From the NCBI GenBank assembly GCA_029258795.1, contig JAPDKB010000002.1, positions 128,001 through 192,000 of the forward strand: DNA of 64,000 nucleotides, read 5' to 3'. The notes under the pieces were generated by a model, which saw nothing but the letters and a program-made list of their open reading frames with translations, ran no database searches and had not been told where the DNA came from. Each line of letters begins with the position of its first letter. Within the stretch, counting starts at the first letter, position 1. The position numbers were made by a program, and so were the translations under genes. Source of the stretch: an archaeon. GTDB taxonomy: Archaea > EX4484-52 > WAPT01. This document shows, one piece after another, positions 1 to 64,000 of the stretch.

Positions 1-153
1 AGCCCTTTCCGGCCACGGATGAATGTAGAGGGAAGGCATGCTTTTGCCTTCGGCAACAGCAATCATCACAGCTTCATCTACAGCCATCTGATGGTACGAA
101 TCCTTTATTTCCGGCAGCTCCACAAATCTGAAGGACGGCAAAGCCATACACAT
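1..153 (-). CDS. lplA: Lipoate-protein ligase A family protein, N-terminal part (runs off window edge; not in ORF track)
   Basis: Hand translation from ATG at 153: MCMALPSFRFVELPEIKDSYHQMAVDEAVMIAVAEGKSMPSLYIHPWPERA. Matches the LplA/LipM N-terminal 'MAxDEA...PxL..W' pattern; start overlaps upstream stop (TGATG); GcvH-like gene in same operon. Confidence 0.75.
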   Translation of the reverse strand, partial: MCMALPSFRFVELPEIKDSYHQMAVDEAVMIAVAEGKSMPSLYIHPWPERA

Positions 154-1484
154 CACTTCAGTTCAAGCTTCTTTCTGCATGCCATTGCAAGTTTTTCCAC
201 TATGTGGAACACGTCCGAAACGAGCGGGTGGTAGTTGAACATGTACTCCTCCACATCGTAAACGCTGGCTCTGTTTCTTATCATCACACTAGCAAGATTC
301 AGCAGTTCCGGAATGACCATGCTTCTTCCCGCTGCCTGTAGGCCGAGAAGCTTACCATCTTTACCAGAGCACACGAGCTTTACCACCTCCCTACCCTTAC
401 CGCGTGTCGTTGAACTTACCACATAATCGAAATGTGCTCTGGCATCTTTCTCCGTGAGACCGCACCCACCAAAATAAAACCCGTCAAGCACGCTTATCCA
501 GTTCTCCAAGAAGCCCGCATATTTCACGCTTTTCTCTCCACCGATTATTCTTGCAAGCATCATGGCTTGTTTTGCTGCAGATGGTGCAAATTTTGAGAGC
601 GCACGTTTGCCAGTGAGAAAATGCGTAACCTCGGCACAGTCCCCGCATGCGTAAACAGAAGGGATATTCGTGCGGAACTTATCATCAACAATTATCCCCA
701 CATCACATTCTATACCCGCCTTTCTAACCATTTCCAGATCGGGAACGAAGCCGGTGCAGTTAACTGCAAAATCAACCTTCAGCTTCTTCCCTCCTTCAAG
801 CAAGACACTCCCATCCTTTATCCCCAGAACCCTCACACCCGTTACGACCTCCACACCCCCTCTAACCTTTTCTTCCACAACTTCCGCAATATTACTATCG
901 AGCAAAGCGGGCAATATCGTGGGCTGAGCTTCAACCATCACAACTTTCAGTCCCCTCTTCTTCAGAGCCTCGCTCACCTCAAGTCCGATGAGACCGCTCC
1001 CAATGATTGCAACACTCTCGCTGTTACCAGCAAGTTCAATGATCCTGTCCGCATCCCTGACATTCTGAAGTTTGGTTAGAGGAACGGAACCATCGTGCTG
1101 GAGCTTTATCTTCGGCTTGGTGGCTCCGACACAGAGACAAAGAACGTCGTAACCTATTTCTCTATTCTTGCCATCGCTTTCTTCCGTTTCCACCTTAACG
1201 ATCTTCTCCCCAACGTCTATTTCTCTCAACTTCGATCCCAGCGCAACCTCAATTCCCTTCGAATTTATATCCTCCACTCCAAATCTGAAGAGATCTTTTC
1301 TGCTAACCTCTCCGGCTATATAATACGGAAGAAGGCAGGGCGAAAAGCCTATCTCATTACGCTCATTCACCAGCGTAACCTCAAACTTTCCCCGCTTGGC
1401 AAGCTCCAGAGCAAGGGTTATCCCCGCAACACCCGCGCCAATAACCACAACCCTTTTCCTGCTGAAGTTATCATCCCTTCGCAT
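153..1484 (-). CDS. FAD-dependent pyridine nucleotide-disulfide oxidoreductase (NADH oxidase/CoA-disulfide reductase-like)
   Basis: GAGVAG FAD motif, single-Cys 'FSPCLLPY' active site, GSGLIGLE NAD motif, 'YACGDC', C-terminal 'YHP'; start placed at MRRDD (1484). Confidence 0.88.
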   Translation of the reverse strand: MRRDDNFSRKRVVVIGAGVAGITLALELAKRGKFEVTLVNERNEIGFSPCLLPYYIAGEVSRKDLFRFGVEDINSKGIEVALGSKLREIDVGEKIVKVETEESDGKNREIGYDVLCLCVGATKPKIKLQHDGSVPLTKLQNVRDADRIIELAGNSESVAIIGSGLIGLEVSEALKKRGLKVVMVEAQPTILPALLDSNIAEVVEEKVRGGVEVVTGVRVLGIKDGSVLLEGGKKLKVDFAVNCTGFVPDLEMVRKAGIECDVGIIVDDKFRTNIPSVYACGDCAEVTHFLTGKRALSKFAPSAAKQAMMLARIIGGEKSVKYAGFLENWISVLDGFYFGGCGLTEKDARAHFDYVVSSTTRGKGREVVKLVCSGKDGKLLGLQAAGRSMVIPELLNLASVMIRNRASVYDVEEYMFNYHPLVSDVFHIVEKLAMACRKKLELK

Positions 1485-1830
1485 AATTTCCTTTCCCCTC
1501 GAATTCATTGAGCGCTTCCATGACATGCTGCAAGTACATCAGCGCTGGACCACCGCCCATCAACACGGCAACCCATGCCGCCTCCAGAATCTCTGCTCTC
1601 GTTGCACCGGCGTCCATTGCGTTCTTAACGTGCAGAACTATGCACGACTTGCACTGCGATTTCACGGCAAGCGCTACGGATATGAGTTCCTTCACCTTTT
1701 TTGAAAGTACGCCATCCTTCTCGCACACCTCCAGCAAATTCTGAAATGCTTCCCAGTGCTCAGCGTTTTCTTTCCCTATCAATCCGATGTTTCTGATAAT
1801 CTTTCTCATGAGATCTTCATACTCTCCCAT
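1471..1830 (-). CDS. Carboxymuconolactone decarboxylase/AhpD-like protein
   Basis: 'KELISVALAVKSQCKSCIVLH...GAT..EI.EA' AhpD core with CxxC and His. Confidence 0.88.
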   Translation of the reverse strand: MGEYEDLMRKIIRNIGLIGKENAEHWEAFQNLLEVCEKDGVLSKKVKELISVALAVKSQCKSCIVLHVKNAMDAGATRAEILEAAWVAVLMGGGPALMYLQHVMEALNEFEGKGNYAKG

Positions 1831-1852
1831 TGCAACCACCTCAATTCGATAC

Positions 1853-2251
1853 TCACCCTTCAGCGAGCATTCTTCTTTTTTCTTCCGCAGTATGAAGCGC
1901 TTTCAGCTCCCCCTCATTCTCAAGCTTAACCTTCATTATCCAGCTTCCATATGGATCGTGGTTTATGCGCGAGGGCTCGTCAAACAGCTCCTCATTGACA
2001 TCAACTATCTCTCCGCTTACAGGGCTTGAAATATGCCCGCTCCACTTTATCGCTTCAAGCGAAACGTACACATCACCTTTTTTTATCCTTTTTCCTTTTT
2101 CCGGCAGTTTTACGAACACAAACTCATCAACTTTTTTCACCGCCGGCTCAATTAATCCGACGCTAACAACACCATCTTTCTCAACCTTCACCCACGAGTA
2201 CTCATCATCGTAGAGCAGGTCTTCGGGCAGGTTGAACTCTCCGCTCATCAC
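1853..2251 (-). CDS. gcvH: GcvH-like lipoyl-carrier protein
   Basis: 'LLYDDEYSWV', lipoyl-Lys motif 'LEAIKWSGHISSPVSGEIVDVN', 'INHDPYGSWIMKV'. Confidence 0.85.
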   Translation of the reverse strand: MMSGEFNLPEDLLYDDEYSWVKVEKDGVVSVGLIEPAVKKVDEFVFVKLPEKGKRIKKGDVYVSLEAIKWSGHISSPVSGEIVDVNEELFDEPSRINHDPYGSWIMKVKLENEGELKALHTAEEKRRMLAEG

Positions 2252-3834
2252 GACTCACCCTTTCTTTTCATTTTCATGCTCTCTTTTTTATTTTTACTTG
2301 CACCGCCACTCTTTTCTTTATTTTTCTCTCTATCTTTGCTTTCCTTTTCCTGTCCTTTCACAATACCCAGCTTGAGAGACACGAGAGCGATGATAAGAGC
2401 AAGCCCTATCGCTCCAAGGAGAATAGCTACAGAGGTCAGCACGTTAGTGAGCAAGTTTGGATTGATGAGCAGCACCAGACCCAGAGCGAGCATCATCATG
2501 CCTGAAATGAGTTTCAACACTCTTCCCTGAAATTCGGTGAGCTTTCTCGCCCCCAAGGTCAGTGTGAAAGCAATCACGATCATCGCAAGAGGAATGACAT
2601 AGACAATGTTGTAAAGCACGAGGTAAGCATAATAATGGAGTGTGGGTAGCTCTCTTAGAGTGAGGATTCTTGTGAAGAGCATGGGGAAACCGGCTGTGCA
2701 CAGCAGCTCGTAGGTGTTTGCTGAAACCGCGAGCACGATTGTTCCCGCAAGCATGGCGGGCAAGGATTCAGATTTGAGGAGTTGTCTCATCCTTTTGAAG
2801 AGCTTTGGCTTTGCGCTCTCCGGAATGGTGAGCGAAACACCCTTCTTAAACGCAAAGAAGTCCTTTATGTTGATGAGAGCCATGACGACAGCCACCAATC
2901 CAGCTATCGTGGTGATGAAGGACACGCTGCCAGCTATCAGGAAAAAGTTGAGCCAAGCAGCCATGAAAAGGAAGTATATAAATCCGGAAAAGAAGACAAA
3001 AACACCACCTATCAGCAGCATTCTTTTGCGGGAGTTGGCATAGATGAGCATGCTCAGCAGGAAAAATAGCACGAAGAACGCACACGGGTTTATGCTGTCC
3101 AGCGCGCCCAATATGATCGTTATTAGCACCAAGCTTGAGGTTTGGGGGTTAAGGGAGGAAAGAAGAGGGACTTTGTTGAACTCGTTCCTGAGCTGGGAAA
3201 ACGGCGCTGAAATATTTGTACTTACATTTTCTTCCGTGCTTGGTGTACTCCACTCCTGCTCTTTCGCGATTTTTCCCGTTTCCTCATATTTTTTCAACAC
3301 CTCAAGTGGTGAGGGGCAGCCGTTTTTCAGACAAGAGACAATCATGCTTTCAATCTTGGTTCCTGTGGTGGAATCATCTCCGTATCCCACAACAGGATCG
3401 AACGTGCCTATGAATGTTGTGGGCACGCCCATGGCCTTCGTGCCATAAGCGACGGCCATTTTTTGAAAAAGAACAGCATTCGTTCGGTTATACCATACCT
3501 CCATATAATGTACTTTAAGGTAGGGCGCGTATTTTTCTTCAAGCTTCTGCAGGAATGGCTTCTCTTTTGCACAGTGCGGACAGCCATTACCCCAGAAGAA
3601 ATACACTTCTATGTAATGAAAAGATTGTGAGGTGGGTGAAGCTGTTGTGGTTGCGTGTTCGTTCTGCTCTGCTTTTGTAGGAATCTTCAAGGTGCAGGTT
3701 GTGGAGGAGGAAGTTGAAACGGAACATGTAGCTGCGGTGGGCTGAATAGAATGGCTGAATCCCAAGCTTGCACTCGCTATGAACACCAGAACGATTAAAG
3801 AGAGTATTGCCGGCAGAGAGATTTTGGTCTGCAT
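2248..3834 (-). CDS. Membrane redox protein: signal peptide, thioredoxin/glutaredoxin domain (CPHC), CcdA/DsbD-like transmembrane domain
   Basis: 'FFWGNGCPHC'; multiple TM helices with two membrane Cys ('SINPCAFF', 'ELLCTAGFP'). Confidence 0.8.
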   Translation of the reverse strand: MQTKISLPAILSLIVLVFIASASLGFSHSIQPTAATCSVSTSSSTTCTLKIPTKAEQNEHATTTASPTSQSFHYIEVYFFWGNGCPHCAKEKPFLQKLEEKYAPYLKVHYMEVWYNRTNAVLFQKMAVAYGTKAMGVPTTFIGTFDPVVGYGDDSTTGTKIESMIVSCLKNGCPSPLEVLKKYEETGKIAKEQEWSTPSTEENVSTNISAPFSQLRNEFNKVPLLSSLNPQTSSLVLITIILGALDSINPCAFFVLFFLLSMLIYANSRKRMLLIGGVFVFFSGFIYFLFMAAWLNFFLIAGSVSFITTIAGLVAVVMALINIKDFFAFKKGVSLTIPESAKPKLFKRMRQLLKSESLPAMLAGTIVLAVSANTYELLCTAGFPMLFTRILTLRELPTLHYYAYLVLYNIVYVIPLAMIVIAFTLTLGARKLTEFQGRVLKLISGMMMLALGLVLLINPNLLTNVLTSVAILLGAIGLALIIALVSLKLGIVKGQEKESKDREKNKEKSGGASKNKKESMKMKRKGES

Positions 3835-3904
3835 ATATCAACACTACCACTGAAACCTTATAAATATCTTGGTTTCAAAATCGGAAACCTTTTAATGATT
3901 TGAG

Positions 3905-4906
3905 ATGATATTTGCAGAAATGTACGAACCAAGGCTTGATGAGATTCTCGAATTGCTGAAGAAAAATGTGAATCATGGCAGCAGGGTGTTTCTGCAGCTT
4001 CCGGAAGGACTGAAGAAAAAAGCACAGATAATAGTAGAGGGAATTGAAAAGAAAGGTTATGAAGTGGTTGTGGACATAGAACCGTGTTTTGGAGCTTGCG
4101 ATGTTCCTGTGGCAAGAGCTAAGGTGGAGGGTTGCGATGTTGTTCTTCATCTGGGGCACACGCCCATTCTGGAGCTTGATTCTCAGATAAAAGAAATGCA
4201 CGGCATTAAGGTGGTATACTATCCCGTCCATGCTATAGTGGACTTAACACCTCTGCTTGAGAGGGCTGCGGGTCTTTTGGAGAGAGGGTCAAAAGTTAGT
4301 GTAGCGACAACCATCCAGTTCCACCACGTGCTGGAAAGCATAACCGAAGAGCTTAAAAAGCAAGGTTTCACGCCCTTGATAGGAAAGAGTGCGAGAACCG
4401 GTCTGGAAGGCGTGGTTCTGGGCTGTGATTATGCCGCGATGAAGAAGATGGATGGGGAAGTAATGTCACACCTTTTCATTGCGGGAGGAGAGTTCCATGT
4501 AAAGGGTGCGATTAGAGAGGTGAACAAGTCAATTGTACACATTAATCCTGAGAGAAATGAAGTCAAGTTGATTGGAAAGGAAGAGAGGGAAAAGATCATG
4601 AGAAGGGAAATGTTGCTAGTGGAGAAGTTCAAGGAAGCGGAAAAGATAGGCATATTGACCTCCACCAAGCTCGGGCAGAGGTTCGGAGATCCATTTAAGG
4701 TTAAGAGGGCTGTGGAGAAGCTGGGCAAAAAATGCTTCGTCCTGAGTGGAGATTTGATCAGCAGAGAGAAGCTGGAAGGTTTGGATGTTGATTTTTATAT
4801 AATACTGGCTTGTCCGCGTCTGGAAGAAGATACCACCATATTCAGTGCTCCTGCCATCGCATGGGGCACTCTAGTTAAACATTTAAAGATTACAGGTATT
4901 GATTAA
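3905..4906 (+). CDS. dph2: Diphthamide biosynthesis enzyme Dph2
   Basis: 'LQLPEGLK', 'PCFGACD', 'LHLGH', 'VLGC', 'ACPR' Fe-S ligand motifs. Confidence 0.93.
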   Translation: MIFAEMYEPRLDEILELLKKNVNHGSRVFLQLPEGLKKKAQIIVEGIEKKGYEVVVDIEPCFGACDVPVARAKVEGCDVVLHLGHTPILELDSQIKEMHGIKVVYYPVHAIVDLTPLLERAAGLLERGSKVSVATTIQFHHVLESITEELKKQGFTPLIGKSARTGLEGVVLGCDYAAMKKMDGEVMSHLFIAGGEFHVKGAIREVNKSIVHINPERNEVKLIGKEEREKIMRREMLLVEKFKEAEKIGILTSTKLGQRFGDPFKVKRAVEKLGKKCFVLSGDLISREKLEGLDVDFYIILACPRLEEDTTIFSAPAIAWGTLVKHLKITGID

Positions 4907-4931
4907 ATGTTCAAATCCACGGGGTGAAATC

Positions 4932-5207
4932 ATGGAGATAAACGTGAAGAAGGAGAAGGACGGCACACTCATCGTGGAGGTGAAAGGTGTTGATGCTTAT
5001 CTTCCCAACCTTCTCAGACAGGAGCTGTGGAATGATGATGGAGTAACCTTTGCGGCTTTTGATAAGGATCACCCTTACATAGGAACACCGAAACTCATCG
5101 TGAGGGGAAAGAACCCGGAGAAATCCCTGATGGATGCCATTGAAAGACTTAAAAACATGTTCAAACAGCTGGAAGATTCGTTTAAATCTTCCTTTCAATC
5201 TCAGTAA
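4932..5207 (+). CDS. rpoL: DNA-directed RNA polymerase subunit L (Rpo11)
   Basis: 'NLLRQEL...VTFAAF..DHP' pattern, about 90 aa; GGGGTGA RBS before ATG 4932. Confidence 0.85.
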   Translation: MEINVKKEKDGTLIVEVKGVDAYLPNLLRQELWNDDGVTFAAFDKDHPYIGTPKLIVRGKNPEKSLMDAIERLKNMFKQLEDSFKSSFQSQ

Positions 5208-5325
5208 ATTTCGTTTATCGACGAAATATTATTTGTGCATTTAGATAACATTTAAAAAGTTTTTTATACTAATAGGAGCTCCACGTGAAAATTTTCTTGT
5301 GAATTGATAAAAGCTAGCGGTGATT

Positions 5326-5817
5326 ATGTCCATGGAAGCACAAACCCGTATAAATCACAAAAGGAGATTCAGGATACCTGAAAAGCTGGAAGACCTGTTC
5401 TATTTATTGCTGGGAATGTTCATAGCATTCCTTATATACCACTTGATGGCATTTGCTCTGCATACTTCCGATCCAATAGTTTCGGTGGTATCATGCTCCA
5501 TGTTGCCAACACTGGATAGAGGAGACTTGCTCGTTGTTAAGGGCGTTACTTTTGAAGAGATAGTGGCGGGAAGAAAAAACGGCACCATCATAGTTTACCG
5601 CCATCCTGTGGATGGCAGGCTTATAGTTCACAGAGTATACGAGAAATTACCTGATGGGACGCTGCGAACATGGGGAGACAACAATCCCGTTCCCGACCCA
5701 TGGGTTGTACCAATCGAAAATGTGGTTGGTAAGGTTATGTATAGGATACCGTATTTGGGATATCCTAAAATAATCCTGTCGGAGCTTGTGGGAGCTACCC
5801 CTTCCATCTCATGCTGA
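5326..5817 (+). CDS. sec11: Signal peptidase I, archaeal Sec11 type
   Basis: TM helix then 'VVSCSMLPTLDRGDL', 'IVHRV', 'TWGDNN..PD', 'IPYLGY'. Confidence 0.92.
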   Translation: MSMEAQTRINHKRRFRIPEKLEDLFYLLLGMFIAFLIYHLMAFALHTSDPIVSVVSCSMLPTLDRGDLLVVKGVTFEEIVAGRKNGTIIVYRHPVDGRLIVHRVYEKLPDGTLRTWGDNNPVPDPWVVPIENVVGKVMYRIPYLGYPKIILSELVGATPSISC

Positions 5818-6188
5818 ACGTTAATCTCAAGACCCGGGGGTGGTGCAGTATCAAACTGTGTAAGAAGTGTGGTAGTTTAATGCAGCCAATAAAGAAGGAT
5901 GGAAAAGTTATACTGGTGTGTATGAGGTGTGGTAGGAAAGAGAAGATGACCTCTAATGATAACTTCAAGATAACTGAAAGGATAGAGCATGATGCTGCTA
6001 GGGATAGCATTCCTGTGGTGGATGAGGAAAATGAGGTTAAACAATTACCCACAACCACAATCGAATGTCCAAAATGCGGACATAACGAGGCAGAATGGTG
6101 GACGATGCAAACCAGAAGCAGTGATGAACCGGAAACAAGGTTCTACAGATGCACAAAATGCAAGCATACATGGAGAGAATACAGCTGA
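5811..6188 (+). CDS. tfs: Transcription factor S (TFS)
   Basis: N-terminal Zn ribbon and C-terminal 'CPKCGH...QTRSSDEPETRFYRCTKCKHTWREY' with catalytic DE; start uncertain. Confidence 0.95.
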   Translation: MLNVNLKTRGWCSIKLCKKCGSLMQPIKKDGKVILVCMRCGRKEKMTSNDNFKITERIEHDAARDSIPVVDEENEVKQLPTTTIECPKCGHNEAEWWTMQTRSSDEPETRFYRCTKCKHTWREYS

Positions 6189-6254
6189 ACACCCTTTTCT
6201 ACCACCTTTCTTAATTATATCATTTAAAAAAATTTACGTGCCATTAACTTCTCC

Positions 6255-6542
6255 ATGCAGCTGGATGAGGAGACGGTGCGGAGGGTGGCATTTCTTGCGC
6301 GTCTGAAGCTTGACGAGGAGGAGGTAGAGAAATACAGGAGAGAGCTGGAGAGCATACTGGAAAGCTTTCACGTTCTGAACGAAGCAAAGGTTGATGGTCT
6401 TGAGCCTGCCTTCCAGCCCATTCCCGTAAAAAACGTTTTCAGGAGGGACGATGTTGGGGAAAGTGTGCCTCAGGATCTGGCTCTTTCAAACACAAAAAAT
6501 CGAGAAGGAGGTTTTTTTAAAGGTCCAAAAGTCATGGATTGA
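6255..6542 (+). CDS. gatC: Asp/Glu-tRNA amidotransferase subunit C
   Basis: 'VRRVAFLARLKL', 'NVFRRD', 'FFKGPKV'; directly upstream of gatA. Confidence 0.93.
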   Translation: MQLDEETVRRVAFLARLKLDEEEVEKYRRELESILESFHVLNEAKVDGLEPAFQPIPVKNVFRRDDVGESVPQDLALSNTKNREGGFFKGPKVMD

Positions 6543-6550
6543 TGGTGTGA

Positions 6551-7978
6551 ATGATGACAAAAGTACAGCCTCTTCGGGAATTCATTCAGGATGTTCGGGC
6601 AGGAAATGTTGATGAGGAGGAGTTCCTGCACAGCGTTATGGAAGCTTGTAGCAAGCTTGATGAGGAGTATGAGCCGTTCATAACTCTCAGGAATGTAGAA
6701 GAGGTGTTAGAGGAAGGTAGAGGTTTGCTAAAAACTAAAGGAAAGATGCCTCTCGTACCCTTCAGCGTGAAGGACAATATATGTACCGCTGGTGTTAGAA
6801 CCACCGCCGGTAGCAAAATATTGCACGACTACATTCCGTTTTTCGATGCCACCTGCGTTAAAGCTCTCAAGGATGAAGGTGCTGTTCTGATAGGCAAAAC
6901 CGCCACAGACGAGTTCGGATTTGGCACTTTCTGCACCAACTGCGCTTTTTGCACACCTAAAAATCCGCACGACAAGAGCAGGGTTTGTGGCGGTTCTTCC
7001 GGAGGAGCTGCATGTATAACAGCATTGGCGTCATTTCCGCACGTTGCAATCGCTGAAAGTACCGGCGGTTCTATAGCGTGTCCCGCAAGTTTCTGTGGAG
7101 TGTTCGGTTTCACCCCCACTTATGGTGTTGTGAGCAGGTACGGGCTGGTGGATTACGCTAACTCACTGGATAAAATAGGTCTGATGGCGAAATATATTGA
7201 TGACATCATGCTCGCATTTGAGTTCATATCCCGCAGGGATGAGCGTGATTCCACATGCGTTGGACTTGATAAGGAAGATCACGACATAACTCTTGAGAGG
7301 ATTACACTCGGGATTCCGAAAGAGTTTGTGGAAGCTGTAACGGATGAGAAAGTGCTGAAGACCTTCCAGAGCTTTGTGAAGAAGCTTGAGGGAAACGGCG
7401 TCAACATCGTTCAGGTGAGCATTCCATCCGTGAAATACGCTCTTGCAGCTTACTACATAGTTGCAACGGCTGAAGCTTCCACCAATCTAGCGAAGTTCTG
7501 CGGGATGAGGTACGGCTATGAGAAGAATCCGGAGGGAAAGCATTACAACGAGTATTTCAGCGAGGTGAGAAGCGAAGGTTTTGGGGAGGAGGCAAAACGA
7601 AGAATCCTCTTGGGTACATTTGCAAGGATGGCCGGTTACAGAGATGCTTACTACCTGAGAGCCTTGAAGGTCAGAACACTTGTGATCAGAGAGTTTGAGA
7701 AAGCTCTGAAGAATGCGGACTTTTTGCTGGCTCCAACTATGCCTGTACTTCCTCCACGTTTTGAAGATGTGAAGGAGATGAGCCCTGCCGAAGTTTACGC
7801 CATGGATGTGCTCACCGTGCCCGCCAACTTTGCTGGCTTACCTCACATTTCCCTGCCGTGCGGAAGCGTCGCTGGACTTCCGGTTGGGGTGCAGCTGATG
7901 GGCAGGCACTTTTCCGACTGGAAAATGCTTTCTCTGGCAAAAATAATGGAGGAAGCTGAACTCACGCATTCCTTCTGA
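6551..7978 (+). CDS. gatA: Asp/Glu-tRNA amidotransferase subunit A
   Basis: Amidase signature 'VKDNI', 'GGSSGG', 'STGGSI', 'GFGEEAKRRILLGTF'. Confidence 0.95.
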   Translation: MMTKVQPLREFIQDVRAGNVDEEEFLHSVMEACSKLDEEYEPFITLRNVEEVLEEGRGLLKTKGKMPLVPFSVKDNICTAGVRTTAGSKILHDYIPFFDATCVKALKDEGAVLIGKTATDEFGFGTFCTNCAFCTPKNPHDKSRVCGGSSGGAACITALASFPHVAIAESTGGSIACPASFCGVFGFTPTYGVVSRYGLVDYANSLDKIGLMAKYIDDIMLAFEFISRRDERDSTCVGLDKEDHDITLERITLGIPKEFVEAVTDEKVLKTFQSFVKKLEGNGVNIVQVSIPSVKYALAAYYIVATAEASTNLAKFCGMRYGYEKNPEGKHYNEYFSEVRSEGFGEEAKRRILLGTFARMAGYRDAYYLRALKVRTLVIREFEKALKNADFLLAPTMPVLPPRFEDVKEMSPAEVYAMDVLTVPANFAGLPHISLPCGSVAGLPVGVQLMGRHFSDWKMLSLAKIMEEAELTHSF

Positions 7979-10900
7979 GCAGGAGTATAAGTGTGGACAT
8001 GACCATCACAGCCATGAGTTGTACGAGCTCTATTCCCGGAGCTTGTGTTTCTGCTCCTTCTGCAACCAGCTCCTTAAAGTTTAGAGTTACGTCTGCAACT
8101 TGTTTTTGAGATGTGCTCCAGCTGGTTGCAGTGATTTTTAAAATACACGATGGTTTGGTTGGATCGTAGACTGGCGTATAGACCTTGACAGGAATCCTCG
8201 TGATTTTGCCTGGAGGAATTGTGAAGCTCGTCTCTTTCTCGTATGGTGTGCCTTCATAACCAGCAAACCACGCTCTCACAAACTTGGAGCATCCTGAAGT
8301 ATTCAGTTTGAGGTCTATTAACTCATTAAATGTGTTGGGGTTTTTTATAGTAACAACGAGCCTCTTTTCAACACCTACTGTAATGTCTAGATTAGATGTT
8401 ACTATAAGTGAAGCCGACTTCGGCACGGAAGCGGATTCTACGCATTTAGACCTCACACAGCTTCCTGTTGCACAATCGCTTGATGTGCTGCATTTACAAT
8501 CTTTATCAGCCTGAACTTTGATGTCAAGGGCAGTGTAGTTCTTGTTGCCTGCTTTGTCCCATGCAACAATATAATATTCTTTGGTTTCTGAAGTACATCT
8601 ATCTAACGATATTTTACATACCTTGTCCTTGTCTACCTGATACTTCCATTCACAAATCACCTGATCGCAGTTGGGTGTAGGACACACTCTTATAATATCG
8701 ACCCCGCTCTTCCCGACGGTCGGCGATGTCTCATTATCATAGACATCCTCCACATTTGGATATTTGAAGGTGATGACCCACACTCTACTCACATCATCAA
8801 ATGTGAGGTTGTATGCTGTTTCAGGGCTGTGAATCACCGGAGGAAGCACATCCGGCAGGAAGAGCGACTCTCCCTTATAAGTATTTGCTTCACACACATA
8901 GCCCTGCCCGTTCTCGTCAAATACCAGTGTACCCTGATGTACTTGCTTAACGAGAGGCACACCGGTAGCTATCTCCACATTTTCATCACCATCAGGAGCA
9001 CTTTCGCACTTCCAGACAGTATGGAACCCTTTATAACCTGAAGCCGCACTTGCATTGCATGCGTAACGTCCGGCAGGTAGTTCTGCAGCAAGGCTATCTG
9101 GTGTGTCATCACCTATCTTTTCAATTTCATGCGATACCCAATGCTCACCATCCTTACATGAGCGATACACTGGAATGGGTTGCTTAGATTCGATATGACC
9201 CAGTGCACTATCGAGACCCTTTGAGTTATAAAGCTTTTTCGCATCTTCAGCCAAAAAATTATTCGCTGGTCCAAAACCACAGAGAGCAACCTCGTAATAG
9301 TTTCCAGTTTTACCGTTCACTTCAAGTGTTACGGGATTCATCAAACATTCCTCCCAGTTATATATGCATGCTGCAAGCACAGCAGGATCGAGACCTGCGA
9401 GCTCACCATAATTCCAATTTATGTTTGCCATCTGTTTCACGTCGCAGGTAGTATTTATGGTCAATGTCAGATTAACCATATCTATATTTAACGAACAATC
9501 ATACCCTACCGTTATGTTAACATGTATAGATGCGTCACTTCCATACTCTATTTTGTACTTATCTGGCACGCAGGTAAATTTTGGAGTATCACAACCTGCA
9601 GGTTCCACGTTGAATGCTTCCAGAACTTCCGTGGTGGATGGTTTGGGCATATCGCTACTCAGCACTTCTTCAAGATCGTCTGAACTCTTAATTGAAGTAT
9701 AAAACTCCGATGCATTTTCAAAGCCATACTTTGTTACATCAACATTAGAAAGCTTTACTTCGATATCTTCTCTTTCTAGAACATCCGTAAGTTCTCCTCT
9801 AAAAACGACATCGTCTAGTTTTTCACTACAAATTTGGTCAGAGTAGAAAGCAAAATCTGCAACCGTTTCCAAAACGCTTAAAGTATCTTCCTTATTGGCA
9901 TTATAAGCGTCAACAAGATCTGACGCGTCGCATATTTCCATCCCGTTAATTTTTGGTATGTCGAAAACAGAGAGGATTACATTTGTTTTCCTTTGTCTGG
10001 TTGATGTGCCAGATAGTTGTTGAGGAGTCACTTGTTCATTCACACCGATTAAGAAGTCCTGAGAATAAAACACTCTATTATATCCATCTCCCACGACCAA
10101 TCCCGGACCGGTAGTCACGGATACGCTACCCCACCCACCGTCTGGTTCCGGTGCTGTGAGGCTCTTACGAGCCACAACATTTTCTATACCCTGTCTTAAT
10201 CTCTTTCTGAAAGCCCACGCCCTGTAAGCATCAACTTTCCAGCTTAAATTATAGTACTTTTTGAACACTTTCTGCGTGTCTGGAATTTTCAGTCCAAGCA
10301 TAGGATGGGATAAAGTTACACTTAAGTTTTTGTGTCTAGCGTAAATTCCAGTGAGAATGCTTTCAACTCCACCGCTCTCATTTACAAGGCTCACTTTTAC
10401 TCTCATCATAGGAATCCTGTTCTGACACGCCTGTATGAAAGCGTTAAAAGTAACATTGACAGTCTCGTTGGTGAGTGGCCATCCCGGAATCAAGGAGTCC
10501 ACACCACCCGGATTAAATTCAAACGTCAGCTCCGGATGCTTGGTAATACCACGCATTAACAGCCAGTAACCAAAAGTAGCACATCCTTTACAGTAATTAA
10601 ACTCATTGTTATATTCCCAGGGTTCTATCCACGCTTCTGGACTGTCACATGTGGGGTTACTATCGACTATACACATAAATTTGTTCGAGCTCGAAGCAAA
10701 TTGTTGTGTTGTGGTTGTTGCACTAGAACTAGATGAGGATGACGCAGATGCTGTATTATCTATGACTTCCCACACATCACATGTTGGGGGGTTGGCGCAC
10801 TTAACCTCTGCCCATTCAGCACAAGTCGGCGGATCTGCACAGCCGCTTACAGGTTTCCCGCTCCCGTCCGTGACATTTAATAATTTACCCTCCTGCCCTT

Positions 10901-11213
10901 CTACCCATTTCCAATTAGTTACGTAGGTGCCACCATGCCAGTCGCGCCTCTCATAACTCCAACACAGATAGCCATTACATTTAATACACAATCTTAGTGT
11001 GCCCTCACTGGTAGTGCCGGCAGTAGAATAAAGTGCGTTTTCAGGACAGATTCTGGCATCTGAACAGTCCCTGGTGTCTATTACGTTAACTAAGCTACAT
11101 AGAGATTGAGGGTTTTGCTTAACACATTTATCTGCAAAAACCTGCGAGACGAGGTGTGTATACATTATACCTGCAATCAACATTGTTAAAATAAAGACTC
11201 TTATCTTTCTCAT
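7962..11213 (-). CDS. Large Cys-rich secreted/surface protein with C-terminal membrane anchor
   Basis: Signal peptide, short Cys repeats (CADPPTC/CANPPTC), S/T linker, C-terminal 'APGI'-TM-'RRNA'. Confidence 0.75.
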   Translation of the reverse strand: MRKIRVFILTMLIAGIMYTHLVSQVFADKCVKQNPQSLCSLVNVIDTRDCSDARICPENALYSTAGTTSEGTLRLCIKCNGYLCWSYERRDWHGGTYVTNWKWVEGQEGKLLNVTDGSGKPVSGCADPPTCAEWAEVKCANPPTCDVWEVIDNTASASSSSSSSATTTTQQFASSSNKFMCIVDSNPTCDSPEAWIEPWEYNNEFNYCKGCATFGYWLLMRGITKHPELTFEFNPGGVDSLIPGWPLTNETVNVTFNAFIQACQNRIPMMRVKVSLVNESGGVESILTGIYARHKNLSVTLSHPMLGLKIPDTQKVFKKYYNLSWKVDAYRAWAFRKRLRQGIENVVARKSLTAPEPDGGWGSVSVTTGPGLVVGDGYNRVFYSQDFLIGVNEQVTPQQLSGTSTRQRKTNVILSVFDIPKINGMEICDASDLVDAYNANKEDTLSVLETVADFAFYSDQICSEKLDDVVFRGELTDVLEREDIEVKLSNVDVTKYGFENASEFYTSIKSSDDLEEVLSSDMPKPSTTEVLEAFNVEPAGCDTPKFTCVPDKYKIEYGSDASIHVNITVGYDCSLNIDMVNLTLTINTTCDVKQMANINWNYGELAGLDPAVLAACIYNWEECLMNPVTLEVNGKTGNYYEVALCGFGPANNFLAEDAKKLYNSKGLDSALGHIESKQPIPVYRSCKDGEHWVSHEIEKIGDDTPDSLAAELPAGRYACNASAASGYKGFHTVWKCESAPDGDENVEIATGVPLVKQVHQGTLVFDENGQGYVCEANTYKGESLFLPDVLPPVIHSPETAYNLTFDDVSRVWVITFKYPNVEDVYDNETSPTVGKSGVDIIRVCPTPNCDQVICEWKYQVDKDKVCKISLDRCTSETKEYYIVAWDKAGNKNYTALDIKVQADKDCKCSTSSDCATGSCVRSKCVESASVPKSASLIVTSNLDITVGVEKRLVVTIKNPNTFNELIDLKLNTSGCSKFVRAWFAGYEGTPYEKETSFTIPPGKITRIPVKVYTPVYDPTKPSCILKITATSWSTSQKQVADVTLNFKELVAEGAETQAPGIELVQLMAVMVMSTLILLLRRNA

Positions 11214-11216
11214 CTC

Positions 11217-12581
11217 TCATCCCCTCCGTTTCACCAGTAGTATAAGTGTGAGGATCATGAATATGGCCATCGCTGCAATGCTGATCAACACCTTCTTGTG
11301 CATTGGTATTTTTTCCTCTTCTTTTGTTTGCGCTTTAAGAGTCAAACAGTCCAAACAGCCGTATCCAATTTCACTCTCCTCACACACACCATCAGTAAAA
11401 CATGGTACTGAAAGGTCTCTTATGCGCCCGTCGGGATAAATGATTTTTTCTGGTTCAAGTTTGTGGTACTCCACAATCTTGCTATCAAGGAGATTATTGT
11501 TTGCATCATAAAGATCAACCTTTAAAGTATACTTGTCAAGTTTTTCTGGTGCTTTCATCCTGACCTCTGTAACATAACTCTCTGGAGGAAGTTCTTTGAT
11601 TTCGAGCGTTTTACTCTTTAGGGTATTGCCATCTTTCATGATACTGACGACAAGTTTCACATCTCTTACCTCGCTATATCCATCAGCTGCACCAACCAGA
11701 TAAATCTGAAGCACAATATCTTCACCTTTCTCGTAAACATCTTTAGAATTAATAACATCGACAATTCTCCCGCTTACTCCCCTCACAACAATTCTCACTC
11801 TTTGCATCCCCACTCTTTCGAGGGTGTTCGCATCTTTCAGCACTACCACAATATCGTATGTTCCGGACCTTCCGATTTTAAGTGGTTCAGAAAACTCCTT
11901 TTCCTCTCTAGCATCAAGTTTGACACTCTCCTCCTTCAAAACTTCTCCATTATTTATATCTCCGTTTGCAGTAGTGAGGATATACTCGATCTTCATATGT
12001 CTTGGGTTATCCGCACGGCTTATAAGAGAGAACTTCACGTCGAACAGCTCATTAATATTAACAGACTCTCCTCTCAACCCATAGGACGGGATATAAAGGG
12101 TTGTACTACCCGCGTGCCTCGGAATCACAACATGGACCGGGTTAGATAAGTTAAAATAAATATCATACTTACAGGGTGAGAGAGGAAGGGAATTTTCATC
12201 TAGATCTAATATCTTGTCATAAATTGGATCGCCTCCGCCCGAGTAAAATTTGACCACCAATTTATAGTCTTCGCCCTTACACAGGTTAGGCAAGGAGAGT
12301 TTATAACTGAGCTCTTTCACTTCTCGAGGCGCGAGCAAGATGCTTGTAGAAAGCACAGTGAACATCTCCGCATTGTCTTTACTCCTCAAAATAATGGCCC
12401 TTAATATTACTTTTTTCACAGAATCATCATAATTAATCAACATTCCGTTGAGTTCATTACCTGAAATTTTAACACCGGTCACGCCGACGTATTTGGCCGC
12501 GGAAATTGGAGCCATAAAAGTAAGCGCAAGCATGAGCGCCAGTACAGAAAACAAAGTATAAGACAAATTTGAGAGTCGCAT
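11217..12581 (-). CDS. Secreted/surface protein with beta-rich (Ig-like) modules and C-terminal TM anchor
   Basis: Signal peptide, 'CFTDGVCEESE...CLDC' motif, TM helix plus KRRG; 3 nt from next gene. Confidence 0.75.
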   Translation of the reverse strand: MRLSNLSYTLFSVLALMLALTFMAPISAAKYVGVTGVKISGNELNGMLINYDDSVKKVILRAIILRSKDNAEMFTVLSTSILLAPREVKELSYKLSLPNLCKGEDYKLVVKFYSGGGDPIYDKILDLDENSLPLSPCKYDIYFNLSNPVHVVIPRHAGSTTLYIPSYGLRGESVNINELFDVKFSLISRADNPRHMKIEYILTTANGDINNGEVLKEESVKLDAREEKEFSEPLKIGRSGTYDIVVVLKDANTLERVGMQRVRIVVRGVSGRIVDVINSKDVYEKGEDIVLQIYLVGAADGYSEVRDVKLVVSIMKDGNTLKSKTLEIKELPPESYVTEVRMKAPEKLDKYTLKVDLYDANNNLLDSKIVEYHKLEPEKIIYPDGRIRDLSVPCFTDGVCEESEIGYGCLDCLTLKAQTKEEEKIPMHKKVLISIAAMAIFMILTLILLVKRRG

Positions 12582-12631
12582 GATTATCTTAGAGATTTAA
12601 GGTATATATAAAAATTACGCCTTCTCTCGGC

Positions 12632-13423
12632 GAGTGCGTCCGGATAACTAAGAATTTCTCCACCACAATATAAAAATCAAAATAAGAAGGCATCACCTCC
12701 CGAGGAAGTAATACGGGGGAGGAATGTGATGCCAGATGGAAATCTACTCCCTGATAAAAAACATTCTCTCAAACATATTTAAACGTAACAGAATCCCGCT
12801 TGAAATAAAACTCCTTGCCGTAACTTTATTCTTGCATGGTATGGGTGTGAGAAGGATAAGGAAAGTGGTTCAATCCTCCAAATCTTCAGTACACGAATGG
12901 ACCTTAAAGTTCAGGCAGGTTCTGAACTTTAAGGTGGAAAAGAAGAGAAGGAGATGCATAGCAATAGATGAAACCAAGCTGAGAGTGAATCAAGCATGGT
13001 ATTACATCCATGCTGCCATGGACGCGGAAACAAAAGAATTGATAGTGATGAAAGCATACACATCAAGAAATTACTTGAACACACTCGATTTCATAAAACG
13101 GGTTACGAGATTTTGCACAAACAGGGATTTTGAGATAATAACGGATAAGATGCCGTGTTATGAACAGGTATGCAGAAGGCTTGGAGTAAGGTGGAGACAT
13201 GAGACTTTTGGAAGGAGGAATTGTATTGAGCATGTGTTCAGATCATTCAAGTTTTTCACGATGAGGTTTAATCACTGTCTGTGCGTTGATTTACGTAAGG
13301 TGAGTTTGAGACTGGACAGGGATTACTGGTTTAAGAGGGTGCTGTATTTGCTTGAATTGTGGTGTGGAATGTTTATGTTTTATTGGAATGTTTTTAGGAG
13401 GTGAGGCTTATCCGGACGCACTC
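12632..13423 (+). mobile_element. IS6-family insertion sequence, 792 bp, with perfect 16-bp terminal inverted repeats
   Basis: GAGTGCGTCCGGATAA at 12632-12647 and its reverse complement at 13408-13423 enclose one transposase ORF; no target-site duplication visible. Confidence 0.9.
12736..13404 (+). CDS. IS6-family DDE transposase
   Basis: N-terminal HTH ('SVHEW'), 'IAIDETK', 'AAMD', 'IITDK', 'RNCIEH' DDE motifs; 222 aa. Confidence 0.9.
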   Translation: MEIYSLIKNILSNIFKRNRIPLEIKLLAVTLFLHGMGVRRIRKVVQSSKSSVHEWTLKFRQVLNFKVEKKRRRCIAIDETKLRVNQAWYYIHAAMDAETKELIVMKAYTSRNYLNTLDFIKRVTRFCTNRDFEIITDKMPCYEQVCRRLGVRWRHETFGRRNCIEHVFRSFKFFTMRFNHCLCVDLRKVSLRLDRDYWFKRVLYLLELWCGMFMFYWNVFRR

Positions 13424-14049
13424 CTCCGGTCAATCTCGTTGTGCACCACAGCTATGCAGCTTGATGCCAGATAGGGTAAAGGTCCAACGGAGATTTTTTC
13501 AGCTCCCAGCTTGTTGATTACGTAGTCCTCAACTTTTTTGGGCATGCCTATATGATCCCCGAGAATGAAGCAACAGTTATCTCCGAAATCCTCAACCTCT
13601 CTTATGTCCTCTCCTTTCTCGTGCAGCACAAAAAGCTTGAAATTGCACATCTCCTTCAATTCCTTAACGAGAGGCACAACATCTTTCCTAGCAATATAAA
13701 TCCCATCCTGAACCTTAACCCATTCCTCCCCCCTTTCCTGCGCTTTCCTTCCTTCTCTCTCCCATTTTTCAAGAGCTTTCTTTATCCAGCTACCCACATT
13801 TCGTTCATCCAGGGACAAGCGTTTGATGCTATCGGAAAAAAATCCGATGGTTTTGGGCGGGTCCGGAGGACCGTTCAGCACCGCGTAAAAAGCCACATTC
13901 TCCCTCAAATCATGACTCAGCCAGAGCGCCTGAGTAACACATCTCGCCACCAGGTCCATCCTGCCCCCGCTCCCCGGCAGGTCATTTAAAGAAAAGATCG
14001 GGGCTGTAGCACCCTTTCTGGAATAAAGCACGAACGCTCTTGTACTCAT
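13408..14049 (-). CDS. trmY: tRNA (pseudouridine54-N1)-methyltransferase
   Basis: 'FSLNDLPGSGGRMDLVARC', 'DERN', 'FILGDHIG', 'ISVGP...CIAVVHNEIDRR' SPOUT motifs. Confidence 0.93.
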   Translation of the reverse strand: MSTRAFVLYSRKGATAPIFSLNDLPGSGGRMDLVARCVTQALWLSHDLRENVAFYAVLNGPPDPPKTIGFFSDSIKRLSLDERNVGSWIKKALEKWEREGRKAQERGEEWVKVQDGIYIARKDVVPLVKELKEMCNFKLFVLHEKGEDIREVEDFGDNCCFILGDHIGMPKKVEDYVINKLGAEKISVGPLPYLASSCIAVVHNEIDRRSASG

Positions 14050-14135
14050 GTTGTAATGGAAGTGTGAAAAAATTGTTAAATCTTCCGCCGAAACGATAGA
14101 AATGTGTGCATCACCTTTTGGAGGTGAATTAGGGA

Positions 14136-14372
14136 ATGGAGGGGGACAAGATAGTGTACCTCTCACCAAACGAGAAGCTTAAAGTGACGCCCAACGGATA
14201 CGTTGTGAAGGAGAATACGTTGTTTGGTGAAAGGGAAGTGCTGGGGACATTCGAAGCCAACCTCGGTATTGGAGATCCGGATGGAATGAGGTATGCCCTG
14301 AGACACGGGTGCAGGGTCGTCATCAGCCCGGCGGAAGGGTTCAAAGCACTCGCGTACAGACCGCTTGAATGA
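14136..14372 (+). CDS. Small hypothetical protein
   Basis: GGAGGTGA RBS upstream, fills the gap between trmY and gatB; no recognised motif. Confidence 0.6.
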   Translation: MEGDKIVYLSPNEKLKVTPNGYVVKENTLFGEREVLGTFEANLGIGDPDGMRYALRHGCRVVISPAEGFKALAYRPLE

Positions 14373-14469
14373 TAACTTAAATAATGGCTTACGAATTTTC
14401 TTTTCTTTCCTCTTTTATCGGCAGGGATGAGCTTCAACCTTTAAAAATGTGAGTTTGCACTTTTCAACC

Positions 14470-15978
14470 ATGGTCGCTTCTGTATCCTCACCTTCAAAAA
14501 CAACTCAGAGCAACATTGTTACTTCTGGCGAGAAGGAGAGTGTGAAGGTCAAGATAGGACTGGAGACGCACGTTCAGCTCATAACCAACTCCAAGCTTTT
14601 CTGTTCCTGCAGGAATCCTGTGACGCTTGAAAAAGAACCGGAACCAAACACGCTTGTGTGCGATGTCTGCCTTGGAATGCCCGGAACGAAGCCGAGGGTA
14701 AACGAAAAAGTTATCGAGTATGCCATAAAAGTTGCTCTTGCTCTCAATTGTGAGGTTGCAGCCAGAACTTTCTTCTCAAGAAAGACGTACTTCTATCCGG
14801 ACATGAACAAGAACTTTCAGATAACGCAGTACGAAATACCAATAGCCAAAGGTGGATGGGTGGAAATAGAGGGGGATGATGGTAAAAGGAAGAGGATCAG
14901 GATAAGGCGCGTACATATAGAGGAGGACCCGGCCAAGCTGGTGCATAAAGAGGGCCACACCCTCGGGGATTATAATAGGGCGGGTGTACCTCTCCTTGAG
15001 ATAGTCACCGAGCCGGATTTTTCCAGCCCTAAGGAGGCGAGGGCATACCTTCAAAAGCTGGTGCAGATTCTGGAATATCTGGGGATTTATGATTCAACCA
15101 CACAGGCCACTGTGAAGAGTGATGCCAACATTTCCATCGTTTACAACGGAATGCAGGGCGAAAGAGTCGAGCTAAAGAACATAAGCGGCACAAAGGAGAT
15201 AGAGAGAGCTCTGAGCTACGAGGTTATAAGGCAGGTTAACGTGTTCAGGAGAGGCGGGGCTGTTGCCAGAGAGACCCGAAACTGGGATGAGAATGCCGGT
15301 GTGAGCAGACCCATGAGAATGAAGGAGGAAGAGGAAGAGTATGGCTATATTTTTGAGCCGGATCTGCCGATGGTGGAGTTTGAAAGGAAGTTTATTGAGA
15401 AAATAAAGGCATCGCTGCCAGAGCTTCCAGATGAGAAGAGGAAGAGGTTTGTCAAGCAATACAGCTTGAAGGAGAAAACCGCAGAATCGTTGACCAGCGA
15501 GATGGAAATTGCGGACCTTTTTGAGAAGCTCGTTTCTCACGTTTCTGTTAAGAACGCCGTGGCGTGGACACTTGTGCTGTTAAAAACTCTCAATTATCAC
15601 AATATCAAATACAGGGAAGCGGGTATAAAGGATGAATGGTTTATCGAGCTTGTGAGAGCTTACGAAAATAAAGAATACTCTGACCTTGTCACCGAAGAGA
15701 TTTTGAGAAGGATGGTGGAGGAGAAGCAGCCCTTGGAAAAAATTGTGAAAAAATACAAGTATCCTAAGCTTGGGGAAGGTGTGAAGCTGGAGGAGATTGT
15801 GGAGAACGTGATTGAGGAAAACAGAAAGGCAGTGGAGGATTATGTGGCTGGTAGGATGGAGGCACTTAACTTCCTGGTGGGGCAGGTGATGAGGGCAACG
15901 AAAGGGGCTGCGGATCCGAAAAAGGTAAGGGAAGTTATGATTTCAAAGCTTGAAAACCAGAAGAAGGAAAATAAATAG
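14470..15978 (+). CDS. gatB: Asp/Glu-tRNA amidotransferase subunit B
   Basis: 'KIGLETHVQL...SKLFC', 'RKTYFYPD', 'YNRAGVPLLEIVTEPD', C-terminal 'FLVGQVMRATKG'. Confidence 0.96.
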   Translation: MVASVSSPSKTTQSNIVTSGEKESVKVKIGLETHVQLITNSKLFCSCRNPVTLEKEPEPNTLVCDVCLGMPGTKPRVNEKVIEYAIKVALALNCEVAARTFFSRKTYFYPDMNKNFQITQYEIPIAKGGWVEIEGDDGKRKRIRIRRVHIEEDPAKLVHKEGHTLGDYNRAGVPLLEIVTEPDFSSPKEARAYLQKLVQILEYLGIYDSTTQATVKSDANISIVYNGMQGERVELKNISGTKEIERALSYEVIRQVNVFRRGGAVARETRNWDENAGVSRPMRMKEEEEEYGYIFEPDLPMVEFERKFIEKIKASLPELPDEKRKRFVKQYSLKEKTAESLTSEMEIADLFEKLVSHVSVKNAVAWTLVLLKTLNYHNIKYREAGIKDEWFIELVRAYENKEYSDLVTEEILRRMVEEKQPLEKIVKKYKYPKLGEGVKLEEIVENVIEENRKAVEDYVAGRMEALNFLVGQVMRATKGAADPKKVREVMISKLENQKKENK

Positions 15979-16021
15979 TCCAATATGCTTCCTCAAGTTT
16001 ATAGAATGGAGGGTAGAAACG

Positions 16022-16103
16022 TTTATATATGTGTGGTGTCCAATTATACATCGAGACACAATTTGTAGGGTGCGACCGGGGAGGATAGCCCTACATATTG
16101 TGT
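16022..16103 (+). promoter_or_regulatory. TATA box (16022-16029) followed by tandem NrdR boxes (16056-16071, 16088-16103)
   Basis: ACACAATTTGTAGGGT and GCCCTACATATTGTGT fit the NrdR consensus acaCwAtATaTwGtgt, 32 bp apart, upstream of nrdR-nrdJ. Confidence 0.75.
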
Positions 16104-16178
16104 GGTGTATTAATTGGATTAGTCCTACCTATCTCGATAAGGGCTGAAATTTCAACAAAAACACCGGAGGTGCTCGAA

Positions 16179-16685
16179 TTGCACTGTCCTTACTGCGGAT
16201 ATCATGAAACAAAGGTTATAGAAACGAGAGACGTAGGGGATGAGGCCATAAGGAGAAGAAGAGTGTGCCTGAGGTGTGATAAGCGTTTCACCACCTACGA
16301 AAGGATAGAGAGAATGGACATCTTCGTGATAAAGAAGGATGGCAGAAGGGAGAGATTCAGCAGGAACAAAGTGATGAAGGGCATACTTAAAGCATGCGAA
16401 AAAAGACCGATAAGCATAGAGGAAATAGAGAGGCTGGTGGAAAACGTAGAGAGCGAGATAAGGAAGAAGGATGGTGTTGAAGTGAGCAGCAGGGAGATAG
16501 GGGAGATAGTGATGCGCAAACTTAAAGAGCTGGATCACGTTGCATACATACGCTTTGCTTCGGTTTACAAAGAATTCAAAGATATAGATTCTTTTGCAAG
16601 GGAGGTGTTGATGCTCAAAAATGAGGTTAATAAAAAGGAGGATGTCGTAAAGGAGAATGTCGTGGTGAAGGGTGATACGGTATGA
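16179..16685 (+). CDS. nrdR: Transcriptional repressor NrdR
   Basis: 'CPYC...TKVIETR...[18 protein letters not shown]', ATP cone, '[10 protein letters not shown]'; TTG start after GGAGGTG RBS. Confidence 0.96.
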
Positions 16686-18844
16686 ACGAGAGGAGAAGGG
16701 TAGAGAATGCGGAGATGGAGGGGAAGGAAAAGCCGAAGGCACGGGTTAAGAACCACATAAAGAAGATAAGGAAGCGTGATGGCAGGATAGTGAAGTTCGA
16801 AAAAGAAAAGATTGTGAATGCTGTGTTTAAGGCTGCGCAGGCAGTTGGTGGTAAAGATAGAAAGATGGCTGAGGAAATTGCGGATGAAGTTGTAATGGTT
16901 CTGAATGAGCGATTCAAACCGGGTGAGATTCCCAGCGTGGAGGACGTGCAGGATGTTGTGGAGGAGGTGCTGATAAAGAGGGGACATGACAGAACCGCGA
17001 GAGCTTATATAGCTTACAGGAGGGAGCGTGCAAGAATAAGAGAGGCAAAGGCAGCTCTGGGTGTGGTTGACGAGCTGAAGCTTCCGCTCAACGCCATAGT
17101 GGTGCTCAAGAACCGCTACCTGCAGAAGGATGAGACGGGCAAGCCGATAGAGAGCGTTGCCCAGATGTTCAGGAGGGTGGCACGAAACATAGCCAAGGCG
17201 GACAGGTTTTATGGAAAGACCCCTGCTGAGGTGAAAGAAACGGAGGAGAGGTTCTACAAACTCATGACCTCTCTTGAGTTCTTACCGAACTCGCCCACGC
17301 TTATGAATGCTGGCACACCTCTTCAGCAGCTCTCCGCATGCTTTGTTTTACCCATAGAGGATGATATAGAGAGCATTTTCGATGCGGTGAAATATACAGC
17401 CATGATACACAAGAGTGGGGGAGGCACCGGATTCAGCTTCTCGAGATTAAGGCCAAAAGGCGATATAGTTAAAAGCACGCACGGCGTTGCTTCAGGCCCC
17501 GTTTCTTTTATGCGTATATTCGATGTGACCACAGAGGTCATCAAGCAGGGCGGCAGGAGAAGAGGAGCCAACATGGGTGTGCTGCGTGTTGACCATCCAG
17601 ATGTGCTGGAGTTCATCACCTGCAAGGAGCAGGAAGGCATGTTCTCGAACTTTAACATATCTGTGGCTATAACCGACGCGTTTATGGATGCCGTCAAGAG
17701 CAACGACACTTACCCTCTCATAAACCCGCGCACCGGAAAAGTTGTGAAGGAGTTGCCGGCCAGAGAGGTCTGGGATCTTATCATTCTCATGGCCTGGAAG
17801 AACGGTGAGCCGGGAGTGATATTCATAGACACGATAAACAGGCATAACCCGACACCCAAGATTGGGATGATAGAGTCCACAAATCCCTGCGGAGAACAAC
17901 CGCTCTTGCCTTACGAATCCTGTAATCTTGGATCGATAAATCTTGGAAAGTTCGTGGTGATGGATGGTGGCAAGCCCTACATTGACTGGGAAAGGTTGGG
18001 GGATGCTGTCAAAACTGCAACGCACTTTCTTGACAATGTCATAGACATGAACAAATACCCGCTAAAGCAAATAGAGAAAATGACCAAGGCAAACAGAAAG
18101 ATAGGGCTCGGTGTGATGGGATTTGCTGACCTGCTCATAAAACTCAGAATTCCGTACAACTCCAACAGAGCGGTTAGAATGGCGGAGAAGGTTATGAAAT
18201 TCATAAATGAAAAGAGCAAGGAAGCTTCGGTGGAACTTGCTGAGGAAAGAGGAAGCTTTCCAAACTTTGAGTTGAGCGTGTGGCCTGAAAGGGGTTACGA
18301 CAAGCTGAGAAACGCAACAACCACAACGATAGCTCCAACGGGCACGATAAGTATAATTGCTGGAGCATCGAGCGGAATCGAGCCAATCTTTGCCATCTCC
18401 TATGTCAGGAAGAACATACTGGGTGGGGAGGAGCTAATAGAGGTCAACCCGCTCTTCATAGAGATGGCCAAGGAAATGGGACTTTACAGTGAGGAGCTGA
18501 TGAAAAAAGTAGCGAAGATGGGCTCCATACAGAAGATCGATGGTGTGCCGGACGAGCTGAAGGAAATATTTGTAACTGCACATGACATAGCGCCGGAGTG
18601 GCACGTGAAGGTGCAGGCCGCGTTCCAGAAGCATACAGATAACGCGGTATCCAAAACCATAAACTTCCCCCACTACGCTACACCTCAGGATGTGGAGAAG
18701 GCATACTGGCTTGCTTACAAGCTCGGATGTAAGGGAATAACCGTCTACAGAGACAGAAGCAGGAGCCAGCAGGTGCTCAACATAGAGTATAAGGAGAACA
18801 ACAAGGATAACAAAAAGGAGGGTAAATCATGCCCCTCCTGCTAA
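16682..18844 (+). CDS. nrdJ: Adenosylcobalamin-dependent (class II) ribonucleotide reductase with N-terminal ATP cone
   Basis: '[10 protein letters not shown]...LSACF', 'TNPCGEQPL...CNLGSIN', 'TIAPTGT', 'KGITVYRD', terminal CPSC; next to cobalamin adenosyltransferase. Confidence 0.93.
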
Positions 18845-18878
18845 CCCTTCCCATTATTAATCCCAAAGGTGTTGCGAT

Positions 18879-19616
18879 GTGAGCTTCGCTAACGGTGTGA
18901 AGGATACTCCTCAAAATACTGCTCCACATATTGATGAAGCTGCAGTGTCTTCCGTGGATTCGGCAGCTCAAACACCGGTTGATGTGAGGGGTCCGGGTCT
19001 AGTGCAGGTTTATACGGGAGATGGAAAAGGCAAGACCACAGCAGCGTTAGGACTTGCTTTGAGGGCTGCAGGCCACGGCTACAAAGTTTTCATTTTCCAG
19101 TTCCTGAAAGGCGGGCAGTACACAGGAGAATTAAAATCAATAAACATGGTGCTTCACCCACTCATAAAGATAGAGCAGTTTGGCACTGGTTGCATCAAGA
19201 CATCGAAACAGGTTAAGATCTCAGCTTACAATGGGAAGAGTGGCTTGTGTCCGCGCAATTATACTGCTGAGAGAGATGTGCTTAACTGCGGAGCATGCCG
19301 TTATTGTTTCCTGATTCATGATGAGGATTATGTAAGAACAAGAAAAGCGATAAAGATGTTCAGAGAGTTTGCAGCTTCAGGCAGCTATGATATCATAATT
19401 CTGGACGAACTGACACATGCCATAAACAAAGGGCTCGTAAGTGCGGAGGAAGTGGTGGATATAATCAAATCCAGAAAGAAGGGTGTGGAAATTGTGATTA
19501 CAGGCAGGGATGCTCCCCCAGAGCTTTTGGAGATAGCTGATCTTGTCACGGAGATGCATGAAGTGAAGCATCCATGGAAAAAAGGTGTGCCCGCCAGAAA
19601 GGGCATAGAATACTAA
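18879..19616 (+). CDS. cobA: Cob(I)alamin adenosyltransferase (CobA/CobO/BtuR family) with Cys-rich insertion
   Basis: 'VYTGDGKGKTTAALGLALRAAGHG', 'QFLKG', 'ILDE', 'ITGR', 'KHP...ARKGIEY'. Confidence 0.93.
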   Translation: MSFANGVKDTPQNTAPHIDEAAVSSVDSAAQTPVDVRGPGLVQVYTGDGKGKTTAALGLALRAAGHGYKVFIFQFLKGGQYTGELKSINMVLHPLIKIEQFGTGCIKTSKQVKISAYNGKSGLCPRNYTAERDVLNCGACRYCFLIHDEDYVRTRKAIKMFREFAASGSYDIIILDELTHAINKGLVSAEEVVDIIKSRKKGVEIVITGRDAPPELLEIADLVTEMHEVKHPWKKGVPARKGIEY

Positions 19617-19655
19617 AAGCTTTTCATTCCATTTTCTTCTGGAGGTGGATAAACG

Positions 19656-20495
19656 ATGGGCGATGTTCATCTGGGAGGATTCTTTGCTTTTCATTCGGTA
19701 GAGGAGTTCGAAAAGCTGAAAAGGAACAAGCTTGCCAAAAGCTGTTTAAAAGTTATGGACTTCTGTGAGATCTGGCTTGAGAATGAGAAGGGCAACGTCG
19801 AGCTTACAAAACAGGAAGATTATGTGGTCAACCTGATTAGAGATGTGGTCGGAGATGATAAATACATCGGAATTCACGGCCCTCTCTTTATAATTAACGC
19901 TGCGAACCCATCTCCAACCATGTGGAAAGCGGCTTTCGAGGAGGCAAAAGCCACCATAGATATTGCAAGTAAACTTAACGCGGTCTATGTGCTTTTCCAT
20001 GCAGGCAACTACCCGTTTTTTGTAAAAAGAAAGCGTGTGGATGAAATGATGGTATCACGCTTTAAACAGCTGGTTGAATACGGGAGGAAGAGGAAGGTAT
20101 GCATTGCGGTGGAAAATGTGCCCTATGCTCCCTCTCTTTCAGTTCCATACGGATCAAGTTTAAAAGAAATAGGACTTTTGCTCAGAAAATGCAAGGACCT
20201 TTACTTTGTACTGGATTTTCCGCACCTTTTGCTTGGAAGGGACAGTGAAGCCATAATAAAGAAAATACATCTTGAACGGCTCATAGCACTCCATGTGCAT
20301 GGATTCAACGGGATGGCAGATCATGTAGAGATAAACGATGACAACTTAATCGATTATGGAGAGATATTTGAGCACCTGATTCCAAAGCTTAAGCGCGATC
20401 TTTACGTTAACGTGGAGGTTGTCGGGTTGAGGGAGATGAAGCGCTCCATTTTGGTGGTTAAAGAAATCGTGGACAGCGTGAAAAAATCAAAATAA
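19656..20495 (+). CDS. Xylose-isomerase-like TIM-barrel protein (AP endonuclease 2/sugar phosphate isomerase family)
   Basis: 'IHGP...NAA', 'LFHAG', 'AVEN', 'LDFPH', 'LHVH...DH', 'NVE' metal motifs. Confidence 0.8.
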   Translation: MGDVHLGGFFAFHSVEEFEKLKRNKLAKSCLKVMDFCEIWLENEKGNVELTKQEDYVVNLIRDVVGDDKYIGIHGPLFIINAANPSPTMWKAAFEEAKATIDIASKLNAVYVLFHAGNYPFFVKRKRVDEMMVSRFKQLVEYGRKRKVCIAVENVPYAPSLSVPYGSSLKEIGLLLRKCKDLYFVLDFPHLLLGRDSEAIIKKIHLERLIALHVHGFNGMADHVEINDDNLIDYGEIFEHLIPKLKRDLYVNVEVVGLREMKRSILVVKEIVDSVKKSK

Positions 20496-20520
20496 ATATT
20501 TTTGTGTCCAACAATCATGC

Positions 20521-20778
20521 ATGCCCGAAGACAATGAAAAGAAAATTTATGTTACGGCTGATATGAGTATAGGGGAGGTTGTATCTAACTATCCGGAAGC
20601 TGTTGCCGTGCTCATGAAGTATGGTTTGCACTGTATAGGTTGCCAGATAGCAGCCTTCGAATCGCTGCGTGATGGACTTGTCGCTCACGGACTGAGTGAG
20701 AAAGATGTTGAAAGAGTGGTGGAGGAGATAAATGCTACCATAGAAGAGGTTAAGAAAACCGTAGAGGAAAAGAAATGA
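20521..20778 (+). CDS. DUF1858 domain protein (CxxC redox-disulfide domain)
   Basis: 'MSIGEVV..YPEAVAVL..YGLHCIGC..A.FESL..G..AHG'. Confidence 0.85.
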   Translation: MPEDNEKKIYVTADMSIGEVVSNYPEAVAVLMKYGLHCIGCQIAAFESLRDGLVAHGLSEKDVERVVEEINATIEEVKKTVEEKK

Positions 20779-20792
20779 TGAGGTGGTGAGGA

Positions 20793-20984
20793 ATGTACAG
20801 GATAGTGCAGGACCATGAGGCATGCATAGGATGTGGTGCTTGCGTTTCCGTCTGCCCGGACAACTGGGAGATGGGTGATGACGGGAAGGCAAAGCCCATA
20901 AAGACCGAGGTGGAGGAAGCTGGCTGCAATCAGGAAGCAGCGAACATCTGCCCGGTGCAGTGCATCAAAATCGAGGAGGAGTGA
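20793..20984 (+). CDS. fdx: Single-cluster 4Fe-4S ferredoxin
   Basis: 'CIGCGACVSVCP ... CPVQCI', 63 aa, GAGGTGGTG RBS. Confidence 0.93.
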   Translation: MYRIVQDHEACIGCGACVSVCPDNWEMGDDGKAKPIKTEVEEAGCNQEAANICPVQCIKIEEE

Positions 20985-21007
20985 ATTTTCACTTTTTCAC
21001 TTCTTTT

Positions 21008-22240
21008 TTATTTCAACACTCCATACCCTATCAGGCGCCATCTTCCCTCTATCTGGGTTGAAAGCGCGACCTTACTGCCCGGCTGAGCGCATATCGGTAT
21101 CTTCAACTTTGCTTCAATAACATCGCTTCCTCCCTTTGTGCAGACACCAACAGTTCTTGCTGTTCCAACGTTCATTAGGAGAGGCGTTCCGGTTTCAATT
21201 TTTTCTATCATGAATTCCTTCCCGCTCTCTTCAATTCTCTTTATTGGGTAGTATTCCAACGTGACCTCATAGTAAACGGGTGGAAGCTGATTAACGTGAC
21301 CCACAACATTACCCACCATCGTATCCGATTTGGTGAGGGCAGGGTCAAGCAAAGTCCCGACAGCGATAAGGCCGCCGGGTGTGGCTTCATCCAGTTTCTT
21401 GTTTCCCTGCATGAGTCCAGTAACCTCGGTGATGAGGGAGTGGTACTTGCCATCATCTCCCTTTATGCCCGGTCTTATCTCTATCTCATCTCCAACTTTC
21501 AGCACGCCCTGTATCAAGCTACCTCCCAGCACACCTCCGACCAGATTTTGAATAGAGGTGCCGGGTTTGTTCACGTCAAAACTTCTTGCCACGTACATGA
21601 GGGGTGGCTTGTTGAGATCCCTTTTCGGAGTGGGGAATTCCTCCTGAATTGCCTGCAAAAGAACATCTATGTTAACTCGATGCTGGGCTGAAACAGGGAT
21701 TATGGGGGCATTTTCCGCTTTCGTGCCCTTCAGGAATTCCTTTATCTGCTGATAATTCTCCATGGCCTGCTTCTCATCCACAAGATCTATCTTGTTCTGC
21801 ACCACGATGAATTTCTCTATCCCTGCTATCTGCGCAGCCGTGAAGTGCTCGACGGTCTGCGGCCTCGGGCACGGTTCGTTTGCCGCTATAACGAGTATTG
21901 CATAGTCCATCAATGCAGCTCCGGTAAGCGTGGTGGCCATGAGCGTTTCATGACCGGGGCAGTCAACTATGGACACCGTTCTGAGCAGCTCCGTCTTCGA
22001 ACCGCAATAAAAGCAGGTTTCAAAGGTTGTGTAAGCTTGCGGTTCACCACACTTCGGGCATTTCCTGATGGAGAAGTCGGCATAACCCAATCTTATGGAT
22101 ATACCTCTCTTCAGCTCTTCCGTGTGCTCGTCCGTGAACTTGCCTGTCAGCGCTTCAGTCAGGGTTGTCTTACCATGATCGACATGTCCTATCATTCCTA
22201 TATTCATTTCCGAGATTTCCTTCGGGTTAACTTTACTCAT
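21008..22240 (-). CDS. eif2g: Translation initiation factor 2 gamma subunit
   Basis: 'GHVDHGKTT', 'EELKRGISIRLGY', Zn ribbon, 'DCPGHE', 'QNKID', 'WRLIGYG'. Confidence 0.97.
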   Translation of the reverse strand: MSKVNPKEISEMNIGMIGHVDHGKTTLTEALTGKFTDEHTEELKRGISIRLGYADFSIRKCPKCGEPQAYTTFETCFYCGSKTELLRTVSIVDCPGHETLMATTLTGAALMDYAILVIAANEPCPRPQTVEHFTAAQIAGIEKFIVVQNKIDLVDEKQAMENYQQIKEFLKGTKAENAPIIPVSAQHRVNIDVLLQAIQEEFPTPKRDLNKPPLMYVARSFDVNKPGTSIQNLVGGVLGGSLIQGVLKVGDEIEIRPGIKGDDGKYHSLITEVTGLMQGNKKLDEATPGGLIAVGTLLDPALTKSDTMVGNVVGHVNQLPPVYYEVTLEYYPIKRIEESGKEFMIEKIETGTPLLMNVGTARTVGVCTKGGSDVIEAKLKIPICAQPGSKVALSTQIEGRWRLIGYGVLK

Positions 22241-22325
22241 GAGTCCTTCACCACCACTATCCATTGCTTAAAGCATAGCAGAATACACCTAATTGTGGGT
22301 TCACGTTTTTAAAGTTTAGCCCGCG

Positions 22326-23051
22326 TCAGCCGCGCTTCAAAGGAAATTCCACCAGTTTTTTCTCAAGATTGGGAGAGTGACCATCATTTAAATACCACAC
22401 ACCCATCTCTAGTGGAGTGAAGGGTTCATAACTGTTCTCGGGAACGCTCAGATACACAGATATTTCTTCTGACTTATTTTCCTTTTTCCACCTGTCCAGC
22501 AGTTCTTTTGCACCACGGGGTGCGAACTCGTCTATCAATGTCTGGAACGAGCATGATTTATATCCTACACGCGAGATGATGAGTGGAAACATCCTTGTTT
22601 CATCGAAGAAATGAAGATTTACTTCTCCTGATAGGGTGGAGAAACCCGCGGATCCTAGCTCATCCCACTCCAGATTTTCAAATCCTGCAATCCAGGATTT
22701 GGGATACATTCTGACCCTTACATAATCCAAGTCATACACGGTGGGGCCGTTTTCATCGCGTTTTAAAAGAGTATCTAATGTCACATGTTCGTGATGCCCG
22801 TATGAGCATGAATTACATCTCTCCCCGTAATGAATCATTATCTCGTTTTTATCGAAATAGCTCTCTCCATCCACCCAAGCATAAGCATTAAGGCTCTCTT
22901 TTCCACAAGAGGGGCATATATCTCCCTCCACAACCTCAAGTAATACATTTTCGCAGCTTCCGTCATGCGAAATTGATGCTGCGTCTTTTATTGCGTGATA
23001 CAATTGCTTTAAGAAAAACAGTTTCGGGTTTTCACAGTTTTCCGGATCCAT
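22326..23051 (-). CDS. Hypothetical protein with Zn-ribbon-like CxxC pairs
   Basis: 241-aa ORF, CPSC...CNSC, GTGGTG RBS-like sequence; no family recognised. Confidence 0.65.
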   Translation of the reverse strand: MDPENCENPKLFFLKQLYHAIKDAASISHDGSCENVLLEVVEGDICPSCGKESLNAYAWVDGESYFDKNEIMIHYGERCNSCSYGHHEHVTLDTLLKRDENGPTVYDLDYVRVRMYPKSWIAGFENLEWDELGSAGFSTLSGEVNLHFFDETRMFPLIISRVGYKSCSFQTLIDEFAPRGAKELLDRWKKENKSEEISVYLSVPENSYEPFTPLEMGVWYLNDGHSPNLEKKLVEFPLKRG

Positions 23052-23170
23052 GGCTCAGCACCACAGAATGAAGGTGGGCGCAATTAACTTTAAAAAACTT
23101 GCATTATAGAATTGTTGTGTTCTCCTCAAAGGTGTTGTGAAAACGCACTCGATTTTGATGGTGATGCGAG

Positions 23171-23587
23171 ATGAACGTCAAGTTCGTTATAAACGATCCG
23201 AAAACAGGCAAGAGCTATCAGAAAGAAGTGGAGCAGAGCAAAATAGAAGCGCTGTTTGGCCTGAAGATTGGGGACGAGTTTGATGGTGGCATAATCGATT
23301 TGCCCGGATACAAGCTGAAAATAACCGGTGGAAGCGATAAGGACGGGTTCCCCATGAAGAAGGGTGTTGAAGGCACTGGCAGAAAAAGACTTCTTCTTTC
23401 AGGAGGTGTCGGTTACAACCCCAAGGAAAAAGGAGTGAAAAGAAGAAAGACGGTGAGGGGAGAAATGATAGCAGAAGACATAGCACAGATAAACTGCATG
23501 GTTGTGAAGGTGGGTAAGCAGAGCTTGGATGAGCTGTTCGGAAAAGCGGGTGGAGAGCAGGAAGCTCAGGCAGAACAGGCGGCTTAA
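23171..23587 (+). CDS. rps6e: 30S ribosomal protein S6e
   Basis: 'DPKTGKSYQ', 'ITGGSDKDGFPM', 'RRKTVRG...QIN'. Confidence 0.97.
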   Translation: MNVKFVINDPKTGKSYQKEVEQSKIEALFGLKIGDEFDGGIIDLPGYKLKITGGSDKDGFPMKKGVEGTGRKRLLLSGGVGYNPKEKGVKRRKTVRGEMIAEDIAQINCMVVKVGKQSLDELFGKAGGEQEAQAEQAA

Positions 23588-23621
23588 TTCCTTCTAATTT
23601 TATCTCATTTGCTTTTTGACC

Positions 23622-24227
23622 TCACACGAGGGAGAACTTGAGGTAAACTCCCCCATCCTTAACTCGGTTCTCCACCAGCCGGTAGGATGAAGGAATATCC
23701 AGAATCTTGAAATACATGGTATCTTTGGCATAAGCTCTGAATTCTGCCGATTCATCCAGCTGAATTATCTCTATGTCCTCAGGACTCTTAACACCTTCCA
23801 CTTCCATTTCAACTTCTATGACGCTTCCTTCCTTCTTTATCGATTTTATCTTGGGCTCTTTCACGCTCTTGAATTTTCTCTCCTTCTTTCCATCCTTTCT
23901 ATCAGTCAGCACGTTAGCCATTTCTGGAGAATTATGAACGTTGCCTCCCTGCTCCACCTTGACGCCAGCCGGCGTTATCCTTATCTTAACTACATGCTTT
24001 TGTGGGGGAGCCGGCATGCGTTCTCTTTCCGCATCCATTCCCATAAAATCGCGTAGCATGTCATTTGCCATCTTCATCATTTTCTCCATCACGTCCTCCA
24101 TCCCGAATTCGAGTATATTTTTCCATCTTGGCTCGATCTTGTTTCCGCAGAATGGACAGTAATTCCATTCCTTGTTCAGCTCGGATCCACAGTTTTTACA
24201 TTTCCTGCTCATAACTAAACGCACCAC
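23622..24227 (-). CDS. Zinc-ribbon protein with C-terminal HSP20-like domain
   Basis: 'CKNCG...WNYCPFCG' N-terminus; C-terminal 'EP...VEMEVEGVKS.EDI...EFRA...YFK' alpha-crystallin-like pattern. Confidence 0.7.
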   Translation of the reverse strand: MVRLVMSRKCKNCGSELNKEWNYCPFCGNKIEPRWKNILEFGMEDVMEKMMKMANDMLRDFMGMDAERERMPAPPQKHVVKIRITPAGVKVEQGGNVHNSPEMANVLTDRKDGKKERKFKSVKEPKIKSIKKEGSVIEVEMEVEGVKSPEDIEIIQLDESAEFRAYAKDTMYFKILDIPSSYRLVENRVKDGGVYLKFSLV

Positions 24228-24230
24228 AGA

Positions 24231-24512
24231 TTACTTGTTCAACACGGTTTTCAGGATGTCAAGCGGCTCGTTCGGCTTTATTTCAAAGCCCCTTGCCGTC
24301 AATGCCAGAACCATCCAGAACACATCGGAGATGGTTTTGAGTGATGCTATAAACGATGTGTGCTTCCCCTCAAATATGAGCGTTGTTCCCTCATAATCGA
24401 ATGTTACCTGAGTGAACTCTCCTGCCTTCAGCTCGAGCTCCTGTCCTTCAGCCCCCACTATGGTGAGGTATAGGTTTTCCGGGGGCTTTATGCTTATGGT
24501 ATAATCTGGCAT
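24231..24512 (-). CDS. Hypothetical protein
   Basis: 93-aa ORF, 3 nt from the next gene, TATA-like TTATATAA upstream. Confidence 0.6.
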   Translation of the reverse strand: MPDYTISIKPPENLYLTIVGAEGQELELKAGEFTQVTFDYEGTTLIFEGKHTSFIASLKTISDVFWMVLALTARGFEIKPNEPLDILKTVLNK

Positions 24513-24597
24513 ATCACATCACCACTAACATAATTCAGCTTAGCACTTTATATAAGTTTCGAAGAATTTTTATCCGGATTTCTAAAAGAAAATTGTT

Positions 24598-25248
24598 TTA
24601 GCCACTCCTGAAATTCTTTTTCCACCAGTCACAAACATCCCTTATCGGGCACTCTTTGCACTTCGGCTTTAAGGGCTTGCAGATGCTCTGGCCAAAGCGA
24701 ACCATCGTTAAATTGACCTTTCTCCACCATTCCTTCGGCACGAGTTTCTTTAGCTCCTTTTCTGTCTGTTCTGGTGTGACTGTACTCACAATTCCAATCC
24801 TGTTGGAGATGCGATGCACATGCGTATCAACTGGAAGTGCATCCTTGTTGAAACCGTAGGCAAGAACACACCCCGCAGTTTTCCTACCAACACCTGGCAA
24901 TGATAGCAGCTCCTCCTCGCTTGAAGGCACCTTTCCGCCATATTTCTCCAGCAGTATTCTGCTCACCTCCACTATTCGCTTCGCTTTCTGCCTGTAAAAC
25001 CCCGCATTTTTTATCAGCTCCGCCACTTTTTCCTCTCCTGCCTTCACCATCTTTTCTGGAGTATCATATTTTTTGAAGAGTTTCTCGCTTGCCTCGTAGG
25101 TCTGCTCATCTCTGGTGCGCTGCGAGATGATGGTTGAGATGAGAACCCGGAACGGATCGTTGAAATAGAGGTGCTCATCCCAGTACCGAGGCACGAGCTT
25201 TTCAATAATGGCTCTGATTTTCTTTTCAACGTCACTTCCTGCAGGCAT
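24598..25248 (-). CDS. nth: Endonuclease III (HhH-GPD, 4Fe-4S)
   Basis: 'PFRVLISTIISQRT', 'LPGVGRKTA', 'VDTHVHRISNR', 'C.P.KPKC.ECP....C'. Confidence 0.95.
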   Translation of the reverse strand: MPAGSDVEKKIRAIIEKLVPRYWDEHLYFNDPFRVLISTIISQRTRDEQTYEASEKLFKKYDTPEKMVKAGEEKVAELIKNAGFYRQKAKRIVEVSRILLEKYGGKVPSSEEELLSLPGVGRKTAGCVLAYGFNKDALPVDTHVHRISNRIGIVSTVTPEQTEKELKKLVPKEWWRKVNLTMVRFGQSICKPLKPKCKECPIRDVCDWWKKNFRSG

Positions 25249-25301
25249 ACTTGAAAAAACTAACAAAAAAACTTTAAATTTCATGGAATAAAAACTGTTT
25301 C

Positions 25302-25487
25302 ATGGAGGGGTATTCGATTAAAGAAGGTCAAACCGACGTGGTATGGGTTGGTGGTGAACCATACCGACTGGGGAAGTTGAACCCGATCAGCGATACAGTG
25401 TTGAACGAGCTTAAGGAGATGAGCGGAAAATATCCTATCATCGCTCTTGGCGATGAACTCTATCTACTTGAAAGAATTGAAAGATAA
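25302..25487 (+). CDS. Small hypothetical protein
   Basis: 61-aa ORF in the gap between nth and the tRNA-binding gene, TTTAAA box about 25 nt upstream. Confidence 0.5.
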   Translation: MEGYSIKEGQTDVVWVGGEPYRLGKLNPISDTVLNELKEMSGKYPIIALGDELYLLERIER

Positions 25488-25528
25488 AGGGAGAAAAGCG
25501 AAAGAAAAAATCAGCAAAGTGCTTTTGA

Positions 25529-26011
25529 TTACCTCACCACAGCACCGTCCTTCACGTTTTTTTCAGGCTTTAACTCGTGTCCGTCAGCGAGCAGTTTCTT
25601 ACCGTTCCAAGTCACGCACCCATTCTTTACTGTGAGCTTGTGCTTGGTGAACTTCTCGAAGGATATCTGCTCTGGAAGCGTTTCAACTACACTTTCATCC
25701 ATCCCTTCTGGCAGGGCAACGCTACCGAGATCAGCGTCGCTGGTTATAAGCGTTATTGTGCTGCCATCGTCAGCTGCAAGCACCATGCCCTCGCTCACCA
25801 CACCTCTTATCTTCGCGTGCTTCAGATTGCAAAGCACAGCCACTTTCTTCCCTTTAAGTTCATTTATCTCGTATATTCCTCTCAGTCCTGCGACAAGCTG
25901 CCTTTCCTCATCACCTAGATCCACACTTAAAATATACAGTTTGTCCGCGTCTGGATGATTCTCAACATCCACAATTCTGCCGGTTTTTATGAGGAGAGCG
26001 AAACCTTCCAT
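25529..26011 (-). CDS. Stand-alone tRNA-binding OB-fold protein (MetRS C-terminal/Trbp111/EMAP II-like)
   Basis: 'HPDADKLY..VDLG..ERQLVAGL', 'CNLK.AKIRGVVSEGMVLAA' plus a C-terminal extension. Confidence 0.88.
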   Translation of the reverse strand: MEGFALLIKTGRIVDVENHPDADKLYILSVDLGDEERQLVAGLRGIYEINELKGKKVAVLCNLKHAKIRGVVSEGMVLAADDGSTITLITSDADLGSVALPEGMDESVVETLPEQISFEKFTKHKLTVKNGCVTWNGKKLLADGHELKPEKNVKDGAVVR

Positions 26012-26064
26012 GAATTCCACCCCTCTAATAGTTTTTGGATTGAACTGGGTGTGTCTCACCCCAT

Positions 26065-26853
26065 TCAGAACACGCTCACAAGCTCATCAAGCCTTCTTAT
26101 TATTTCAGATGGCTTGTACTCGCCCTTGGCCTTTCTCGCTTCCTCCTCGCTCGTAACGCCTGTCAGAACGAGCACCGATCTGAATCCGCACCGGTTTGCA
26201 AGCACCATGTCAGTGTATATGTCATCTCCAACTATGACTGTATCCTCTGGAAAGCTCTTTATGGTTTTGAGCACTGCCTCTCTCATGGCCTCTGAAGGCT
26301 TACCCAGATTCATGACAGGCACGTGCTTCATGGCCTGCAGAGCTCTTATGATGGGAAGCTCCGCTGGAATCTTTGTGCCGTTGCTTCCTATCTGCCAGTA
26401 GGGATAACTTCCTGTAGCGTAAACGCTTGCTTCTCTTTCCACAAGTTCAAAAGCCCTTTTCAACTTCCAGATGTTGAAGTTTCGATCAACAGAGATGAGG
26501 ACGTGTTTTGCATTTTCATTAACCTTTATATCCTGAATTGAAAGCTCCTTCACCAGACCCTGCTCCCCAATAACATAAACGCTGTTCACTCCCTTTTTGC
26601 GGAAATATCGAGCAGCAGAATAACCGGAGCTTATTATTCTGTCAGGGGATGTCTTTATCCCCATTTTTGCGAGCTTCCTTGCCAGCCCCTCCCTTGAAAG
26701 CACTGTGTTGTTCGTTATGAAATAAACATCTTTGCCATCCTCTTTAAGCTTCTCGACTGTGTATTTTGCTTGTGGGAGGAGTTCATTCCAGTTCCAGATT
26801 GTGCCATCGAGGTCAAATATAACCGTCCTGATATTTTTCATGAAGTTCAGCAT
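26065..26853 (-). CDS. HAD-IIA family hydrolase (NagD-like)
   Basis: 'FDLDGT', 'FITNN', 'GKP', 'VGDDIYTD', 'VLTGV'. Confidence 0.9.
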   Translation of the reverse strand: MLNFMKNIRTVIFDLDGTIWNWNELLPQAKYTVEKLKEDGKDVYFITNNTVLSREGLARKLAKMGIKTSPDRIISSGYSAARYFRKKGVNSVYVIGEQGLVKELSIQDIKVNENAKHVLISVDRNFNIWKLKRAFELVEREASVYATGSYPYWQIGSNGTKIPAELPIIRALQAMKHVPVMNLGKPSEAMREAVLKTIKSFPEDTVIVGDDIYTDMVLANRCGFRSVLVLTGVTSEEEARKAKGEYKPSEIIRRLDELVSVF

Positions 26854-26913
26854 GTGACATCACAATAGAGTAGAGGCAGATTAAATTTTTATTTATTCCT
26901 CCAGAGTCAAGTC

Positions 26914-27969
26914 ATGATGAAGGAAGTGGGGAAGGAGACGTTGTTCAACCTTCGCGAGCTCCTCCAGAAGAGGAGGGAAGAGCTGAAAAGGATTGCGCGA
27001 GAGCTGGAGAAAAACGTGAGCTTGAGATCTGTTGTTCGTGAGAAACTGAAGCAGCTGGCATGCGTTGTTGCGGGTGTTGATGGCGGTTGCTACGTTTTTG
27101 AGGAGCTATCGATAAGCTTGCTTGCTTTGCGGGCTGCCTCAGCCATTATGACTATTGATGGTGGGAAGGTAGTTTCGGTGGAGCATGTTCCCGCAGGATA
27201 TATTGCGCCAAAGGTTTTGCTGGTGGAGGATGATGAAGATGATGCTGGCAGGGCACTCTCAATTCAGACGATGAGAGTGCTGGAAGAGGTGGCTCTGGCA
27301 AAAAGGCTTGCTGAAAACAAAAAGCCGGACATCCTGTTTTTGCATGGCCCTCTGCTTCCACATTTTCTCGCAAGAGCCGCAACGCTTGATTCGGGAAATG
27401 GAGAGAAACCTGCACGCTCCCGCTACAGAGCGGTGCTTCAGAATCTGGCTGAAATTGTGAGGCGGGCGGATGAAAGCGGGATGGTGGTGGCGGGAGTGGT
27501 TGAGGATAGCAGGGGAAGAACGCTACTGAGTACGATTGAGGATGAGGTGAGTGCTGGTGGCATGAGCGATACCGCGGCTTTGGACATCATCATGCGCAAG
27601 AACCAGTACACCATGCCGGTTCTTTACACAAATCCAGCGGTGAACAACACGCTTTCTTATCTCTATCCTGAATTGCGCAGAGCTCTTGATAGAGTGTTTG
27701 TGTTCTACCTCAAAAATGCGGAAGCCGACGTTCCGATACGCATCGAGTTCTATAAGCCAGAGGCGTTTACTATTGAGGAGACAGCCGAAAAAATAGCACG
27801 GAGTGTGGTAGCGCAAACACTCACATCTACATACTCCGTTCCAGCGGTTCTTGTGGAAGCGGACAGGAGAGCAAGGATAACTAAGAAGGAAGCGGAACTC
27901 TTACTCCTGCGGGAGCTGGGCAGTGAGGCCCTCAAGCTCGTGAAGAGGAGAAAGCGCAGGTTCGTGTAA
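26914..27969 (+). CDS. nurA: DNA double-strand break repair nuclease NurA
   Basis: 'AGVDGG', 'MR..EE', 'FLHGPL', 'GVVEDS', 'RIEF', 'Y.VP..L.EAD.RA'; near rad50/mre11. Confidence 0.85.
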   Translation: MMKEVGKETLFNLRELLQKRREELKRIARELEKNVSLRSVVREKLKQLACVVAGVDGGCYVFEELSISLLALRAASAIMTIDGGKVVSVEHVPAGYIAPKVLLVEDDEDDAGRALSIQTMRVLEEVALAKRLAENKKPDILFLHGPLLPHFLARAATLDSGNGEKPARSRYRAVLQNLAEIVRRADESGMVVAGVVEDSRGRTLLSTIEDEVSAGGMSDTAALDIIMRKNQYTMPVLYTNPAVNNTLSYLYPELRRALDRVFVFYLKNAEADVPIRIEFYKPEAFTIEETAEKIARSVVAQTLTSTYSVPAVLVEADRRARITKKEAELLLLRELGSEALKLVKRRKRRFV

Positions 27970-28023
27970 AACCTTAAAAAGCTTTACTCCAATTTTTTAC
28001 TATCTAATAATGGTGAAAATGGT

Positions 28024-28848
28024 ATGTATGGCACCACTCCTTTAATAGACGTTCTGAGAGAGGGTAAGGAGCGCAATCTTTTCAGGGATGAAGGATTCCG
28101 GCGTGTTTGCAGCGAGATAACGGATAGTGTGTACGCGCACATTAAAAAGTTGAGCGATGAAGATGAGCGTGCTTATTATGGGCTTCGAAGGGAACTGGTC
28201 GAGCTTGCTGTCAAAACCGCCGCCTATGAATCTTCCTACGGTAACGAATCCGAAAGGATTGTGAACAAATATAACTTCCATGAGGTTTTCAAGAGCAGCG
28301 CATCAAGGAGGGGGTATGGAGAGCTCCTCTACCTTTTCGTAAAAACTGTAACTCTCACCGAGGGCGGAGACAGAAGCGTTGATTTCCAGCCGGTGGCGGA
28401 TGCTCGCATTCAAACCACCAGTGGAGAGAGATACATCGCATGCTATGCGATGATGGTATCTCACCCCTCCGATCTTGAAGAAAGTGGGGACATGGTTGTG
28501 GAGTATGTTGGGCACATCAAACTGGATCCGAATGATCCGTTTGAAATAGGAGAAATTGGCGTTTATCGGACTTCAAATGAAGTGATGGAGAAGGAGGAAA
28601 TTGAAGATATGTTGGGATGTCCTTACGAAAATGCACGATGTCTTATCAAAATAGCCGGACCGGAGATCTTCTCTCCGGGAGAGGAGATACCAACATATAA
28701 ATATATTGAAAGTCAACTGATCGATAAGCTTGGAGAACACTTGCTTCAATGGATCAAAAAGCTCAGTATAAAGAAGTTCAGAGAGAGATTGCCGCATGTT
28801 TTCATTCCATCATACTCAAATGATGAATACCCGAGGGAGGTGTGGTGA
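28024..28848 (+). CDS. Hypothetical protein
   Basis: 274-aa ORF with GGTGA RBS; no family recognised. Confidence 0.7.
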   Translation: MYGTTPLIDVLREGKERNLFRDEGFRRVCSEITDSVYAHIKKLSDEDERAYYGLRRELVELAVKTAAYESSYGNESERIVNKYNFHEVFKSSASRRGYGELLYLFVKTVTLTEGGDRSVDFQPVADARIQTTSGERYIACYAMMVSHPSDLEESGDMVVEYVGHIKLDPNDPFEIGEIGVYRTSNEVMEKEEIEDMLGCPYENARCLIKIAGPEIFSPGEEIPTYKYIESQLIDKLGEHLLQWIKKLSIKKFRERLPHVFIPSYSNDEYPREVW

Positions 28849-28851
28849 GGT

Positions 28852-29667
28852 ATGGAAAGGAAGGACGGTGTGAGGATAAGCAATGAGGTGTATCGGGAAC
28901 TTCTTCACGGAACCAAGCCCGGAATACCTGAAAGTTCATACATCACGAGGTTTCTGGAGCTTGCAAATGAAGAAGTAAGGAAGGATTTGATGGAAAGTGT
29001 GAGGTACGACTACGGAGGAAACACGGAGTTCCTTTATTTGCTGAGCGGGGTGCTGCTCTCTATTGGCCCAACACCCGAAATGGCAGCAAATGAAATCAAC
29101 ATGTCCGAAAGAGTTTATGCTGAGGTGAAAAATACAGCGGAGTATGCATGGAGGAACAAAATAAAACTCGGAAACTTCGACCTGTATCTTCTCACCCAGA
29201 AGGAAGCGGAGGAACTGGGGATTGAGAGACCGATCGCAGTAATAAGGCACGGAAACAGCTACTTTGTGCCGGTAGAGAAGCTTGATGAGAGCGGTTACTG
29301 GTGCGTTAATCTCTCGAATCTGCGAGAAGGAGCGGTGATCAGATTAAAAGACAATAAGATTTCAATCGAAAAGGCAGAAGCACCGAAATTCTACAACAAG
29401 GACATCACGATAAGTCAGGAGAGCTTCATTCACGAGTTTTACGAGAATTTATCTAGAAGTTTTGCCAGAGAAGAACAATTCCCGGACCTACCACCAGAAA
29501 GAAAAATGTTGAAGGAAGAGAGCAGGGGCAGGAACAGGATATTAGATCCTGCGGAGCACGCGATACTCAAGGGTGAGCATCAGAAGGTTAAAGAGCTTCT
29601 GGAAGGGTACGACAAACCGGTTGATTTCAGCGAGCTCTGGGATGATGAAGAAAGCGGTCATCAGTAA
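28852..29667 (+). CDS. Hypothetical protein
   Basis: 271-aa ORF 3 nt after the previous one, GGTGAGG RBS; no family recognised. Confidence 0.7.
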   Translation: MERKDGVRISNEVYRELLHGTKPGIPESSYITRFLELANEEVRKDLMESVRYDYGGNTEFLYLLSGVLLSIGPTPEMAANEINMSERVYAEVKNTAEYAWRNKIKLGNFDLYLLTQKEAEELGIERPIAVIRHGNSYFVPVEKLDESGYWCVNLSNLREGAVIRLKDNKISIEKAEAPKFYNKDITISQESFIHEFYENLSRSFAREEQFPDLPPERKMLKEESRGRNRILDPAEHAILKGEHQKVKELLEGYDKPVDFSELWDDEESGHQ

Positions 29668-31940
29668 ACTCTCGTGGCTTTCGTCACATCTTTTTTCCCT
29701 TCTCCTCTTTCAAATCTGTAGAGGTGCTCCGCTGCACTTTCCGCAAGCGTTTCATCATGCGTTATGAGTATCACCTGTTTCAGGACTTCAACCGCTCTTT
29801 CTCTGAGCGTTCTGCCCAGCTCTTCAACCGCCTTGCTGTCCAGATTGTGTGTGGGTTCATCCAGAATCATGACCTTGAAGGAAGGAGCGAGCAGGTTGGC
29901 AAGTGCAAGCCTCAGGGTTAGAGCGGCGGTCATTCTCTCTCCTCCAGAAACGAAAGTGTCGGCATCAACCCACACACCCTCGCTGCTGAGAAGCCTTAGC
30001 ACGTAGCCATCCTCCACGAAAAGCTTGACATCCTGATAATCCTCATAAGGATATAGCACTTCCCATATCCTGCTCATCTGGAAGTTGAGGGCAGCGACAA
30101 ATTCTTCCCTTATTTCCACCTGCGCCTTTATGAGCACGTCCTGAAGCTTGATGAGCATCCCAACCTTTTCCTTCAAGCTCTCGATTTCCTCCTCAATCTT
30201 TCGAATGGTTTCTACCCTCTCCTTAATCTCGTTGAGGCGGTGTTCCTTTTCCTTTATCACTTCATTCAGCCTGCTGAGTTCACCTTTCACCGCACCAACC
30301 TTCTGGTTGAGCTCCATCACCACTTTCTCAGCTTCTTTCAGCTCGGCTTCATCAACCTTCAAGCTCATCAATTCCCTTTCAAGTTCGGCAACACCTTTCT
30401 CTATACTTCTTATCCTTCCCGCTTTTTCTATGAGGTCCAGAAGCTTCTCCACCTCTTTAAGCTCCTTCTCAATTTTTTCTTTTTCAACTTCCTTCAACTC
30501 TTTCTCAATCTGCTGAATATTTTTTTCCAAAGAGCCCAGCACCCTCCCACTGTCTTCAACCGATTTTCTCCTTTTTTCTGCCATTTCTGCCATCGATTTC
30601 AGCTTCAGCGCTTCATCCTTTTTCTTTTTCAACTCGTTCAACTCTTCCATAAGCTTTTTCCGCTTTACATTGAGCTCACCAATTTTCCTTCTGAATTCTT
30701 CAATTCTTTTTTCCTTAACCGCAATTAGTTCCTTTTTCTTTGCATATGTTAGCTTGCTCTCACAGACAGGACATGCAGCTTCCGCTTTTTTCAACGCATC
30801 AATGCTTTCTCTTTCATTATCTATGGCCGTCTTGAACATGGATACTTTCTCAATCAGCGACTTCTCCTCCATTTCGAGAGATTTTATAGTATTTTCAATC
30901 TCTTCCACATTTGGCGCTTCCTTTAACTTCTCCTCAAGTTTCCTTATCTCCTCTTCATCCCGCTTTATCTGCTCTTCAATCACGCGCTTTCGGGATTTCA
31001 GAGCTTCAAGCTCTTTTTCCTTCAAGTTAATTTCTTTCAGAGTCCTTTCAAGTTCCGACTTTCTCGCTTCAACTTCATCCTTTTTCTTTTTCTCCAGCTC
31101 CTCTACACTCATTCCATTCCTTTTTATCTCTTCAAGAAGAGCGTTTATCTCACCCTTTAGCGATGAAATTCTGTTGTTCAAGATATCGGCTTTCGCTTTC
31201 TTCTGTTTCAAATCATCCAGTTTGCTTTTTTTGTTTGTCAGCTCGTCTTCCAGCTTTTGGGCTTCTTTTTTCTTCTCCTCCAGCTCCCTTCGTTTTATTT
31301 CCAGATCCTCTTCCATCTTCTTTACATCAACACTTTCCATATCCTTTTTCCATTGAGTGAGCATGCTTTCTTTCGTCTGAATCTCCTTCTTAATGTTGTT
31401 TATTAGGGTTACCAAATTTGACCGTGCGCTCTCTATCTTATCTATCCTCAAAATCTCATCCATCTTGGCTTTTCTTTCAGCCGGTCTGAGGGAGAGAAAA
31501 GCATCTATCCTATTCTGTTCTCCATAAACTATTTGTACGAAAGTGTCGTAATCAACACCCGTGATTTTTTCAACAACTTTGGTAACCTCGTTGGTTTGGG
31601 GTGCCGCCAGAAGCCTGCCATCTTCTCTTATCTCGCTGTGATACGTGCCCTTGTTAATACTGACCTTCCTAACAACTTCGTAAGTTTTCCCGTCTATTTC
31701 CATCCACACTTTAACTTCCGCTTCATGTTTTCGTGTTGGAAACTTCATGACGAGATCCTGAATCTTCAGCTTTCTGGACTGAATGGACGGAGTTGTGCCG
31801 TACAGGCAGAAACAGACGGCTTCAAGCACAGAGCTCTTGCCAGAACCCATTGAGCCAAGAAGACAGTTCACACCCTCTGCGAATTCCAGCTCGCTGTGTA
31901 GATGTGTCTTCCAGTTTTTGAGCTCAACCTTTGTAATCAT
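29661..31940 (-). CDS. rad50: Rad50 ATPase
   Basis: Walker A GSMGSGKS, long coiled coils, central CPVC zinc hook, 'SGGE' signature, 'ILDEPT', 'ITHD'. Confidence 0.93.
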   Translation of the reverse strand: MITKVELKNWKTHLHSELEFAEGVNCLLGSMGSGKSSVLEAVCFCLYGTTPSIQSRKLKIQDLVMKFPTRKHEAEVKVWMEIDGKTYEVVRKVSINKGTYHSEIREDGRLLAAPQTNEVTKVVEKITGVDYDTFVQIVYGEQNRIDAFLSLRPAERKAKMDEILRIDKIESARSNLVTLINNIKKEIQTKESMLTQWKKDMESVDVKKMEEDLEIKRRELEEKKKEAQKLEDELTNKKSKLDDLKQKKAKADILNNRISSLKGEINALLEEIKRNGMSVEELEKKKKDEVEARKSELERTLKEINLKEKELEALKSRKRVIEEQIKRDEEEIRKLEEKLKEAPNVEEIENTIKSLEMEEKSLIEKVSMFKTAIDNERESIDALKKAEAACPVCESKLTYAKKKELIAVKEKRIEEFRRKIGELNVKRKKLMEELNELKKKKDEALKLKSMAEMAEKRRKSVEDSGRVLGSLEKNIQQIEKELKEVEKEKIEKELKEVEKLLDLIEKAGRIRSIEKGVAELERELMSLKVDEAELKEAEKVVMELNQKVGAVKGELSRLNEVIKEKEHRLNEIKERVETIRKIEEEIESLKEKVGMLIKLQDVLIKAQVEIREEFVAALNFQMSRIWEVLYPYEDYQDVKLFVEDGYVLRLLSSEGVWVDADTFVSGGERMTAALTLRLALANLLAPSFKVMILDEPTHNLDSKAVEELGRTLRERAVEVLKQVILITHDETLAESAAEHLYRFERGEGKKDVTKATRVY

Positions 31941-31992
31941 ACAATTCCTGATAATCCGCAAAATCTTAAAAACCCTTCACCTTACTCAAAAA

Positions 31993-34900
31993 TCAACTCA
32001 CATCCACACTACAACCATTTCCAGGCAAAAACACCCAGTATGCCTTTCCTTTCTCCAGGGTATCTGGATTTACCCATTTCCCATCTTCAGGTTGCCAGTA
32101 ATACACAAAATTTTTAGGGATATTACATTTCTCCATGATCACTTCCACGCTTTGCCCTGTTCCCGGTATCAAATTCCAACCATTTACCAGCCCAACTCTT
32201 TCAATCTCAAAATCCTTGGGGCTTCCGACAACACAATCTTTTGACGAATACACATAATAACCACGGTTTGGTTGGATCTTTTTATTGCATATGAATGCTT
32301 GTCTCCTGCTATCCCACGTCCAGAAATAACACCCATCACGGCTTTTCAAATCACAGCCCGCGTTCTCAAAATCCTTTACTTCCAACTCGACTGGTGAGGA
32401 AATTAGGTTCCATCCCTGTTTTATCGGTAGCTGAACCACAACCTCTTCTGGTGTGGGAATTTCCGGGGTAATTTCAGGAGGCATTGGGATTTCTGGCTCT
32501 TCTACTTCCCCTTTTTCCTCCTCAGCACAGGTCACACAGTAATAATACTCATGTCCTCTGGAATCCTTACACGGCTTATCAAGCTTTACATAATTGCCTC
32601 TTCCATCACACTCATATTCCCAAATTTCCACTGATCCGCACCAGTATTCATTTCCGTACTCTTGTTTGCAAGAAATAAACTCTTTGATTTCTTTTTTCTC
32701 TTCAGCTCCACCTTCGGAGGACTCTTTTTCACTTTCGCCACCCGTATTATCGCTCTTACTATCCTTCTCTGAAGCTGCTGAAGACTCTAGAAGGAGTGTT
32801 ACGCTGCATTTGGTGTATATTATATTGCATATTTCCGTGCCGCTGAAACTGCATGCGCCATCCACATCATAGAGCATTATCATACTATCGTACTGACGGT
32901 CAGGTTGGATAGAAAGAACCTTTATTTTTATTCCGCCCACCTCTGCACTCTCCCCTTCACTCAGCTCAAGAGCAGATTTCTGGTCGTTTACTCTAACACC
33001 CATTTTTGCGAATAATCCTTCCCTTAATCCCTCGTCTTCCCACCTATGTTTTTCAGTATTTTTATATTCAGCAACGGCAACCAAAGACAGCATTATTTCC
33101 TTGCCACCAAATTCCATCTTTTTGTCTTGGTTGCATGATATTGTTAGTGTTTTTAAGTTACCGCCCTCGTTCGTATCTACACCTTTTTGAGTTTCTTGAT
33201 TTTTATTCTCTTCGGATTTTTCGGGCCCGTTTTCGCACTCTCGCTTCTCCACAACCCACTTCGTATTTGTTATCTCGTAATGGCATTTTCCTTTTTTAAT
33301 CTTCCAGATTTTACCCTTGCATTCATATTTTCTGTATTCCATCTTTCTCTCCGTAATTTTACAATTACCATCAGTTCTAACTCTTGTGTTTGAGGTAGAG
33401 TACCACTTACTCGGTGGGCAATCCTTATCCTTGCTGCACCGCATAGACTGCTTATTTTGATCTCCTTTTTCATTTTCCTTTCTTTCTTCTCCACCACTCT
33501 TCCTTTCACTTCCCTCTGAACCGCTTCCGCAACCCAAGCGCTTAACTTTTATTTCTACATACCCGTCCAAATAATCTATTTTGCATATCTCACCCTCCCC
33601 ACCTTTAGAACATACACCGTTTCCCGAATCATAGTATTCAACGTAATAATCCTCCTTAGGTTCCAAGGAAAGTACCTTGAACTCCCAGTCGCCTTCTCTG
33701 AAAACATTACCTTCTCTTACCGTATGGGTGTGTGTAGACTTTTCGTCAAAGACAAAGATATCCGTAAGCAGACCTTCTTCAGCCCAATCAATTTTCTCAG
33801 TGTCCACTTGTTTGAAGATGGACATCAATTGAATCTCGACACTTTTCCCTTCCAATTCAATTTTCTTTCTTTCAAACATCCGAATTTTAACTGTTTTCTC
33901 GCATTCGGATTTTGCTGGCTCTGATCCCACGTCAACCCAGCGCTTTCTGTATACTACCATGCAACGACCGCCATGATAATGAACATACTCCCCAACACAT
34001 CTGTATTTTTTGTAAACTTCCAGCCTTTGTTTTTTCATAACATTTCCCTTACGTACCGTTCTATACACATCCGTCGGATACCAACCGCTCTTACCACAGT
34101 CAGAGGCTCTCCAGCACCTTTTTCTAGGATAATCTGTTATGTTGACTTTTATTTTTGCTTTTGAAACATATTTTCTGCCTGCCTCTACACTTACTTCAAT
34201 TTCATTATCCTCATAAATGGCTGGCAGACTGTCTCTACATACGACTTCTTTCATCTCGTTTACCTTCAGAAATCTCGGATAATTGATAGTATCGCATGTG
34301 ACTCCGTTGAGGCGAAGAGTATATTCTGTATTGACGGACCCTGTATTTTTCAACTTTACTCTGATATCGAATTCTCTCCATAGCTCATCCCATCTAACCC
34401 TGATCTCCTTGGGCTCCACATCCATAATCTCCACTCTGTTATTACAACCATATCTTATTTCAAATTCATTTTTCATTTCATCAATAGAAGTTCCAGCTAT
34501 ATACCACCAATAGTCATAGAGAGGCCTATACTTACCTTTATACCATACCCAACTTATATGTGGTTGCAGGTAAGCAACATCTTCCTCGCCATCCATCATC
34601 ACCATTACCCAATGTTTTGGTAGTGAGCTAGTTCGCGTCGGGCACCTCAGCACATCCCATTTAGTCCCACAACTATCCGTCCAAGTTTCAACATAATCGC
34701 ACACAGTGTTTATGCAATCTTCTCTAAGTTTTCTGTCGCTATTCCATTTCGCAGAATACACACATTCCTCCGGATTTCTCTTTCTGATTTCGGGTGGTTT
34801 AACTTCTTTCTCGACCACTTCCAGTTTTATTTTAGCACTCTGATCATTTTTATTATAACATTTGGCATCCAAAAGTGTGACTTTTAAATCAAAATTATAT

Positions 34901-35799
34901 CCTTCAGCAACTGCGTGTCCTCCCTTATCTAGAATTGCAACATCCGAAAATTTATCAAACTTAAATCTGTACTTTCTGTTACGATTCCACCAGGAAGTAC
35001 ATCTCCATAAACAATCCTTTCCCAAAAACTCGATTGTGAAGGAAACTCCATTAAGAGTAACGGTTTTTCTTTCATGAACTCTTTCAAACTCAACTATGAT
35101 TTCTTTTCCTTCTAACCCATTATTGCTCGTATCTCCTGATTTGGATGGTTCTCCCGGTCCCGATGTTTCTTCTGGAGGTTCCGCGTAAGCAAATTTCACA
35201 TAATCAACTTTTATCTCAACATAATGATCATGCATATTACAATATTGCTTGCTTAAATCCTCAATTACTATCTTTAAATCTACTTCTTTTCCCGCGTACT
35301 TTGAAACATCTACCGAATACTCGCCTGATTTTTTATGGCCTTTTACTCCAGGTGTGTGGAACTTTAATACCCACTCATCATTTATTTTTATTCCAGTATA
35401 CCCTCCATACTCCTTTTCAACAACTTCCACATATGTTACCAGATACTTGGCGTTCTTAGGAACGTAGACTCTTTGTTTTAGCCCCGCTTCACCACAATAA
35501 CCTCCTTCACCATTAGTTCCCGATATAATTATTGCTTTTCCGTCCTTTATAGATATCTCTCCAGGCACATCGTTAGTTGTGCACCCAGAAGTTGGTACGT
35601 TATCACAAGAATCTATGGGTCTCTCAAATTTTTCCCAGCCTTTGCCATCGTTCAATCCATCATTGGGGTCAGAAAAATCATAGTTAACTATTCCCTCTAA
35701 CGAGGTACTTGATGAAAAACTCAGTGATGGGAACATAAGCGCTACAATAAATATTATCGATAAGTATATCGCCATCTGATTAAGGTTAGAACGGCACAT
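31993..35799 (-). CDS. Very large Cys-rich secreted protein with internal duplication and C-terminal GWNL repeats
   Basis: Signal peptide; two about 200-aa repeats; 'GWNLISSP' and 'GWNLIPG' modules; 1268 aa uninterrupted. Confidence 0.78.
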   Translation of the reverse strand: MCRSNLNQMAIYLSIIFIVALMFPSLSFSSSTSLEGIVNYDFSDPNDGLNDGKGWEKFERPIDSCDNVPTSGCTTNDVPGEISIKDGKAIIISGTNGEGGYCGEAGLKQRVYVPKNAKYLVTYVEVVEKEYGGYTGIKINDEWVLKFHTPGVKGHKKSGEYSVDVSKYAGKEVDLKIVIEDLSKQYCNMHDHYVEIKVDYVKFAYAEPPEETSGPGEPSKSGDTSNNGLEGKEIIVEFERVHERKTVTLNGVSFTIEFLGKDCLWRCTSWWNRNRKYRFKFDKFSDVAILDKGGHAVAEGYNFDLKVTLLDAKCYNKNDQSAKIKLEVVEKEVKPPEIRKRNPEECVYSAKWNSDRKLREDCINTVCDYVETWTDSCGTKWDVLRCPTRTSSLPKHWVMVMMDGEEDVAYLQPHISWVWYKGKYRPLYDYWWYIAGTSIDEMKNEFEIRYGCNNRVEIMDVEPKEIRVRWDELWREFDIRVKLKNTGSVNTEYTLRLNGVTCDTINYPRFLKVNEMKEVVCRDSLPAIYEDNEIEVSVEAGRKYVSKAKIKVNITDYPRKRCWRASDCGKSGWYPTDVYRTVRKGNVMKKQRLEVYKKYRCVGEYVHYHGGRCMVVYRKRWVDVGSEPAKSECEKTVKIRMFERKKIELEGKSVEIQLMSIFKQVDTEKIDWAEEGLLTDIFVFDEKSTHTHTVREGNVFREGDWEFKVLSLEPKEDYYVEYYDSGNGVCSKGGEGEICKIDYLDGYVEIKVKRLGCGSGSEGSERKSGGEERKENEKGDQNKQSMRCSKDKDCPPSKWYSTSNTRVRTDGNCKITERKMEYRKYECKGKIWKIKKGKCHYEITNTKWVVEKRECENGPEKSEENKNQETQKGVDTNEGGNLKTLTISCNQDKKMEFGGKEIMLSLVAVAEYKNTEKHRWEDEGLREGLFAKMGVRVNDQKSALELSEGESAEVGGIKIKVLSIQPDRQYDSMIMLYDVDGACSFSGTEICNIIYTKCSVTLLLESSAASEKDSKSDNTGGESEKESSEGGAEEKKEIKEFISCKQEYGNEYWCGSVEIWEYECDGRGNYVKLDKPCKDSRGHEYYYCVTCAEEEKGEVEEPEIPMPPEITPEIPTPEEVVVQLPIKQGWNLISSPVELEVKDFENAGCDLKSRDGCYFWTWDSRRQAFICNKKIQPNRGYYVYSSKDCVVGSPKDFEIERVGLVNGWNLIPGTGQSVEVIMEKCNIPKNFVYYWQPEDGKWVNPDTLEKGKAYWVFLPGNGCSVDVS

Positions 35800-35898
35800 A
35801 TAAACCGCCCCCTCGTAAATAGTATTTCAATTGTATGGCTATTGCCTGATTATCCATATATTTTTTCCCTCTATATATATTTTTCTATTTTCCCTTAA

Positions 35899-36270
35899 GA
35901 GACCGTTTTAATAAGCACGTCCCCTTTAACAACATTCCACTAAAACATAACCTCTATTGCACCACAAACCAAGCAAATACAGAACACGCTTAACCAATAA
36001 TTGCCATCCAATCTCAAACTACAGGCAATTATTAAAATTAAACTTCATAGTCATAAACTTAAAAGATCTGAACACCTGCTCCACACAATTTTTCTTTCCA
36101 AAAGTTACACGTTTCATTTTAATTCCATCCTTCTACAAAACCTGCTTATAACACGCATTTAACATCTGCAGCATCATTATGAAATATCGTGTGTTGTTAA
36201 CCTTTACCCTGCTTTCATCCATAGCAATACGTGTTCTATCTTTTCTTTTCCATTTTAACTTTAAAGCTAC
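35899..36270 (-). pseudogene. Decayed IS6-family element (transposase fragments and eroded right terminal repeat)
   Basis: Minus strand aligns by eye to parts of 12925-13423 (e.g. ACTTTTGGAAAGAAAAATTGTGTGGAGCAGGTGTTCAGATC vs ACTTTTGGAAGGAGGAATTGTATTGAGCATGTGTTCAGATC); fragment 'IAMDESRVKVN' vs 'IAIDETKLRVN'; deletions, frameshifts and stops. Confidence 0.85.
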
Positions 36271-36375
36271 GCGGTTCATCTTTAATTGAAAATTGATCGT
36301 TGTTATCTCGAAAAATAAAAATGGAAAAAAAGAAAACGTTCCTACACTTTCAAATCTACATCTCTACATCCGGAT

Positions 36376-36663
36376 TCACTTCTTAAAAGCTTCCACGAGG
36401 TTCAGCAGCGCTCCAACCACAACGAACACTGCTCCAAGCGCTGCCAGTACACCCTGCACCTGTGTTATTGTCTGGGCAGAACCCTGAGCCACTGCCGCAA
36501 ACACTCCGATAGCAGCGGCCATGAAAAACAGCATTGCTGCTACCGTAAAGTACTTCCAGTCAAGCTTCGGCAATGCGCTGTACTTCCAGAGCACACCGAG
36601 CACTGCTATTACGAGGAGTGCTCCAAGAGGTGTAGCCATTGTAAGCAAGTTTTCCACCGCCAT
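36376..36663 (-). CDS. Small membrane protein (3 predicted TM helices)
   Basis: Hydrophobic 95-aa ORF with AGGTGA RBS. Confidence 0.7.
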   Translation of the reverse strand: MAVENLLTMATPLGALLVIAVLGVLWKYSALPKLDWKYFTVAAMLFFMAAAIGVFAAVAQGSAQTITQVQGVLAALGAVFVVVGALLNLVEAFKK

Positions 36664-36752
36664 TTTATCACCTGTTGTTTAGTGAGCTTTTAATTCCTTT
36701 TATATGTTTTTCACCTTTCAGGCAATTACATCGTTTATTGACGAATATAGAA

Positions 36753-38153
36753 TCACGGAGATTTCATGAAATCTGCGAGAGTTCCGGACAATTTTCCTGA
36801 TTTTTCGCTTTTTATTTTATTATTTGTATCATTTTCATTATTATCTACAGAATCTTCCGTTGATAATGAATCCGAATCATCTTCATTTGTTTCATGGTTA
36901 GATTTCTTACTATCTTTTAATTCATTATCAACTTTCATTGATTTTATAAGTCTTTCCGCTTCTTCCAGCTTACCTTCCCCTAGAATTTCAACCAATTCTA
37001 TGAATTCGATTGGAAGTTTGGAATCCCTCAACTTTTTCTCCATTATTTTTACAAATATTGACTCAACACTTTCAGAATCCTTGATGGCATCCAGGAACTT
37101 TTCTCTCTTTTGAATTTCATCTTTGGTTATGAGTTTTTTCGCTATCGTCACTATCGCCTGATTTTCAAACATTCTCACAACCTCTTCAAGCCCCATGGCT
37201 TTGATGTTCTCATTAACAACACCTGTCACCACAACCCTAATAAGCGGTGGCTTGCCAGCATCTTTAACCTCTTCAAGCTTTTTAGTTATGGCAGAGATAA
37301 CAGCTTCCTTTATTTCTTTTCCAGTTTTCCCGCTCGCATCCATCTCGATGTAAAATGCTTTTCTTACACTCTCCAGCTTTTCCTTTTCCAGTTTTCCAGT
37401 TTCTGTGTCATAAAAGTAGATGTATTTAGGAATGGCGGCCTCCGTTTTTCTGACCTGCGTGGTTGTCGTGCTTCCGGGGATCAGAAAGAGTGTGTTTCCT
37501 ATTCTGGTTTCATTCGCCCAGTGAATGTGTCCATCCACGATTAAATCGAAACCTTTTGGTAAATCCTCCAGCGTCAGCGTGGGGTTATCATCATCCATAT
37601 AAACAAAGCCCTTGACGGACTGGTGAAACATGAGTATGTTCTTCATACCTTCCAGCGGTTTTGGTCTCAGCTCGCGGAAAACCTCTCTTGCATATATCTC
37701 GGGTACGCCAGAGATGCCGTGCACAGCCACCCTCTCTCCGTTTTTTTCAACTATCGCCACATCTCCGTGAAGGCAGATGAGATATCCTGCTTCCTCCAGC
37801 AGCTCCACGGGGTTGACGCTTCCTTTAGTTCTTCTTTCATGCGTGCCGTAGATTGCTATAATGGGGAACCCCGTCATTGCAAGAGGGTTTGGCTTTCTGT
37901 CAGGGTCTCGCTTCCTCACCTCCACTATTCGCGCTTCACTCTTTCTTATCTTCATCTCTCTGAATATCTTGATGGCTCTTGCAAAAACTTCCTGCTTCGG
38001 CACTTTCATGTCAAAAATATCTCCTGCAAGAATGAGGACATCAGCTTTACTCGCTTTCTCCACGACCCCCATCGCAGCTTCAAAACTGTCCTCCTGCCTC
38101 TTTCCGTTCCAGTCGTAGCCAAAATGAAGGTCAGAAGCTATGGCTATGCGCAT
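36753..38153 (-). CDS. mre11: Mre11 nuclease
   Basis: 'SDLHFG', 'AGDIFD', 'GTHE', 'MFHQ', 'GHIH', 'PGS' phosphoesterase motifs. Confidence 0.92.
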   Translation of the reverse strand: MRIAIASDLHFGYDWNGKRQEDSFEAAMGVVEKASKADVLILAGDIFDMKVPKQEVFARAIKIFREMKIRKSEARIVEVRKRDPDRKPNPLAMTGFPIIAIYGTHERRTKGSVNPVELLEEAGYLICLHGDVAIVEKNGERVAVHGISGVPEIYAREVFRELRPKPLEGMKNILMFHQSVKGFVYMDDDNPTLTLEDLPKGFDLIVDGHIHWANETRIGNTLFLIPGSTTTTQVRKTEAAIPKYIYFYDTETGKLEKEKLESVRKAFYIEMDASGKTGKEIKEAVISAITKKLEEVKDAGKPPLIRVVVTGVVNENIKAMGLEEVVRMFENQAIVTIAKKLITKDEIQKREKFLDAIKDSESVESIFVKIMEKKLRDSKLPIEFIELVEILGEGKLEEAERLIKSMKVDNELKDSKKSNHETNEDDSDSLSTEDSVDNNENDTNNKIKSEKSGKLSGTLADFMKSP

Positions 38154-38188
38154 GATTATAAGAATTAAACACGAGCTTTTTAATGTGT

Positions 38189-38764
38189 TTAGTTAACACC
38201 AAAAAGCTTTCCAATCGCTCTTATAGACCTGCCCAACCAGCTGCTTTCAAACTTAAGCTTTCCGTAAGCGCTCGCGAGCTTTTCAATAGCATTCTCATCA
38301 TATTTCCCGTCCTTTTTCTTAACCGTGTCCAGTGCCAGCTGTAGCATCAGAACGTTTCTGTCGTTGGGTTTGAGGTACTGAATCACATTTTCAAGTCTTT
38401 CCGTAGCATCATGGTCATAATTCTCGAGAATGAAGGTGACCTGAAGTGGGTAGCGCAGCTCTCTTTCTTTTTTAACATCCTCTAAAATTTTGTTGTAACA
38501 CGCTTCCCTGAACTCTATCGCTTTATCTTCCATGCCAGCACGCTTTGCGATACAGTATAACGTGTCCAGAATGTGATCATCATCATACACAAATTTTCTC
38601 AAATCATTCCAGCTTTCCATATCGGCCAGAAAGCTTTGGAGGAACTCTTTTGCCTTCTCTCCCTCCGCATTCCTGTAGTTGTAAACTTCAAAGGCCCTTT
38701 CACGCACCTTTTTCATTTTCTGCAATCTTTCATTCATAGAGTTTCTTCTGTAAACTTCCTGCAT
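38189..38764 (-). CDS. Hypothetical protein (predicted helical)
   Basis: About 190-aa ORF co-oriented with its neighbours; start uncertain. Confidence 0.6.
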   Translation of the reverse strand: MQEVYRRNSMNERLQKMKKVRERAFEVYNYRNAEGEKAKEFLQSFLADMESWNDLRKFVYDDDHILDTLYCIAKRAGMEDKAIEFREACYNKILEDVKKERELRYPLQVTFILENYDHDATERLENVIQYLKPNDRNVLMLQLALDTVKKKDGKYDENAIEKLASAYGKLKFESSWLGRSIRAIGKLFGVN

Positions 38765-38768
38765 AGAA

Positions 38769-39242
38769 TCATTTTGCTGTCTTCGAAATTTTAAAAGGAT
38801 TTTCACTTCTAAGGAGCAGCAAAACTAAACCCACTACCATAGATAGCACACAGAAGCTGTAAATTGGTAGAACTGCCCCAGCTCCGATGAAGAAAGGGTT
38901 GTTTTCAAATGGGAAAAATGGCATCATATCTTCGTATAGGAAAGAATCCAGTATAACGTGGCTCAATGTGCCGATGAATGAGCTTATGAAAATAATTTTG
39001 AAGCTCTCTTTTTTCCAAAATTTTTCGATAGCTTTAGCAAGCACGAATGCCAGAACCACAGCTCCAATAAACGTGTGCAGATAGCCATGCATCGGGTAAA
39101 ATTCAGTGGCGTTTAGCATAATAACCAGTAAGGTCTCGAGGTCTATAATCATTGAACCAAGTAAAAGCGCATGGAAATTCAGGTTTCTTTTTATTCCATA
39201 TGCAAGCACAGCTATGCCTGTATGAAAAGGTGTGAAAGGCAT
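38769..39242 (-). CDS. Membrane-bound metal-dependent hydrolase-like protein
   Basis: 'MPFTPFH', 'IIDLE', 'HGYLHT', 'SHVILD', 'PFFPF'. Confidence 0.8.
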   Translation of the reverse strand: MPFTPFHTGIAVLAYGIKRNLNFHALLLGSMIIDLETLLVIMLNATEFYPMHGYLHTFIGAVVLAFVLAKAIEKFWKKESFKIIFISSFIGTLSHVILDSFLYEDMMPFFPFENNPFFIGAGAVLPIYSFCVLSMVVGLVLLLLRSENPFKISKTAK

Positions 39243-39298
39243 GCGAAAGTGTTTAACGCCATTAGTTTTAAATATTTCCCGCGGTTTATCTAACCTTC

Positions 39299-40783
39299 AT
39301 GGCGTCTGAAAAGAAGAATGAGAAAAAAGAAGAGTTAGGGATTACGGTAAGCAAGGATGAAAACTTCTCCGAGTGGTTCAGCCAGGTTGTGTTCAAATCT
39401 GATCTTGCAGATATAAGGTACGGTTTGCAGGGCTTTATAGTTCATCGCGAGTGGGGCACACTCATCCTCCGCAAAATTTACGAGATGCTTGAAAGAGAGG
39501 TGGAGAAGGACAACCACTTACCCGTGCTTTTCCCCATAGCAATACCCAAGCACTTTTTTGAAAAGGAAAAAGAGCATGTTGAGGGCTTTGCCCCAGAAGT
39601 TTTTTGGGTTACTGAAGCTGGAGATGATAAACTTGCTGAACCGTTTGCTTTAAGGCCAACAAGCGAGACCGCTTTCTATTCCATGTATTCTTTATGGATA
39701 AGGAGCTGGAAAGACCTGCCCTTCAAGAGATACCAGAGCAGGATATGTGTTTACCGTTATGAAAGCACGACACGTCCATTCCTGAGAGGCAGGGAGTTCC
39801 TTTTTTTCGAGACGCATGACGCCTTCAGGACGCATGAAGAAGCGCTAAAACAGGTAAGAAAGGATATGGAGATTTTGAAGAATGTGGTAGAAGAAAAGTT
39901 ATTTATCCCCTTTATATTTTTCCGCAGACCCCAGTGGGACAAGTTTGCTGGAGCGGATGATACGTATGCTGCCGATACCGTCATGCCGGATGGCAAAATT
40001 AGTCAGATAGGCTCGACACATGATTTGGGTCAGAGATTCAGCAGAGCTTTTGAGGTCAAATTTAAGGATAAGGACGAGAAGGAAAAATACGTCTATTTAA
40101 CCTGTTTTGGTCCGGGAATCTGGCGCATCATGGCAGCGCTGATAGCTTTGCACGGCGATGACAAGGGGCTTGTGCTGCCGTCAAGTGTTGCACCGTATCA
40201 TGCGGTCATTGTGCCAATTTATTTCAAAGGGAAGGAAGGGGTTGTGGATGAAGCCGCAACCAAGCTTAAAGAAAAGCTGGAAGCTGCAAGATATCGTGTG
40301 ATTTTTGATGATGATAAGGACAAGACGGCTGGCTTCAAATTCTACAAATGGGAGCTTTACGGCGTGCCTGTGAGGATAGAGATAGGTCCAAGGGATGTGG
40401 AGAATGGTACGGCTGTACTTGTAAGGCGTGCTGATGGAGGGAAGGTTGTGGTTGAAGTTGAGAAAGTGGGGGATGAGCTCAAAAAGCAGCTGGAAGAGAA
40501 CGACAAGATTATTAAGAAAGGAAGTATGCGCTACCACAAAATACACGAGGCAAAAACGCTGGAGGAGGTTAAAAAGCTTGCCGATAAAGGAGGTTTCATC
40601 AAAGCTCCGTTCTGTGGGGTGGATGAAAAAGCTGAAAGCTGCGCTGACAAGCTGCAGGAGATGACAGCTCTGAAGGTCAGAGGCGTGCCTCTCGATAGTA
40701 AAGAGAATCCCGGCAAAGATGATAGGTGCATAATCTGCGGGAAGAAAGCCAAGGTTTTGGTTTATTTGGCAAAAGCTTACTGA
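39299..40783 (+). CDS. proS: Proline-tRNA ligase (archaeal/eukaryotic type)
   Basis: 'NFSEW', 'HVEGFAPEV.WVT', 'LRPTSET', 'TRPFLR.REF', terminal 'AKAY'. Confidence 0.96.
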   Translation: MASEKKNEKKEELGITVSKDENFSEWFSQVVFKSDLADIRYGLQGFIVHREWGTLILRKIYEMLEREVEKDNHLPVLFPIAIPKHFFEKEKEHVEGFAPEVFWVTEAGDDKLAEPFALRPTSETAFYSMYSLWIRSWKDLPFKRYQSRICVYRYESTTRPFLRGREFLFFETHDAFRTHEEALKQVRKDMEILKNVVEEKLFIPFIFFRRPQWDKFAGADDTYAADTVMPDGKISQIGSTHDLGQRFSRAFEVKFKDKDEKEKYVYLTCFGPGIWRIMAALIALHGDDKGLVLPSSVAPYHAVIVPIYFKGKEGVVDEAATKLKEKLEAARYRVIFDDDKDKTAGFKFYKWELYGVPVRIEIGPRDVENGTAVLVRRADGGKVVVEVEKVGDELKKQLEENDKIIKKGSMRYHKIHEAKTLEEVKKLADKGGFIKAPFCGVDEKAESCADKLQEMTALKVRGVPLDSKENPGKDDRCIICGKKAKVLVYLAKAY

Positions 40784-40809
40784 GGCACAGTAAGTTTTTT
40801 ACCAAACCC

Positions 40810-40816
40810 TTATAAA
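40810..40816 (+). promoter_or_regulatory. Probable TATA box for leaderless htpX
   Basis: TTATAAA 25-31 nt upstream of ATG 40841 with no RBS. Confidence 0.5.
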
Positions 40817-40840
40817 GCTTGACGCTATTACACTTCTGTT

Positions 40841-41689
40841 ATGAGTGTGGTGAGGACAATATTTAATTACTTCAAGCTGACATTTTTGCTTGCACTTCTG
40901 GCAGGCATATTTCTTGCTGTAGGTTATTATTTTGGCGGGACAGCGGGCATGACCCTAGCTTTAATTCTCGCCATCGTGATGAACTTCATGGCATACTGGT
41001 TCTCCGATAGGATAGTGCTTGCGATGTATGGTGCCAAGCCGCTAAAAGATGAGCGCGTGGAGAGAATTGTAAGGAAGCTTGCAAAGGAAGCGGGTATAGA
41101 AATGCCGAAGCTGTATGTGGTGGAAAGTGCTCAGCCAAATGCATTTGCAACCGGCAGGAGCAAGAAGAGGTGCGCTATAGCGGTAACCACAGGGCTTCTC
41201 GAGCTGCTGGGTGATGATGAACTTGAGGGTGTGCTGAGCCATGAAGTGGCGCATATAAAAAACAGGGACATTCTGGTATCAACGATAGCCGCTACACTGG
41301 CTGCAGCGATAAGCTACATAGCCGAGATGCTCTGGTGGAGCACCATTTTCAGCAATGACGATGAAAGTCCCCCGGTCTGGGCAGTTATTCCAGTCATTTT
41401 GCTGGCACCTCTTGCCGCAACGCTGATTCAACTTGCCATCTCTCGAAGCAGGGAGTTCTCGGCTGATGAGACAGGAGCAAATCTCTGCCGCAAACCCAAA
41501 GCTCTGGCTTCAGCACTTAGAAAAATTGCAGGATATGCCGCCAGAATTCCGATGGAAAAAGGCACGGCAGCCACATCTCACATGTGGATAGTCAATCCCT
41601 TCAGTCAGAGCAGCTTACTCATAAAGCTCTTCTCCACCCACCCGCCTGTAGAGGAGCGGATAAAACGACTTGAAAGCATGAAAATTTGA
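40841..41689 (+). CDS. htpX: Zinc metalloprotease HtpX
   Basis: 'PNAFATG', 'HEVAH', 'SRSREFSAD', 'FSTHPP.EERI'. Confidence 0.95.
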   Translation: MSVVRTIFNYFKLTFLLALLAGIFLAVGYYFGGTAGMTLALILAIVMNFMAYWFSDRIVLAMYGAKPLKDERVERIVRKLAKEAGIEMPKLYVVESAQPNAFATGRSKKRCAIAVTTGLLELLGDDELEGVLSHEVAHIKNRDILVSTIAATLAAAISYIAEMLWWSTIFSNDDESPPVWAVIPVILLAPLAATLIQLAISRSREFSADETGANLCRKPKALASALRKIAGYAARIPMEKGTAATSHMWIVNPFSQSSLLIKLFSTHPPVEERIKRLESMKI

Positions 41690-41713
41690 ATTTTTGGCAT
41701 TATTCGTTCTTCC

Positions 41714-42118
41714 ATGGAATATGAAGAATACGTATTTCCTAGCCCCAAAGCAAAAGCCCGCAAGAAACTGATGGAGTTGAGGCTTAGTGACTTGTTGATT
41801 GAGGATATAGTTAAGGGGAGACCTGACGGAATGAATCTGGTTAGAATTTTAAATGCTATTACCAATTTCCCGACCGGATTAAAAATCAAAGAAATACTTT
41901 TTTATTTTGAAATAGTAGATAAAGATGCGGAACATACACCGTATGAACTGAGAGAAAAGCTTAAAACGATGAGAGATTCGGGGCTGGTTGTATACAAAAA
42001 CAAAAAATATCGACCTACAGATAAAGGAAAGGGAATTGTGAAAATTGCGCGTGAGCTTTATCCAAATCTTATCAAGGAGCTGGAGGAGGTGTACGGATGG
42101 GTGAGAAATATGGAATAG
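41714..42118 (+). CDS. Winged-helix-like hypothetical protein
   Basis: 'RILNAI...GLKIKEI...L..M..SGLV....KYRPTDKG' wHTH pattern. Confidence 0.6.
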   Translation: MEYEEYVFPSPKAKARKKLMELRLSDLLIEDIVKGRPDGMNLVRILNAITNFPTGLKIKEILFYFEIVDKDAEHTPYELREKLKTMRDSGLVVYKNKKYRPTDKGKGIVKIARELYPNLIKELEEVYGWVRNME

Positions 42119-42453
42119 AAGAAAAAATAATTGAGGAATGCGACCTTCCCGCAGGTGCGGTGAGAGATATTCTGAAGAAAGGCAAACGAGGAGAGATGAT
42201 TAGAGATATAATCTATGCGCTCGGGTTAAGTGATGGTAACGGATTGCGTGCCTACGACATAGCTGCTCGTATTGGGTACTTCGGGAAGGGAAGAGGAGAC
42301 AAAGCCGCTAAAGAGCTTGAGAAGAAAGTAATAAGGTGGCTTCAGGGGTTGGGTGTGGTTGATCGGTACGGTAAGGACAGAAATAGTAGATATGTTCTGA
42401 CAGACACGGGTCAAAAACTCTACACGATTTTGAGAGAGAATTATCGTGAATGA
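42097..42453 (+). CDS. Winged-helix-like hypothetical protein
   Basis: 'DIIYAL...GLRAYDI...L..LGVV....RYVLTDTG' wHTH pattern. Confidence 0.6.
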   Translation: MGEKYGIEEKIIEECDLPAGAVRDILKKGKRGEMIRDIIYALGLSDGNGLRAYDIAARIGYFGKGRGDKAAKELEKKVIRWLQGLGVVDRYGKDRNSRYVLTDTGQKLYTILRENYRE

Positions 42454-42487
42454 TAACTATTTATGAGTTGGTGAGTAAACTACAGAC

Positions 42488-44166
<1,679 letters not shown>

Positions 44167-44278
44167 TCCGACTTTTGAAACGGCAATCGAACCTCCTTAT
44201 CTTTTTAAATTTTATGCTTCAAATATGCCTTACCACAACTACCGTTAAAAAAACAAAGATTCTGAGGGTGATGTGATT

Positions 44279-45553
44279 ATGGCAAAAGAAAAACCTCACA
44301 TAAACCTTGTTACAATTGGGCACGTTGATCAGGGTAAATCCACCCTGATCGGAAGGTTGATGTACGACACAAACAGCATACCTGAAACAGAAATGAGAAA
44401 GATTGAGGAGAAGGCGAAGGAGCTCAAAAAGGAGAGCTTCAAGTTCGCTTTCGTGATGGATAGATTGAAGGAAGAGAGAGAGCGTGGATTGACAATAGAC
44501 ATCATGCACCAGAAGTTCGAGACGGACAAGTATGAGTTCACAATAATCGATGCGCCGGGACACAGGGACTTCGTTAAGAACATGATTACAGGAGCTAGCC
44601 AGGCAGATGCAGCGATACTGGTAGTGGGTGTGAAGGAAGGTGTGATGCCTCAAACAAAAGAGCACGTGTATCTGGTTAGAACTCTCGGTATAAATCAGAT
44701 GATTGTGACAATAAACAAGATGGACGAGGTTAACTACGATGAGGGAGCTTACAACAAGACAAAGGAGGAAGTGGAGAAGCTGTTGAAGACAGTGGGTTAC
44801 GACACAAGCAAGATACCGTTCATACCAATTTCAGCATGGTACGGAGACAACGTTGCAAAGAAGAGCGACAAGACACCTTGGTATAATGGCCCGACAGTAA
44901 TAGAAGCGCTTGATACTCTGCAGCCACCAGAGCAGCCGATAGACAAGCCACTCAGAATACCCATACAGGACGTGTACTCCATAACCGGTGTGGGTACAGT
45001 GCCTGTCGGAAGAGTGGAGACAGGTGTGCTGAAGGTTGGAGACAAAGTAGTTTTCATGCCTTCTGGCAAGACGGGAGAAGTTAAGAGTATAGAGATGCAC
45101 CACGAGCCGATTCAGGAAGCAAGACCTGGAGACAACATCGGTTTCAATGTAAGAGGTGTGGGTAAAGACGAGATAAAGAGAGGAGATGTCGCTGGTCACC
45201 CAGACAACCCACCGACAGTAGCTGAAGAGTTCACAGCACAGATCATAGTGTTGCAGCACCCGAGCGTCATAACAAAGGGCTATACTCCAGTGTTCCACAT
45301 AAACACAGCACACGTTGCAGGTCAGATAGTGGAAATATTGAAGAAGATAGATCCAAGAACCGGAGAAGTGGTGGAAGAGAATCCGGACTTCATAAAGCCA
45401 GGAGATGCGGCAGTGATAAAGGTCAAGCCACTCAAACCTGTGTGTATAGAGAAGCAGAGCGACTTCCCGAAGCTTGCGAAGTTCGCTATCAGAGACATGG
45501 GCATGACAGTGGCAGCAGGTATGTGTATCGACCTCGTGCCAGCGAAGGAGTAA
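44279..45553 (+). CDS. tuf: Elongation factor 1-alpha
   Basis: 'GHVDQGKST', '[10 protein letters not shown]', '[15 protein letters not shown]', 'NKMD', 'FAIRDMG'. Confidence 0.98.
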
Positions 45554-45646
45554 ATTTGGCTGGCATCCTTTCTTTTACCTTTTTAAATTTTTCATACATG
45601 TTTAATATGCGTGTTTCAATTTCATGATTAGCTCAGGTGAGATATC

Positions 45647-45958
45647 ATGCAGATAGCCAGGGTCAAGCTCAGCAGTCCAGACCACCAGAAGGTGGATGAG
45701 GTATCAAGGCAAATAAAAGAGATAGCTGAAAAATTCGGAGCAGCTGTATCTGGACCAATTCCTCTACCCACCAAAAGATTGAGAATTGTGACCAGAAAAT
45801 CTCCTGTCGGGAGAGGAAGCGAAACATATGAAAGATGGGAGATGAGAATCCACAAAAGAGTTCTGGACATAACCGTTAACGATAGGGCCTTGAGGCACAT
45901 AATGCGTGTTGAGGTGCCTGATGGCGTGCATGTGGAGATAGAACTCAGGGAGAAGTGA
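45647..45958 (+). CDS. rps10: 30S ribosomal protein S10 (uS10)
   Basis: 'GPIPLPTK', 'RKSP.G.G..T.ERWEMRIHKR'; follows tuf. Confidence 0.97.
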   Translation: MQIARVKLSSPDHQKVDEVSRQIKEIAEKFGAAVSGPIPLPTKRLRIVTRKSPVGRGSETYERWEMRIHKRVLDITVNDRALRHIMRVEVPDGVHVEIELREK

Positions 45959-45984
45959 TCATTTTTGTTATGAGGGGTGTGGTG

Positions 45985-46725
45985 ATGGAAACCTTTACTT
46001 TGGTTCTTCTTTCAGCTGGTGTAGTTAGCCTTGTGGCGCTGGTTGGGGCTTTCACCCTTGTGCTGAGAGAAAGTGTGTTGCGCAAGCTGATTTTCGCTCT
46101 TGTCGGGCTTGCTGCCGGTACGATGCTGGGCGGAGCGATCTTTCACCTTTTTCCAGAAGGTTTTCACGAGCTGGGTTATGATGTCGCTGCAAAGCTTTTC
46201 ATAGCGGGTTTCGTGGCCTTCTTTATCTTGGAACGCGTGCTCTACTGGCATCACTGCCACGAGCGGGAGTGTGATGTGCACACCTTTTCCTATCTCATCC
46301 TGATCGGAGACGCGATCCACAACTTTATCGATGGTGTCATAATCGCTGCAAGCTATCTGACCTCTATGGCAATTGGTTTTGTCTCCACAGTTGCCATAAT
46401 AATGCACGAGATCCCGCAGGAGCTTGGAGATTTCGGTGTGCTTGTTTACGGGGGTTTCAGCAAAAGGAAAGCTCTACTCTACAACTTCATCTCGCAGCTT
46501 ACAGCTTTAGCTGGAGCGACAACCGCTTACTTTATTTTTACAAAATCACAGGCGGCAATGGGCTTTCACACATACCTTCTTCCGTTTGCAGCCGGCGGAT
46601 TCCTCTACATAGCCACAAGCGATTTAATTCCCGAGCTCCACAAGGAAAAGAATCTGAAGAAATCGCTTGTGGCCATGCTGCTTTTCCTTGCCGGGCTCGG
46701 GATGATGATGTTTCATGGGCATTGA
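45985..46725 (+). CDS. ZIP family metal transporter
   Basis: 'HHCH' loop, 'HNFIDG', 'HEIPQELGDF', 'FLYIA.SDLIPELH'. Confidence 0.93.
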   Translation: METFTLVLLSAGVVSLVALVGAFTLVLRESVLRKLIFALVGLAAGTMLGGAIFHLFPEGFHELGYDVAAKLFIAGFVAFFILERVLYWHHCHERECDVHTFSYLILIGDAIHNFIDGVIIAASYLTSMAIGFVSTVAIIMHEIPQELGDFGVLVYGGFSKRKALLYNFISQLTALAGATTAYFIFTKSQAAMGFHTYLLPFAAGGFLYIATSDLIPELHKEKNLKKSLVAMLLFLAGLGMMMFHGH

Positions 46726-46728
46726 GAA

Positions 46729-47844
46729 TCAGTTCACTCTATCCATAACAACGATCGTGGCATCAAGATCATCGTAGTTGACCCACAGCTTTTTCTTTAT
46801 TACGAATCCTTTCGGCTTTTTCAAAAACTTGAGATTACGTGAGGCGGTTATCATCACCACCCTTTCGCATCGCGAGCTTTCCACATTTCTCATGAACTTG
46901 GCATAGAGTTTCGGGATGTTGACCTTTCTCATCCTCACACCGTACGGCAGGTCAACGCAGATGATCCTTGAACTCAGCGGTATTTTTGTGGCATCTCCGA
47001 GGTAAAAGCGGATCTTTGCATTGGCTTCCATGCTGTTGATTCTTGCTTTCCTCACCACCTCTCTGTTCCAGTCTGAAGCCGCTATGAATGCATTAACCCG
47101 CTCCTCCTTCCAGCTTTCCTTAATCTCTTCGAGCTTCTCCTTGCTGAACCACCACAATCTCTCAAACCTGAAGCTTCTGTTTTTGTTCGGAACTTTTGCA
47201 AGGTAATGATAGGCTTCTATCGGAATCATGCCTGTTCCACACATAGGATCGTGGAAGGTTTCGCTTTCCCCGTTTTTCAGGTTGCTCAACCTGACCATGC
47301 TGTGCGCTATCGTGCTCTTTAGAGAGGTGATGTGCACAAGCTTTCTGTACCATCGTTTATGGAGGGAATCTCCTGTGGTGTCTATTCCGAGCCAGAATAA
47401 GTTGTTGTGCACCCTCGCCATGAATCTGACATCTGGGTCTTTGAGATACACCTTAAGCCTCGTGCCTTTCTCTTTCAGGTAGGAATCTATGATGGCCTGT
47501 CCAACAACCTTGCTGACATCAATGCTGGTGAAGTCGTGCTTCCCGGATCTTTTGGACACTACACCAAAGGTTTGGTTAGGGAGGACATACAGAGAGTAAT
47601 CAACATCAAGGCACTTTTGATAGATGTCATCCAGCGTGCTGAACTCACAGCTCACAACCTCTATCATGATCCGGTGGATGGTTTTGGAAGCGTAGTTCAG
47701 CAGCATCACGTCTTCATCGCCGGCATTTTTTATTTCCAGCAGGCCCTTGTCCAGCTTTGCAGCCTTATATCCCAGCTCTACAAGCTCCTCAATGCCGACC
47801 TCCTCAAGCCCGGGGTTGCAGGTGAGAAGGAGATCGTGCTTCAT
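46729..47844 (-). CDS. trm14: THUMP-domain RNA methyltransferase (Trm14-like tRNA m2G6)
   Basis: 'PGLEE', THUMP region, 'DTTGDSLHKR.YR', 'DPMCGTG..PIE', 'DLPYG'. Confidence 0.82.
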   Translation of the reverse strand: MKHDLLLTCNPGLEEVGIEELVELGYKAAKLDKGLLEIKNAGDEDVMLLNYASKTIHRIMIEVVSCEFSTLDDIYQKCLDVDYSLYVLPNQTFGVVSKRSGKHDFTSIDVSKVVGQAIIDSYLKEKGTRLKVYLKDPDVRFMARVHNNLFWLGIDTTGDSLHKRWYRKLVHITSLKSTIAHSMVRLSNLKNGESETFHDPMCGTGMIPIEAYHYLAKVPNKNRSFRFERLWWFSKEKLEEIKESWKEERVNAFIAASDWNREVVRKARINSMEANAKIRFYLGDATKIPLSSRIICVDLPYGVRMRKVNIPKLYAKFMRNVESSRCERVVMITASRNLKFLKKPKGFVIKKKLWVNYDDLDATIVVMDRVN

Positions 47845-47867
47845 GCTTTAGAATTGCATGCGAATTT

Positions 47868-48089
47868 TTAAATCTCGCGCTTCTTCGCCCTAACTTTATT
47901 TGCAATGAAGGTGCCGATGAACGCGCCTATGAAAGCACCAAGAGCCCCGTAGCATGCAAAAGTTATGCTGACCGAACCTTTGGTGAGATAACTGATCATG
48001 CACATCCCGGTAAACACACCTATTCCGTACACGAAACCCATCTTAATTGGTGACTGCCTGAAACCGCACTCCGACATCTTCCTCATCAC
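47868..48089 (-). CDS. Small membrane protein
   Basis: Two Gly-rich TM segments, basic tail, GTGGTG RBS. Confidence 0.55.
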   Translation of the reverse strand: MMRKMSECGFRQSPIKMGFVYGIGVFTGMCMISYLTKGSVSITFACYGALGAFIGAFIGTFIANKVRAKKREI

Positions 48090-48096
48090 ACCACAA

Positions 48097-48516
48097 TCAC
48101 TCAGCTACGGGAACTCTGACTTCCCTCTGGTAGCACACCACCGCCTTTTGCTTTCCATCCGCTCTGACGAGAAAGACCGTGGTGTTAGCAAAGCTCCCGT
48201 TCAGGTAGCACACCACATCATTCCCTTTCAGCACGTTTTCGAAGCTGCAGATCACCTTTCCGGATGCTTCGGTCTTCACGTTGCTGAGGTTTGAGTTAGC
48301 ACTTACGATTACAGCATTTCCCTCACATCTCGCCCAGAACGGCTCGGGCTTGTAGCCGTAATTTTCATGACCTGTCACGCGCTTCATCTCTACATAAAAG
48401 CCAATAGCAGCAACCCCAATCAGAAAGACGCCGACGGCAAGCAAGAAAGCGCTGAACTTGGTGAGGTCGAGCTTTTTGCTCTGTGAAGCTCCCTTCGTTT
48501 GGTTTTTGGAGGGCAT
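48097..48516 (-). CDS. Hypothetical membrane-anchored protein
   Basis: N-terminal TM helix then small beta/Cys domain; GGTG RBS. Confidence 0.65.
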   Translation of the reverse strand: MPSKNQTKGASQSKKLDLTKFSAFLLAVGVFLIGVAAIGFYVEMKRVTGHENYGYKPEPFWARCEGNAVIVSANSNLSNVKTEASGKVICSFENVLKGNDVVCYLNGSFANTTVFLVRADGKQKAVVCYQREVRVPVAE

Positions 48517-48573
48517 TTAATACACCATTCTTCAATAGCTAATACCTCGGGATAGGGACTCAAACATTTATTT

Positions 48574-48773
48574 TGGTGCCGAGGGGGGGATTTCCTGCCA
48601 CCAGAGCAGGAAGCGCGACGAAGCTTTGCTTCGGCGGCGTTCGAACCCCCGACCTCCAGATTTCTCAGCGCCGTAACACAAAATCATCGCTTGCTCATTA
48701 CTCGGCAAACTCATCACTCATAAGCCAACACGGCTTATGAGTCTGGCGCTCTAACCAGCTGAGCTACCTCGGC
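48574..48773 (-). tRNA. tRNA-Met(CAT), elongator type, with two introns (37/38: 48662-48735, 74 nt; 59/60: 48591-48639, 49 nt); CCA encoded
   Basis: Exons 48773-48736, 48661-48640 and 48590-48574 join into a 77-nt cloverleaf: acceptor GCCGAGG/CCTCGGC, anticodon stem CCAGA/TCTGG with loop CTCATAA, T arm GGGGG-TTCGAAT-CCCCC. Confidence 0.92.
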
Positions 48774-48858
48774 ACCGAACAAAAGCGTGGCTCCGTAACA
48801 GAATTTTTATCCGGCAAAATTTTATAAAAATTCACACGGCAGCTTCACAAAAACCTTC

Positions 48859-50061
48859 TTAGCGTCTTTCAAATTTTCTGGTGGCGGCTACAAGCAGAAC
48901 AGCTGCAACCAAGCTCATCACAGCTCCATACGCAAATGTTGCTCCAGCGGATACGGAGCTCCACAACACCCCAGCCACCATGCTCGCAGGAAGAGATGCA
49001 AGTCCAACAGTCGTGTGAAATGCTCCAAGAGCTGTGGCTTTAAGTTCAGGCGGAGCTATATCAGCTATCAGGGCACGCTGATTTCCGTCAACTATGGCAT
49101 AAACCACCCCGTAGAGCAGGAAAAGAAGAATGAATGCTGGAATGCTGGAGAGGGCATAAAAACCCAAACATACAGCTGAGAACAGCAGGTAGCCAAGGGA
49201 GATGACTTCACCCCTTCCGATCCTGTCGGAGAGAACTCCAAAGGGCACAGCAAAAAAGGTGTAGGAAACGTTGAAAATAATGTAAAACACCACAGCCGTT
49301 ATGGTGGCGTTCACAACACTAACGCTGTTCATGACCTTCATTATGAAGAACATGTAGCTGAAGTTCGCAAGGGCAAAAACTGTCATCGCAACTACAACCC
49401 ACCTAAGCTCGGGAGGCAGGCTTCTTAAAGCAAGTCCCAATTTTTCCACACCTTTTCCGCTTTTCACCCTTTCCTCTCTCACGAGCAGAAGGGGTATAAG
49501 CGATGCAAAGCTGAGCAAACCTGCCACGATCAGCACACTCCTAATTTCAAAGCTCATCCTCCACAATAAAAAGAGCGCTACGATCGAGCCAACAACCGCC
49601 CCCAAGCTGTCCATGGCTCTATGAATTCCGAAACCCTCTCCTTTCCTCTTCGGCATCGATTCAGCTATTATCGCATCACGGGGAGCTGTCCTTATTCCCT
49701 TTCCAACACGCTCAGCGGAGCTGAAAAAAGCAACATGAACCCAGCTTTTGGAGAAGGGCAGGAGGAGCTTGAACACAGCCGAGATGAGATAGCCAGCGAA
49801 CACTATCGGCTTCCTTCTGTTCCATCTGTCCGCAAGATATCCAGAGAATACCTTCAGCAAGCTGGAGATGCTGTCCCTCAACCCGCCAACCACACCGAGA
49901 GCTACGCTCCCTCCACCAAGCGAGTTTATGAAAGCGGGGAGGAGTGGTGCTATCATATCGCTGCTCACATCGTTGAGAAAGCTGGTCATACCCAGTGCAT
50001 AGATGTTCCTCTTTTCCATTTGGCTGGCTGTTTTCCCGTCTTTCTTGCTCATAGTTCTCAC
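48859..50061 (-). CDS. MFS transporter
   Basis: About 12 TM helices, 'GYLADRWNRRKP', 'ERVGKGIRTAPRDA', 'GVLSDRIGR'. Confidence 0.92.
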   Translation of the reverse strand: MRTMSKKDGKTASQMEKRNIYALGMTSFLNDVSSDMIAPLLPAFINSLGGGSVALGVVGGLRDSISSLLKVFSGYLADRWNRRKPIVFAGYLISAVFKLLLPFSKSWVHVAFFSSAERVGKGIRTAPRDAIIAESMPKRKGEGFGIHRAMDSLGAVVGSIVALFLLWRMSFEIRSVLIVAGLLSFASLIPLLLVREERVKSGKGVEKLGLALRSLPPELRWVVVAMTVFALANFSYMFFIMKVMNSVSVVNATITAVVFYIIFNVSYTFFAVPFGVLSDRIGRGEVISLGYLLFSAVCLGFYALSSIPAFILLFLLYGVVYAIVDGNQRALIADIAPPELKATALGAFHTTVGLASLPASMVAGVLWSSVSAGATFAYGAVMSLVAAVLLVAATRKFERR

Positions 50062-50975
50062 TCCCCGAACACCGTTTCAAGAGGGGGCACAACCTGCTTC
50101 TTTCTCGACATCACTCCTTCAAGCCAAGCTTGGCCATTTTCAAACTTCACGTTAAAAGCTTTCTCAAATGGCTCGACATCATCCGCCACGAGCAGTGCTG
50201 TTGAGCCCTCCTTCATGATGTCCGTAACGAGCACAAGCACTGCAAAGAAACCCTCTTCCTCCTTCACTTTCTTCATCTCCTCCATGATCTCATCCTTTCT
50301 GGAAAGCACTTCCTCGCCATCAACCACTTCCAGCTGGTCTATCAACACCCTTTTACCGGCGAATTCGTACACCTTGTAGTCATTATATATCAGATCACGA
50401 GCGCTTTTCTCACTCAGAGCAGATTTCGCCTTGAACATCTCTATACCCCACGCTTCCATGTTTTCCACGCCTGCGATCTCCGCAAGCTTCCTTGCCATCT
50501 CTTTATCCTCACTGGTGGTTGTGGGCGACTTGAAGATAACAGTGTCTGAAAGGATCGCGGAAAGCAGGATTCCTGCTATGTTTTCGGGCATTTTAACTCC
50601 TTTCTGGAAGAATTTGTTTGCAATGATCGTGGCTGTGCTGCCCGCAGGAACTGTCAGGAAGTAGATGGGTCTGTCCCAGCCGAACTTGATCTTGTGGTGA
50701 TCCACCACCTCCACTATGTTCGCCTGCTCTATATCATCGGCACTCTGATCAAACTCGTTGTGATCAACAAGCACAACATCTTTGTCAGCTGCGCTTTCAA
50801 GCAAAGGTGGAGCATCCATCTCAAATTTCTCGAGCACAAGCTTCGTTTCGTTATTTATCTCGCCAAGCCGGAAAGCTTTTGCCTCTTCCCCTATCACATT
50901 CTTGAGGTACGCGTACGCTATGGCCGAGCAGATGGAGTCCGTGTCCGGGCTTTTATGGCCGAAGACATGCAGCAT
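50058..50975 (-). CDS. ppaC: Manganese-dependent inorganic pyrophosphatase (family II)
   Basis: 'GHKSPDTDS', 'LVDHNE', 'VDHH', 'ILSDT', 'SRKKQ'. Confidence 0.96.
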   Translation of the reverse strand: MLHVFGHKSPDTDSICSAIAYAYLKNVIGEEAKAFRLGEINNETKLVLEKFEMDAPPLLESAADKDVVLVDHNEFDQSADDIEQANIVEVVDHHKIKFGWDRPIYFLTVPAGSTATIIANKFFQKGVKMPENIAGILLSAILSDTVIFKSPTTTSEDKEMARKLAEIAGVENMEAWGIEMFKAKSALSEKSARDLIYNDYKVYEFAGKRVLIDQLEVVDGEEVLSRKDEIMEEMKKVKEEEGFFAVLVLVTDIMKEGSTALLVADDVEPFEKAFNVKFENGQAWLEGVMSRKKQVVPPLETVFGE

Positions 50976-51075
50976 AATATCATCACCTCCTTTCACATAC
51001 GGGACTTAAAATTAAGCGTGCCTAAACTTTAAAACCGTAATCTTTATTTAGATCAAAGACCATTCTATTATCTCG

Positions 51076-51681
51076 GTGATGGAAATGGCGGAGGAGGAAA
51101 GGGCAGAGACGGAAGACCTGATTAACTTTCTTGCTCGGGATATAGGGCAGAAGATAATGCAGTTATATGGAGGCAAACCGGAAAAGATAAGGAAGAAGCT
51201 TGGAGATCATGTTCATATTCTCGAGCTTCAGAATCGCCTCACATCTATAGTGCTCTTTACCATGGGTATGAAAGCTGCTGTCATGGGAGCAGGTCAAACC
51301 GTTGGGAGTGCAATGGCATCTTACATGACGCTATGCTGTGATGTTACGTCCAAAATGAAAAAGTTCCAGCAGGCAAAAACCCTGAAAGAAGCTAAGAACT
51401 CCGAGCTCATGAAAATGCTCAAGGAGCTCTTTGAGAAGACAGGATTGGGCATTCTGGATATGGAAGAATTCGAGAAAGATGAAAGGATTGTGCTCAGCAT
51501 AGAGGAGTGTGTGGAAAGCGCAGGCCTTCCTAATGTCGGAAAGAAGGTCTGCTATTACATGTCCGGATATCTGGAGGGATTGTTCAGCGTCTTTCTCGGA
51601 AAGGAGGTGAAGTGCCGCGAGCTTAAATGTGTGGCGAAGGGCGATAAGAAATGCGTATTTGAAATCGAGATCCTGGAGTGA
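51076..51681 (+). CDS. V4R domain protein
   Basis: 'GLG', 'EC.ES.GLPNVGKKVCYY.SGYLEG', 'E.KC.AKG...C.F'. Confidence 0.88.
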   Translation: MMEMAEEERAETEDLINFLARDIGQKIMQLYGGKPEKIRKKLGDHVHILELQNRLTSIVLFTMGMKAAVMGAGQTVGSAMASYMTLCCDVTSKMKKFQQAKTLKEAKNSELMKMLKELFEKTGLGILDMEEFEKDERIVLSIEECVESAGLPNVGKKVCYYMSGYLEGLFSVFLGKEVKCRELKCVAKGDKKCVFEIEILE

Positions 51682-51741
51682 GGAGGGTTTCTTGAGATAT
51701 AGGGATATCTTTATATAGTTTTTAACCCCCCATTTTAAAAC

Positions 51742-51960
51742 ATGGCGACGGTAATAGATGTGACGGGCAAAGTCTGTCCATATCCGGTCGTGGTGGCTCT
51801 TGACAAGCTCAGAGAGATCAGCAAAAAGGGCGGAACGCTCGAGATCATAACGGACGAGCCCTTGGCAACCAGAAGCGTACCTGACGAGGCAAAAAGGCTT
51901 GGATTCAGAGCAACTGTAGAAAGAGTGGACAAGGGATGGAAGATAGTGATAAAAAAGTGA
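51742..51960 (+). CDS. tusA: TusA/SirA/YeeD family sulfur carrier
   Basis: 'IDVTGKVCPYPVV', 'LEIITD.P', 72 aa; TTTATATA at 51710-51717. Confidence 0.9.
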   Translation: MATVIDVTGKVCPYPVVVALDKLREISKKGGTLEIITDEPLATRSVPDEAKRLGFRATVERVDKGWKIVIKK

Positions 51961-51968
51961 GGTGAGGA

Positions 51969-52394
51969 TTGATGGGGCTTAAGGAGTTCTCATCCAAGGT
52001 CTGGGTTGGAGCAGTGCTCTTTTCGATCGTCAACGTCTTCATGTACTACAGCATCGGCAAGTTCTGGATCGGAGGGAGCAGCTTCCTGCCACTGATCGGC
52101 AGTCAGGTACAGAAGTTCCTGTTTCCACTGGTGGTCAATGCAGGAGTGGTGGTTGGGACATTTCTGGCAGCGTTGCTCACGAGGGAGTTCATAATAAGGA
52201 AGCCAACCTCTGACATAGTGAAGAGATCAATACTCGGTGGCTTCCTTATGGGTATAGGAGTTACATTAGCTCCAGGAACATGCTCCACACCGTTCGTCAC
52301 AGGAATGCCAATGCTGGGAGTGAACTCCTTCCTGTCAGTGATCGGTATAGTGATTGGAGCATATATAGGATACAGATGGGTGGGTAGAAAATGA
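51969..52394 (+). CDS. YeeE/YedE family sulfur-compound transporter, half-size subunit
   Basis: 4 TM helices, 'GGFLMGIG..LAPGTCS'; follows tusA. Confidence 0.75.
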   Translation: MMGLKEFSSKVWVGAVLFSIVNVFMYYSIGKFWIGGSSFLPLIGSQVQKFLFPLVVNAGVVVGTFLAALLTREFIIRKPTSDIVKRSILGGFLMGIGVTLAPGTCSTPFVTGMPMLGVNSFLSVIGIVIGAYIGYRWVGRK

Positions 52395-52915
52395 CGCTGG
52401 CACAACCAACTTTGCTATTGGGATTCCTGTTCGGCGTGGTCTTTGGTTTCATAGTGCAGAGAATGAGCTTCTGCGTTTCCACTGACCTGGCTCAGGCGTT
52501 TGCAGGAAACCCCAGGAGAATTCTGACGTGGCTCACGATAATTTTCATAATCACAGGAGCGGGATTCGTTTACCTCGGACCAAAAGCGGTTGGTCAGCTC
52601 AGGGGTTACGGAATCTACAACATAATTTCTGGGATTTTCTTTGGCGTGGGCATCGTACTCAGCGGTGGCTGCGTGCTTGGAACCCTCAGAAGGATGGGAG
52701 AGGGCTTTCTGCACTCATGGGTGGTCTTCGTTTCATGGCTTCCGGGAATGGCACTGGTGGTTTACGTCCTTAACCCGATATTGCAGGGTACGTACCACAT
52801 ACCAGAAAAGATGCCGCTGCTTTCGGACGTGCTTCACATCAGCAACTGGGCAGCTTATGCGCTGGTAGCAGTTGTGCTGCTTGTGATGACCTGCTGGGCC
52901 TACAGAAAGAAGTAA
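52391..52915 (+). CDS. YeeE/YedE family sulfur-compound transporter, half-size subunit
   Basis: 'GFLFG..FGF..QR..FC', 'G..FGVG..LSGGC..G.L.R.GEG'. Confidence 0.82.
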   Translation: MTLAQPTLLLGFLFGVVFGFIVQRMSFCVSTDLAQAFAGNPRRILTWLTIIFIITGAGFVYLGPKAVGQLRGYGIYNIISGIFFGVGIVLSGGCVLGTLRRMGEGFLHSWVVFVSWLPGMALVVYVLNPILQGTYHIPEKMPLLSDVLHISNWAAYALVAVVLLVMTCWAYRKK

Positions 52916-52952
52916 CAGCATTGCAGAAAAACAGTCGATTGGCACTTTTCTC

Positions 52953-53873
52953 TCATTTTATTTTTATTTCCATGAAATCCTCCGCAATTTTTGTGTTCGG
53001 AAATATCTCCTGCGCCTCCTTCAGCAGCTTCTCCACCGTGTACTTTCTGTTGTTGTTATCCTGCTGGTACCTCCGGCTTATGTGGGTCAGCACAAGCATT
53101 TTCACATTCGCCTCTTTCGCAAGCATTGCCGCCTGCCTTGCTGTCATGTGGTAATACGTATGAGCTCTGTTCTCAAATTCGGAGCAGAAAGTACCATCGC
53201 ATATCAGCACATCAGCATCCTTTACAGCTTTGACAAGCGATTTTCTGTAGCCAGTATCGCCGGTGTAAGCTATTTTTTTACCCTTCACAACCTCCACAAC
53301 ATCTTCCGGCTTTATTCTCCTGCCTTTGAACAGTATCTCCTCTCCCTTTTTCAACTTGCCTATCAGCGGACCCGAAGTTAAGCCAAACTTTTTCGCTTTT
53401 TCCATGTTCGCTTTGATTTTATCCTTTTCCTGAAACACAAAGCCAAGGGAAGGAATGCCGTGGTAGGTTTTGAACGCCTCGATGTAATACCTGTCAAACT
53501 CCACTCTATCCCCTGGCTTGAGGTCTTCAGCTATAACCGCAAAACCCCTCTCAAAATAACCTATGCTCAGCAGCTTTTCAACGAACCCGACAGTACCTTC
53601 CGGGCCGTAAATATAGAGCGGCTTCTTTCTTCCCTCCATGCTCATGGTCTGTATCAATCCGGGCAGCCCAGCGAAGTGATCAGCATGCCAGTGCGTGATG
53701 AACACGGCTTTTATCCTCATGAACTTGAGGTTCTTTATCATGAGCTGTCTTTGCGTGCCTTCTCCGCAATCAAACAGAAAGCGGTCTTCGTTGTACTTTA
53801 TCAGGATGGCAGGTAAACCACGCTCTCTTGTTGGTATGCCGGCGCTCGTCCCAAGAAAATGGATGGTCATCAC
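52953..53873 (-). CDS. rnz: Ribonuclease Z
   Basis: 'FLGTS...PT.ER', 'FDCGEGTQRQ', 'THWHADH', 'YTGDT', 'LTHIS.RY'. Confidence 0.96.
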   Translation of the reverse strand: MMTIHFLGTSAGIPTRERGLPAILIKYNEDRFLFDCGEGTQRQLMIKNLKFMRIKAVFITHWHADHFAGLPGLIQTMSMEGRKKPLYIYGPEGTVGFVEKLLSIGYFERGFAVIAEDLKPGDRVEFDRYYIEAFKTYHGIPSLGFVFQEKDKIKANMEKAKKFGLTSGPLIGKLKKGEEILFKGRRIKPEDVVEVVKGKKIAYTGDTGYRKSLVKAVKDADVLICDGTFCSEFENRAHTYYHMTARQAAMLAKEANVKMLVLTHISRRYQQDNNNRKYTVEKLLKEAQEIFPNTKIAEDFMEIKIK

Positions 53874-55147
53874 AGCTCATCCACCTTAACCAGTTTTTCC
53901 TCCCCGCTTTCCATATCACGCACTTTAACTTTGCCTTCCTTAACCTCATCCGGCCCGACTATCACCACATATCTTGCACCTATTCTGTTCGCATGCTTCA
54001 GCTGCTTTGACAGGCTTCTGTCCATCAGCTCCATCTCGACAGCGTAGCCCTTACCTCTGAGCTTCGATGCTATGCTGGCACAGACATCCATGAGCTGGGG
54101 AGTCACGAAAGCGATGAAGTAATCAGGACTGGTACTCACTTCAGGTAGCTTGCCCTCAGCTTTCAGCACCTCCATCAACCTTTCCACACCACCGGCAAGC
54201 CCCACGGCAGGCATATCCTTACCATAAATTCCAACAAGCTCATCATACCTCCCGCCGCCAAAAATCGCGCTCCCCAGAGCTTTTCTGTTGGTTGCGTAAG
54301 CTTCAAACACTATTCCAGTATAATAATCGAGCCCTCTCACAATAGAAAGGTCGACCACGCAGTTTTCCAGCACGCGGAGAGCTTCCAGCGCATCTCTCAG
54401 CTGCAAGAGTTCATCACATGCGGAATTGACATCCTTACTCTGCACTCTGCTCTTCACGGCTTCGACCACATCTTCGAACTCGCCTTTGAGGTCAAGAGCA
54501 TCCAGCAGATCTTCAGCCTTCTCTCTCATTATTCCACGTCTTTCAAACTCATCCAGCAGCTCTTCCCGTTTCATTTTCTGTAACTTATCTATGCACCGGA
54601 AAGCATCCAAAATTTTATCCCTCTCTATTCCGACAGCTTCCATCACCGCCTGCACAAGTTTCCTGCTACTCACCCTCACCTCAAAATCCACATCAAACGC
54701 TTTCAGCACATCACATCCTAGCGCTATGCATTCCGCATCCGCATAAACGCTTGCTGAGCCGAAAATTTCAGCATCCCACTGCCAGAATGCTCTGTAGCGT
54801 CCTTTTTGTGGAGCTTCATACCTGAACATGTCAGCAATGCAGAACCATCTTACGGGAGTGGGGTAAGCCGAGCCAGCAACCATTCTCGCCATCCCAACGG
54901 TCAGATCAAACCTCAATCCGAGCTTCCTGCCGGCCTTGTCCTCAAAAGCGTAAATCTCTTTTTCTATCTCCTCTCCTGATTTGGCAGCCAGCGTTTCAAA
55001 GCTCTCTATTTTGGTGGGCTCCACCTCCTTAAACGAGTATCTTTTCATGATCTCTCTTATCGTGGAGAATATCGCCTGCCTCGCGGCCATCTCTTCCGGA
55101 TAAATGTCCTTCATCCCTTTGGGTGGTTGAAACTTATCGGACGCCAT
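53870..55147 (-). CDS. hisS: Histidine-tRNA ligase
   Basis: 'PKGMKD', 'LRFDLT', 'FRYE.PQKGRYR.F.Q', 'RGLDYYTG', 'GGGRYD'. Confidence 0.97.
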   Translation of the reverse strand: MASDKFQPPKGMKDIYPEEMAARQAIFSTIREIMKRYSFKEVEPTKIESFETLAAKSGEEIEKEIYAFEDKAGRKLGLRFDLTVGMARMVAGSAYPTPVRWFCIADMFRYEAPQKGRYRAFWQWDAEIFGSASVYADAECIALGCDVLKAFDVDFEVRVSSRKLVQAVMEAVGIERDKILDAFRCIDKLQKMKREELLDEFERRGIMREKAEDLLDALDLKGEFEDVVEAVKSRVQSKDVNSACDELLQLRDALEALRVLENCVVDLSIVRGLDYYTGIVFEAYATNRKALGSAIFGGGRYDELVGIYGKDMPAVGLAGGVERLMEVLKAEGKLPEVSTSPDYFIAFVTPQLMDVCASIASKLRGKGYAVEMELMDRSLSKQLKHANRIGARYVVIVGPDEVKEGKVKVRDMESGEEKLVKVDEL

Positions 55148-55172
55148 GAAAGAGAATTAGCCATCAGAATTT

Positions 55173-55565
55173 TTAAATAAGTGATTTTGGGCCTTTTTCC
55201 TCCTTCATATTGCAGTAGATTTTGGTTTCGGGATAAATGTTCCTTATACTCGATATCAAAGATAGCGCTCTATAGGTGGCGTCGCTTCCTTCCTCATTAA
55301 TCCTGATCACCAATTCTCCATCGTTACTGTAATAATCTCCTTTTAGGGAATATCTTTCGGGCTCAACCCCCAGAGAGGCAAGATAGTCCATTGCCACTTT
55401 TTCAATTTCTTCCAAGGTTTTTTTAGGTCGAGACGCCCCACAGAAATGAATTTTTATCTCTCTACTGCCCTCAATTCTGTCAAACTCCTCATTAACAACA
55501 ACATGTTTCGGCTGACTTTTTACAATGTTCCTGTACAGTTGTTGGAAGGATGTTAGCATAACCAT
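55173..55565 (-). CDS. Hypothetical protein
   Basis: ORF filling the hisS-alaS gap; start uncertain. Confidence 0.55.
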   Translation of the reverse strand: MVMLTSFQQLYRNIVKSQPKHVVVNEEFDRIEGSREIKIHFCGASRPKKTLEEIEKVAMDYLASLGVEPERYSLKGDYYSNDGELVIRINEEGSDATYRALSLISSIRNIYPETKIYCNMKEEKGPKSLI

Positions 55566-55680
55566 CCCTTCCAATTTTCTGGTGGGAATTTTTAATTTGT
55601 TGTGTTTATAGCTCATCCGTCAAGGAATACATAATCCCCATAACCAAAAATAAAAAGTTTCGCTCTCCAATTTTCTGAGC

Positions 55681-58383
55681 ATGGTCGTTGATGAGAAAAA
55701 GATCAAGCAGGAGTTCAAGAAGAAAGCGCAGAAGACGCCTGAGAAATACTATCCTGCAGAATTCCTGAAAAGCGAGGGCTTTGTTAGAAAGCAGTGCAAG
55801 AAGTGCGGCACATTCTTCTGGAGTGTGGATGAAAGCAGAGAGATCTGTGATGATCCCAACTGCACCGGCTTCTATTCTTTTATAGGAAATAGTCCTTCTC
55901 CCGTGAAAATGGACTTCATAAAGGTCTGGAAAGAGTTTGCGAAGCTGTTTGAAAAGCTCGGCTACACACCCATAGCGAGATATCCGGTTGTTGCAAGGTG
56001 GAGGGATGACATGGATTTTGTGATAGCCAGCATAGCTGATTTCCAGCCGCATGTTGTGAGCGGTGAGGTTGAGCCTCCTGCAAATCCCCTTGTTGTTCCG
56101 CAGTTCTGTCTGCGCTTCACGGACATAGAAAACGTTGGTATAACGGGAAGGCATTACACGGGTTTCGTGATGATAGGGCAGCATGCCTTTGTGCCAGCAG
56201 AGCAATACGATCAGGAGAAGTATCTCGCGGACATATATGAATGGCTGAGAAGGGGTCTAAAGCTTCCGAAGGAGGAGATAGTTTTTCATGAGGATGCTTG
56301 GGCAGGCGGTGGAAACATGGGCCCGAGCATGGAGTTTTTCTCCCGCTCTCTGGAGATCGGGAATCAGGTCTACATGATGTTTGACATCAGAGATGGCACG
56401 ATAAAGGAGCTGCCTATAAAAGTGCTCGACATGGGGATGGGGCAGGAAAGGTGTGCGTGGCTAACAACTGCTTCCGCCACCAGCTATGAGGCCAATATGC
56501 CGAAGGTGGTTGAGCTTCTTTACAGGCTTACCGGAGTTAAGCCGGAGCATGAAATTATCGAAAAATTCCTGCCTTATTCGGGCGTGCTGAACGTGGATGA
56601 GTTGGAGGATGTTGAGAAAGCATGGCAGAGTGTAGCGAAAAAGATGGGCGTGGATGTTCAGCAGCTTAAAAGGGCAATTCTCCCTGCTGCAGCCATATAT
56701 GCCATAGCAGACCACACAAGAAGCCTGCTCTTCGCTATAGGAGACGGTGCCCTGCCGTCCAACGTTGGTGGCGGCTACAATTTGCGTGTAATTCTGCGCA
56801 GGGTTTTTGATTTGATGGACGAATACGGCTGGAGTTTTGATCTGGCAAAGGTGCTGGAAACTCATGCCTCCTACATGAAATCCCAGTACCCCGAGCTGAT
56901 GGATGTGGTGGAGCACGTTGCCACGGTTTTTGAGGTTGAACGTAAAAAATACGATGCCACCAGAAAGATGGTGAAGAAAATAGTGGCGAAGCTGAAAGAA
57001 GAGAAGCTGGACGAAGAAAAACTCGTGGAGCTCTATGACAGCAAGGGCATCTCTCCGGAAATGCTGGTAAAAGAAGGTATCATAGAGAAGGTACCGAAGG
57101 ACTTCTACACAAAGCTGGCTGAAAGGCATGAGAGGGCAAGAAGGAAAGAGCTTGAAAAGAAGGAGAAGGAAGTAAAGCTCGAGCTTAAAGGCGTGCCGCC
57201 AACTCAGATTCTTTACTATGATGATTACAGGCTTGTGGAATTTGAGGCTAAAGTTGTCAGGGTAGATGGAAACTTTGTGGTGCTGGACAGGACCGCTTTT
57301 TACCCGACGAGCGGAGGTCAGCTTCACGATGTTGGGTGGCTTGATGGAGTGGAGGTTGTGAACGTATTCAAGGAGGGTAATCTAGTGGTGCATGAGGTTA
57401 AAGATGGAGGCAAATTCAGGGAAGGGATGAAGGTCAGGGGCAAGATAGATGTGGAGCGAAGAGTGCGGCTTGCACAGCTGCATACCGCTACACACATAAT
57501 AGGTGGCGCGTGCAGAAAGGTTGTAGGAAAGCATGTGTGGCAGGCAGGAGCGGAGAAAAGGCCGGAAAAGGCGAGGCTTGATATAACCCATTACGAATCG
57601 CTGGATGAGAAAATGATAAGAAAGATTGAGGAGGAGGCGAACAGAATCGTGATGCTCAACATTCCGGTAGAGAGCTTGATGATAGAAAGGAATGAAGCGG
57701 AAAAGAAATTCGGATTTGTGATCTATCAGGGCGGGGCCGTGCCGGGGAAGATACTCAGGATAGTCAAGATAGATGATTTCGATGTGCAGGCGTGCGGAGG
57801 AACGCACGTAAAAAGCACGGGTGAGGTTGGACCCATAAAGGTGGTGGGCACAACCAAAATTCAGGATGGTGTTGTCAGACTTGAGTTTGTAGCTGGTTTA
57901 AGTCTGCTTGACTACGTGAAGGAAATGGAATCGTATTTAAAGGAAAGTTGTTCGGTGCTTGAGGTAGCACCACAGCATCTTGCAAAAACCGTCAGAAGAT
58001 TCTTTGAAGAGTGGAAGAAGCAGAAAAAGGAGATAGAAGTGCTGAGAAGCAAGCTTGATGAGGTGCTTGTGAGCAAAGCGAAACTGGAGAGAAAGGAGTT
58101 TGATGGTGTTACATGCATGTTCTCCAAGCTGGAGGACATGGAGCTGAAGGACGTGCTCAAATATGCTAGTGAGAAGGCAAAGGATGCTGACGTTCCAATC
58201 TTGGTTGTCAGCGTGAAGGGTAAAGGTGCGCAGCTCGTAATCGCTTACAACAAGAACACATATGATAAAGCTAATGTGCTGAAAGAATGGGTGGAAAAGG
58301 AGCTACAGGTAAAGATGCGTGAGGGCAAGGATGTATTCGTGGGCGGGTGCGCTGCAGAGAAACTCAAGAGTAAGCTACTGTGA
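55681..58383 (+). CDS. alaS: Alanine-tRNA ligase (archaeal type)
   Basis: 'YPVVARWRDD', 'ASIADFQP', 'ADHTR', 'FYPTSGGQ..D', 'HTATH', 'CGGTH'. Confidence 0.97.
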   Translation: MVVDEKKIKQEFKKKAQKTPEKYYPAEFLKSEGFVRKQCKKCGTFFWSVDESREICDDPNCTGFYSFIGNSPSPVKMDFIKVWKEFAKLFEKLGYTPIARYPVVARWRDDMDFVIASIADFQPHVVSGEVEPPANPLVVPQFCLRFTDIENVGITGRHYTGFVMIGQHAFVPAEQYDQEKYLADIYEWLRRGLKLPKEEIVFHEDAWAGGGNMGPSMEFFSRSLEIGNQVYMMFDIRDGTIKELPIKVLDMGMGQERCAWLTTASATSYEANMPKVVELLYRLTGVKPEHEIIEKFLPYSGVLNVDELEDVEKAWQSVAKKMGVDVQQLKRAILPAAAIYAIADHTRSLLFAIGDGALPSNVGGGYNLRVILRRVFDLMDEYGWSFDLAKVLETHASYMKSQYPELMDVVEHVATVFEVERKKYDATRKMVKKIVAKLKEEKLDEEKLVELYDSKGISPEMLVKEGIIEKVPKDFYTKLAERHERARRKELEKKEKEVKLELKGVPPTQILYYDDYRLVEFEAKVVRVDGNFVVLDRTAFYPTSGGQLHDVGWLDGVEVVNVFKEGNLVVHEVKDGGKFREGMKVRGKIDVERRVRLAQLHTATHIIGGACRKVVGKHVWQAGAEKRPEKARLDITHYESLDEKMIRKIEEEANRIVMLNIPVESLMIERNEAEKKFGFVIYQGGAVPGKILRIVKIDDFDVQACGGTHVKSTGEVGPIKVVGTTKIQDGVVRLEFVAGLSLLDYVKEMESYLKESCSVLEVAPQHLAKTVRRFFEEWKKQKKEIEVLRSKLDEVLVSKAKLERKEFDGVTCMFSKLEDMELKDVLKYASEKAKDADVPILVVSVKGKGAQLVIAYNKNTYDKANVLKEWVEKELQVKMREGKDVFVGGCAAEKLKSKLL

Positions 58384-58446
58384 TTCCCCTTTTATCGGCA
58401 ACCCAGACACACAATCTTTATCTGCTTTTTCACCCTTACATTCTTC

Positions 58447-58995
58447 ATGATGCTCTTCTTTCGCGTTTCTGAAGTGGGAAAATGCATGAGGTTCCTCTAC
58501 TTTACCAGAGTGCTCGGGAGGCTTGAGGACATCTCCTCCAAGCCAGAAGTCGTGGAAGGCAAAACCCTACATGAGAACTTCCAGAACGAGTGGATCGAGC
58601 AGGTTGACAGCGAAGCTAAACAGGAAGAGGAAGCGATGTTCCTACATGACAAGTTCGTGGTGAGGGGTAAAGCTGACATAGTGAGCGGAGATAAGGTCAT
58701 AGAGATAAAGACCACAAATAAGCTGCCACCCAGACCATATGAGACCCATGTAAGGCAGCTTAATTTTTACCTCGGGCTTTTCAAGCTGGAGCACGGCTTA
58801 CTGATTTACCTCCTGCGGAACGGAAACGGCAGGAGAGAGTTTGAGGTGGGCTTTGACGAAGGAATGTTTCTCAACGACCTCAGACGGTTCGAGAAACTTT
58901 ACGAATGCCTCACTAGCTTCATAGTTCCGGAAAAGGAGCCATCGCCGCTCTGCAACTTCTGCGAGTACAGGTTCTTGTGTGATAGAATGAAATAA
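58447..58995 (+). CDS. Stand-alone Cas4-like PD-(D/E)XK nuclease
   Basis: 'C.R' N-terminus, 'G...H', 'GKADI', 'IEIKT', 'QL.FY', terminal 'C..C.Y...C' Fe-S ligands. Confidence 0.85.
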   Translation: MMLFFRVSEVGKCMRFLYFTRVLGRLEDISSKPEVVEGKTLHENFQNEWIEQVDSEAKQEEEAMFLHDKFVVRGKADIVSGDKVIEIKTTNKLPPRPYETHVRQLNFYLGLFKLEHGLLIYLLRNGNGRREFEVGFDEGMFLNDLRRFEKLYECLTSFIVPEKEPSPLCNFCEYRFLCDRMK

Positions 58996-59033
58996 TGGTT
59001 TGATTCTTAAAATTATGGAATAAACATGTTTGC

Positions 59034-59921
59034 ATGCATGAAAATTACGGATTTACATGCGCATACGACTTGTTAAGGGGAGGATATGATCCTCAAAGAA
59101 AAAATGAACTGGTAGCGGAACTGTATCGCGCTGAGAGTTCTTTTCTAAAAGATTTGGTGGATGAGTGGATCGCAGAGAAGGTTGTTGAGAGCAGGGAAAA
59201 GCTCGAAAAGGAAATCAATGAAATTTATGATGGTGTATGCACATCCTTACCGCCTGTGCTCACAACAAAAACTCACTGCAATGTTGTGCCCTACAGAATA
59301 GACATAAAACACAAGGGCGGTGTGCCTTGCCTATCACTTAGATTGGTTTCATGGTTTAAGGGGGATGAGGTGTATATTCAGCCAGCGGGGCTGTACGAGT
59401 TGGAGGTGTGTGGTGAGTTTCCACAGGAATTGGAAAATTATGAAATTGTGCTTCATTCCGAGGGTAGCATGATATCTCCATCAGCTTCGGTTTGCATTCC
59501 TCATAAAGATCTGGCGGAAAATGATAGAAAGCTTGTGGAAAATTTTGTGCAGCTTGTTCTGAGCTATTTTGGTCATGTTTATGAGGCAGAAAGAAAAATG
59601 GAAAGCTTGGAAAAGGATTTGGAGCTAATGGAGAAAGAACTTAACAAACTTTATGCTGATCCTGTGCTTTTTTATTCTCGAACGGATAACAGACCTGTGG
59701 GAATCCTCATTCCTCCCCATTTTACACACATAGTGGTTGGTGAGGATGTTCTTCCTACTTCCAACGGAAAAATTGCTGTTGAGGTTGATGGAAAGAGGCT
59801 TCAGAGAGCTTTACTGCTTTTAAGGGCGGAGGCCTTTGATAGAGCGGTGGTGCAGGAGGACTGGAGATGGGAGCCGTGGTACTGGTATGCTGAGGTGAAG
59901 GAAGGTACAGTTTTTCGCTGA
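59034..59921 (+). CDS. Hypothetical protein
   Basis: 295-aa ORF; no family recognised. Confidence 0.65.
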   Translation: MHENYGFTCAYDLLRGGYDPQRKNELVAELYRAESSFLKDLVDEWIAEKVVESREKLEKEINEIYDGVCTSLPPVLTTKTHCNVVPYRIDIKHKGGVPCLSLRLVSWFKGDEVYIQPAGLYELEVCGEFPQELENYEIVLHSEGSMISPSASVCIPHKDLAENDRKLVENFVQLVLSYFGHVYEAERKMESLEKDLELMEKELNKLYADPVLFYSRTDNRPVGILIPPHFTHIVVGEDVLPTSNGKIAVEVDGKRLQRALLLLRAEAFDRAVVQEDWRWEPWYWYAEVKEGTVFR

Positions 59922-59977
59922 ATTAAAGAGCTGAGCAGTGGAAATAATAAATAGTAGTTTGCCAACATTACTTTTTC

Positions 59978-61381
59978 ATGAGGAAGGATGAAATGAGGAA
60001 AGTGCTTGCTCAAGCATTGAACCTTGTTAAACCGTCTGTCGAGGAAAAAAAGAAGGTGATGAAGCTTTTCGAGAAGATAAAAGAGTTTATAGAGCAGAAT
60101 TACGGGCTGGAAGCTAGGTTAATGGGTTCTGTGGCCAAGGACACGTTTTTGAGGGGAGCAAGAGACCTGGACATCTTCGTGCTATTTCCGGTTGATGTGA
60201 GCAGGGAGGAGCTGGAGAAGAAGGGGCTTGAAATTGGAAGAGCGGTTTTCGAGCATTTTGGAGGAAAGGATGTCGTTGTTGCCTATGCCGAACATCCGTA
60301 CACGAGAGGTGTGATCGATGGTTTTGAGGTTGAAATCGTGCCAGCTTACAAGATAAAGGATGCGTCTCAGCTTAAGAGCGCGGTTGACAGGACTCCATTT
60401 CACACGGATTACGTGCTCAAAAATTTAAGGAATCATGATGATGTCAGGCTGTTGAAAGCATTTTTGAAAGCGATAGGAGCGTACGGTTCTGATCTCAAGA
60501 CTGCTGGCTTTTCCGGCTACTTGTGTGAGGTGCTCATAATCCATTGCGGAGATTTTATTTCCCTGCTGGAAGCGTGTCAGAGATGGGGATGGCAGGAGAT
60601 TATAGATCCCGCAGGCCATTACAGCAGGAAGGATTACTCCAAGCTCAGAAGGATGTTCAAAGGACAGCCGCTGATAGTTGTGGATCCCGTCGATCCCAAG
60701 AGAAACGTGGCTGCTGCGCTTTCTGCTGAGAAGCTCGCTTTATTCATTTACGCTGCCAGGAAGTTCATGGAAAAGCCATCCATTAAATTCTTCCAGCCCA
60801 TCAAGATCAGAGTGAACAAGAAAGCGGAGCTGGAAAAGCTGAAAAAGGAGGGCAGGAAAGTTTACGCTCTTGTGTTGGAAAGGCCTGCCGGAGTGATGGA
60901 CGACACTCTTTACCCGCAGTTGAAAAAACTCGCTGACAACATCAAAGCTTTTCTCGAGCACAACGAGTTTGTGGTGGAGGATACATGGATTTTCGGGGAT
61001 GAGGAGGTCGGAGTTGGGTTTGAAGTGGTTGATGACAGGCTTCCATTGACGAGGATAATGAAGGGCCCGCGCATTTTCGATGATGTGAAGCATCAGGAAA
61101 GGTTTGTGAGCAAGCACAAAGTTGTGTGGATCGGAGAGGGCGGGAGATTTTATGCGAGGGAAAAAAGGAAGTACAGAAACGTGAGGGAGCTCATCTCCTA
61201 CCATCTCTCAGGCAGTTTTGAGGAGATAAGGCAGAAGGGTGTACCCAAACACATAGCGAGAAGCGTGACAGAGCATGGCTATCTCTTGTTCAAGAACGAG
61301 GAATTAAGAGAGGTGAAAAGCAGAGAGTTCTGGGAGGGGCTTGTCAAATTCAACCTGCGAAAGCTGGAAAGATTAGAGTAA
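59978..61381 (+). CDS. cca: CCA-adding tRNA nucleotidyltransferase (class I)
   Basis: 'GSVAKDTFL...DLDIF', 'YAEHPY', 'SAVDRTPFH', 'GFSGYL.E', 'DPVDP.RNVAA'. Confidence 0.96.
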   Translation: MRKDEMRKVLAQALNLVKPSVEEKKKVMKLFEKIKEFIEQNYGLEARLMGSVAKDTFLRGARDLDIFVLFPVDVSREELEKKGLEIGRAVFEHFGGKDVVVAYAEHPYTRGVIDGFEVEIVPAYKIKDASQLKSAVDRTPFHTDYVLKNLRNHDDVRLLKAFLKAIGAYGSDLKTAGFSGYLCEVLIIHCGDFISLLEACQRWGWQEIIDPAGHYSRKDYSKLRRMFKGQPLIVVDPVDPKRNVAAALSAEKLALFIYAARKFMEKPSIKFFQPIKIRVNKKAELEKLKKEGRKVYALVLERPAGVMDDTLYPQLKKLADNIKAFLEHNEFVVEDTWIFGDEEVGVGFEVVDDRLPLTRIMKGPRIFDDVKHQERFVSKHKVVWIGEGGRFYAREKRKYRNVRELISYHLSGSFEEIRQKGVPKHIARSVTEHGYLLFKNEELREVKSREFWEGLVKFNLRKLERLE

Positions 61382-62491
61382 AAGGGTGCAGGTCTCAGCC
61401 ACCATGGCAAACAGTATCACCGCCATGCACAGCGCGTAGAGAATCTTCTCCATAACTTTCAGCTTTTCAACCCTCATAAGTGTGAACAGAATGAACCCTA
61501 TGGGTATTAGCACGCCGTAACAGGCGGCTATAGCAAGCAGCTGCGTAAAGCTGAAATTTCCCAGCCCCATAAACACGCTGACGAGAAGGAGCAGAATGGC
61601 TGACTCTCTCCTGAGCTTCAGATCACTTTCCATCATATCACACGCGGCAAGCGTTACCGCAATGGCTGATGTTGCTACTGCAAAAAACGCGAAGCTCACT
61701 CCAAGCACCTGCAGAACACCGCTGCTGAAGGATGTTGGTGCAATTTCATTGACTTCAGGCATCGAAGCCACAACAGCAAGCGAGAAGAGCAGGTAAATCA
61801 GAGCGGGAATTCCGAAGCCAAGCACAATAACGCTCCTGAAGTTCCTTTCAAGGTGCTCGTGCCTCAGCAGTTTGTACGCTTCGGGAATCACCATGTGGGC
61901 ATCCATCGCAAATAGTATGACCAGAAATGAAGTGAGTAGATTTCTCATTTCATTATCCGCGCTCCAGAAAAGCGGTACCTTTTCAACATTCCCGTTGGGA
62001 AGCAAAAGAACGATGAGAAGAAGGATAACTGTGACCATCATGAACGTTATGACGGATTCCAGCCTGCCGGTGCTTTTCAATCCCGTGATTACGGGAAAAG
62101 TGCAGAGCAGAAATAACACCACAACTCCGTAGATGTTGCTCAACCCTACATGAGCAAAGAGCGAGCTGTAAGCGGTGAAATATGCCCCGAGCGTCGGCAC
62201 AAAGAAAAGAAGAAGCGAAAGCACGACCACCCTCTTGCCTGTTTTTCCAAACCCGAGCTCCACCAGCTCTCCCAGATAAACCCGATCCACATTTTTGAAA
62301 TGCTGCATCAGCCTTTTGGTGGCGAGGGATGTAAGATAATATATCCAGAACGCGATGACTGCAAGCAGAATATAAGGCACAAGTCCGCTCTCCTTCAGGC
62401 GGGAGGGCAAACCCAAGATGCCAGCACCTATTACCGCTCCCACAAGAATTGATACGCTCTCCACATATGCTTCGCGTTTCCACAGAATCAT
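61373..62491 (-). CDS. Amino acid permease (aromatic amino acid/HAAAP-like)
   Basis: 'LVGAVIGAGILGLP' N-terminal motif, about 11 TM helices. Confidence 0.82.
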   Translation of the reverse strand: MILWKREAYVESVSILVGAVIGAGILGLPSRLKESGLVPYILLAVIAFWIYYLTSLATKRLMQHFKNVDRVYLGELVELGFGKTGKRVVVLSLLLFFVPTLGAYFTAYSSLFAHVGLSNIYGVVVLFLLCTFPVITGLKSTGRLESVITFMMVTVILLLIVLLLPNGNVEKVPLFWSADNEMRNLLTSFLVILFAMDAHMVIPEAYKLLRHEHLERNFRSVIVLGFGIPALIYLLFSLAVVASMPEVNEIAPTSFSSGVLQVLGVSFAFFAVATSAIAVTLAACDMMESDLKLRRESAILLLLVSVFMGLGNFSFTQLLAIAACYGVLIPIGFILFTLMRVEKLKVMEKILYALCMAVILFAMVAETCTLLL

Positions 62492-62554
62492 GATTTTATG
62501 GTTGACCCTTCAAAACTATTTTAAGATTTCGGTGGTATAATATAGCTACACCAC

Positions 62555-62681
62555 GCGGGGGTCGCCTAGCCTGGTTTGGCGTGGGACTGCAGATCCCATT
62601 TACCCGGGTTCGAATGCTGCGGAAGCAAAACTTCCTTGCATTTCCAGCTGTCCGCAGCTGAAAATCCCGGCCCCCGCTCCA
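62555..62681 (+). tRNA. tRNA-Cys(GCA) with a 50-nt intron at 59/60 (62615-62664); CCA encoded
   Basis: Acceptor GCGGGGG/CCCCCGC, U73 discriminator, anticodon arm TGGGA-CTGCAGA-TCCCA, T arm CCGGG-TTCGAA[intron]T-CCCGG with a full BHB. Confidence 0.92.
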
Positions 62682-62734
62682 GAAAGATTTTTCTTTTGGC
62701 TCTAATACCCAAAAATGAAGAAAAAGAGGAGGTG

Positions 62735-62827
62735 TTACTTCCTCTTCTTGTGTCTCATTTTCTTCCTTCTTTTCTTCAGTTTGTGTTTCCTTATTTTTGC
62801 ACGCTTCCTTTTCTTTCCCGATGGCAT
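62735..62827 (-). CDS. 30-aa basic protein resembling ribosomal protein bS22/mS38 (AURKAIP1/COX24 family); not in ORF track
   Basis: Hand translation MPSGKKRKRAKIRKHKLKKRRKKMRHKKRK*, GGGTG RBS, 18 nt after the upstream stop. Confidence 0.75.
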   Translation of the reverse strand: MPSGKKRKRAKIRKHKLKKRRKKMRHKKRK

Positions 62828-62845
62828 TCCATGCACCCTGAAATC

Positions 62846-63598
62846 TCACTCAAGCTTTTTTAACAGCTTCCTTAAATTGAAATATTTTTTGTTTAACTTC
62901 TCGCTCTCTTTCTTGACCTCTATGAGCTTATCCTCGATTTCCCGCGCAACCTTCCCAACCTCATGTATTTCTTTCTTCTTTAGCGCTTTTGAGAGTTTTA
63001 GAATCACCTTGATTTCTTCTTCCAGTTTTTTCTTTTCTTTCTCGAACTCCTCTATCTCCTTTTCCATCCCTTCCAGAACTTCAGCTTTTTTCTTTATTAT
63101 TTCGGAAACACTCTTTTCTTCTTTTTCCACTTCCTCCTCTTCCTTCACAACATTCTTCAGCTCTTTTTCAAGTTCAGCTTTCCTTTTCCTCAACTCTTCC
63201 AGCTCCCTCTCAACCTCTCTAACCTTCTCCAAGTCCTTATCCAGAACCTTCTCAAACTTCTCCATGACCTTTTTGAATTCCTTGATCCGTCTTTCCTTCG
63301 CTTTCAGCTCTTCCTTCAGAGTTCTTGCTTGTTTATTCACCCTCTCCCCAAGCTCCTTTACCTTCTTTTCACCCAGCTCTTCGGCTTCCTCAGAAAGGTA
63401 AAGATGGCACCTTCCCCTCGCATCATAATCGAGAACCATGAACCCCTCCCTGGCAAAAACCTTAGCCCACACTTCCACCGTCTTTTCAGGCACATTGAGA
63501 ATGGAAGCAGCAGATTCTATCGTTATGCCGGGATCATTTTTTACAAGCTCGATAAGCTTGTCAGCTTCCGTTTCAAGAAGCATGTTTTTAAATTCCAT
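62846..63598 (-). CDS. Hypothetical protein: N-terminal HTH-like domain plus long coiled coil
   Basis: 'LETEADKLIELVK...ITIESAA..LNVPEKTVEVWAK' then K/E-rich heptads; GAGGTG RBS. Confidence 0.7.
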   Translation of the reverse strand: MEFKNMLLETEADKLIELVKNDPGITIESAASILNVPEKTVEVWAKVFAREGFMVLDYDARGRCHLYLSEEAEELGEKKVKELGERVNKQARTLKEELKAKERRIKEFKKVMEKFEKVLDKDLEKVREVERELEELRKRKAELEKELKNVVKEEEEVEKEEKSVSEIIKKKAEVLEGMEKEIEEFEKEKKKLEEEIKVILKLSKALKKKEIHEVGKVAREIEDKLIEVKKESEKLNKKYFNLRKLLKKLE

Positions 63599-63644
63599 GC
63601 CGACACCTCAACCTTTATATGAAGGCATGAATTAAAATATTTTT

Positions 63645-64000
63645 ATGTCTTCCGCAAATTTCCTTCATTTTCGCAAAAAATCGCAGTCCGCCACAGAATA
63701 TCTTGTTGTGGTGAGCGTAGCGCTTGCACTCCTCTCTCCTCTTATCGTCATGGCTCAGCAAACCGTTTATGACCTCAACACCTCCATAAATCTCATAGAG
63801 GCGAACAACGCTCTGACAAAGATAAAAAACGCTGCCGACAGGGTTTATGCTCAAGGGTATCCATCAAAGCTTAGCTTTATGGTTATCGTCCCAAACAGAA
63901 TGGAGCGGATGTTCGTTGATGATCATGCGCTGATAATGGAACTTTCTTACAAGGATGCCCCATCCCATGTGGTTGAGTTCTTCGATTATGATATTGTGCT
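63645..64000 (+). CDS. Class III signal peptide (type IV pilin-like) protein, truncated by window end; not in ORF track
   Basis: Hand translation MSSANFLHFRKKS/QSATEYLVVVSVALALLSPLIV...IKNAADRVYAQGYPSK: basic residues, Q+1, E+5, hydrophobic helix; open to window edge. Confidence 0.75.
   Translation, partial: MSSANFLHFRKKSQSATEYLVVVSVALALLSPLIVMAQQTVYDLNTSINLIEANNALTKIKNAADRVYAQGYPSKLSFMVIVPNRMERMFVDDHALIMELSYKDAPSHVVEFFDYDIV

Follow-up and report, generated by a model that had tools for sequence, protein, structure and literature searches.

A six-gene archaeal operon in which a lipoylated H-protein may feed a CcdA-like transmembrane thiol relay

The DNA analysed here, called the window, is a 64,000-nt stretch of an archaeal contig (JAPDKB010000002.1, positions 128,001 to 192,000). 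The gene content of the operon, the absence of the classical lipoyl partners, the conservation of the gene set, the catalytic motifs and the membrane topology were observed in silico. At the 5' end of the window, five co-oriented minus-strand open reading frames were found where the original prediction had placed them (Table 1). The LplA N-terminus suspected at 1-153 proved to be a fragment that continues beyond the window start as a 261-aa protein. Family searches upheld the five-gene content and added a sixth, LplB-like gene, so that the full operon consists of six tightly packed genes and extends beyond the window. The membrane protein and GcvH genes overlap by 4 nt, GcvH and CMD are separated by 13 nt, the flavoprotein and LplA genes overlap by 4 nt and the LplA and LplB-like genes by 19 nt. 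The CMD and flavoprotein genes overlap by 56 nt when counted from the first ATG, and by 38 nt with the start of a 451-aa database copy (P0121). A TATA-like box ahead of the first gene is a putative promoter element of the operon. Elsewhere in the window, two proteins with signal sequences contain 41 and 46 cysteines, and a split YeeE-like gene lies with TusA at 51742-52915.

Table 1. Coordinates of the operon and its features
Feature	Position	Strand	Basis
LplA remainder and 95-aa LplB-like gene	L002 11102-12156, outside window	-	ORFs and Pfam
LplA catalytic protein, first 52 codons (261 aa in all)	1..156	-	ORF runs off window start
Single-Cys FAD/NAD(H) disulfide-reductase-type flavoprotein	153..1526	-	ORF, 457 aa; Pyr_redox_2 match
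Catalytic-type Cys64 of flavoprotein	1335-1337	-	alignment to PDB matches
AhpD-type CMD protein	1471..1839	-	ORF, 122 aa; CMD match
C63-x-x-C66-x-x-x-H70 of CMD protein	1630-1653	-	alignment
GcvH-like lipoyl carrier	1853..2251	-	ORF, 132 aa; GCV_H match
Lipoyl-lysine K69 of carrier, in K-W-S-G-H	2045-2047	-	alignment
Membrane thiol-disulfide protein: N-terminal anchor, outward Trx-fold domain (predicted), 7-TM domain, K/E-rich cytoplasmic tail	2248..3834	-	ORF, 528 aa
7-TM domain, residues 229-490	2365..3150	-	model and alignment
Cys379 (ELLCTAGFP) in TM4, at helix break	2698-2700	-	alignment and model
Cys251 (NPC) in TM1, at helix break	3082-3084	-	alignment and model
Thioredoxin-fold domain, residues 75-186	3277..3612	-	1fo5 match and structural alignment
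CPHC motif of Trx-fold domain	3571-3582	-	sequence
N-terminal hydrophobic helix, signal anchor, residues 7-24	3763..3816	-	structure model
TATA-like box TTTATAA (putative promoter element), about 26 nt upstream of first ATG	3860..3866	-	read from sequence

A Pfam search of the 528-aa membrane protein returned only a weak Thioredoxin_2 match below the cut-off (E 0.0048) and no DsbD/CcdA match; the label CcdA/DsbD was therefore an inference of the original prediction and not a database fact. When 34 family members were searched, no DsbD_TM or DsbD_2 match appeared even at E<=1, and hhalign of the family against one DsbD_2 protein gave a probability of 0.09. The protein was also compared at the level of structure (model pLDDT 79.6). 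CcdA (5vkv) was the best-covering solved structure for the 7-TM domain, with 198 of 224 residues at an rmsd of 4.7, and its Z of 7.6 is non-significant, a value that helical bundles can reach by chance. The nearest named Atlas clusters of this domain were SfLAP/DsbD_TM. For the thioredoxin-fold domain, the best PDB sequence match was 1fo5 (E 8.1e-6), and VIA-align gave Z 9-10.8 to thioredoxins. C85, C88, C251 and C379 were invariant across the 34 aligned members. The K/E-rich tail and the positive charge of the loops after TM1, TM3 and TM5, read against the model helices, put the thioredoxin domain on the outside in the model. The external CPHC domain and transmembrane cysteine pair that had been postulated thus agree with a predicted outward thioredoxin fold and two invariant membrane cysteines.

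In CcdA and DsbD, the cysteines lie at the helix breaks of TM1 and TM4 and reductant is exported (excerpts of PMC2631958 and PMC3322552). Like DsbD/CcdA/ScsB, the window protein has one apparently essential cysteine in TM1 and another in TM4, both next to a proline where the helix breaks, and a fused extracytoplasmic thioredoxin-fold domain. It differs in having no DsbD_TM/DsbD_2 Pfam or profile match, an N-terminal thioredoxin domain and 7 TM helices. Whereas the known proteins rely on thioredoxin, translation of the window gene is coupled to that of a lipoyl carrier.

The carrier matched GCV_H (E 1e-35) and contains no cysteine. It passed the NCBIfam subfamily model NF002270 (127.5 bits, cut-off 117) and failed the equivalog model TIGR00527 (104 bits against 115.85). 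K-W-S-G-H was invariant in all 8 aligned cluster-linked GcvHs, a motif that we take to differ from that of canonical GcvH. The ligase matched LplA-B_cat (E 2.8e-49), and the 95-aa sixth gene the LplB-like domain Lip_prot_lig_C (E 2.9e-8). The host genome is small (1.17 Mb, 96.3% complete). The carrier was its only GCV_H and Biotin_lipoyl match and the sole lipoyl acceptor found; GcvT, GcvP and E2 were absent from the whole genome, so that the lack of glycine-cleavage and 2-oxoacid dehydrogenase partners noted for the window holds genome-wide. The searches also found no LipA, LipS-like radical SAM protein, HdrB-type CCG domain, AhpC or above-cut-off peroxiredoxin in this genome. The absence of the LipA and LipS-like genes bears out the proposed salvage of lipoate. 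A TrxB above the curated cut-off and a classical WCMPC thioredoxin are encoded in the genome, and the idea that lipoate stands in place of thioredoxin/TrxR therefore fails.

The CMD protein (CMD match E 7.4e-18; AhpD core domain 48 bits, cut-off 27.8) has the E..CxxCxxxH motif expected of the AhpD-like protein originally proposed, with E51, C63, C66 and H70 invariant among 8 sequences. Methanosarcina acetivorans MdrA (MA3736) reportedly has an Fe-S cluster and further cysteines, whereas the window protein has just two, both of its CxxC. Both are small archaeal CMD proteins, and in MdrA the CxxC gives disulfide reductase activity (excerpts of PMC3426412 and bioRxiv 10.1101/2024.03.05.583561). 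In two loci (L034, L082), titled uncultured Methanosarcinales, a CMD gene directly adjoins the membrane gene.

The flavoprotein matched Pyr_redox_2 (E 8.6e-54) and Pyr_redox_dim, with no fused rhodanese domain in the Pfam search. Cys64 aligned with the catalytic cysteine of CoADR, NoxA-3 and CoA-persulfide reductase, the last among its best PDB matches, and was the sole invariant cysteine across 21 aligned cluster-linked homologs, as the single-Cys assignment had it. The fold, the catalytic cysteine position and the FAD and NAD(H) folds are those of these enzymes. Identity to any of them is nevertheless no more than 27-35% (P0122, at 43%, excepted), and the 228 bits of the window protein lie far below the CoADR equivalog cut-off of 578.8. 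An acidic residue ends the beta-2 strand of the NAD fold in 21/21 sequences, which by the Rossmann-fold rule suggests NADH as the cofactor. In the tree, a branch (UFboot 82, SH-aLRT 68) separated 19 cluster-linked flavoproteins from 30 CoADR/Nox/NPSR-type outgroups, and 18 of the 19 grouped at 94/94. The GcvH-linked flavoproteins thus form one separate clade, always beside GcvH.

The conservation of the cluster, which the original prediction had named as its key test, was followed from two anchors. From more than 6,900 membrane-protein homologs, 80 loci were fetched. In the 15 archaeal loci, GcvH lay directly downstream of the membrane gene in 8, CMD was present in 7 and LplA in 9; in the 65 bacterial loci, none of the three was found beside it. 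When loci were picked by GcvH alone (48 metagenome loci, 43 non-redundant), the membrane gene was directly upstream, usually overlapping, in 27/29 and LplA downstream in 18/19, while the flavoprotein was seen in 12/21 and CMD in 11/34. The membrane-gene/GcvH junction is the most conserved feature, and neither CMD nor the flavoprotein gene is tied to GcvH as tightly. One locus (L148) has the gene order of the window and another (L157) has it together with a radical SAM gene, which accompanies 10 of 19 related clusters. The same order in unrelated contigs indicates that the arrangement is more than chance. The three closest relatives (GcvH 79%, membrane protein 70% and flavoprotein 43% identical) lie on contigs of equal length, 74,064 bp. 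The membrane-gene-GcvH cluster was present in 8 of the 11 genomes examined, and all 8 were without GcvT and E2. Two same-genus genomes have the same flanking genes with the block absent between them, and no GcvH was found among 40 relatives, 25 of which have the membrane family; the block is therefore an accessory island.

CMD or the flavoprotein was present in 17 of 19 GcvH-anchored clusters, and both in only 3. Five loci from genomes and several from metagenomes had CMD without the flavoprotein, and the genomes of the CMD-only loci, including the complete Forterrea genome, had only a TrxR-sized Pyr_redox_2 protein.

The operon is best explained as a redox module that is complete in itself, moves horizontally and centres on an orphan lipoylated H-protein. 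Whether this module feeds the CcdA-like transmembrane thiol relay appears to us evenly balanced, and we infer every electron-transfer step, including the AhpD step, and the direction of flow. LplA and the LplB-like protein would attach salvaged lipoate to K69, and the flavoprotein would reduce the disulfide of the lipoyl group with electrons from NADH. From the reduced arm, electrons could then reach the Cys251/Cys379 pair, directly or via the AhpD-type CxxC protein, and pass on to the outward CPHC domain, which might reduce oxidised thiols of surface or secreted proteins. Of the linear chain originally proposed, the gene set was found, whereas the AhpD step was weakened: CMD and flavoprotein are mostly alternatives, which makes CMD unlikely as an obligatory step from carrier to membrane protein, and the AhpD-like protein more probably branches off the lipoyl arm or serves it as an alternative partner. 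The operon looks like an undescribed link from cytoplasmic redox power to extracellular thiols, and our literature searches found no published description of such a system.

One of the closest known parallels is the mycobacterial Lpd-DlaT-AhpD-AhpC chain, in which AhpD accepts electrons from the dihydrolipoyl protein and passes them to a thiol acceptor (excerpt of PMC12440151). The operon likewise encodes a lipoylated protein together with a flavoprotein for NADH and a protein with the E..CxxCxxxH motif. The carrier, however, is an orphan H-protein instead of a lipoyl E2 (DlaT), the flavoprotein is of the single-Cys CoADR/Nox type instead of a CxxxxC Lpd, no AhpC is encoded in the genome, and the conserved partner is the membrane thioredoxin-fold protein.

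Thioredoxin and TrxB are the usual donors for CcdA/DsbD, and with both encoded in the genome a lipoyl donor is not forced. At the CMD-only loci, a reductive chain would be without a visible source. To our knowledge, E3 flavoproteins and AhpD withdraw electrons from dihydrolipoyl groups in all characterised lipoyl systems, so the opposite direction fits equally well. The relay would then form disulfides without the help of quinones: secreted Cys-rich proteins, perhaps including the two encoded in the window, would be oxidised by the outward CPHC, and electrons would run through the TM cysteine pair and lipoyl arm to the flavoprotein (and NAD+ or O2) or to the AhpD-like protein. We consider this rather unlikely. 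The alternation of CMD and flavoprotein resembles interchangeable electron sinks and would leave every cluster variant complete. CPHC is also the DsbA motif, and with valine before the cis-proline it follows the DsbA pattern; one membrane family member (P0030) is fused to a VKOR domain (PF07884), and quinones for DsbB/VKOR would not be expected in such small genomes. However, among solved structures the thioredoxin domain is closest to 1fo5, a small thioredoxin from an archaeon that also has CPHC and is reportedly strongly reducing, and the names of the PDB matches put the single-Cys flavoproteins in a class known as NAD(P)H-consuming reductases and oxidases. E3 and AhpD are known oxidants of dihydrolipoyl proteins (excerpts of PMC6067878 and PMC12440151), but lipoamide, with an E0' of -0.29 V (excerpt of PMC6067878), is a poor oxidant of protein dithiols, and all characterised DsbD/CcdA-type proteins send electrons outward (excerpts of PMC2631958 and PMC3322552).

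It is quite unlikely that the operon holds two functions, a cytoplasmic NADH/flavoprotein/lipoyl-GcvH/AhpD-like antioxidant or disulfide-stress system and a membrane protein fed by thioredoxin, co-regulated as an oxidative-stress island. Besides the thioredoxin and TrxB of the genome, this would account for two loci (L155/L156) from which the membrane gene is missing although GcvH, CMD and flavoprotein are there, for the membrane family without GcvH in the bacterial loci and the 25 relatives, for a Trx-like gene adjoining it in one relative (L104), and for Shewanella, where it adjoins OhrR/Ohr or CpxP-CpxRA stress genes. Against it stand the tight membrane-gene/GcvH junction and a genome without an above-cut-off peroxiredoxin to accept electrons from the AhpD-like protein. 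The Staphylococcus/Streptococcus GcvH-L/LplA2/SirTM/Macro operon likewise has an H-protein with a second function and a salvage ligase of its own, a neighbouring oxidoreductase and an oxidative-stress link that would fit such a system, the lipoyl carrier GcvH-L of S. aureus promoting resistance (excerpt of PMC12440151). The window operon differs in having no sirtuin or macrodomain, and GcvH-L still donates lipoate to E2 subunits, absent here.

A sulfane-sulfur or persulfide system, with sulfur carried on the lipoyl arm and the flavoprotein as persulfide reductase, we hold to be very improbable. It would resemble the LbpA-sLpl(AB)-LipS1/LipS2 system of sHdr sulfur oxidisers, where a GcvH-like protein that works apart from glycine cleavage comes with radical SAM genes and a dedicated, split ligase of LplA/LplB type (excerpts of PMC6067878 and PMC10332631). 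That system has two radical SAM genes, whereas the inspected related clusters have one and the window genome no LipS-like one. The CoA-persulfide reductase match and the TusA and YeeE-like genes of the window would fit; in two clusters (L012, L020), genes for TusA and a YeeE-like transporter separate GcvH from LplA, L020 also has DsrH and DGC, and DUF169 occurs in L011 and L012. However, sulfur-transfer genes were confined to L012 and L020: TusA, YeeE-like and DsrH queries found none in the 48 GcvH-anchored loci, nor did a Pfam scan of 7 of them. The genome has neither sHdr nor an HdrB-type CCG domain, the flavoprotein has no fused rhodanese domain, and the carrier lacks the two conserved cysteines that LbpAs, some archaeal ones excepted, share (excerpt of PMC6067878).

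An ordinary GcvH, as a glycine cleavage remnant or a lipoyl-relay donor to E2 subunits, deserves hardly any credence: public records label relatives 'glycine cleavage system protein GcvH' and the subfamily model was passed, but the equivalog model was not, T protein, P protein, E2 and other lipoyl domains are missing from the genome (GcvT and E2 also from all 8 genomes with the pair), and K-W-S-G-H is invariant.

The operon at the start of the window was predicted to hold five co-oriented genes, and five minus-strand open reading frames (ORFs) were indeed found there, with ends that overlap or nearly touch. A sixth gene lies outside the window and codes for a 95-aa LplB-like C-terminal domain, overlapping the LplA gene by 19 nt. 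The ligase is split: LplA-B_cat matched one gene of the operon with an E-value of 2.8e-49, and Lip_prot_lig_C the adjacent one with 2.9e-8. A TTTATAA box is located about 26 nt 5' of the first ATG of the operon. At the other end, beyond the membrane gene, lies Dph2, which is divergently transcribed; the flanking genes also include Orc1/Cdc6, GatA and a TFS-like zinc-ribbon protein, and together with Dph2 they identify the host as an archaeon.

Genes of the operon, its flank and related loci. Positions are window coordinates unless a locus is named. L002, the window's own upstream stretch; L010 to L082, genome loci fetched with the membrane protein; higher numbers, metagenome loci anchored on GcvH.
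Feature	Position or loci	Strand	Basis
Membrane protein, 528 aa	2248-3834	-	ORF
GcvH-like protein, 132 aa	1853-2251	-	ORF
CMD/AhpD-type protein, 122 aa	1471-1839	-	ORF
Pyr_redox_2 flavoprotein, 457 aa	153-1526	-	ORF
First 52 codons of the LplA catalytic gene (261 aa in full)	1-156	-	DNA upstream of window
NUDIX hydrolase gene (operon's strand) and 88-aa plus-strand ORF without family, beyond the LplB-like gene	L002 10357-11095, just outside window start
Membrane gene-GcvH-CMD-LplA, contiguous	L010, L022, L025 (complete Forterrea genome), L032, L042
Membrane gene-GcvH, LplA a few kb further	L011, L012, L020
Membrane gene-CMD only	L034, L082
Membrane gene, radical SAM, LplA, LplB	L017
DUF7343 gene	L010, L012, L017, L020, L034, L038, L042, L082, L125, L148
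Free-standing outer-domain-like Trx gene, directly after GcvH	L012 10015-10476, L020 9660-10142
Gene related to the free-standing Trx gene	L130 7378-7824

The GcvH-like protein matched GCV_H with an E-value of 1e-35. It stayed below the cut-off of the TIGR00527 equivalog (104 bits against 115.85) and passed the looser NCBIfam subfamily model NF002270 (127.5 against 117). The lipoyl-lysine K69 lies within a K-W-S-G-H motif that was invariant in eight cluster-linked relatives. The absence of GcvT, GcvP and 2-oxoacid dehydrogenase genes, first noted for the window, held for the whole host assembly (1,168,407 bp, 23 contigs, 96.3% complete), in which GCV_T, GDC-P and the E2 catalytic domain were not found; the control genomes gave matches to GCV_T and GDC-P. 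The operon's gene is the sole GCV_H and the sole Biotin_lipoyl match in the genome and encodes the only visible destination for lipoate. LipA was not found in this genome, nor was a LipS-like radical SAM protein when four queries from related loci were used with tblastn, and lipoate must therefore be salvaged. PMC10332631 treats LipS1/S2 and LplAB across archaeal phyla and states that most DPANN-type phyla lack LipS1/S2. The published LipS1/LipS2 pathway uses two radical SAM proteins; in L113, L125, L126, L130, L157 and other loci a single such gene, about 280 aa long, was seen between the flavoprotein and LplA.

The CMD protein matched PF02627 (E 7.4e-18) and passed the AhpD core model TIGR00778 with 48 bits against a cut-off of 27.8. 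Its residues E51...C63-x-x-C66-x-x-x-H70 were invariant in 8 cluster-linked sequences, and E..CxxCxxxH is the catalytic pattern of AhpD. The core domain and the catalytic pattern are those of an AhpD-type protein, but no AhpC-type peroxiredoxin was found in the genome above cut-off; the lone AhpC-TSA match (24.6 bits against 26) is a 109-aa thioredoxin with a WCMPC motif. This thioredoxin and a TrxB (349 bits, cut-off 343.45) are encoded in the genome, and the part of the original prediction that had the lipoate chain stand in place of thioredoxin and its reductase had to be given up.

The flavoprotein is composed of Pyr_redox_2 and a dimerisation domain and has a cysteine near the N-terminus. 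Cys64 (GFSPCLLPYY) aligned with the catalytic cysteine of CoA-disulfide reductase, NoxA-3 and CoA-persulfide reductase. The protein scored far under every curated equivalog; for those of CoADR or NADH oxidase it reached 228.3 bits with TIGR03385 (cut-off 578.8) and 124.7 with NF046103 (cut-off 600). Unlike Lpd/E3, it has no N-terminal CxxxxC redox pair, and it reached 114.6 bits with the Lpd equivalog TIGR01350, for which the cut-off is 408.8. Its cysteines are at positions 64, 130, 132, 257, 274, 294, 297, 355, 386 and 450. When 21 linked flavoproteins were aligned (19 extracted from the loci, the window copy and its database homolog P0122), Cys64 was kept in 21/21 as the sole conserved cysteine, and the beta-2 strand of the NAD fold ended with Glu or Asp in 21/21. 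A tree was calculated from 49 rows, comprising the window copy, P0122, those 17 of the linked copies that reach 380 aa, and 30 outgroups (every fourth hit of the homologs P0123-P0240). The 19 linked rows were on one side of a branch with a UFboot of 82 and an SH-aLRT of 68, present in 82% of the bootstrap trees; 18 of the 19 grouped at 94/94, and the window copy paired with P0122 at 100/100. A metagenome scan with the flavoprotein alone gave zero relatives, and homologs surfaced only via the GcvH-alignment anchor.

The membrane protein belongs to a family of at least 6,909 proteins at E<=1e-3 among 8,000 scored. Four cysteines were invariant in 34 aligned members: C85 and C88 of the CPHC motif, C251 (NPC) and C379 (ELLCTAGFP). 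In the AlphaFold model (pLDDT 79.6), an N-terminal helix precedes a thioredoxin fold (residues 75-186) and seven transmembrane (TM) helices. C251 in TM1 and C379 in TM4 are placed at the helix breaks 247-250 and 379-382 with proline nearby, and a cysteine pair of this kind, one in each of these two helices beside a break and a proline, is the hallmark of the DsbD/CcdA family. The loops after TM1, TM3 and TM5 are rich in Lys/Arg and the tail is rich in Lys and Glu, and therefore, by the positive-inside rule, the Trx domain should face outward.

The TM part is without any Pfam model. DsbD_TM and DsbD_2 matched neither the window protein (E<=0.01) nor any of the 34 members (E<=1), and hhalign against one DsbD_2 protein returned a probability of 0.09. 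Fold searches with the full-length model hit nothing but the Trx domain, and the TM domain was therefore folded alone. Foldseek then gave an E-value of 0.86 with CcdA (5vkv), with list-topping TM-scores of 0.40/0.46, and VIA-align placed CcdA at rank 8 (Z 7.6 against a top Z of 8.9, rmsd 4.7 over 198 of 224 residues). In the Atlas protein-language-model comparison, the nearest named clusters were SfLAP/DsbD_TM (0.91) and CcdA (0.87). The TM domain is described here as working like CcdA and is not filed as a DsbD/CcdA member. For a complex of the TM domain with GcvH, the prediction reached scores of 0.01 and 0.09, where the mark is 0.32, and weighs neither way on binding. In many family members (P0004, P0005, P0007 and others in alignment A1), the first Trx domain is followed by an inserted second Trx/Grx-like domain, which has a CPQC-type motif and comes ahead of the TM domain; the member P0030 carries a VKOR domain (PF07884). 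In the loci L060 and L045 of cultured Shewanella species, the membrane-protein gene is beside OhrR/Ohr or CpxP-CpxR-CpxA envelope-stress genes, and these strains would lend themselves to genetic work on the family.

The recurrence of the gene set was analysed by tblastn and Pfam in 80 loci of species-representative genomes anchored on the membrane protein, 15 of them archaeal by record title and 65 bacterial. GcvH, CMD and LplA were in none of the 65 bacterial loci, and the flavoprotein was in none of the 80. The small archaeal genomes bearing the cluster are titled Woesearchaeota, Pacearchaeota, Iainarchaeota and similar lineages. Among the 11 genomes behind archaeal loci, E2 was not found and GcvT was found in one, which has no GcvH pairing. 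When metagenome contigs were anchored on GcvH with alignment A4, 48 loci were obtained, of which 43 were non-redundant after L134, L138, L149, L156 and L159 had been dropped as duplicates. Only loci with sufficient flanking DNA were counted, so the denominators vary. The predicted cluster recurred in this gene-neighbourhood search: the membrane gene was directly upstream of GcvH in 27/29 loci and LplA lay within 5 kb downstream in 18/19. A flavoprotein homolog was found within 4 kb downstream (12/21), CMD within 2.5 kb downstream (11/34) and a radical SAM gene (10/19). At least one of CMD and the flavoprotein was present in 17/19 loci, both in 3/19 and neither in 2/19. L148 has the window's order of membrane gene, GcvH, CMD, flavoprotein and LplA, and L157 has this order plus a radical SAM gene and LplB. 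In L148, a Dph2-type ORF or N-terminal fragment (10336-10575) is just past the ligase genes, whereas the window's Dph2 is on the opposite side. Three database homologs are each on an NCBI contig of 74,064 bp: P0122 shares 43% identity with the flavoprotein, P0001 70% with the membrane protein and P0245 79% with GcvH. Going by this equal size only, they are probably on one contig.

A DUF7343 winged-helix gene of about 160 aa adjoins the membrane gene in 9/15 archaeal genome loci and several metagenome loci, and was upstream of it wherever the order was checked. The only clear DUF7343 homolog of the window's own genome is at C2:75509-75958, about 52 kb before the window and away from the operon. 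In L012 and L020, a free-standing Trx-like protein with CPHC shares about 60% identity with the outer domain of the window protein and has a lipobox-like signal (..VSGC). It is likely an extracellular partner of the membrane protein.

The host phylum is represented by 42 genomes in the collection. Orc1/Cdc6 and Dph2 are about 0.37 kb apart in one congener (G002), about 1.7 kb with one 241-aa ORF in the other (G001) and 5.6 kb in the window's genome, where the NUDIX gene, the small ORF and the six operon genes lie in between. On another contig of G002, a DNA match of 66% identity to the NUDIX gene region (query 7406-7689) was seen. GCV_H was found in 0/40 relatives, and a flavoprotein relative in 3/40 at only 32-33% identity, neither congener among them. 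The TM-domain family occurred in 25/40 relatives at 26-45% identity and was missing from the congeners. With homologs of other lineages (alignment A2), the TM domain encoded in the window shares 53-71% identity. In 11 relatives' loci with 1.5-kb flanks, no GcvH, CMD, flavoprotein or LplA was beside the membrane gene; a Trx-like gene was beside it in one. The GC content of 0.46-0.49 across the operon, compared with 0.41-0.47 in the next few kb, gave no clear foreign signal. The simpler reading is that the operon was gained from outside the lineage; the rival is that it was lost in the congeners.

Across the clusters, the link between the membrane gene and GcvH was the tightest, followed by that of GcvH to the ligase and then by that of GcvH to one of the two thiol-active partners. 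In the simplest model, the lipoyl arm of the H-protein would be the cytoplasmic partner of the membrane cysteine pair. A chain that can be written here would run from NADH to Cys64/FAD of the flavoprotein, to lipoyl-K69, possibly via the AhpD-like CxxC, to C251/C379 and then to the outer CPHC. We consider it probable that the lipoyl-H-protein module is functionally coupled to the membrane protein, whichever way the electrons flow. For an outward-reducing relay the chances appear about even. Outward flow is favoured because every characterised DsbD/CcdA-type protein moves electrons outward, because the flavoprotein's relatives are reductases, and because, among solved structures, the outer domain is closest to a small archaeal thioredoxin, also with CPHC. 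The export of reductant by characterised DsbD/CcdA-type proteins is described in PMC2631958 and PMC3322552. Three points argue against an outward relay. The CMD-only clusters have no visible lipoyl reductase, a TrxR-sized flavoprotein being all that is seen in their genomes; the window's genome has Trx and TrxB at hand anyway; and E3 and AhpD are oxidants of dihydrolipoyl groups in known systems.

An inward relay, which we hold to be unlikely, would be a novel type of disulfide-forming machinery, suited to organisms that lack quinones and a respiratory chain. The outer CPHC would oxidise secreted Cys-rich proteins, the membrane cysteine pair would bring the electrons in and the lipoyl-H-protein would be the sink, to be recycled either by the AhpD-like protein or by the single-Cys flavoprotein, with NAD+ or O2 as acceptor. 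Such a relay would explain why most clusters have either a CMD or a flavoprotein gene, which resembles two alternative sinks; the characterised DsbD/CcdA-type proteins named for the outward relay speak against it. Slightly less probable again is that the operon encodes two separate systems which are merely co-regulated. The cytoplasmic part of the module can evidently stand alone, as in L155/L156, where GcvH, CMD and the flavoprotein occur without the membrane gene and a glycoside hydrolase family 15 gene lies between GcvH and CMD.

Sulfur trafficking is improbable. As in LbpA/sHdr systems, a dedicated split LplA and LplB ligase is beside the carrier, but the 132-aa carrier has no cysteine and the genome gave no match to the HdrB-type CCG domain (PF02754), the sHdr marker. 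LbpAs share two conserved cysteines, with some archaeal LbpAs as exceptions, according to PMC6067878. Rarer neighbours of the clusters are DUF169, DGC, TusA, a YeeE-like transporter, DsrH, ArsR and an ArsP permease. That the carrier is an ordinary GcvH is scarcely credible: it has the GCV_H fold and the lipoyl-lysine of a working glycine cleavage H protein, but no T or P protein was found in its 96.3%-complete genome.

Five enzyme complexes are known to use lipoate as a swinging arm, and sHdr sulfur oxidation has been added more recently; in the cluster-bearing genomes it is met without any of them. The H-protein and the ligase, sometimes with a radical SAM gene, apparently form a single-purpose module in small archaeal genomes, with the H-protein gene firmly tied to that of a membrane thiol-disulfide protein. 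We rate the gene set as a combination of known kinds, a lipoyl-AhpD chain and a CcdA-like relay. If the carrier feeds or drains a transmembrane cysteine relay, this would be a new physiological role for protein-bound lipoate and a new donor or acceptor for CcdA/DsbD-type membrane electron transfer. If true, it would account for the annotated "glycine cleavage H protein" in organisms without glycine cleavage. With parts this small and standard assays, the relay idea is open to direct testing.

A full-text literature search found no description of this gene set, and 'lipoate' or 'GcvH' appeared in no DPANN genomics paper among the matches listed. The main text of PMC10332631 mentions neither thioredoxin nor this cluster. 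Public records label the relatives 'glycine cleavage system protein GcvH', 'thiol-disulfide isomerase/thioredoxin' or 'glutaredoxin'. The gene mdrA of Methanosarcina acetivorans is said to be beside a DsbD-like gene, which plays no part in our argument.

Elsewhere in the window, on the plus strand (51742-52915), a YeeE/YedE-type sulfur transporter split into two overlapping ORFs comes after a 72-aa TusA (E 1.7e-16). Of the Pfam model, the C-terminal half is matched by the first ORF (51969-52394) and the N-terminal half by the second (52391-52915). The related clusters L012 and L020 likewise contain TusA and a YeeE-like transporter. Ranking the raw genome ORFs by Cys content was given up because spurious frames predominated. 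On the minus strand of the window, two large proteins are encoded that begin with a hydrophobic signal. The first (7962-11213, 1083 aa) has 41 cysteines and the second (31993-35799, 1268 aa) has 46. For these two, the congeners without the island show only one match, 26% identical, to the last 240 or so residues of the first.

Follow-up and report, generated by a model that had tools for sequence, protein, structure and literature searches.

With a probability of about 0.85, the inserts that interrupt tRNA-Cys and tRNA-Met in the window, i.e. the whole 64,000-nucleotide stretch of archaeal DNA analyzed here, are archaeal bulge-helix-bulge introns spliced by protein at position 59/60, and their family has spread to many tRNA genes, with many introns gained on the organism's own branch. 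The evidence comes from the splice motif that the introns form with their host T-arms, from the similarity of introns in dissimilar tRNAs, and from intact orthologous sites in relatives.

Results

Two introns at position 59/60

The insertion point in both genes lies between A59 and T60 of the T-loop (GGTTCGAA/T). The preliminary description had placed both inserts at the same TTCGAA^T (59/60) site, and this site, the coordinates and the sequences were all verified (Table 1). ARAGORN, run on tRNA-Met minus its 59/60 insert, reports Met-CAT with a canonical intron, i(39,74). That canonical intron matches Rfam sR11 at 23.9 bits, under the cut-off of 39, and is kept in both congeneric genomes that were compared. 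The MFE folds of the Met and Cys introns both retain the T-stem and the inner helix. Contigs from independent metagenome runs span the Met intron (X2) and the Cys intron (X2, X3), and therefore the introns are not an assembly artefact. Among RNA sequencing runs, none was found to contain the locus. Among the metagenome contig joints listed, none skips either 59/60 intron. Loose contig ends at 62615 continue into different acceptor sequences, which are read as belonging to intronless tRNAs of other organisms.

Table 1 Features of the two interrupted tRNA genes, the splicing machinery and the recombinase; positions are those of the window unless a contig is named.
Feature	Position	Strand	Remarks
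tRNA-Cys(GCA) gene, CCA encoded, broken at 59/60	62555..62681 (contig C2 190555-190681)	+	Own scan; ARAGORN Cys-GCA once insert removed
Cys 59/60 intron, 50 nt	62615..62664	+	Strict 3-4-3 motif
Cys intron inner helix	62616-62622 with 62652-62658	+	
Cys intron central helix	3' strand TGAA 62659-62662 with T-loop TTCG 62609-62612	+	
Cys intron predicted splice sites	After 62614; after 62664	+	
tRNA-Met(CAT) gene, elongator-type, two introns	48574..48773	-	Own scan; ARAGORN after 59/60 removal
Met 59/60 intron, 49 nt	48639-48591	-	Family HMM 18.6 bits, E 0.0021
Met intron inner helix	48638-48632 with 48603-48597	-	
tRNA-Met canonical intron (37/38 region), 74 nt, C/D-box-like motifs	48662..48735	-	Outside the 59/60 family
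EndA, 197 aa, N-terminal and catalytic domains	C6 about 35296-35889		Single gene found
RtcB	C3 134423-135718		
Tyrosine recombinase, sole one found, chromosomal	C7 47627-48121		Between two tRNA genes

The 26 identities counted earlier by hand over the first 35 ungapped positions of the Met and Cys introns were recomputed with the same result. The control set of 221 pairs of 59/60 introns from the genome, each including one or two introns from outside the family, has a mean of 9.4 and a maximum of 16 matches, and none of 100000 shuffles reached 26 (maximum 21). Past the 5' strand of the splice helix, at positions 9–35, the two introns are identical at 21 of 27 positions, a value likewise reached by 0 of 100000 shuffles. 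Alignment, HMM and identity controls thus bear out that the two introns are homologous and form one family at one site, in which the Met intron is the most divergent member.

The splice motif

The first scan of the genome was loose and returned 1209 candidates; a tightened regex scan returned 152, of which 30 were chosen by eye before validation. These 30 tRNA genes carry a 59/60 intron, and removal of the insert in silico yielded a tRNA recognized by ARAGORN in 29 of them, including Cys and Met. The family alignment was scored against the hBHBh' motif, which comprises two 3-nt bulges, a 4-bp central helix and flanking helices. Pairing is present in 97.1% of 208 cells, compared with at most 54.3% when the motif is slid along the alignment, and 0 of 500 shuffles match the observed value. 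Taken individually, the helices of the motif are paired in 96–100% of cells. All four bases of the central helix pair with the T-loop in 27 of the 30 introns, and the strict 3-4-3 test is passed by 21 and failed by 9. The central helix of the Met intron has three pairs and one G-A mismatch (TTCG against AGGA), and a G-A mismatch is also present in that of the Gly-CCC intron. Cleavage of mismatched and other non-strict introns is assumed here to be tolerated by the enzyme; the single-subunit EndA type is traditionally regarded as dependent on strict motifs, according to the part of PMC3239211 concerned with it.

The Met and Cys introns do show the compensatory differences that the preliminary description listed (pairs 1:26 and 7:21, and T-A versus A-T in a second hairpin), but across the 13 distinct family rows pairing in the helices to which they belong falls to 56%, 78% and 65% of cells, respectively. 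The two-hairpin fold built on them is therefore inferior to the splice motif (56–78% per helix versus 97%), and its second hairpin competes with that motif. Well-supported covariation is located outside those hairpins, in the T-stem and the inner helix of the splice motif.

Splicing machinery and possible routes of entry

The best full-length match of EndA is the homotetrameric M. jannaschii enzyme (1a79), and a 7-residue insert aligns with that of the N. equitans alpha subunit in one pairwise alignment. Judged from its sequence, the enzyme appears alpha4-like with a DPANN-type insert. On the exon side of the pre-tRNA, the T-stem would serve as the outer helix, T54 T55 C56 R57 as the 5' strand of the central helix, and A58 A59 / T60 as bulge bases. 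The intron would contribute YGRA, which lies immediately upstream of its final two bases and would form the 3' strand of the central helix, together with a 7-bp helix of its own. Cleavage by the single EndA would then fall in both 3-nt bulges, leaving the exons to be joined by RtcB. Since what the exons contribute to the motif is the near-universal T-arm, every variable part is carried by the intron, which may thus be splice-competent in whatever tRNA receives it. Such competence would explain how one family and at least three others colonized the same site of unrelated tRNAs.

Two candidate routes of entry are short-homology gene conversion between T-arms, and RNA ligation into the T-loop followed by reverse transcription. 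No co-converted flanks are visible between the loci of the genome studied (G000) and those of its congener G002, and no reverse transcriptase (RVT_1) was found in the 96% complete genome. A more active process, in which the family is a protein-less mobile RNA, is doubtful: the 3' YGRA of the excised intron would pair with a T-loop, EndA and RtcB would reverse the splicing reaction, and the product would be copied to DNA. The three allelic states of Ala(GGC) and the at least 13 one-branch gains described below are the traces that such activity would leave. The sole tyrosine recombinase found is chromosomal (Table 1), and the suggestion that T-loop introns could block viral integration has already been published (Randau and Soll 2008, via PMC4090602).

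The intron family within the genome

One sequence family comprises 11 introns in tRNAs of 8 amino-acid types. An intron-only HMM run on the genome recovers these 11 members and no other match below E 0.99, so that no free copies were found there. At a threshold of at least 80% identity, 12 of the 30 introns fall into cross-isotype families, and shuffled-interior controls give 0. Introns are more alike than the exons around them in the Ala-Val pair (identity 0.91 versus 0.71), the Leu-Val pair (0.87 versus about 0.50) and the Cys-Gly(CCC) pair (0.84 versus 0.67); overall, cross-isotype pairs have exons 49–71% and introns 80–91% identical. The isoacceptors Leu-CAA and Leu-CAG have introns 100% and exons 95% identical, and Pro-CGG and Pro-TGG have introns 81% and exons 90% identical. 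The cross-isotype values, together with the empty orthologous sites in relatives, uphold the proposal that the element spread among unrelated tRNA genes.

The preliminary description also took a conserved, covarying interior as a sign of a functional RNA, and this part of it is not supported. The invariant columns of the 14-row family alignment are confined to the T-arm, intron positions 2–3 and the 3' end of the splice motif; the interior has none, and it differs in sequence among the three sub-groups of the family. Covariation is well supported only in the splice motif and T-stem, and the 59/60 introns at orthologous sites of congeners are often unrelated in sequence. Interior similarity is best read, from these alignments, as recent common descent. 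A cellular role for the excised, perhaps circular, intron, with selection keeping its interior, would fit the 21/27 interior identity of Met and Cys, an interior hairpin (columns 18–22 with 28–32) with 78% of its cells paired and a single compensatory change, and a word of 9 bases that the interior of the Cys intron shares with a 59/60 intron from a Bathyarchaeota record. Such a role is nevertheless very improbable, given the variable interior, the often unrelated orthologous introns, the lack of any Rfam match to the family at E up to 1, and the pairing of only 56% and 65% in the outer and second hairpins, the latter in competition with the splice motif.

Gain versus loss in congeners and outgroups

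The genome was compared with two congeners, G001 and G002, which are close to each other and hence count as one comparison. The Met and Cys orthologues have an intact T-loop in both. The G002 comparison covers 35 loci: the T-loop is intact, and its flanks identical, in 13 orthologous tRNAs, among them Cys and Met; 9 introns are shared, and 6 introns of G000 have no identified orthologue in G002. The congeners have identical Met pre-tRNAs, canonical intron included, which are 95% identical to that of G000, and the congener Cys genes are 97% identical to that of G000 over the aligning part; flanking genes are only about 69% identical. The Ala-GGC gene holds two unrelated introns and one empty site within the genus, with identical exons.

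Polarity was provided by outgroup families of the same order. Of the 15 genomes within the order that gave a full-length-type match, 14 have an uninterrupted tRNA-Cys gene, and only G000 is broken, at 61. Met, Val-GAC and Gly-CCC are likewise uninterrupted in the outgroup families. These comparisons show that the introns of Cys, Met, Val-GAC and Gly-CCC were gained on the G000 branch; outgroup polarity covers these four tRNAs, and gain elsewhere is deduced from counts. A covariance-model search gave 24 matches in G000 and 0–8 in each of the phylum's 27 other genomes with a completeness of at least 80%.

A genus ancestor that held all the introns, followed by precise loss in the relatives, e.g. 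by recombination with cDNA of mature tRNA, would account for the 9 introns common across the genus, and the close kinship of G001 and G002 makes each difference a single event whether it is a gain or a loss. This history is very improbable, as it is contradicted by the unbroken outgroup genes, by the low number of model matches elsewhere in the phylum, by the two unrelated introns of Ala-GGC in two congeners, and by intron copies that are 80–100% alike within a genome whose flanking genes have diverged so far from those of the congeners. Duplication of whole intron-bearing tRNA genes with later change of the anticodon and body, the intron never being copied alone, fits the Leu-CAA/CAG and Pro-CGG/TGG isoacceptor pairs and can hardly hold for the family, since it is contradicted by the lower exon than intron identity of the cross-isotype pairs and by congener loci that lack the intron and have identical or near-identical exons.

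Searches beyond the genome

The search for further members that had been proposed brought the family to 11, the Met and Cys introns included. All 11 lie at tRNA position 59/60, and free copies were found neither in the genome nor in metagenome or viral contigs. An exact intron-only pattern occurs in 9 metagenome contigs; because none has a T-arm beside the match, these are read as chance. The same pattern gave 0 matches in viral contigs, strict as it is and liable to miss diverged copies. A pattern of the T-loop and intron ends, applied to species-representative genomes, found 9 loci, of which 4 are archaeal tRNAs with 59/60 introns: two in 'Nanobdellati archaeon' records, one in a Micrarchaeota record and one in a Bathyarchaeota record. 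The other five are in bacterial records, and the two that were examined (L002 and L004) have no surrounding tRNA. Rfam 15 reports nothing at the gathering score in the window. At E up to 1 it reports a partial tRNA match, and sub-threshold C/D matches in the canonical intron of tRNA-Met only; the inserts match no RNA family already described there. An autonomous group I or group II mobile intron was rejected: the inserts of 49–50 nt are too short, there is no Rfam intron match, and RVT_1 was not found.

Discussion

The spread of introns is already published for Thermoproteales, and 59/60 introns for Candidatus Micrarchaeum acidiphilum ARMAN-2. The transposed introns of Thermoproteales (Fujishima et al. 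2010, Mol Biol Evol 27:2233), as related in PMC4033280, PMC4090602 and bioRxiv 10.64898/2026.10.13.758758, are likewise near-identical bulge-helix-bulge introns at the same position of different isotypes, more alike than the tRNA bodies, and the event was inferred to be recent. The cross-isotype share at 80% identity or more, 12/30 here, compares with 28.3% in Thermoproteales as given in the preprint, although the two measures are not identical. The present host differs in that it is not a crenarchaeon but an archaeon with a small genome of the DPANN type, and its endonuclease has a single type of subunit rather than forming an alpha-beta heterotetramer. Moreover, all 30 introns lie at 59/60, whereas Thermoproteales introns are described at various positions (PMC4033280, PMC4090602), and in congeners the orthologous sites can be observed directly in the empty state, with flanks that are identical.

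ARMAN-2, as portrayed in the relevant sections of PMC3239211, is a DPANN archaeon with 56% of its tRNA genes disrupted and with 59/60 introns in tRNA-Cys(GCA) and tRNA-Pro, the latter forming a strict hBHBh' motif within the T-loop. Cleavage of its Cys 59/60 intron was demonstrated in vitro. That intron is 13 nt long with a relaxed motif, compared with 50 nt and a strict motif here, and the ARMAN-2 endonuclease is a three-unit epsilon2 enzyme, compared with a single unit of 197 aa. ARMAN-2 introns occupy various positions, and the same sections of PMC3239211 report no family spreading among its tRNAs. DPANN single-subunit EndAs with an insert in the C-terminal region (the L3 loop) have been linked to more tRNA gene disruption (Kaneta et al. 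2018, in the portion of PMC5829648 on these enzymes). The insert of the present EndA sits where the N. equitans alpha subunit has one, and by that single pairwise alignment it may be equivalent to L3. The Haloferax volcanii tRNA-Trp intron, which doubles as a box C/D guide according to PMC4090602, exemplifies a constrained interior and the type of function that the preliminary description had in mind. The canonical Met intron has C/D-like motifs; the 59/60 family, unlike the tRNA-Trp intron, has neither a Rfam C/D match nor a C-box-like word, and its interior varies by sub-group.

On the window, ARAGORN and Rfam at the gathering score report zero tRNAs, and the genes were recovered by our own scan only. 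Genome-wide, ARAGORN reports 20–25 tRNAs and Rfam 20 above the cut-off, 4 of the latter being on a contig that is probably foreign. Most of the tRNAs in this genome escape standard finders, which affects annotation and completeness estimates.

The mechanism by which archaeal tRNA introns arrive was called unknown in 2014 in the passage of PMC4090602 on this subject, and section 2.5 of the Asgard preprint (bioRxiv 10.64898/2026.10.13.758758) found no general route of gain. The genus described here is an unusually clean data set for this question, with one target site, several young families and a minimal splicing apparatus. It offers filled and empty orthologous sites with identical flanks, and three congeners in which Ala-GGC has two introns and an empty allele. 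The T-loop may be a hot spot for a simple reason, namely that all tRNAs supply an identical exon portion of the splice motif. If the introns were mobile RNAs, theirs would be the first route to be worked out by which archaea gain tRNA introns.

Structure of the Met and Cys inserts

The Met and Cys inserts, located at tRNA position 59/60 (Table), match the window in the coordinates and sequences given by the preliminary description. With the inserts in place, ARAGORN and Rfam detected no tRNAs in the window; after their excision in silico, ARAGORN accepted tRNA-Cys(GCA), and tRNA-Met(CAT) with an additional 74-nt canonical intron. A recount reproduced the 26 identities over the first 35 positions of the two introns. 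The highest score in 100000 shuffles of this comparison was 21 matches, and 221 pairs of other 59/60 introns from the same genome averaged 9.4 matches (maximum 16). Past the 5′ strand of the splice helix (positions 9–35), 21 of 27 bases are identical. The Met intron (X2) and the Cys intron (X2 and X3) recur, with single differences, in contigs from independent metagenome runs. DNA of the organism is found in hydrothermal-vent metagenomes.

Both pre-tRNAs fold into the archaeal bulge-helix-bulge (BHB) splice motif. The T-stem forms the outer helix, and T54, T55, C56 and R57 of the T-loop pair with the four intron bases directly preceding the last two to form the central helix. The splice sites fall in two 3-nt bulges, the first consisting of A58, A59 and intron base 1, and the second of the last two intron bases and T60. 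The inner helix comprises 7 bp between intron positions 2–8 and 37–44. In an alignment of 14 related introns and their T-arms, 97.1% of the 208 cells of the BHB structure are paired, with double changes at six pairs, whereas sliding the partner by 1–3 columns reduced pairing to 33–54%. RNAalifold recovered the T-stem and inner helix unaided, as did single-sequence folds of the Met and Cys introns.

A covarying two-hairpin fold (pairs 1:26 and 7:21 in the 5′ hairpin) had been proposed earlier as a sign of a functional or mobile RNA. Pairing in its helices reaches 56%, 78% and 65% of cells, and its 3′ hairpin (65%) competes with the splice motif; the fold is inferior to the BHB structure. A constrained interior is not supported: no interior column of the 14-row alignment is invariant, and the invariant columns fall within the T-arm, at intron positions 2–3 and at the 3′ end that belongs to the splice motif. 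The anatomy of the Met and Cys inserts is that of protein-spliced introns, and the 59/60 introns are not a new functional RNA.

C-box- and D-box-like words occur in the canonical introns of tRNA-Met and tRNA-Leu(CAA), and may also occur in that of tRNA-Trp. Such introns may encode methylation guides. The Met canonical intron is conserved in both congeners and matches Rfam sR11 at 23.9 bits, below the cut-off of 39. Many tRNA-related genes lie between the Met and Cys tRNA genes, among them that of the CCA-adding enzyme, although the CCA end is encoded in 27 of 30 split tRNA genes.

Table. Positions of the inserts, their genes and other features.
Feature	Sequence	Position	Strand	Remark
tRNA-Met(CAT) gene	window	48574-48773	minus	T-arm GGGGG TTCGAA / 49 nt / T CCCCC
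Met 59/60 intron	window	48639-48591	minus	
Met canonical intron	window	48662-48735	minus	74 nt
tRNA-Cys(GCA) gene	window	62555-62681	plus	T-arm CCGGG TTCGAA / 50 nt / T CCCGG
Cys 59/60 intron	window	62615-62664	plus	
tRNA-related genes	window	46729-47844, 53870-55147, 55681-58383, 59978-61381		THUMP-domain methyltransferase, HisRS, AlaRS, CCA-adding enzyme
Leu-CAA	C3	113040-113230		canonical intron of 55 nt
Trp	C2	24474-24647		canonical intron of 59 nt
Leu-GAG	C2	63833-64005		further insert in variable region
tRNA-like piece	C3	79362-79429		
tRNA-like piece	C3	about 64066-64082		
tRNA-like piece	C2	52503-52624		
tRNA-like piece	C3	58968-59096		
Thr-Gly-Tyr-Thr cluster	C11	165-495		intronless
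tRNA-Phe	C6	35182-35258		
EndA gene	C6	about 35296-35889		locus L010 1216-1809
Tyrosine recombinase gene	C7	47627-48121		
59/60 introns, other genera	G013 C69	3298-3395		
	G018 C13	4155-4252		
	G022 C107	3869-3956		
	G004 C18	7486-7556		
	G020 C81, G030 C90, G032 C78			
59/60 intron, Bathyarchaeota record	L009	3864-3919		

Genome-wide census

The genome containing the window (1.17 Mb, 23 contigs, estimated 96% complete) yielded only 20–25 tRNAs with ARAGORN. A search for T-arms (T-stem plus T-loop) interrupted after position 59 and accompanied by a matching acceptor stem returned 152 candidates, from which 30 tRNA-like genes were picked by eye; removal of the insert restored a proper tRNA in 29. 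All four central-helix bases pair with the T-loop in 27 of the 30 introns, and 21 satisfy a strict 3-4-3 test. With 13 further tRNA genes whose T-loop follows the same consensus without interruption, and about four tRNA-like pieces interrupted otherwise, roughly 30 of 47 tRNA genes carry a split at 59/60. A search with a covariance model spanning T-arm and intron recovered 26 of the 30 introns in the genome; its other matches were three bare T-arms only.

Two of the four pieces consist of a T-arm and 3′ acceptor end with no obvious adjoining 5′ half and may be split, permuted or heavily interrupted genes; the other two are genes whose introns occupy non-canonical positions other than 59/60. 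The tRNA cluster on contig C11 is tight, has the top Rfam tRNA scores of the assembly and looks bacterial, and contigs C10, C12 and C17 have a G + C content of 28–31%, versus about 44% elsewhere. These four contigs are probably foreign to the bin, despite a reported contamination of 0.

Sequence families

The Met and Cys introns are homologous, as first described, and belong to one family of 11 introns (Cys, Met, Pro-CGG, Pro-TGG, Gly-TCC, Gly-CCC, Ala-CGC, Val-GAC, Leu-CAA, Leu-CAG and Glu-TTC), of which the Met intron is the most divergent. An intron-only HMM found these members in the genome; the next match had an E value of 0.99, and therefore the genome holds no free copies detectable with this model. 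Introns in cross-isotype pairs are more alike than their exons, with respective identities of 0.91 and 0.71 for Ala-CGC/Val-GAC, 0.87 and about 0.50 for Leu/Val, 0.84 and 0.67 for Cys/Gly-CCC, and 0.80 and 0.58 for Cys/Pro-TGG. After correction of two ARAGORN isotype labels ("Thr" to Ala-GGC, "Ser" to Leu-GAG), 12 of the 30 introns fall into four cross-isotype families at ≥80% identity, versus none with shuffled interiors.

A 59/60 intron in L009, a database record from the distant phylum Bathyarchaeota, shares a 9-base interior word with the Cys intron and has a similar hairpin-forming stretch. This likeness could be due to chance (roughly 1–5%, a rough estimate), or the family could be older or horizontally spread.

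Intron gain relative to congeners

The genome was compared with two congeners, G001 and G002, and 38 more genomes of the same order. The T-loops of the orthologous tRNA-Cys and tRNA-Met are intact in both congeners. Their Met pre-tRNAs are identical to each other and 95% identical to that of this genome; their Cys genes are 97% identical to the Cys gene of this genome over the aligning part. Among 35 tRNA loci typed in G002, nine have a 59/60 intron, each in a tRNA that is split here too, 25 have an uninterrupted T-loop, and one comprises two Leu genes, both uninterrupted. In G002 the orthologous site is empty, with T-loop flanks as here, for 13 introns of this genome: Trp, Ala-GGC, Cys, Met, Thr-GGT, Gly-CCC, Ala-CGC, Leu-CAA, Pro-GGG, Val-GAC, Gln-TTG, Leu-GAG and Leu-TAG (some T-arm bases differ in the two adjacent Leu genes). 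Ser-TGA and Gly-TCC are two additional, less certain cases. No G002 ortholog was identified for six introns, and two "empty" rows were left out because they matched best to a poor or wrong ortholog.

Four of the gains are polarised by outgroups. Of the 15 genomes with a full-length-type match for tRNA-Cys, 14 have a contiguous gene and only this one has a broken gene; Met, Val-GAC and Gly-CCC show the same pattern. Gain is "recent" in the sense of since the split from the congeners, because identity between the flanking protein genes and theirs is only about 69%. The covariance model gave 24 matches here versus 0–8 in 27 other genomes of the phylum (≥80% complete, all of one order), a contrast that is not only training bias since the model recovered seven of nine known G002 introns. 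The inserts belong to families common to unrelated tRNAs, and many of the introns were gained on this branch, which bears out the proposed spread among isotypes. The original observation is confirmed and its interpretation partly supported.

Across the three congeners the exons of tRNA-Ala(GGC) are identical but the site has three states: this genome carries an intron of 46 nt, G001 an unrelated one of 49 nt, and G002 none. Shared orthologous introns are often wholly different between congeners (e.g., Arg-GCG, His and Ser-GCT), which points to turnover of 59/60 introns. Distinct 59/60 introns occur in other genera of the order, long in one genus (about 80 nt, Gly tRNA) and short in another (about 33 nt, Met-like tRNA), a pattern suggestive of separate gains at one site.

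Probable processing and possible routes of insertion

The splicing endonuclease EndA is encoded by one gene (197 aa, N-terminal and catalytic domains), which begins about 40 bases past tRNA-Phe; no second subunit was found in the 96% complete genome. Among solved structures, EndA matches the homotetrameric M. jannaschii enzyme best over its full length; relative to that enzyme it has a 7-residue insert that aligns with an insert of the N. equitans alpha subunit. Kaneta et al. 2018 (PMC5829648) links L3 inserts of single-subunit DPANN endonucleases with more tRNA disruption; judging from the N. equitans alignment, the EndA insert may be equivalent to L3. A gene for the ligase RtcB is present, and EndA and RtcB would remove the 59/60 introns. 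A probable reason for the preference for this site is that all tRNAs share the exon half of the motif (T-stem, TTCR, A58 A59, T60) and the intron supplies every variable part, such that a copy would be spliceable at 59/60 of whichever tRNA receives it.

The candidate routes of insertion are gene conversion, in which T-arms would recombine by way of their conserved flanks (8 + 6 bases), and ligation of RNA followed by reverse transcription. No RVT_1 reverse transcriptase was found in the genome, a mild argument against the RNA route. The single tyrosine recombinase gene found, between tRNA-Thr(TGT) with an uninterrupted T-loop and tRNA-Gln(TTG) with a 59/60 intron, probably encodes a chromosomal Xer-type enzyme.

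Relation to known systems

Similar introns are spread among different tRNAs in Thermoproteales (Fujishima 2010, as summarised in reviews PMC4033280 and PMC4090602), where 28.3% of introns are given as falling in cross-isotype families (bioRxiv 10.64898/2026.10.13.758758) versus 12 of 30 here; the two measures resemble each other but are not the same. ARMAN-2 is described as having 59/60 introns, including one in tRNA-Cys that is cleaved in vitro (PMC3239211), and the idea that introns shield tRNA genes from integrating elements is already in print (PMC4090602). The papers returned by a literature search on DPANN tRNA introns do not describe such a pattern. The host lineage, the enzyme type, the confinement to one site in about two thirds of tRNA genes and the direct filled/empty comparison of orthologous sites are new. 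This genome is a natural system for studying intron gain.

Follow-up and report, generated by a model that had tools for sequence, protein, structure and literature searches.

Why should a tRNA intron carry a perfect antisense of the very anticodon loop that it interrupts? The question is raised by an elongator-type tRNA(CAU) gene with an encoded CCA, located at 48574..48773 on the minus strand of the 64-kb stretch of archaeal DNA analysed here (the window; all window features below lie on the same strand). The gene spans 200 nt with two introns and 77 nt once spliced. Its boundaries and cloverleaf were assigned by eye from the sequence, which gave an acceptor stem GCCGAGG/CCTCGGC with discriminator A and the encoded CCA, a D-arm GCTC/GAGC, a T-arm GGGGG/CCCCC, and an anticodon stem CCAGA/TCTGG that closes the loop CTCATAA (anticodon CAT) after removal of intron 1. 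Exon 1, placed by the same cloverleaf, runs from G1 to A37 (48736..48773), with C34 at 48739. Intron 1 (48662..48735; 74 nt) occupies the canonical 37/38 position and has orthologous introns in relatives, and intron 2 (48591..48640; 49 nt) lies in the T-loop, with repeated A's leaving its ends imprecise by one or two bases. Two genomes of the same genus (L002 and L003) are missing intron 2, and their T-arm reads GGGGGTTCGAATCCCCC.

Neither ARAGORN nor Rfam at its gathering score returned a match at this site, because the two introns interrupt the gene; the Rfam tRNA model scored 24.1 bits here, below its 29-bit cut-off, because the second intron sits in the T-loop. Loose regular-expression scans for tRNAs yielded mostly noise, and a tRNA-Trp had no match in the genome by regular expression. 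The initiator tRNA-Met was found as a separate gene on the same contig (G000:C2:46756), with A1-U72 and an anticodon stem CCGGG/CCCGG, and the gene at 48574-48773 is therefore assigned to the elongator type. The orthologue in Nanoarchaeum equitans was named elongator tRNA-Met by Randau 2012 (PMC3491384), and it is on this orthology and on the separate initiator that our reading as elongator-type Met rather than tRNA-Ile2(CAU) is based.

The target arm of the hairpin, ACTCATAAGCC (48732..48742), comprises A31-A37 and intron bases 1-4, and is joined by the loop GTGTT (48727..48731) to the antisense or guide arm GGCTTATGAGT (48716..48726). Together these arms form the perfect 11-bp hairpin across the anticodon and the 5' splice site (48742-48716) that a first-pass annotation of this DNA had described, followed by one G (48715) and by ATGA (48714-48711). 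The bases upstream of ATGA are G, T, G, A and G, and the fifth (48719) is the partner of C34 (48739), again as that annotation had stated; the GTGATGA, GCGATGA and CTGA that it had listed in the intron were found at 48717-48711, 48690-48684 and 48668-48665. The heptamer GTGATGA can be read in two ways, since its ATGA (48711-48714) is the D-like box of the conserved module set out below and the heptamer as a whole is also a perfect C box with the 3' CTGA as its partner. It is one or the other, the D-like box of the module or the C box of a canonical RNA, and not both simultaneously. The window holds 2 perfect 11-bp hairpins with loops of 3-8, compared with 0.13 on average in 30 shuffled versions; this count is modest by itself, and it is the placement on the anticodon and the conservation that make the hairpin non-random.

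Folding of the anticodon arm with the intron gave a free minimum-energy structure that includes the hairpin, at -29.0 kcal/mol (z -3.14). When the fold was constrained to the bulge-helix-bulge, the energy was close to this at -26.9 kcal/mol, with C32-A35 paired to TGAG at 48667-48664. The hairpin and the bulge-helix-bulge are mutually exclusive because both use the same anticodon-loop bases, so that the earlier claim of two exclusive folds stands. An archaeal bulge-helix-bulge has a 4-bp central helix and two flanking 3-nt bulges that hold the splice sites. The constrained fold has CUCA/UGAG as its central helix and AAA (48661-48663, with the 3' splice site) as its 3' bulge, and the 5' bulge UAA lies opposite two unpaired bases, which would make this a relaxed bulge-helix-bulge. 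The TGAG strand (48664-48667) overlaps the CTGA (48665-48668) that would be the D box of a canonical RNA, all within 48661..48668, and the preceding TTTTGTGTTACGGCG (48669..48683), which may be a D guide or simply a spacer, is the partner of intron bases 2-7 in the constrained splicing fold.

To what extent this arrangement is shared was assessed in relatives. A BLAST search with a 231-nt region as the query against 61 related genomes found matches in 49, and the match crossed the intron in a dozen places. Among the 30 BLAST loci, 25 tRNA(CAU) loci were readable, and 19 of these have the antisense, then one base, then NTGA, in the same register at every one; the other six comprise three loci without the intron and three with a short intron lacking the antisense. 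The remaining five loci (L023, L026, L028, L029 and L030) were excluded from the counts, having no tRNA(CAU) by regular expression. In a sample of 42 genomes from the phylum, a pattern for the exon only was matched in 30 and the full module in 29. The one genome with the exon pattern but without the module (G007) lacks the intron, and two extra exon-pattern matches, in G001 and G002, are identical in sequence; the one in G001 proved on checking to lie in coding DNA. A pattern scan of the genomes of 185,579 species placed the module at at least 119 loci, including one in N. equitans Kin4-M; the matches listed carry the labels Micrarchaeota, Aenigmatarchaeota, Woesearchaeota/Nanoarchaeota and Nanohaloarchaea, and also Hadesarchaea, Marsarchaeota and Methanosarcinales. 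The module is not universal, since in a sample of 151 genomes from the phylum of Ca. Micrarchaeum sp. A_DKE the exon pattern was matched in 79 genomes (in a few of these by chance) and the full pattern in 43.

Parsing of 162 loci gave 128 distinct sequences, 121 of them with the module. As most of these 121 were gathered by a pattern that imposes the antisense and its register, only the columns left unconstrained count as tests, and the sequences include relatives and are not independent of each other. The column of position 31 was free in the search, and here position 31 pairs with its partner in 118/121 sequences (A-U in 90, G-C in 27), whereas permuted partners gave 97.6 paired sequences on average and never more than 103. 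RNAalifold on 37 sequences recovered a core helix of 7 bp, with the position-31 pair as AU in 29 and GC in 8. Position 30 is mostly unpaired (paired in 31/121), consistent with the base adjoining the box in C/D guides, which typically is unpaired. The conserved duplex is short, with a core of 7 bp and a range of 7 to 12 bp, and the complementarity reaches intron bases 1-4, as AGCC/GGCT here and as other pairs in other lineages. Covariation in orthologous introns had been named as a check in the first-pass annotation, and it was found: at the level of sequence, the antisense design is conserved with compensation at position 31.

The conserved part of the intron extends beyond the antisense, into a portion that the search pattern likewise left free. 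A stem of at least 3 bp abutting the TGA, followed by three bases and GA, was found in 90/121 sequences compared with about 10% of shuffles, and the mean stem was 3.64 bp against 0.97 in shuffles. These values come from an anchored script run on the 121 sequences; RNAalifold on a MAFFT alignment missed the stem because stems of varying length were left-justified, and the script was used instead. The stem varies in sequence by lineage (GTTTGC/GCAAGC, CCCTGC/GCAGGG, TTCC/GGAA, CCATC/GATGG, GCA/TGC), the three bases before GA are GAT, AAT or TAT in 101/119, and GA is followed by T or C in 102/119. In the window, this part of the module consists of the stem GTTTGC/GCAAGC, then GAT, GA and T, and the stem is present in the minimum-energy fold; its 3' strand GCAAGC (48689-48694) and GAT-GA (48684-48688) together cover 48684..48694. 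The family consensus can be written as guide-N-NUGA-(hairpin)-NAU-GA-Y, which by established kink-turn geometry we take to be a C/D-type kink-turn, with two sheared G-A pairs and a U-U or U-C pair. The three-base bulge, which ends in A-U, presumably corresponds to the RU of RUGAUGA, and the canonical stem would here be closed by a loop. NUGA, covarying hairpin and NAUGA together read as a putative hairpin-closed kink-turn, in which the C/D core would be circularly permuted and carry its guide next to the D-like box.

The same module was found in a second tRNA of this genome. The tRNA-Leu(CAA) gene (G000:C3:~113040-113235) has an anticodon-loop intron with ACTCAAGGGC-GCAGG-GCTCTTGAGT-G-ATGA-GCC-AACAC-GGC-AATGA-T, in which C34 once more faces the fifth base upstream of the box. 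When the whole genome was scanned for the composite module, 10 matches resulted, versus 1-5 in six shuffles, and 2 of the 10 are the Met and Leu anticodon loops. Across the phylum sample, the Leu module is present in 11/42 genomes that belong to four families, each having a distinct hairpin. Since the antisense varies with the anticodon and the register stays constant, what is conserved is the complementarity to the host anticodon loop, not a sequence motif. The Leu module came to light during the look-up of copies of the rRNA guide described below. As a separate observation, the Met hairpin loop GTGTT and the AACAC loop of the kink-turn hairpin in the Leu intron are complementary to each other; this was given no weight because genomes of the same genus do not keep it.

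These observations lead us to consider it fairly probable that intron 1 is a cis-acting C/D-type guide with a single kink-turn, directing 2'-O-methylation of C34 (Cm34) in competition with the splicing fold. The conserved register, the compensation, the kink-turn and the Leu case all speak for this reading, as do the C/D protein genes of the same genome, where the fibrillarin and Nop5 genes are adjacent and an L7Ae gene is present. Cm34 of elongator tRNA-Met is C/D-guided in archaea (haloarchaeal sR-tMet, PMC4033218) and in humans, and Pyrococcus has trans guides for position 34 of both tRNA-Met and tRNA-Leu(CAA). Against the reading are the single kink-turn and a core duplex of only 7 bp. Archaeal C/D RNPs normally need two kink-turns for full activity; a single-domain C/D guide is reported as functional in eukaryotes. 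An intron-borne Cm34 guide was also the proposal of the first-pass annotation, and it gains from the evidence above; what that annotation had overlooked is a canonical D' guide in the same intron that matches 23S rRNA.

This canonical guide was recognized through a permissive Rfam scan, in which 48721-48664 aligned to the Pyrococcus C/D family sR11 (RF01150) with 23.9 bits and an E value of 0.028, below the 39-bit cut-off; at gathering score, Rfam gave no match. In this alignment and in the sequence itself, the window has the boxes in canonical order, with C GTGATGA (48717-48711), D' ATGA (48695..48698), C' GCGATGA (48684..48690) and D CTGA (48668-48665), and with spacers of 12 nt from C to D' and 15 nt from C' to D. 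The unusual box order claimed in the first-pass annotation therefore needs qualifying: it describes the conserved module, with its D-like box, hairpin and C-like box, while the boxes of the window can also be read as canonical. The canonical D' guide is GTTTGCCGAGTA (48699..48710), and its first six bases (48705-48710) are at the same time the 5' strand of the C stem. This guide pairs with AACTCGGCAAAT of the genome's own 23S rRNA (LSU 1760-1771) through 10 Watson-Crick pairs and 1 G-U, its fifth position facing C1764 (G000:C5:25943), and by our estimate a match this good would arise by chance in 4.5 kb of rRNA with a probability of about 0.01. For the D guide TTTTGTGTTACGGCG, the best match in the organism's own 23S has only 8 Watson-Crick pairs, about the level of chance and not significant. 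A pairing of GTTTGCCGAGTA with the 3' acceptor strand of its own tRNA was also considered, but it has only 7 bp and the 23S match is preferred. A role of GTTTGCCGAGTA as a hairpin strand only was revised after the sR11 alignment, the match to the organism's own 23S and the comparison with sRNA21, and both roles are kept.

This guide, in an unchanged register, is also present in N. equitans sRNA21, which is free-standing, detected by RNA-seq and has the predicted target 23S AAAUCmGGCAAAUUG (PMC3491384), and in the free-standing, RNA-seq-detected I. hospitalis sR169 and T. tenax sR151 (PMC4644070). The 23S site matched by the D' guide of the window is homologous to the predicted target of sRNA21. 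No free-standing copy of the guide was found in the assembly studied here. A strict pattern for canonical C/D sRNAs matched the whole genome in one place (two overlapping matches) that is probably coding, and is little informative. Among the 121 module introns, an RTGATGA box together with a 3' CTGA occurs in only 4, and 3 of these have the 23S guide (L001 and L002, from the genus of the window, and L031, labelled Aenigmatarchaeota; not L037), which marks the canonical frame as a lineage-specific addition to a family-wide module. Since the D' guide targets a conserved 23S cytidine, the excised intron probably acts as an rRNA guide in this genus and one related lineage, to judge from these matches.

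Could the intron then simply host a plain canonical C/D sRNA for 23S, with a hairpin that clamps the ends or times the release, and with C34 left unmethylated by it? Such an explanation would account for the canonical box order and spacers, for the weak sR11 match and for the D' guide that is shared with the free-standing sRNAs and has no free-standing copy here, and it would suit an antisense that lies 5' of the C box, a non-canonical position for a guide. It would leave unaccounted for the 117/121 module introns in which antisense, register and kink-turn are all retained in the absence of a canonical C/D frame, and the tRNA-Leu(CAA) introns, which have the module and no rRNA guide. L001 and L031 also retain the GTTTGC(C) stem with differing 3' strands (GCAAGC in L001, GGCAGGC in L031), a stem needless for a pure D' guide; that the first six or seven bases of the guide are paired to different strands in these two suggests that the module hairpin is kept there too. 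We regard this explanation as rather unlikely.

A non-catalytic switch in folding or timing appears quite improbable to us. Here, L7Ae binding would shield the anticodon loop, either against the splicing fold or against other enzymes acting on C34, until the precursor is otherwise mature. The two exclusive folds of similar energy fit such a role, as does the single kink-turn, which is enough for L7Ae and unusual for a methylation RNP. However, a switch has no need for nucleotide 34 to lie exactly five positions from the box, and the register has been maintained in two different tRNAs and over many phyla; both host tRNAs are moreover known position-34 C/D targets in Pyrococcus. Chance complementarity without function could supply a single perfect 11-bp hairpin in 64 kb, which is unremarkable at about 0.13 per shuffled window, but it is contradicted by the conservation, the covariation, the second tRNA and the linked kink-turn, and its probability is negligible.

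Returning to the cis-acting Cm34 guide, the course of events could be as follows. During transcription, the antisense arm of the intron would pair in cis with A31-A37 and with the opening bases of the intron, and one base downstream the NUGA (ATGA here), the short hairpin and the NAUGA would form the hairpin-closed kink-turn. L7Ae, Nop5 and fibrillarin would assemble on this kink-turn, and C34, opposite the fifth base upstream of the box, would receive the 2'-O-methyl group. The hairpin would then open, allowing C32-A35 to pair with the TGAG near the 3' end of the intron and to form the bulge-helix-bulge for the splicing endonuclease; as the hairpin must open before the bulge-helix-bulge forms, modification would precede splicing. 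In this clade, the free intron may finally refold into a canonical C/D RNA that directs 23S methylation. The binding of L7Ae, Nop5 and fibrillarin, the methylation of C34, the coupling to splicing and the order of events are all points that we infer. Because the complementarity continues into the first bases of the intron, the likely partner and substrate is the precursor with this intron still in place, and the excised circle that the first-pass annotation had suggested as the working form is not needed. The guide could also act in trans.

The above analyses raise a broader proposal, which we put forward only tentatively: that tRNA introns of many small-genome archaea, at least those of Met(CAU) and Leu(CAA), contain half-size C/D guides, each with one antisense and one permuted, hairpin-closed kink-turn, which methylate the wobble nucleotide of their own precursor in cis and, as the guide and splicing folds are mutually exclusive, also act as a switch that forces modification before splicing, and that in this clade the released intron refolds into a canonical C/D sRNA for 23S methylation, acting on two substrates in succession. 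If true, this would offer a reason for the persistence of tRNA introns in very reduced genomes, the intron being a modification guide, and would extend the single textbook case of tRNA-Trp to two more tRNAs in many phyla. A C/D RNP with one kink-turn working in cis would be a natural minimal system for the number of kink-turns needed in methylation, and the order of modification and splicing would become testable through defined competing folds. For genome annotation, tRNA finders miss such genes, and the module could provide a possible search handle.

One close known system is the intron of euryarchaeal pre-tRNA-Trp (Haloferax, Pyrococcus), which is a C/D guide acting on its own tRNA (PMC4090602, PMC2584109 and PMC7994747), and which a 2014 review calls a unique example of an intron guiding modification of its own tRNA. 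The Trp and Met introns are alike in residing in the anticodon loop, in being antisense to their own tRNA including C34, and in opposing a guide fold to a splicing fold. The tRNA-Trp intron uses L7Ae, Nop5 and fibrillarin, which are also encoded in the genome with the Met intron, and it is a complete C/D RNA with two motifs, its two canonical guides addressing C34 and U39. The Met intron, in contrast, has a single guide upstream of the D-like box of a putative hairpin-closed kink-turn, and this guide would address only C34, outside the canonical guide positions, with the canonical D' guide directed to 23S and with both Met and Leu(CAA) as hosts. A search of published full text, a body that excludes Joardar 2011 and Clouet-d'Orval 2001, returned no Met or Leu intron guiding its own C34 and no permuted design with a single kink-turn, and a paper on L7Ae RIP-seq leaves introns and tRNA-Met unmentioned.

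The haloarchaeal sR-tMet is likewise a C/D guide for Cm34 of elongator tRNA-Met, but it is a separate gene acting in trans. Reportedly, its substrate is the precursor that still contains the intron, and its second motif is atypical. Described by Joardar et al. 2011, it is tabulated with its guide and target, for haloarchaea only, in PMC4033218. The stable 66-nt intron of the N. equitans elongator tRNA-Met is orthologous to intron 1 and has the same module (L075), with GCTCATAGC/GCTATGAGC, T, CTGA, CCC-GAAA-GGG and GATGA. It was reported as abundant and C/D-like, with a box D and a box C with one change (Randau 2012, PMC3491384); Additional file 2 of that paper gives its target as 'no prediction', and the words 'anticodon' and 'wobble' are absent from the text. 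The N. equitans intron is without the rRNA guide, which there belongs to a separate gene (sRNA21). With sRNA21, sR169 and sR151, the window shares the guide core TTTGCCGA, which is followed by three further bases up to the D or D' box, so that the register is unchanged; these are independent genes, whereas the guide of the window is contained in a tRNA intron, where its first bases also form one strand of the module hairpin. Finally, some sRNAs of N. equitans have their box D placed upstream of box C (PMC3491384), and a minimal single-domain C/D snoRNA is described in a review. These permuted and single-domain C/D RNAs are free and trans-acting, while in the tRNA introns described here a putative permuted core is joined in cis to the substrate on which it would act.

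The module described for the anticodon-loop intron of the elongator-type tRNA(CAU) gene also occurs outside the window, in the intron of a tRNA-Leu(CAA) gene of the same genome (locus L198; G000:C3:~113040-113235, G000 being the source archaeon's assembly and C3 one of its contigs). This intron carries the same antisense segment and predicted kink-turn, with C34 likewise pairing with the fifth base upstream of the NUGA box, and the Leu(CAA) module is present in 11 of 42 genomes sampled from the phylum. GCC/GGC stems are common to the Met hairpin and the Leu kink-turn hairpin, and the Met loop GTGTT (window 48727-48731) is exactly complementary to the Leu loop AACAC. The loop complementarity is not kept in the same-genus genomes; judged from sequence, it may be coincidental, or the two half-size guides may make a kissing contact through these loops.

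A count of hairpins across the 64 kb returned only one other perfect 11-bp hairpin (window 12904-12932; arm TTAAAGTTCAG, loop of 7). A genome-wide pattern scan of G000 recovered the composite pattern of the intron module in the 16S-23S rRNA spacer (G000:C5:~27794, minus strand), where A, CTGA, GGG...CCC and AATGA come in turn after the hairpin TCCCGAG/CTCGGGG. This element may be an L7Ae site or a chance occurrence.

Just 27 tRNA genes were detected in the whole genome by ARAGORN with introns allowed, and several of these calls are implausible, with introns of 853-1621 nt. Many tRNA genes probably escape detection because they contain multiple or non-canonical introns. Among contigs C10, C12, C17 and C11 of the assembly, three short ones have a G+C content of 28-31% versus ~44% elsewhere, and C11 starts with four intron-less, back-to-back tRNA genes; these contigs may be foreign or mis-binned DNA.

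The tRNA(CAU) gene has a second intron of 49 nt in its T-loop (window 48591-48640, minus strand). Comparison of orthologous loci showed that it is missing from both same-genus genomes (L002 and L003), and several orthologues (e.g., L007, L017, L018 and L024) have unrelated T-arm introns; this suggests recent gain or loss. Two different tRNA-Leu genes of G000 share an identical T-loop intron (G000:C3:~113160-113210 and G000:C5:~31230-31280, minus strand) as well as identical 3' halves (GCTGCGGAGAAAGCTGAATAATTGCTGGAGGCTTCGCAGCTGAAAG...), which could have arisen by gene conversion or by intron transfer between tRNA genes.

Follow-up and report, generated by a model that had tools for sequence, protein, structure and literature searches.

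A candidate bS22-type ribosomal peptide in an archaeon and its distribution relative to eS32

Which kind of protein is specified by an open reading frame of only 30 codons in an archaeal genome, if its product is reminiscent of a ribosomal peptide familiar from bacteria and mitochondria? The pocket of the small ribosomal subunit to which this question leads is filled in most archaea and eukaryotes by eS32, for which eL41 is the older name. In published work, bS22, mS38 and eL41/eS32 are placed in one and the same pocket, in agreement with the first-pass annotation of the locus, which had drawn on such a shared site. The same papers know bS22 exclusively from bacteria, namely Actinobacteria, Bacteroidetes and Borrelia, and treat mS38 and eL41/eS32 as its analogues or homologues; a universal uS22 is proposed in one of them, while the resemblance is called convergent in another. 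The window, that is, the whole stretch of 64,000 nucleotides of archaeal DNA that was analysed, contains the open reading frame at positions 62735 to 62827.

The host is archaeal, as had been assumed from the letters of the sequence. The source assembly comprises 1.17 Mb in 23 contigs with a completeness of 96.3% and a G+C content of 44%, and the contig that bears the open reading frame is 236 kb long. The assembly carries a full-length 16S rRNA that reaches 1407.7 bits with the archaeal model, and its LSU (23S) rRNA is archaeal as well. The window itself encodes a series of archaeal translation components and related proteins, namely aIF2-gamma, EF-1alpha, Dph2, deoxyhypusine synthase, an archaeal-type AlaRS and an archaeal CCA-adding enzyme, besides Trm14, TrmY, Rad50 and Mre11. 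An IS6-family transposase is encoded at 12736-13401 on the plus strand with a score of 100 bits, under the model cut-off of 125. In the genome collection used, the source phylum is represented by 42 species-level genomes of 0.5-2.2 Mb, which belong to one order and eight families (f1-f8).

The open reading frame lies on the minus strand (62827..62735), which the first-pass annotation had left unstated, and consists of 30 codons from the ATG at 62827-62825 up to the TAA stop codon at 62737-62735; the product, MPSGKKRKRAKIRKHKLKKRRKKMRHKKRK, is exactly the peptide written down in that annotation. Lysine and arginine account for 20 of the 30 residues and histidine for two, which places the peptide within the range of size and charge typical of bS22 (approximately 28-33 residues, very basic); the 'b' of the name, which stands for a bacterial host, does not apply, as the host is an archaeon. 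With an alternative in-frame GTG at 62836, the peptide would be three residues longer. The ATG is taken as the start because the relatives all open at the [M/I/V]-P-[C/S]-G position. A Shine-Dalgarno-like GGGTG (62834..62838, minus strand; GGTG at 62837-62834) is located 6 nt upstream of the ATG, and GGTG is complementary to CACCUCC at the 3' end of the 16S rRNA of the source genome (...GGAUCACCUCCU), so that the ribosome binding site proposed earlier is borne out. Directly 3' of the TAA, two T5 runs can be read from the sequence (62725-62711, minus strand), a possible oligo-T terminator. The gene had been suspected to escape annotation and, in fact, the exact sequences of 30 and 33 amino acids are absent from a collection of 15 billion proteins, while two out of ten archaeal bS22-type peptides are present therein, one unnamed and one as a 'hypothetical protein'. 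Gene callers thus overlook the archaeal bS22-type gene, to the extent that the window peptide is missing among 15 billion predicted proteins.

To which family does the peptide belong? A phmmer search against all PDB chains returned four sequences, all of which are bS22 or mS38: 7jil_5 (E 5.9e-4), 9i5v_10 (1.4e-3), 8fmw_V (7.1e-3) and the mS38 chain 8a22_BC (0.34). The bS22 pattern given in the first-pass annotation is recovered by this search, with alignments that are ungapped over residues 1-30 for 7jil_5 and 9i5v_10 and over residues 1-28 for 8fmw_V. A profile built from 13 archaeal copies of the source phylum (A1) sharpens the same matches to E 4.3e-7 for 7jil_5, 4.1e-7 for 9i5v_10 and 5.3e-6 for 8fmw_V, with 8a22_BC at 0.12; no eL41/eS32 chain was returned from the PDB by phmmer or by the A1 profile. 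Among the full-length ungapped profile matches, 9i5v_10 is labelled 'AURKAIP1/COX24 domain-containing protein' and 8fmw_V '30S ribosomal protein bS22'; the latter chain, from what is presumably the Borrelia ribosome, opens with MPCG as do archaeal relatives of the window peptide. The closest resemblance is found with 7jil_5, a bS22 of the Bacteroidota type that published work assigns to Flavobacterium johnsoniae: 20 of 30 residues are identical, and both peptides consist of 30 residues with a basic helix and have MPSGKKRKR, HK.KKR and RHKK in common. The window peptide differs from 7jil_5 by its archaeal host, by Leu17 instead of Arg and Met24 instead of Asn, and by a ribosomal role that is here deduced from homology.

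The similarity to bS22 also exceeds what the content of lysine and arginine alone would produce. A bacterial-only profile was assembled from eight bacterial peptides found at profile-scan loci of genome contigs, with at least ten such control loci, among the matches listed all bacterial (Omnitrophota, Planctomycetales, Neomarinimicrobiota and Saprospiraceae). On this profile the window peptide scores 32.0 bits, as opposed to a mean of -6.6 (standard deviation 3.1) and a maximum of 16.5 for 5000 shuffles that preserve composition. Equally, permutation of the column order in the comparison of archaeal with bacterial profiles gives z = 13.7, with none of 2000 permutations reaching the score. The two histidines highlighted in the first-pass annotation follow this pattern, since His15 is invariant in 21/21 archaeal and 8/8 bacterial copies and His26 is present in 14/21 and 8/8, respectively. 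Judged by sequence, the peptide groups with bS22 rather than with eS32, and the bS22 family thereby gains a new, archaeal representative.

The outcome that, according to the first-pass annotation, would have refuted its reading did not occur: a match beyond the lysine and arginine bias was found, as was conservation in relatives. The Pfam family COX24_C (PF08213), however, is matched over the full length with only 15.2 bits, under the cut-off of 23. The same family is matched by five of the 13 phylum copies at E <= 10. Bacterial peptides of this kind fare no better, as six of them range from no hit to 16.7 bits; the score below the cut-off thus reflects a limit of the model, whose coverage does not extend to such sequences. 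A six-frame search of the source genome with PF08213 and PF05162 returned nothing at E <= 10, and since PF08213 thereby misses the window open reading frame, this search is too insensitive for the window peptide; among the NCBIfam models, none matches the bS22-type or eS32 peptides tested. Mitochondrial mS38 (AURKAIP1/Cox24, PF08213) accordingly remains a weak whole-length match, at the 15.2 bits and the E-values of 0.12-0.34 for 8a22_BC given above, and is a longer protein. Actinobacterial bS22 (33 residues; Mycobacterium smegmatis, C. acnes), in published descriptions a protein of the same name in the same pocket, is represented by no chain at E <= 10 in the PDB searches with the window peptide or A1, so that the window peptide is of a Bacteroidota/spirochaete-like sequence type. 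AlphaFold2, provided with an alignment of 21 archaeal bS22-type sequences (A3), predicts a single helix of residues 4-29 with a pLDDT of 91.7, although one helix alone says little.

Could the peptide nevertheless be a strongly diverged orthologue of archaeal eS32/eL41, with both belonging to one universal 'uS22' lineage? Archaeal eS32 is, like the window peptide, small, very basic and helical, the deduced pocket is identical, the two are distributed in a complementary manner, and the uS22 proposal of the one paper mentioned above would accommodate such a relationship. Archaeal eS32 differs, on the other hand, in its length of 35-38 residues, its RWKW core and its Pfam family, and bears no likeness to the window peptide beyond composition. 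This was assessed with nine archaeal eS32 sequences recovered with PF05162 from other archaeal genomes (A2), in which RWKW is invariant. The window peptide has no Trp and lacks the RWKW core, and PF05162 (L41) does not match it at E <= 10; among the peptides compared, those of the bS22 type match PF08213 only and those of eS32 PF05162 only. Alignment of A3 with A2 by hhalign yields a probability of 1.3%, and column-order permutation of archaeal bS22-type against archaeal eS32 gives z = -0.12 (1003/2000), far from the value obtained against bacterial bS22. The statement of the first-pass annotation that the Trp-containing eL41 pattern is not followed is hence upheld, and divergence from eS32 must be regarded as quite improbable. 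With respect to eS32 itself, the genes of one archaeal family (L038 1605, L046 1462) show an apparent ATA start 6 nt after GAGGGTGA, with no ATG, GTG or TTG nearby; ATA starts may be one reason for the under-annotation of eS32.

An open reading frame of only 93 nt that adjoins an E/K-rich gene, in a genome with 84 segments rich in lysine and arginine, might also have arisen by chance in purine-rich DNA. Among these 84 segments, no other one both starts with Met and matches bS22 or eS32, and in a search of 32,188 six-frame stop-to-stop segments with the bacterial-only profile the window open reading frame is the sole significant match of the genome (E 3.2e-7; the next at 0.28); the failure of all 5000 shuffles to reach its score points in the same direction. 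Furthermore, the reading frame is under purifying selection. In 276 pairs formed from 24 sequences, the mean pS amounts to 0.85 and the mean pN to 0.17, with pN below pS in 273 pairs, and three close pairs show 4-6 synonymous and no non-synonymous differences.

Signals for expression accompany the gene throughout, as a Shine-Dalgarno motif or a TATA-like box precedes every copy examined. Within the phylum, all 18 other loci examined have GGTGA or GGAGG closely upstream, by a few bases, of the start codon, which is ATG, GTG or ATT. Copies in other phyla lack a Shine-Dalgarno sequence and possess TTTATA-like boxes approximately 25-30 nt before the ATG, the archaeal leaderless layout, and have genes for TFB (two loci), diphthamide synthase, FtsZ and PheRS as neighbours. 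As for the choice of start codon, an ATT start behind a strong GGAGG/GGGTGA box is seen in four f6/f4 genomes (L002 1445, L003 1429, L005 1501, L009 1590), and in five other genomes the bS22-type gene starts with GTG.

The archaeal copies also form a recognizable subgroup. Position 17 is Leu in 17/21 archaeal copies versus Arg in 8/8 bacterial ones, with Arg17 also present in the three solved chains, and position 24 is Met in 14/21 archaeal copies versus Asn in 5/8 bacterial ones; the window peptide has both Leu17 and Met24. In scores calculated with the peptide itself left out, it reaches 41.9 bits on the in-phylum profile and 41.5 bits on the out-of-phylum archaeal profile (archaeal range 41.5-42.5), compared to the 32.0 bits on the bacterial profile. 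This archaeal residue signature, together with the profile scores, the promoter layout and the neighbouring genes, argues against contamination of the assembly as well as against a very recent bacterial origin. Contamination with bacterial DNA is further contradicted by the 236-kb contig, by archaeal flanking genes and by matches in a total of 147 genomes over three phyla. A chance reading frame or bacterial contamination of the assemblies is therefore a most improbable explanation of the locus.

Upstream of the peptide gene and on the same strand lies a gene for a protein of 250 amino acids (62846-63598, minus strand) with an N-terminal HTH-like region and a long coiled coil. As its stop codon falls only 18 nt before the ATG of the peptide, the two genes are probably co-transcribed. 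Family matches of the 250-aa protein are all below threshold, the best being to the Sul12a chromatin-organizing protein with 21 bits versus a cut-off of 150. In three f6 genomes, an orthologue adjoins the peptide gene on its upstream side (full-length identity of 28-30%, E 1e-23 to 8e-34), while the genes upstream of the peptide gene in f3 and f4 are not homologous to the 250-aa gene; two congeners of the source genome retain the orthologue (63-67% identity) without the peptide gene. The pairing in the three f6 genomes favours inheritance within the phylum over separate acquisition. The idea of a recent transfer into the source genome had arisen from Ser3 of the window copy and from its identity of 75-79% to four out-of-phylum copies compared with 63-75% in-phylum. 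As a leading reading, it was set aside in view of the adjacency to the 250-aa gene in f6 and the equal scores on the in-phylum and out-of-phylum profiles.

On the opposite strand, a tRNA-Cys gene faces the peptide open reading frame. This tRNA-Cys(GCA), located at 62555-62681 (+), contains, within its T-arm region, an insert of approximately 50 nt (62616-62665) that is bordered by the inverted repeat GCTGCGGA/TCCGCAGC, and was missed by both ARAGORN and Rfam. The tRNA-Cys of the congener G002 (L091 565-641) is without the insert, which is probably a non-canonical tRNA intron.

How widespread is the gene, and how does it relate to eS32? In the source phylum, a search with the single peptide gave matches in 24 of 41 genomes, the source genome included, as open frames 24-58 codons long, and the A1 profile detected the bS22-type peptide in 25 of 42 genomes. 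By family, the peptide occurs in f6 (14/16), f5 (4/4), f3 (4/10), f4 (1/1) and f7 (1/1), compared with 0/2 in f1 besides the source genome, 0/5 in f2 and 0/2 in f8; the f7 match (G008, L036, G008:C4:2933-2998) is weak with 18 bits and an in-frame TAA after 22 codons, and may be a decaying copy. With these matches and those in two further phyla, the search for conservation in relatives had a positive outcome. In 17 of the 42 genomes the peptide was not found, and in two genomes of the same genus, with a completeness of 90% and 94%, not even a threshold of E <= 10 brought up a copy. In one of these congeners, the 250-aa gene at the syntenic locus is followed by an unrelated open reading frame and subsequently by an intron-less tRNA-Cys. 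In close kin the gene is thus dispensable or was recently lost, which weakens any claim of essentiality.

The bS22-type peptide and eS32 were never encountered together in any genome searched. Among 201 archaeal genomes, composed of the 42 of the phylum and 159 others, the bS22-type peptide occurs in 34 (25 + 9), eS32 in 75 (0 + 75), both in none and neither of the two in 92. The failure to find eS32 in any of the 42 genomes of the phylum, versus its detection in 75 of the 159 others, fits the suggestion made at the outset that this lineage may use a bacterial-type peptide. In a second phylum, that of G121 with 61 genomes, 46 genomes have the bS22-type peptide, among the high-quality genomes 12 of 13, and one has eS32; this sole match occurs in G243 with 6% contamination, on a contig of 1.6 kb and in a genome without a bS22-type match. 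In a sample of 251 genomes of a third phylum, that of G133, the bS22-type peptide was detected in 76 and eS32 in two, both of the latter matches being weak (16-17 bits) and interrupted by stop codons. The occurrence in this third phylum is sharply divided by family, with 11/11 in f65, 20/20 in f96, 9/9 in f97 and 23/28 in f104 versus 0/50 in f98, 0/24 in f99 and 0/15 in f71. Eight rows of A3 were drawn from the second and third phyla, and the respective genomes match by construction.

The eS32 profile A2 functions on other small-genome archaea, where families with genomes of 0.6-1.0 Mb score 4/5, 2/2 and 3/3, although, resting on nine sequences, it may miss divergent forms. In the second phylum, 15 of 61 genomes lack a bS22-type match, one of them being the genome with the eS32 match, and 175 of the 251 third-phylum genomes have neither peptide, if the two weak stop-interrupted eS32 matches are set apart. 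As many genomes contain neither peptide, replacement of eS32 by the bS22 type is not a strict rule. Whole families devoid of both, such as f98 (0/50), f99 (0/24) and f2 (0/5), were observed, and it is possible that in many archaea the pocket is empty or filled by a third small occupant.

Considering these findings together, we regard it as likely that the open reading frame represents a genuine gene which is translated into a bS22-type peptide of the small ribosomal subunit, apparently in the place of eS32; translation in vivo, ribosome binding, the binding site and the replacement of eS32 are all aspects that we infer. Homology to the bacterial bS22 chains of known structure suggests for the peptide a short N-terminal hook followed by a basic helix. 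The peptide would sit in the 16S rRNA pocket built by h27, h44 and h45, adjacent to both the decoding centre and the aminoglycoside site, and would extend with its C-terminal end to 23S H68/H70 of the large subunit to create an extra intersubunit bridge. The pocket of h27/h44/h45, with h2 also named for Borrelia, and the C-terminal bridge to 23S H68/H70 are those described for bS22 in the structural literature, where archaeal eS32 is described in the same pocket in contact with P-site modified bases and aIF2-gamma. In the study of the Borrelia ribosome, mass spectrometry detected all ribosomal proteins with the exception of bS22. The source genome does encode aIF2-gamma. In the source phylum and parts of two others, the bS22-type peptide would then take the pocket of eS32.

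A conserved and translated basic peptide could alternatively fulfil a non-ribosomal role, for example in nucleic-acid binding, as an antimicrobial or competitive agent or as a regulator, with a likeness to bS22 in sequence only. Such a role would be in line with the patchy distribution including the absence from congeners, with the HTH/coiled-coil protein of unknown role as the genomic partner in the source genome and in f6, and with the missing operon linkage, as linkage to ribosomal genes is not conserved and an S8 gene is a neighbour at L069 only. In one paper, furthermore, eL41 is reported to be active beyond the ribosome and bS22 to be antimicrobial. The patchiness, however, is no argument against a ribosomal function, since a deletion of bS22 is reported to be viable in M. 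smegmatis. The ungapped identity of two thirds of the residues to 7jil_5, a peptide from a ribosome structure, the retention of length and invariant positions across the set and the consistent avoidance of genomes with eS32 also speak for a ribosomal peptide. A non-ribosomal role is consequently considered unlikely, though of the alternatives discussed it is the least improbable.

Extending the ribosomal reading from the one locus to the archaea, it seems slightly favoured that at least three archaeal phyla with small genomes harbour, as a native and widespread component, a family of ribosomal proteins of the bacterial type, which would there occupy the decoding-centre pocket instead of eS32. 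Two routes to this situation are possible. A gene for a ribosomal protein might have been transferred between the domains in ancient times and have subsequently displaced eS32, or bS22 might be the older, once universal occupant of the pocket that was later replaced in most archaea. Among the main texts retrieved by a full-text literature search, there is no report of an archaeal bS22-type peptide.

The gene occurs far more widely than could be expected from one window, in a pattern complementary to that of eS32. One published paper describes L41e as sparsely distributed in DPANN and other groups and as of 'uncertain distribution' in archaea; the presence of the bS22-type gene could explain part of this uncertainty. 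Furthermore, the gene bears on whether bS22, mS38 and eS32 are the result of convergence or represent one universal protein and, if true, would provide a direct test of the 'uS22' proposal. It would equally distinguish these little-studied archaea at their decoding centre and aminoglycoside site. Ribosomal proteins are textbook examples of domain-bound genes, and one survey reports 122 of 122 archaeal genomes to be without 21 listed bacteria-specific ribosomal proteins. If the reading presented here is true, a ribosomal protein would be added to the archaeal list, and the rule that archaea lack the bacteria-specific proteins would be broken by either of the two routes.
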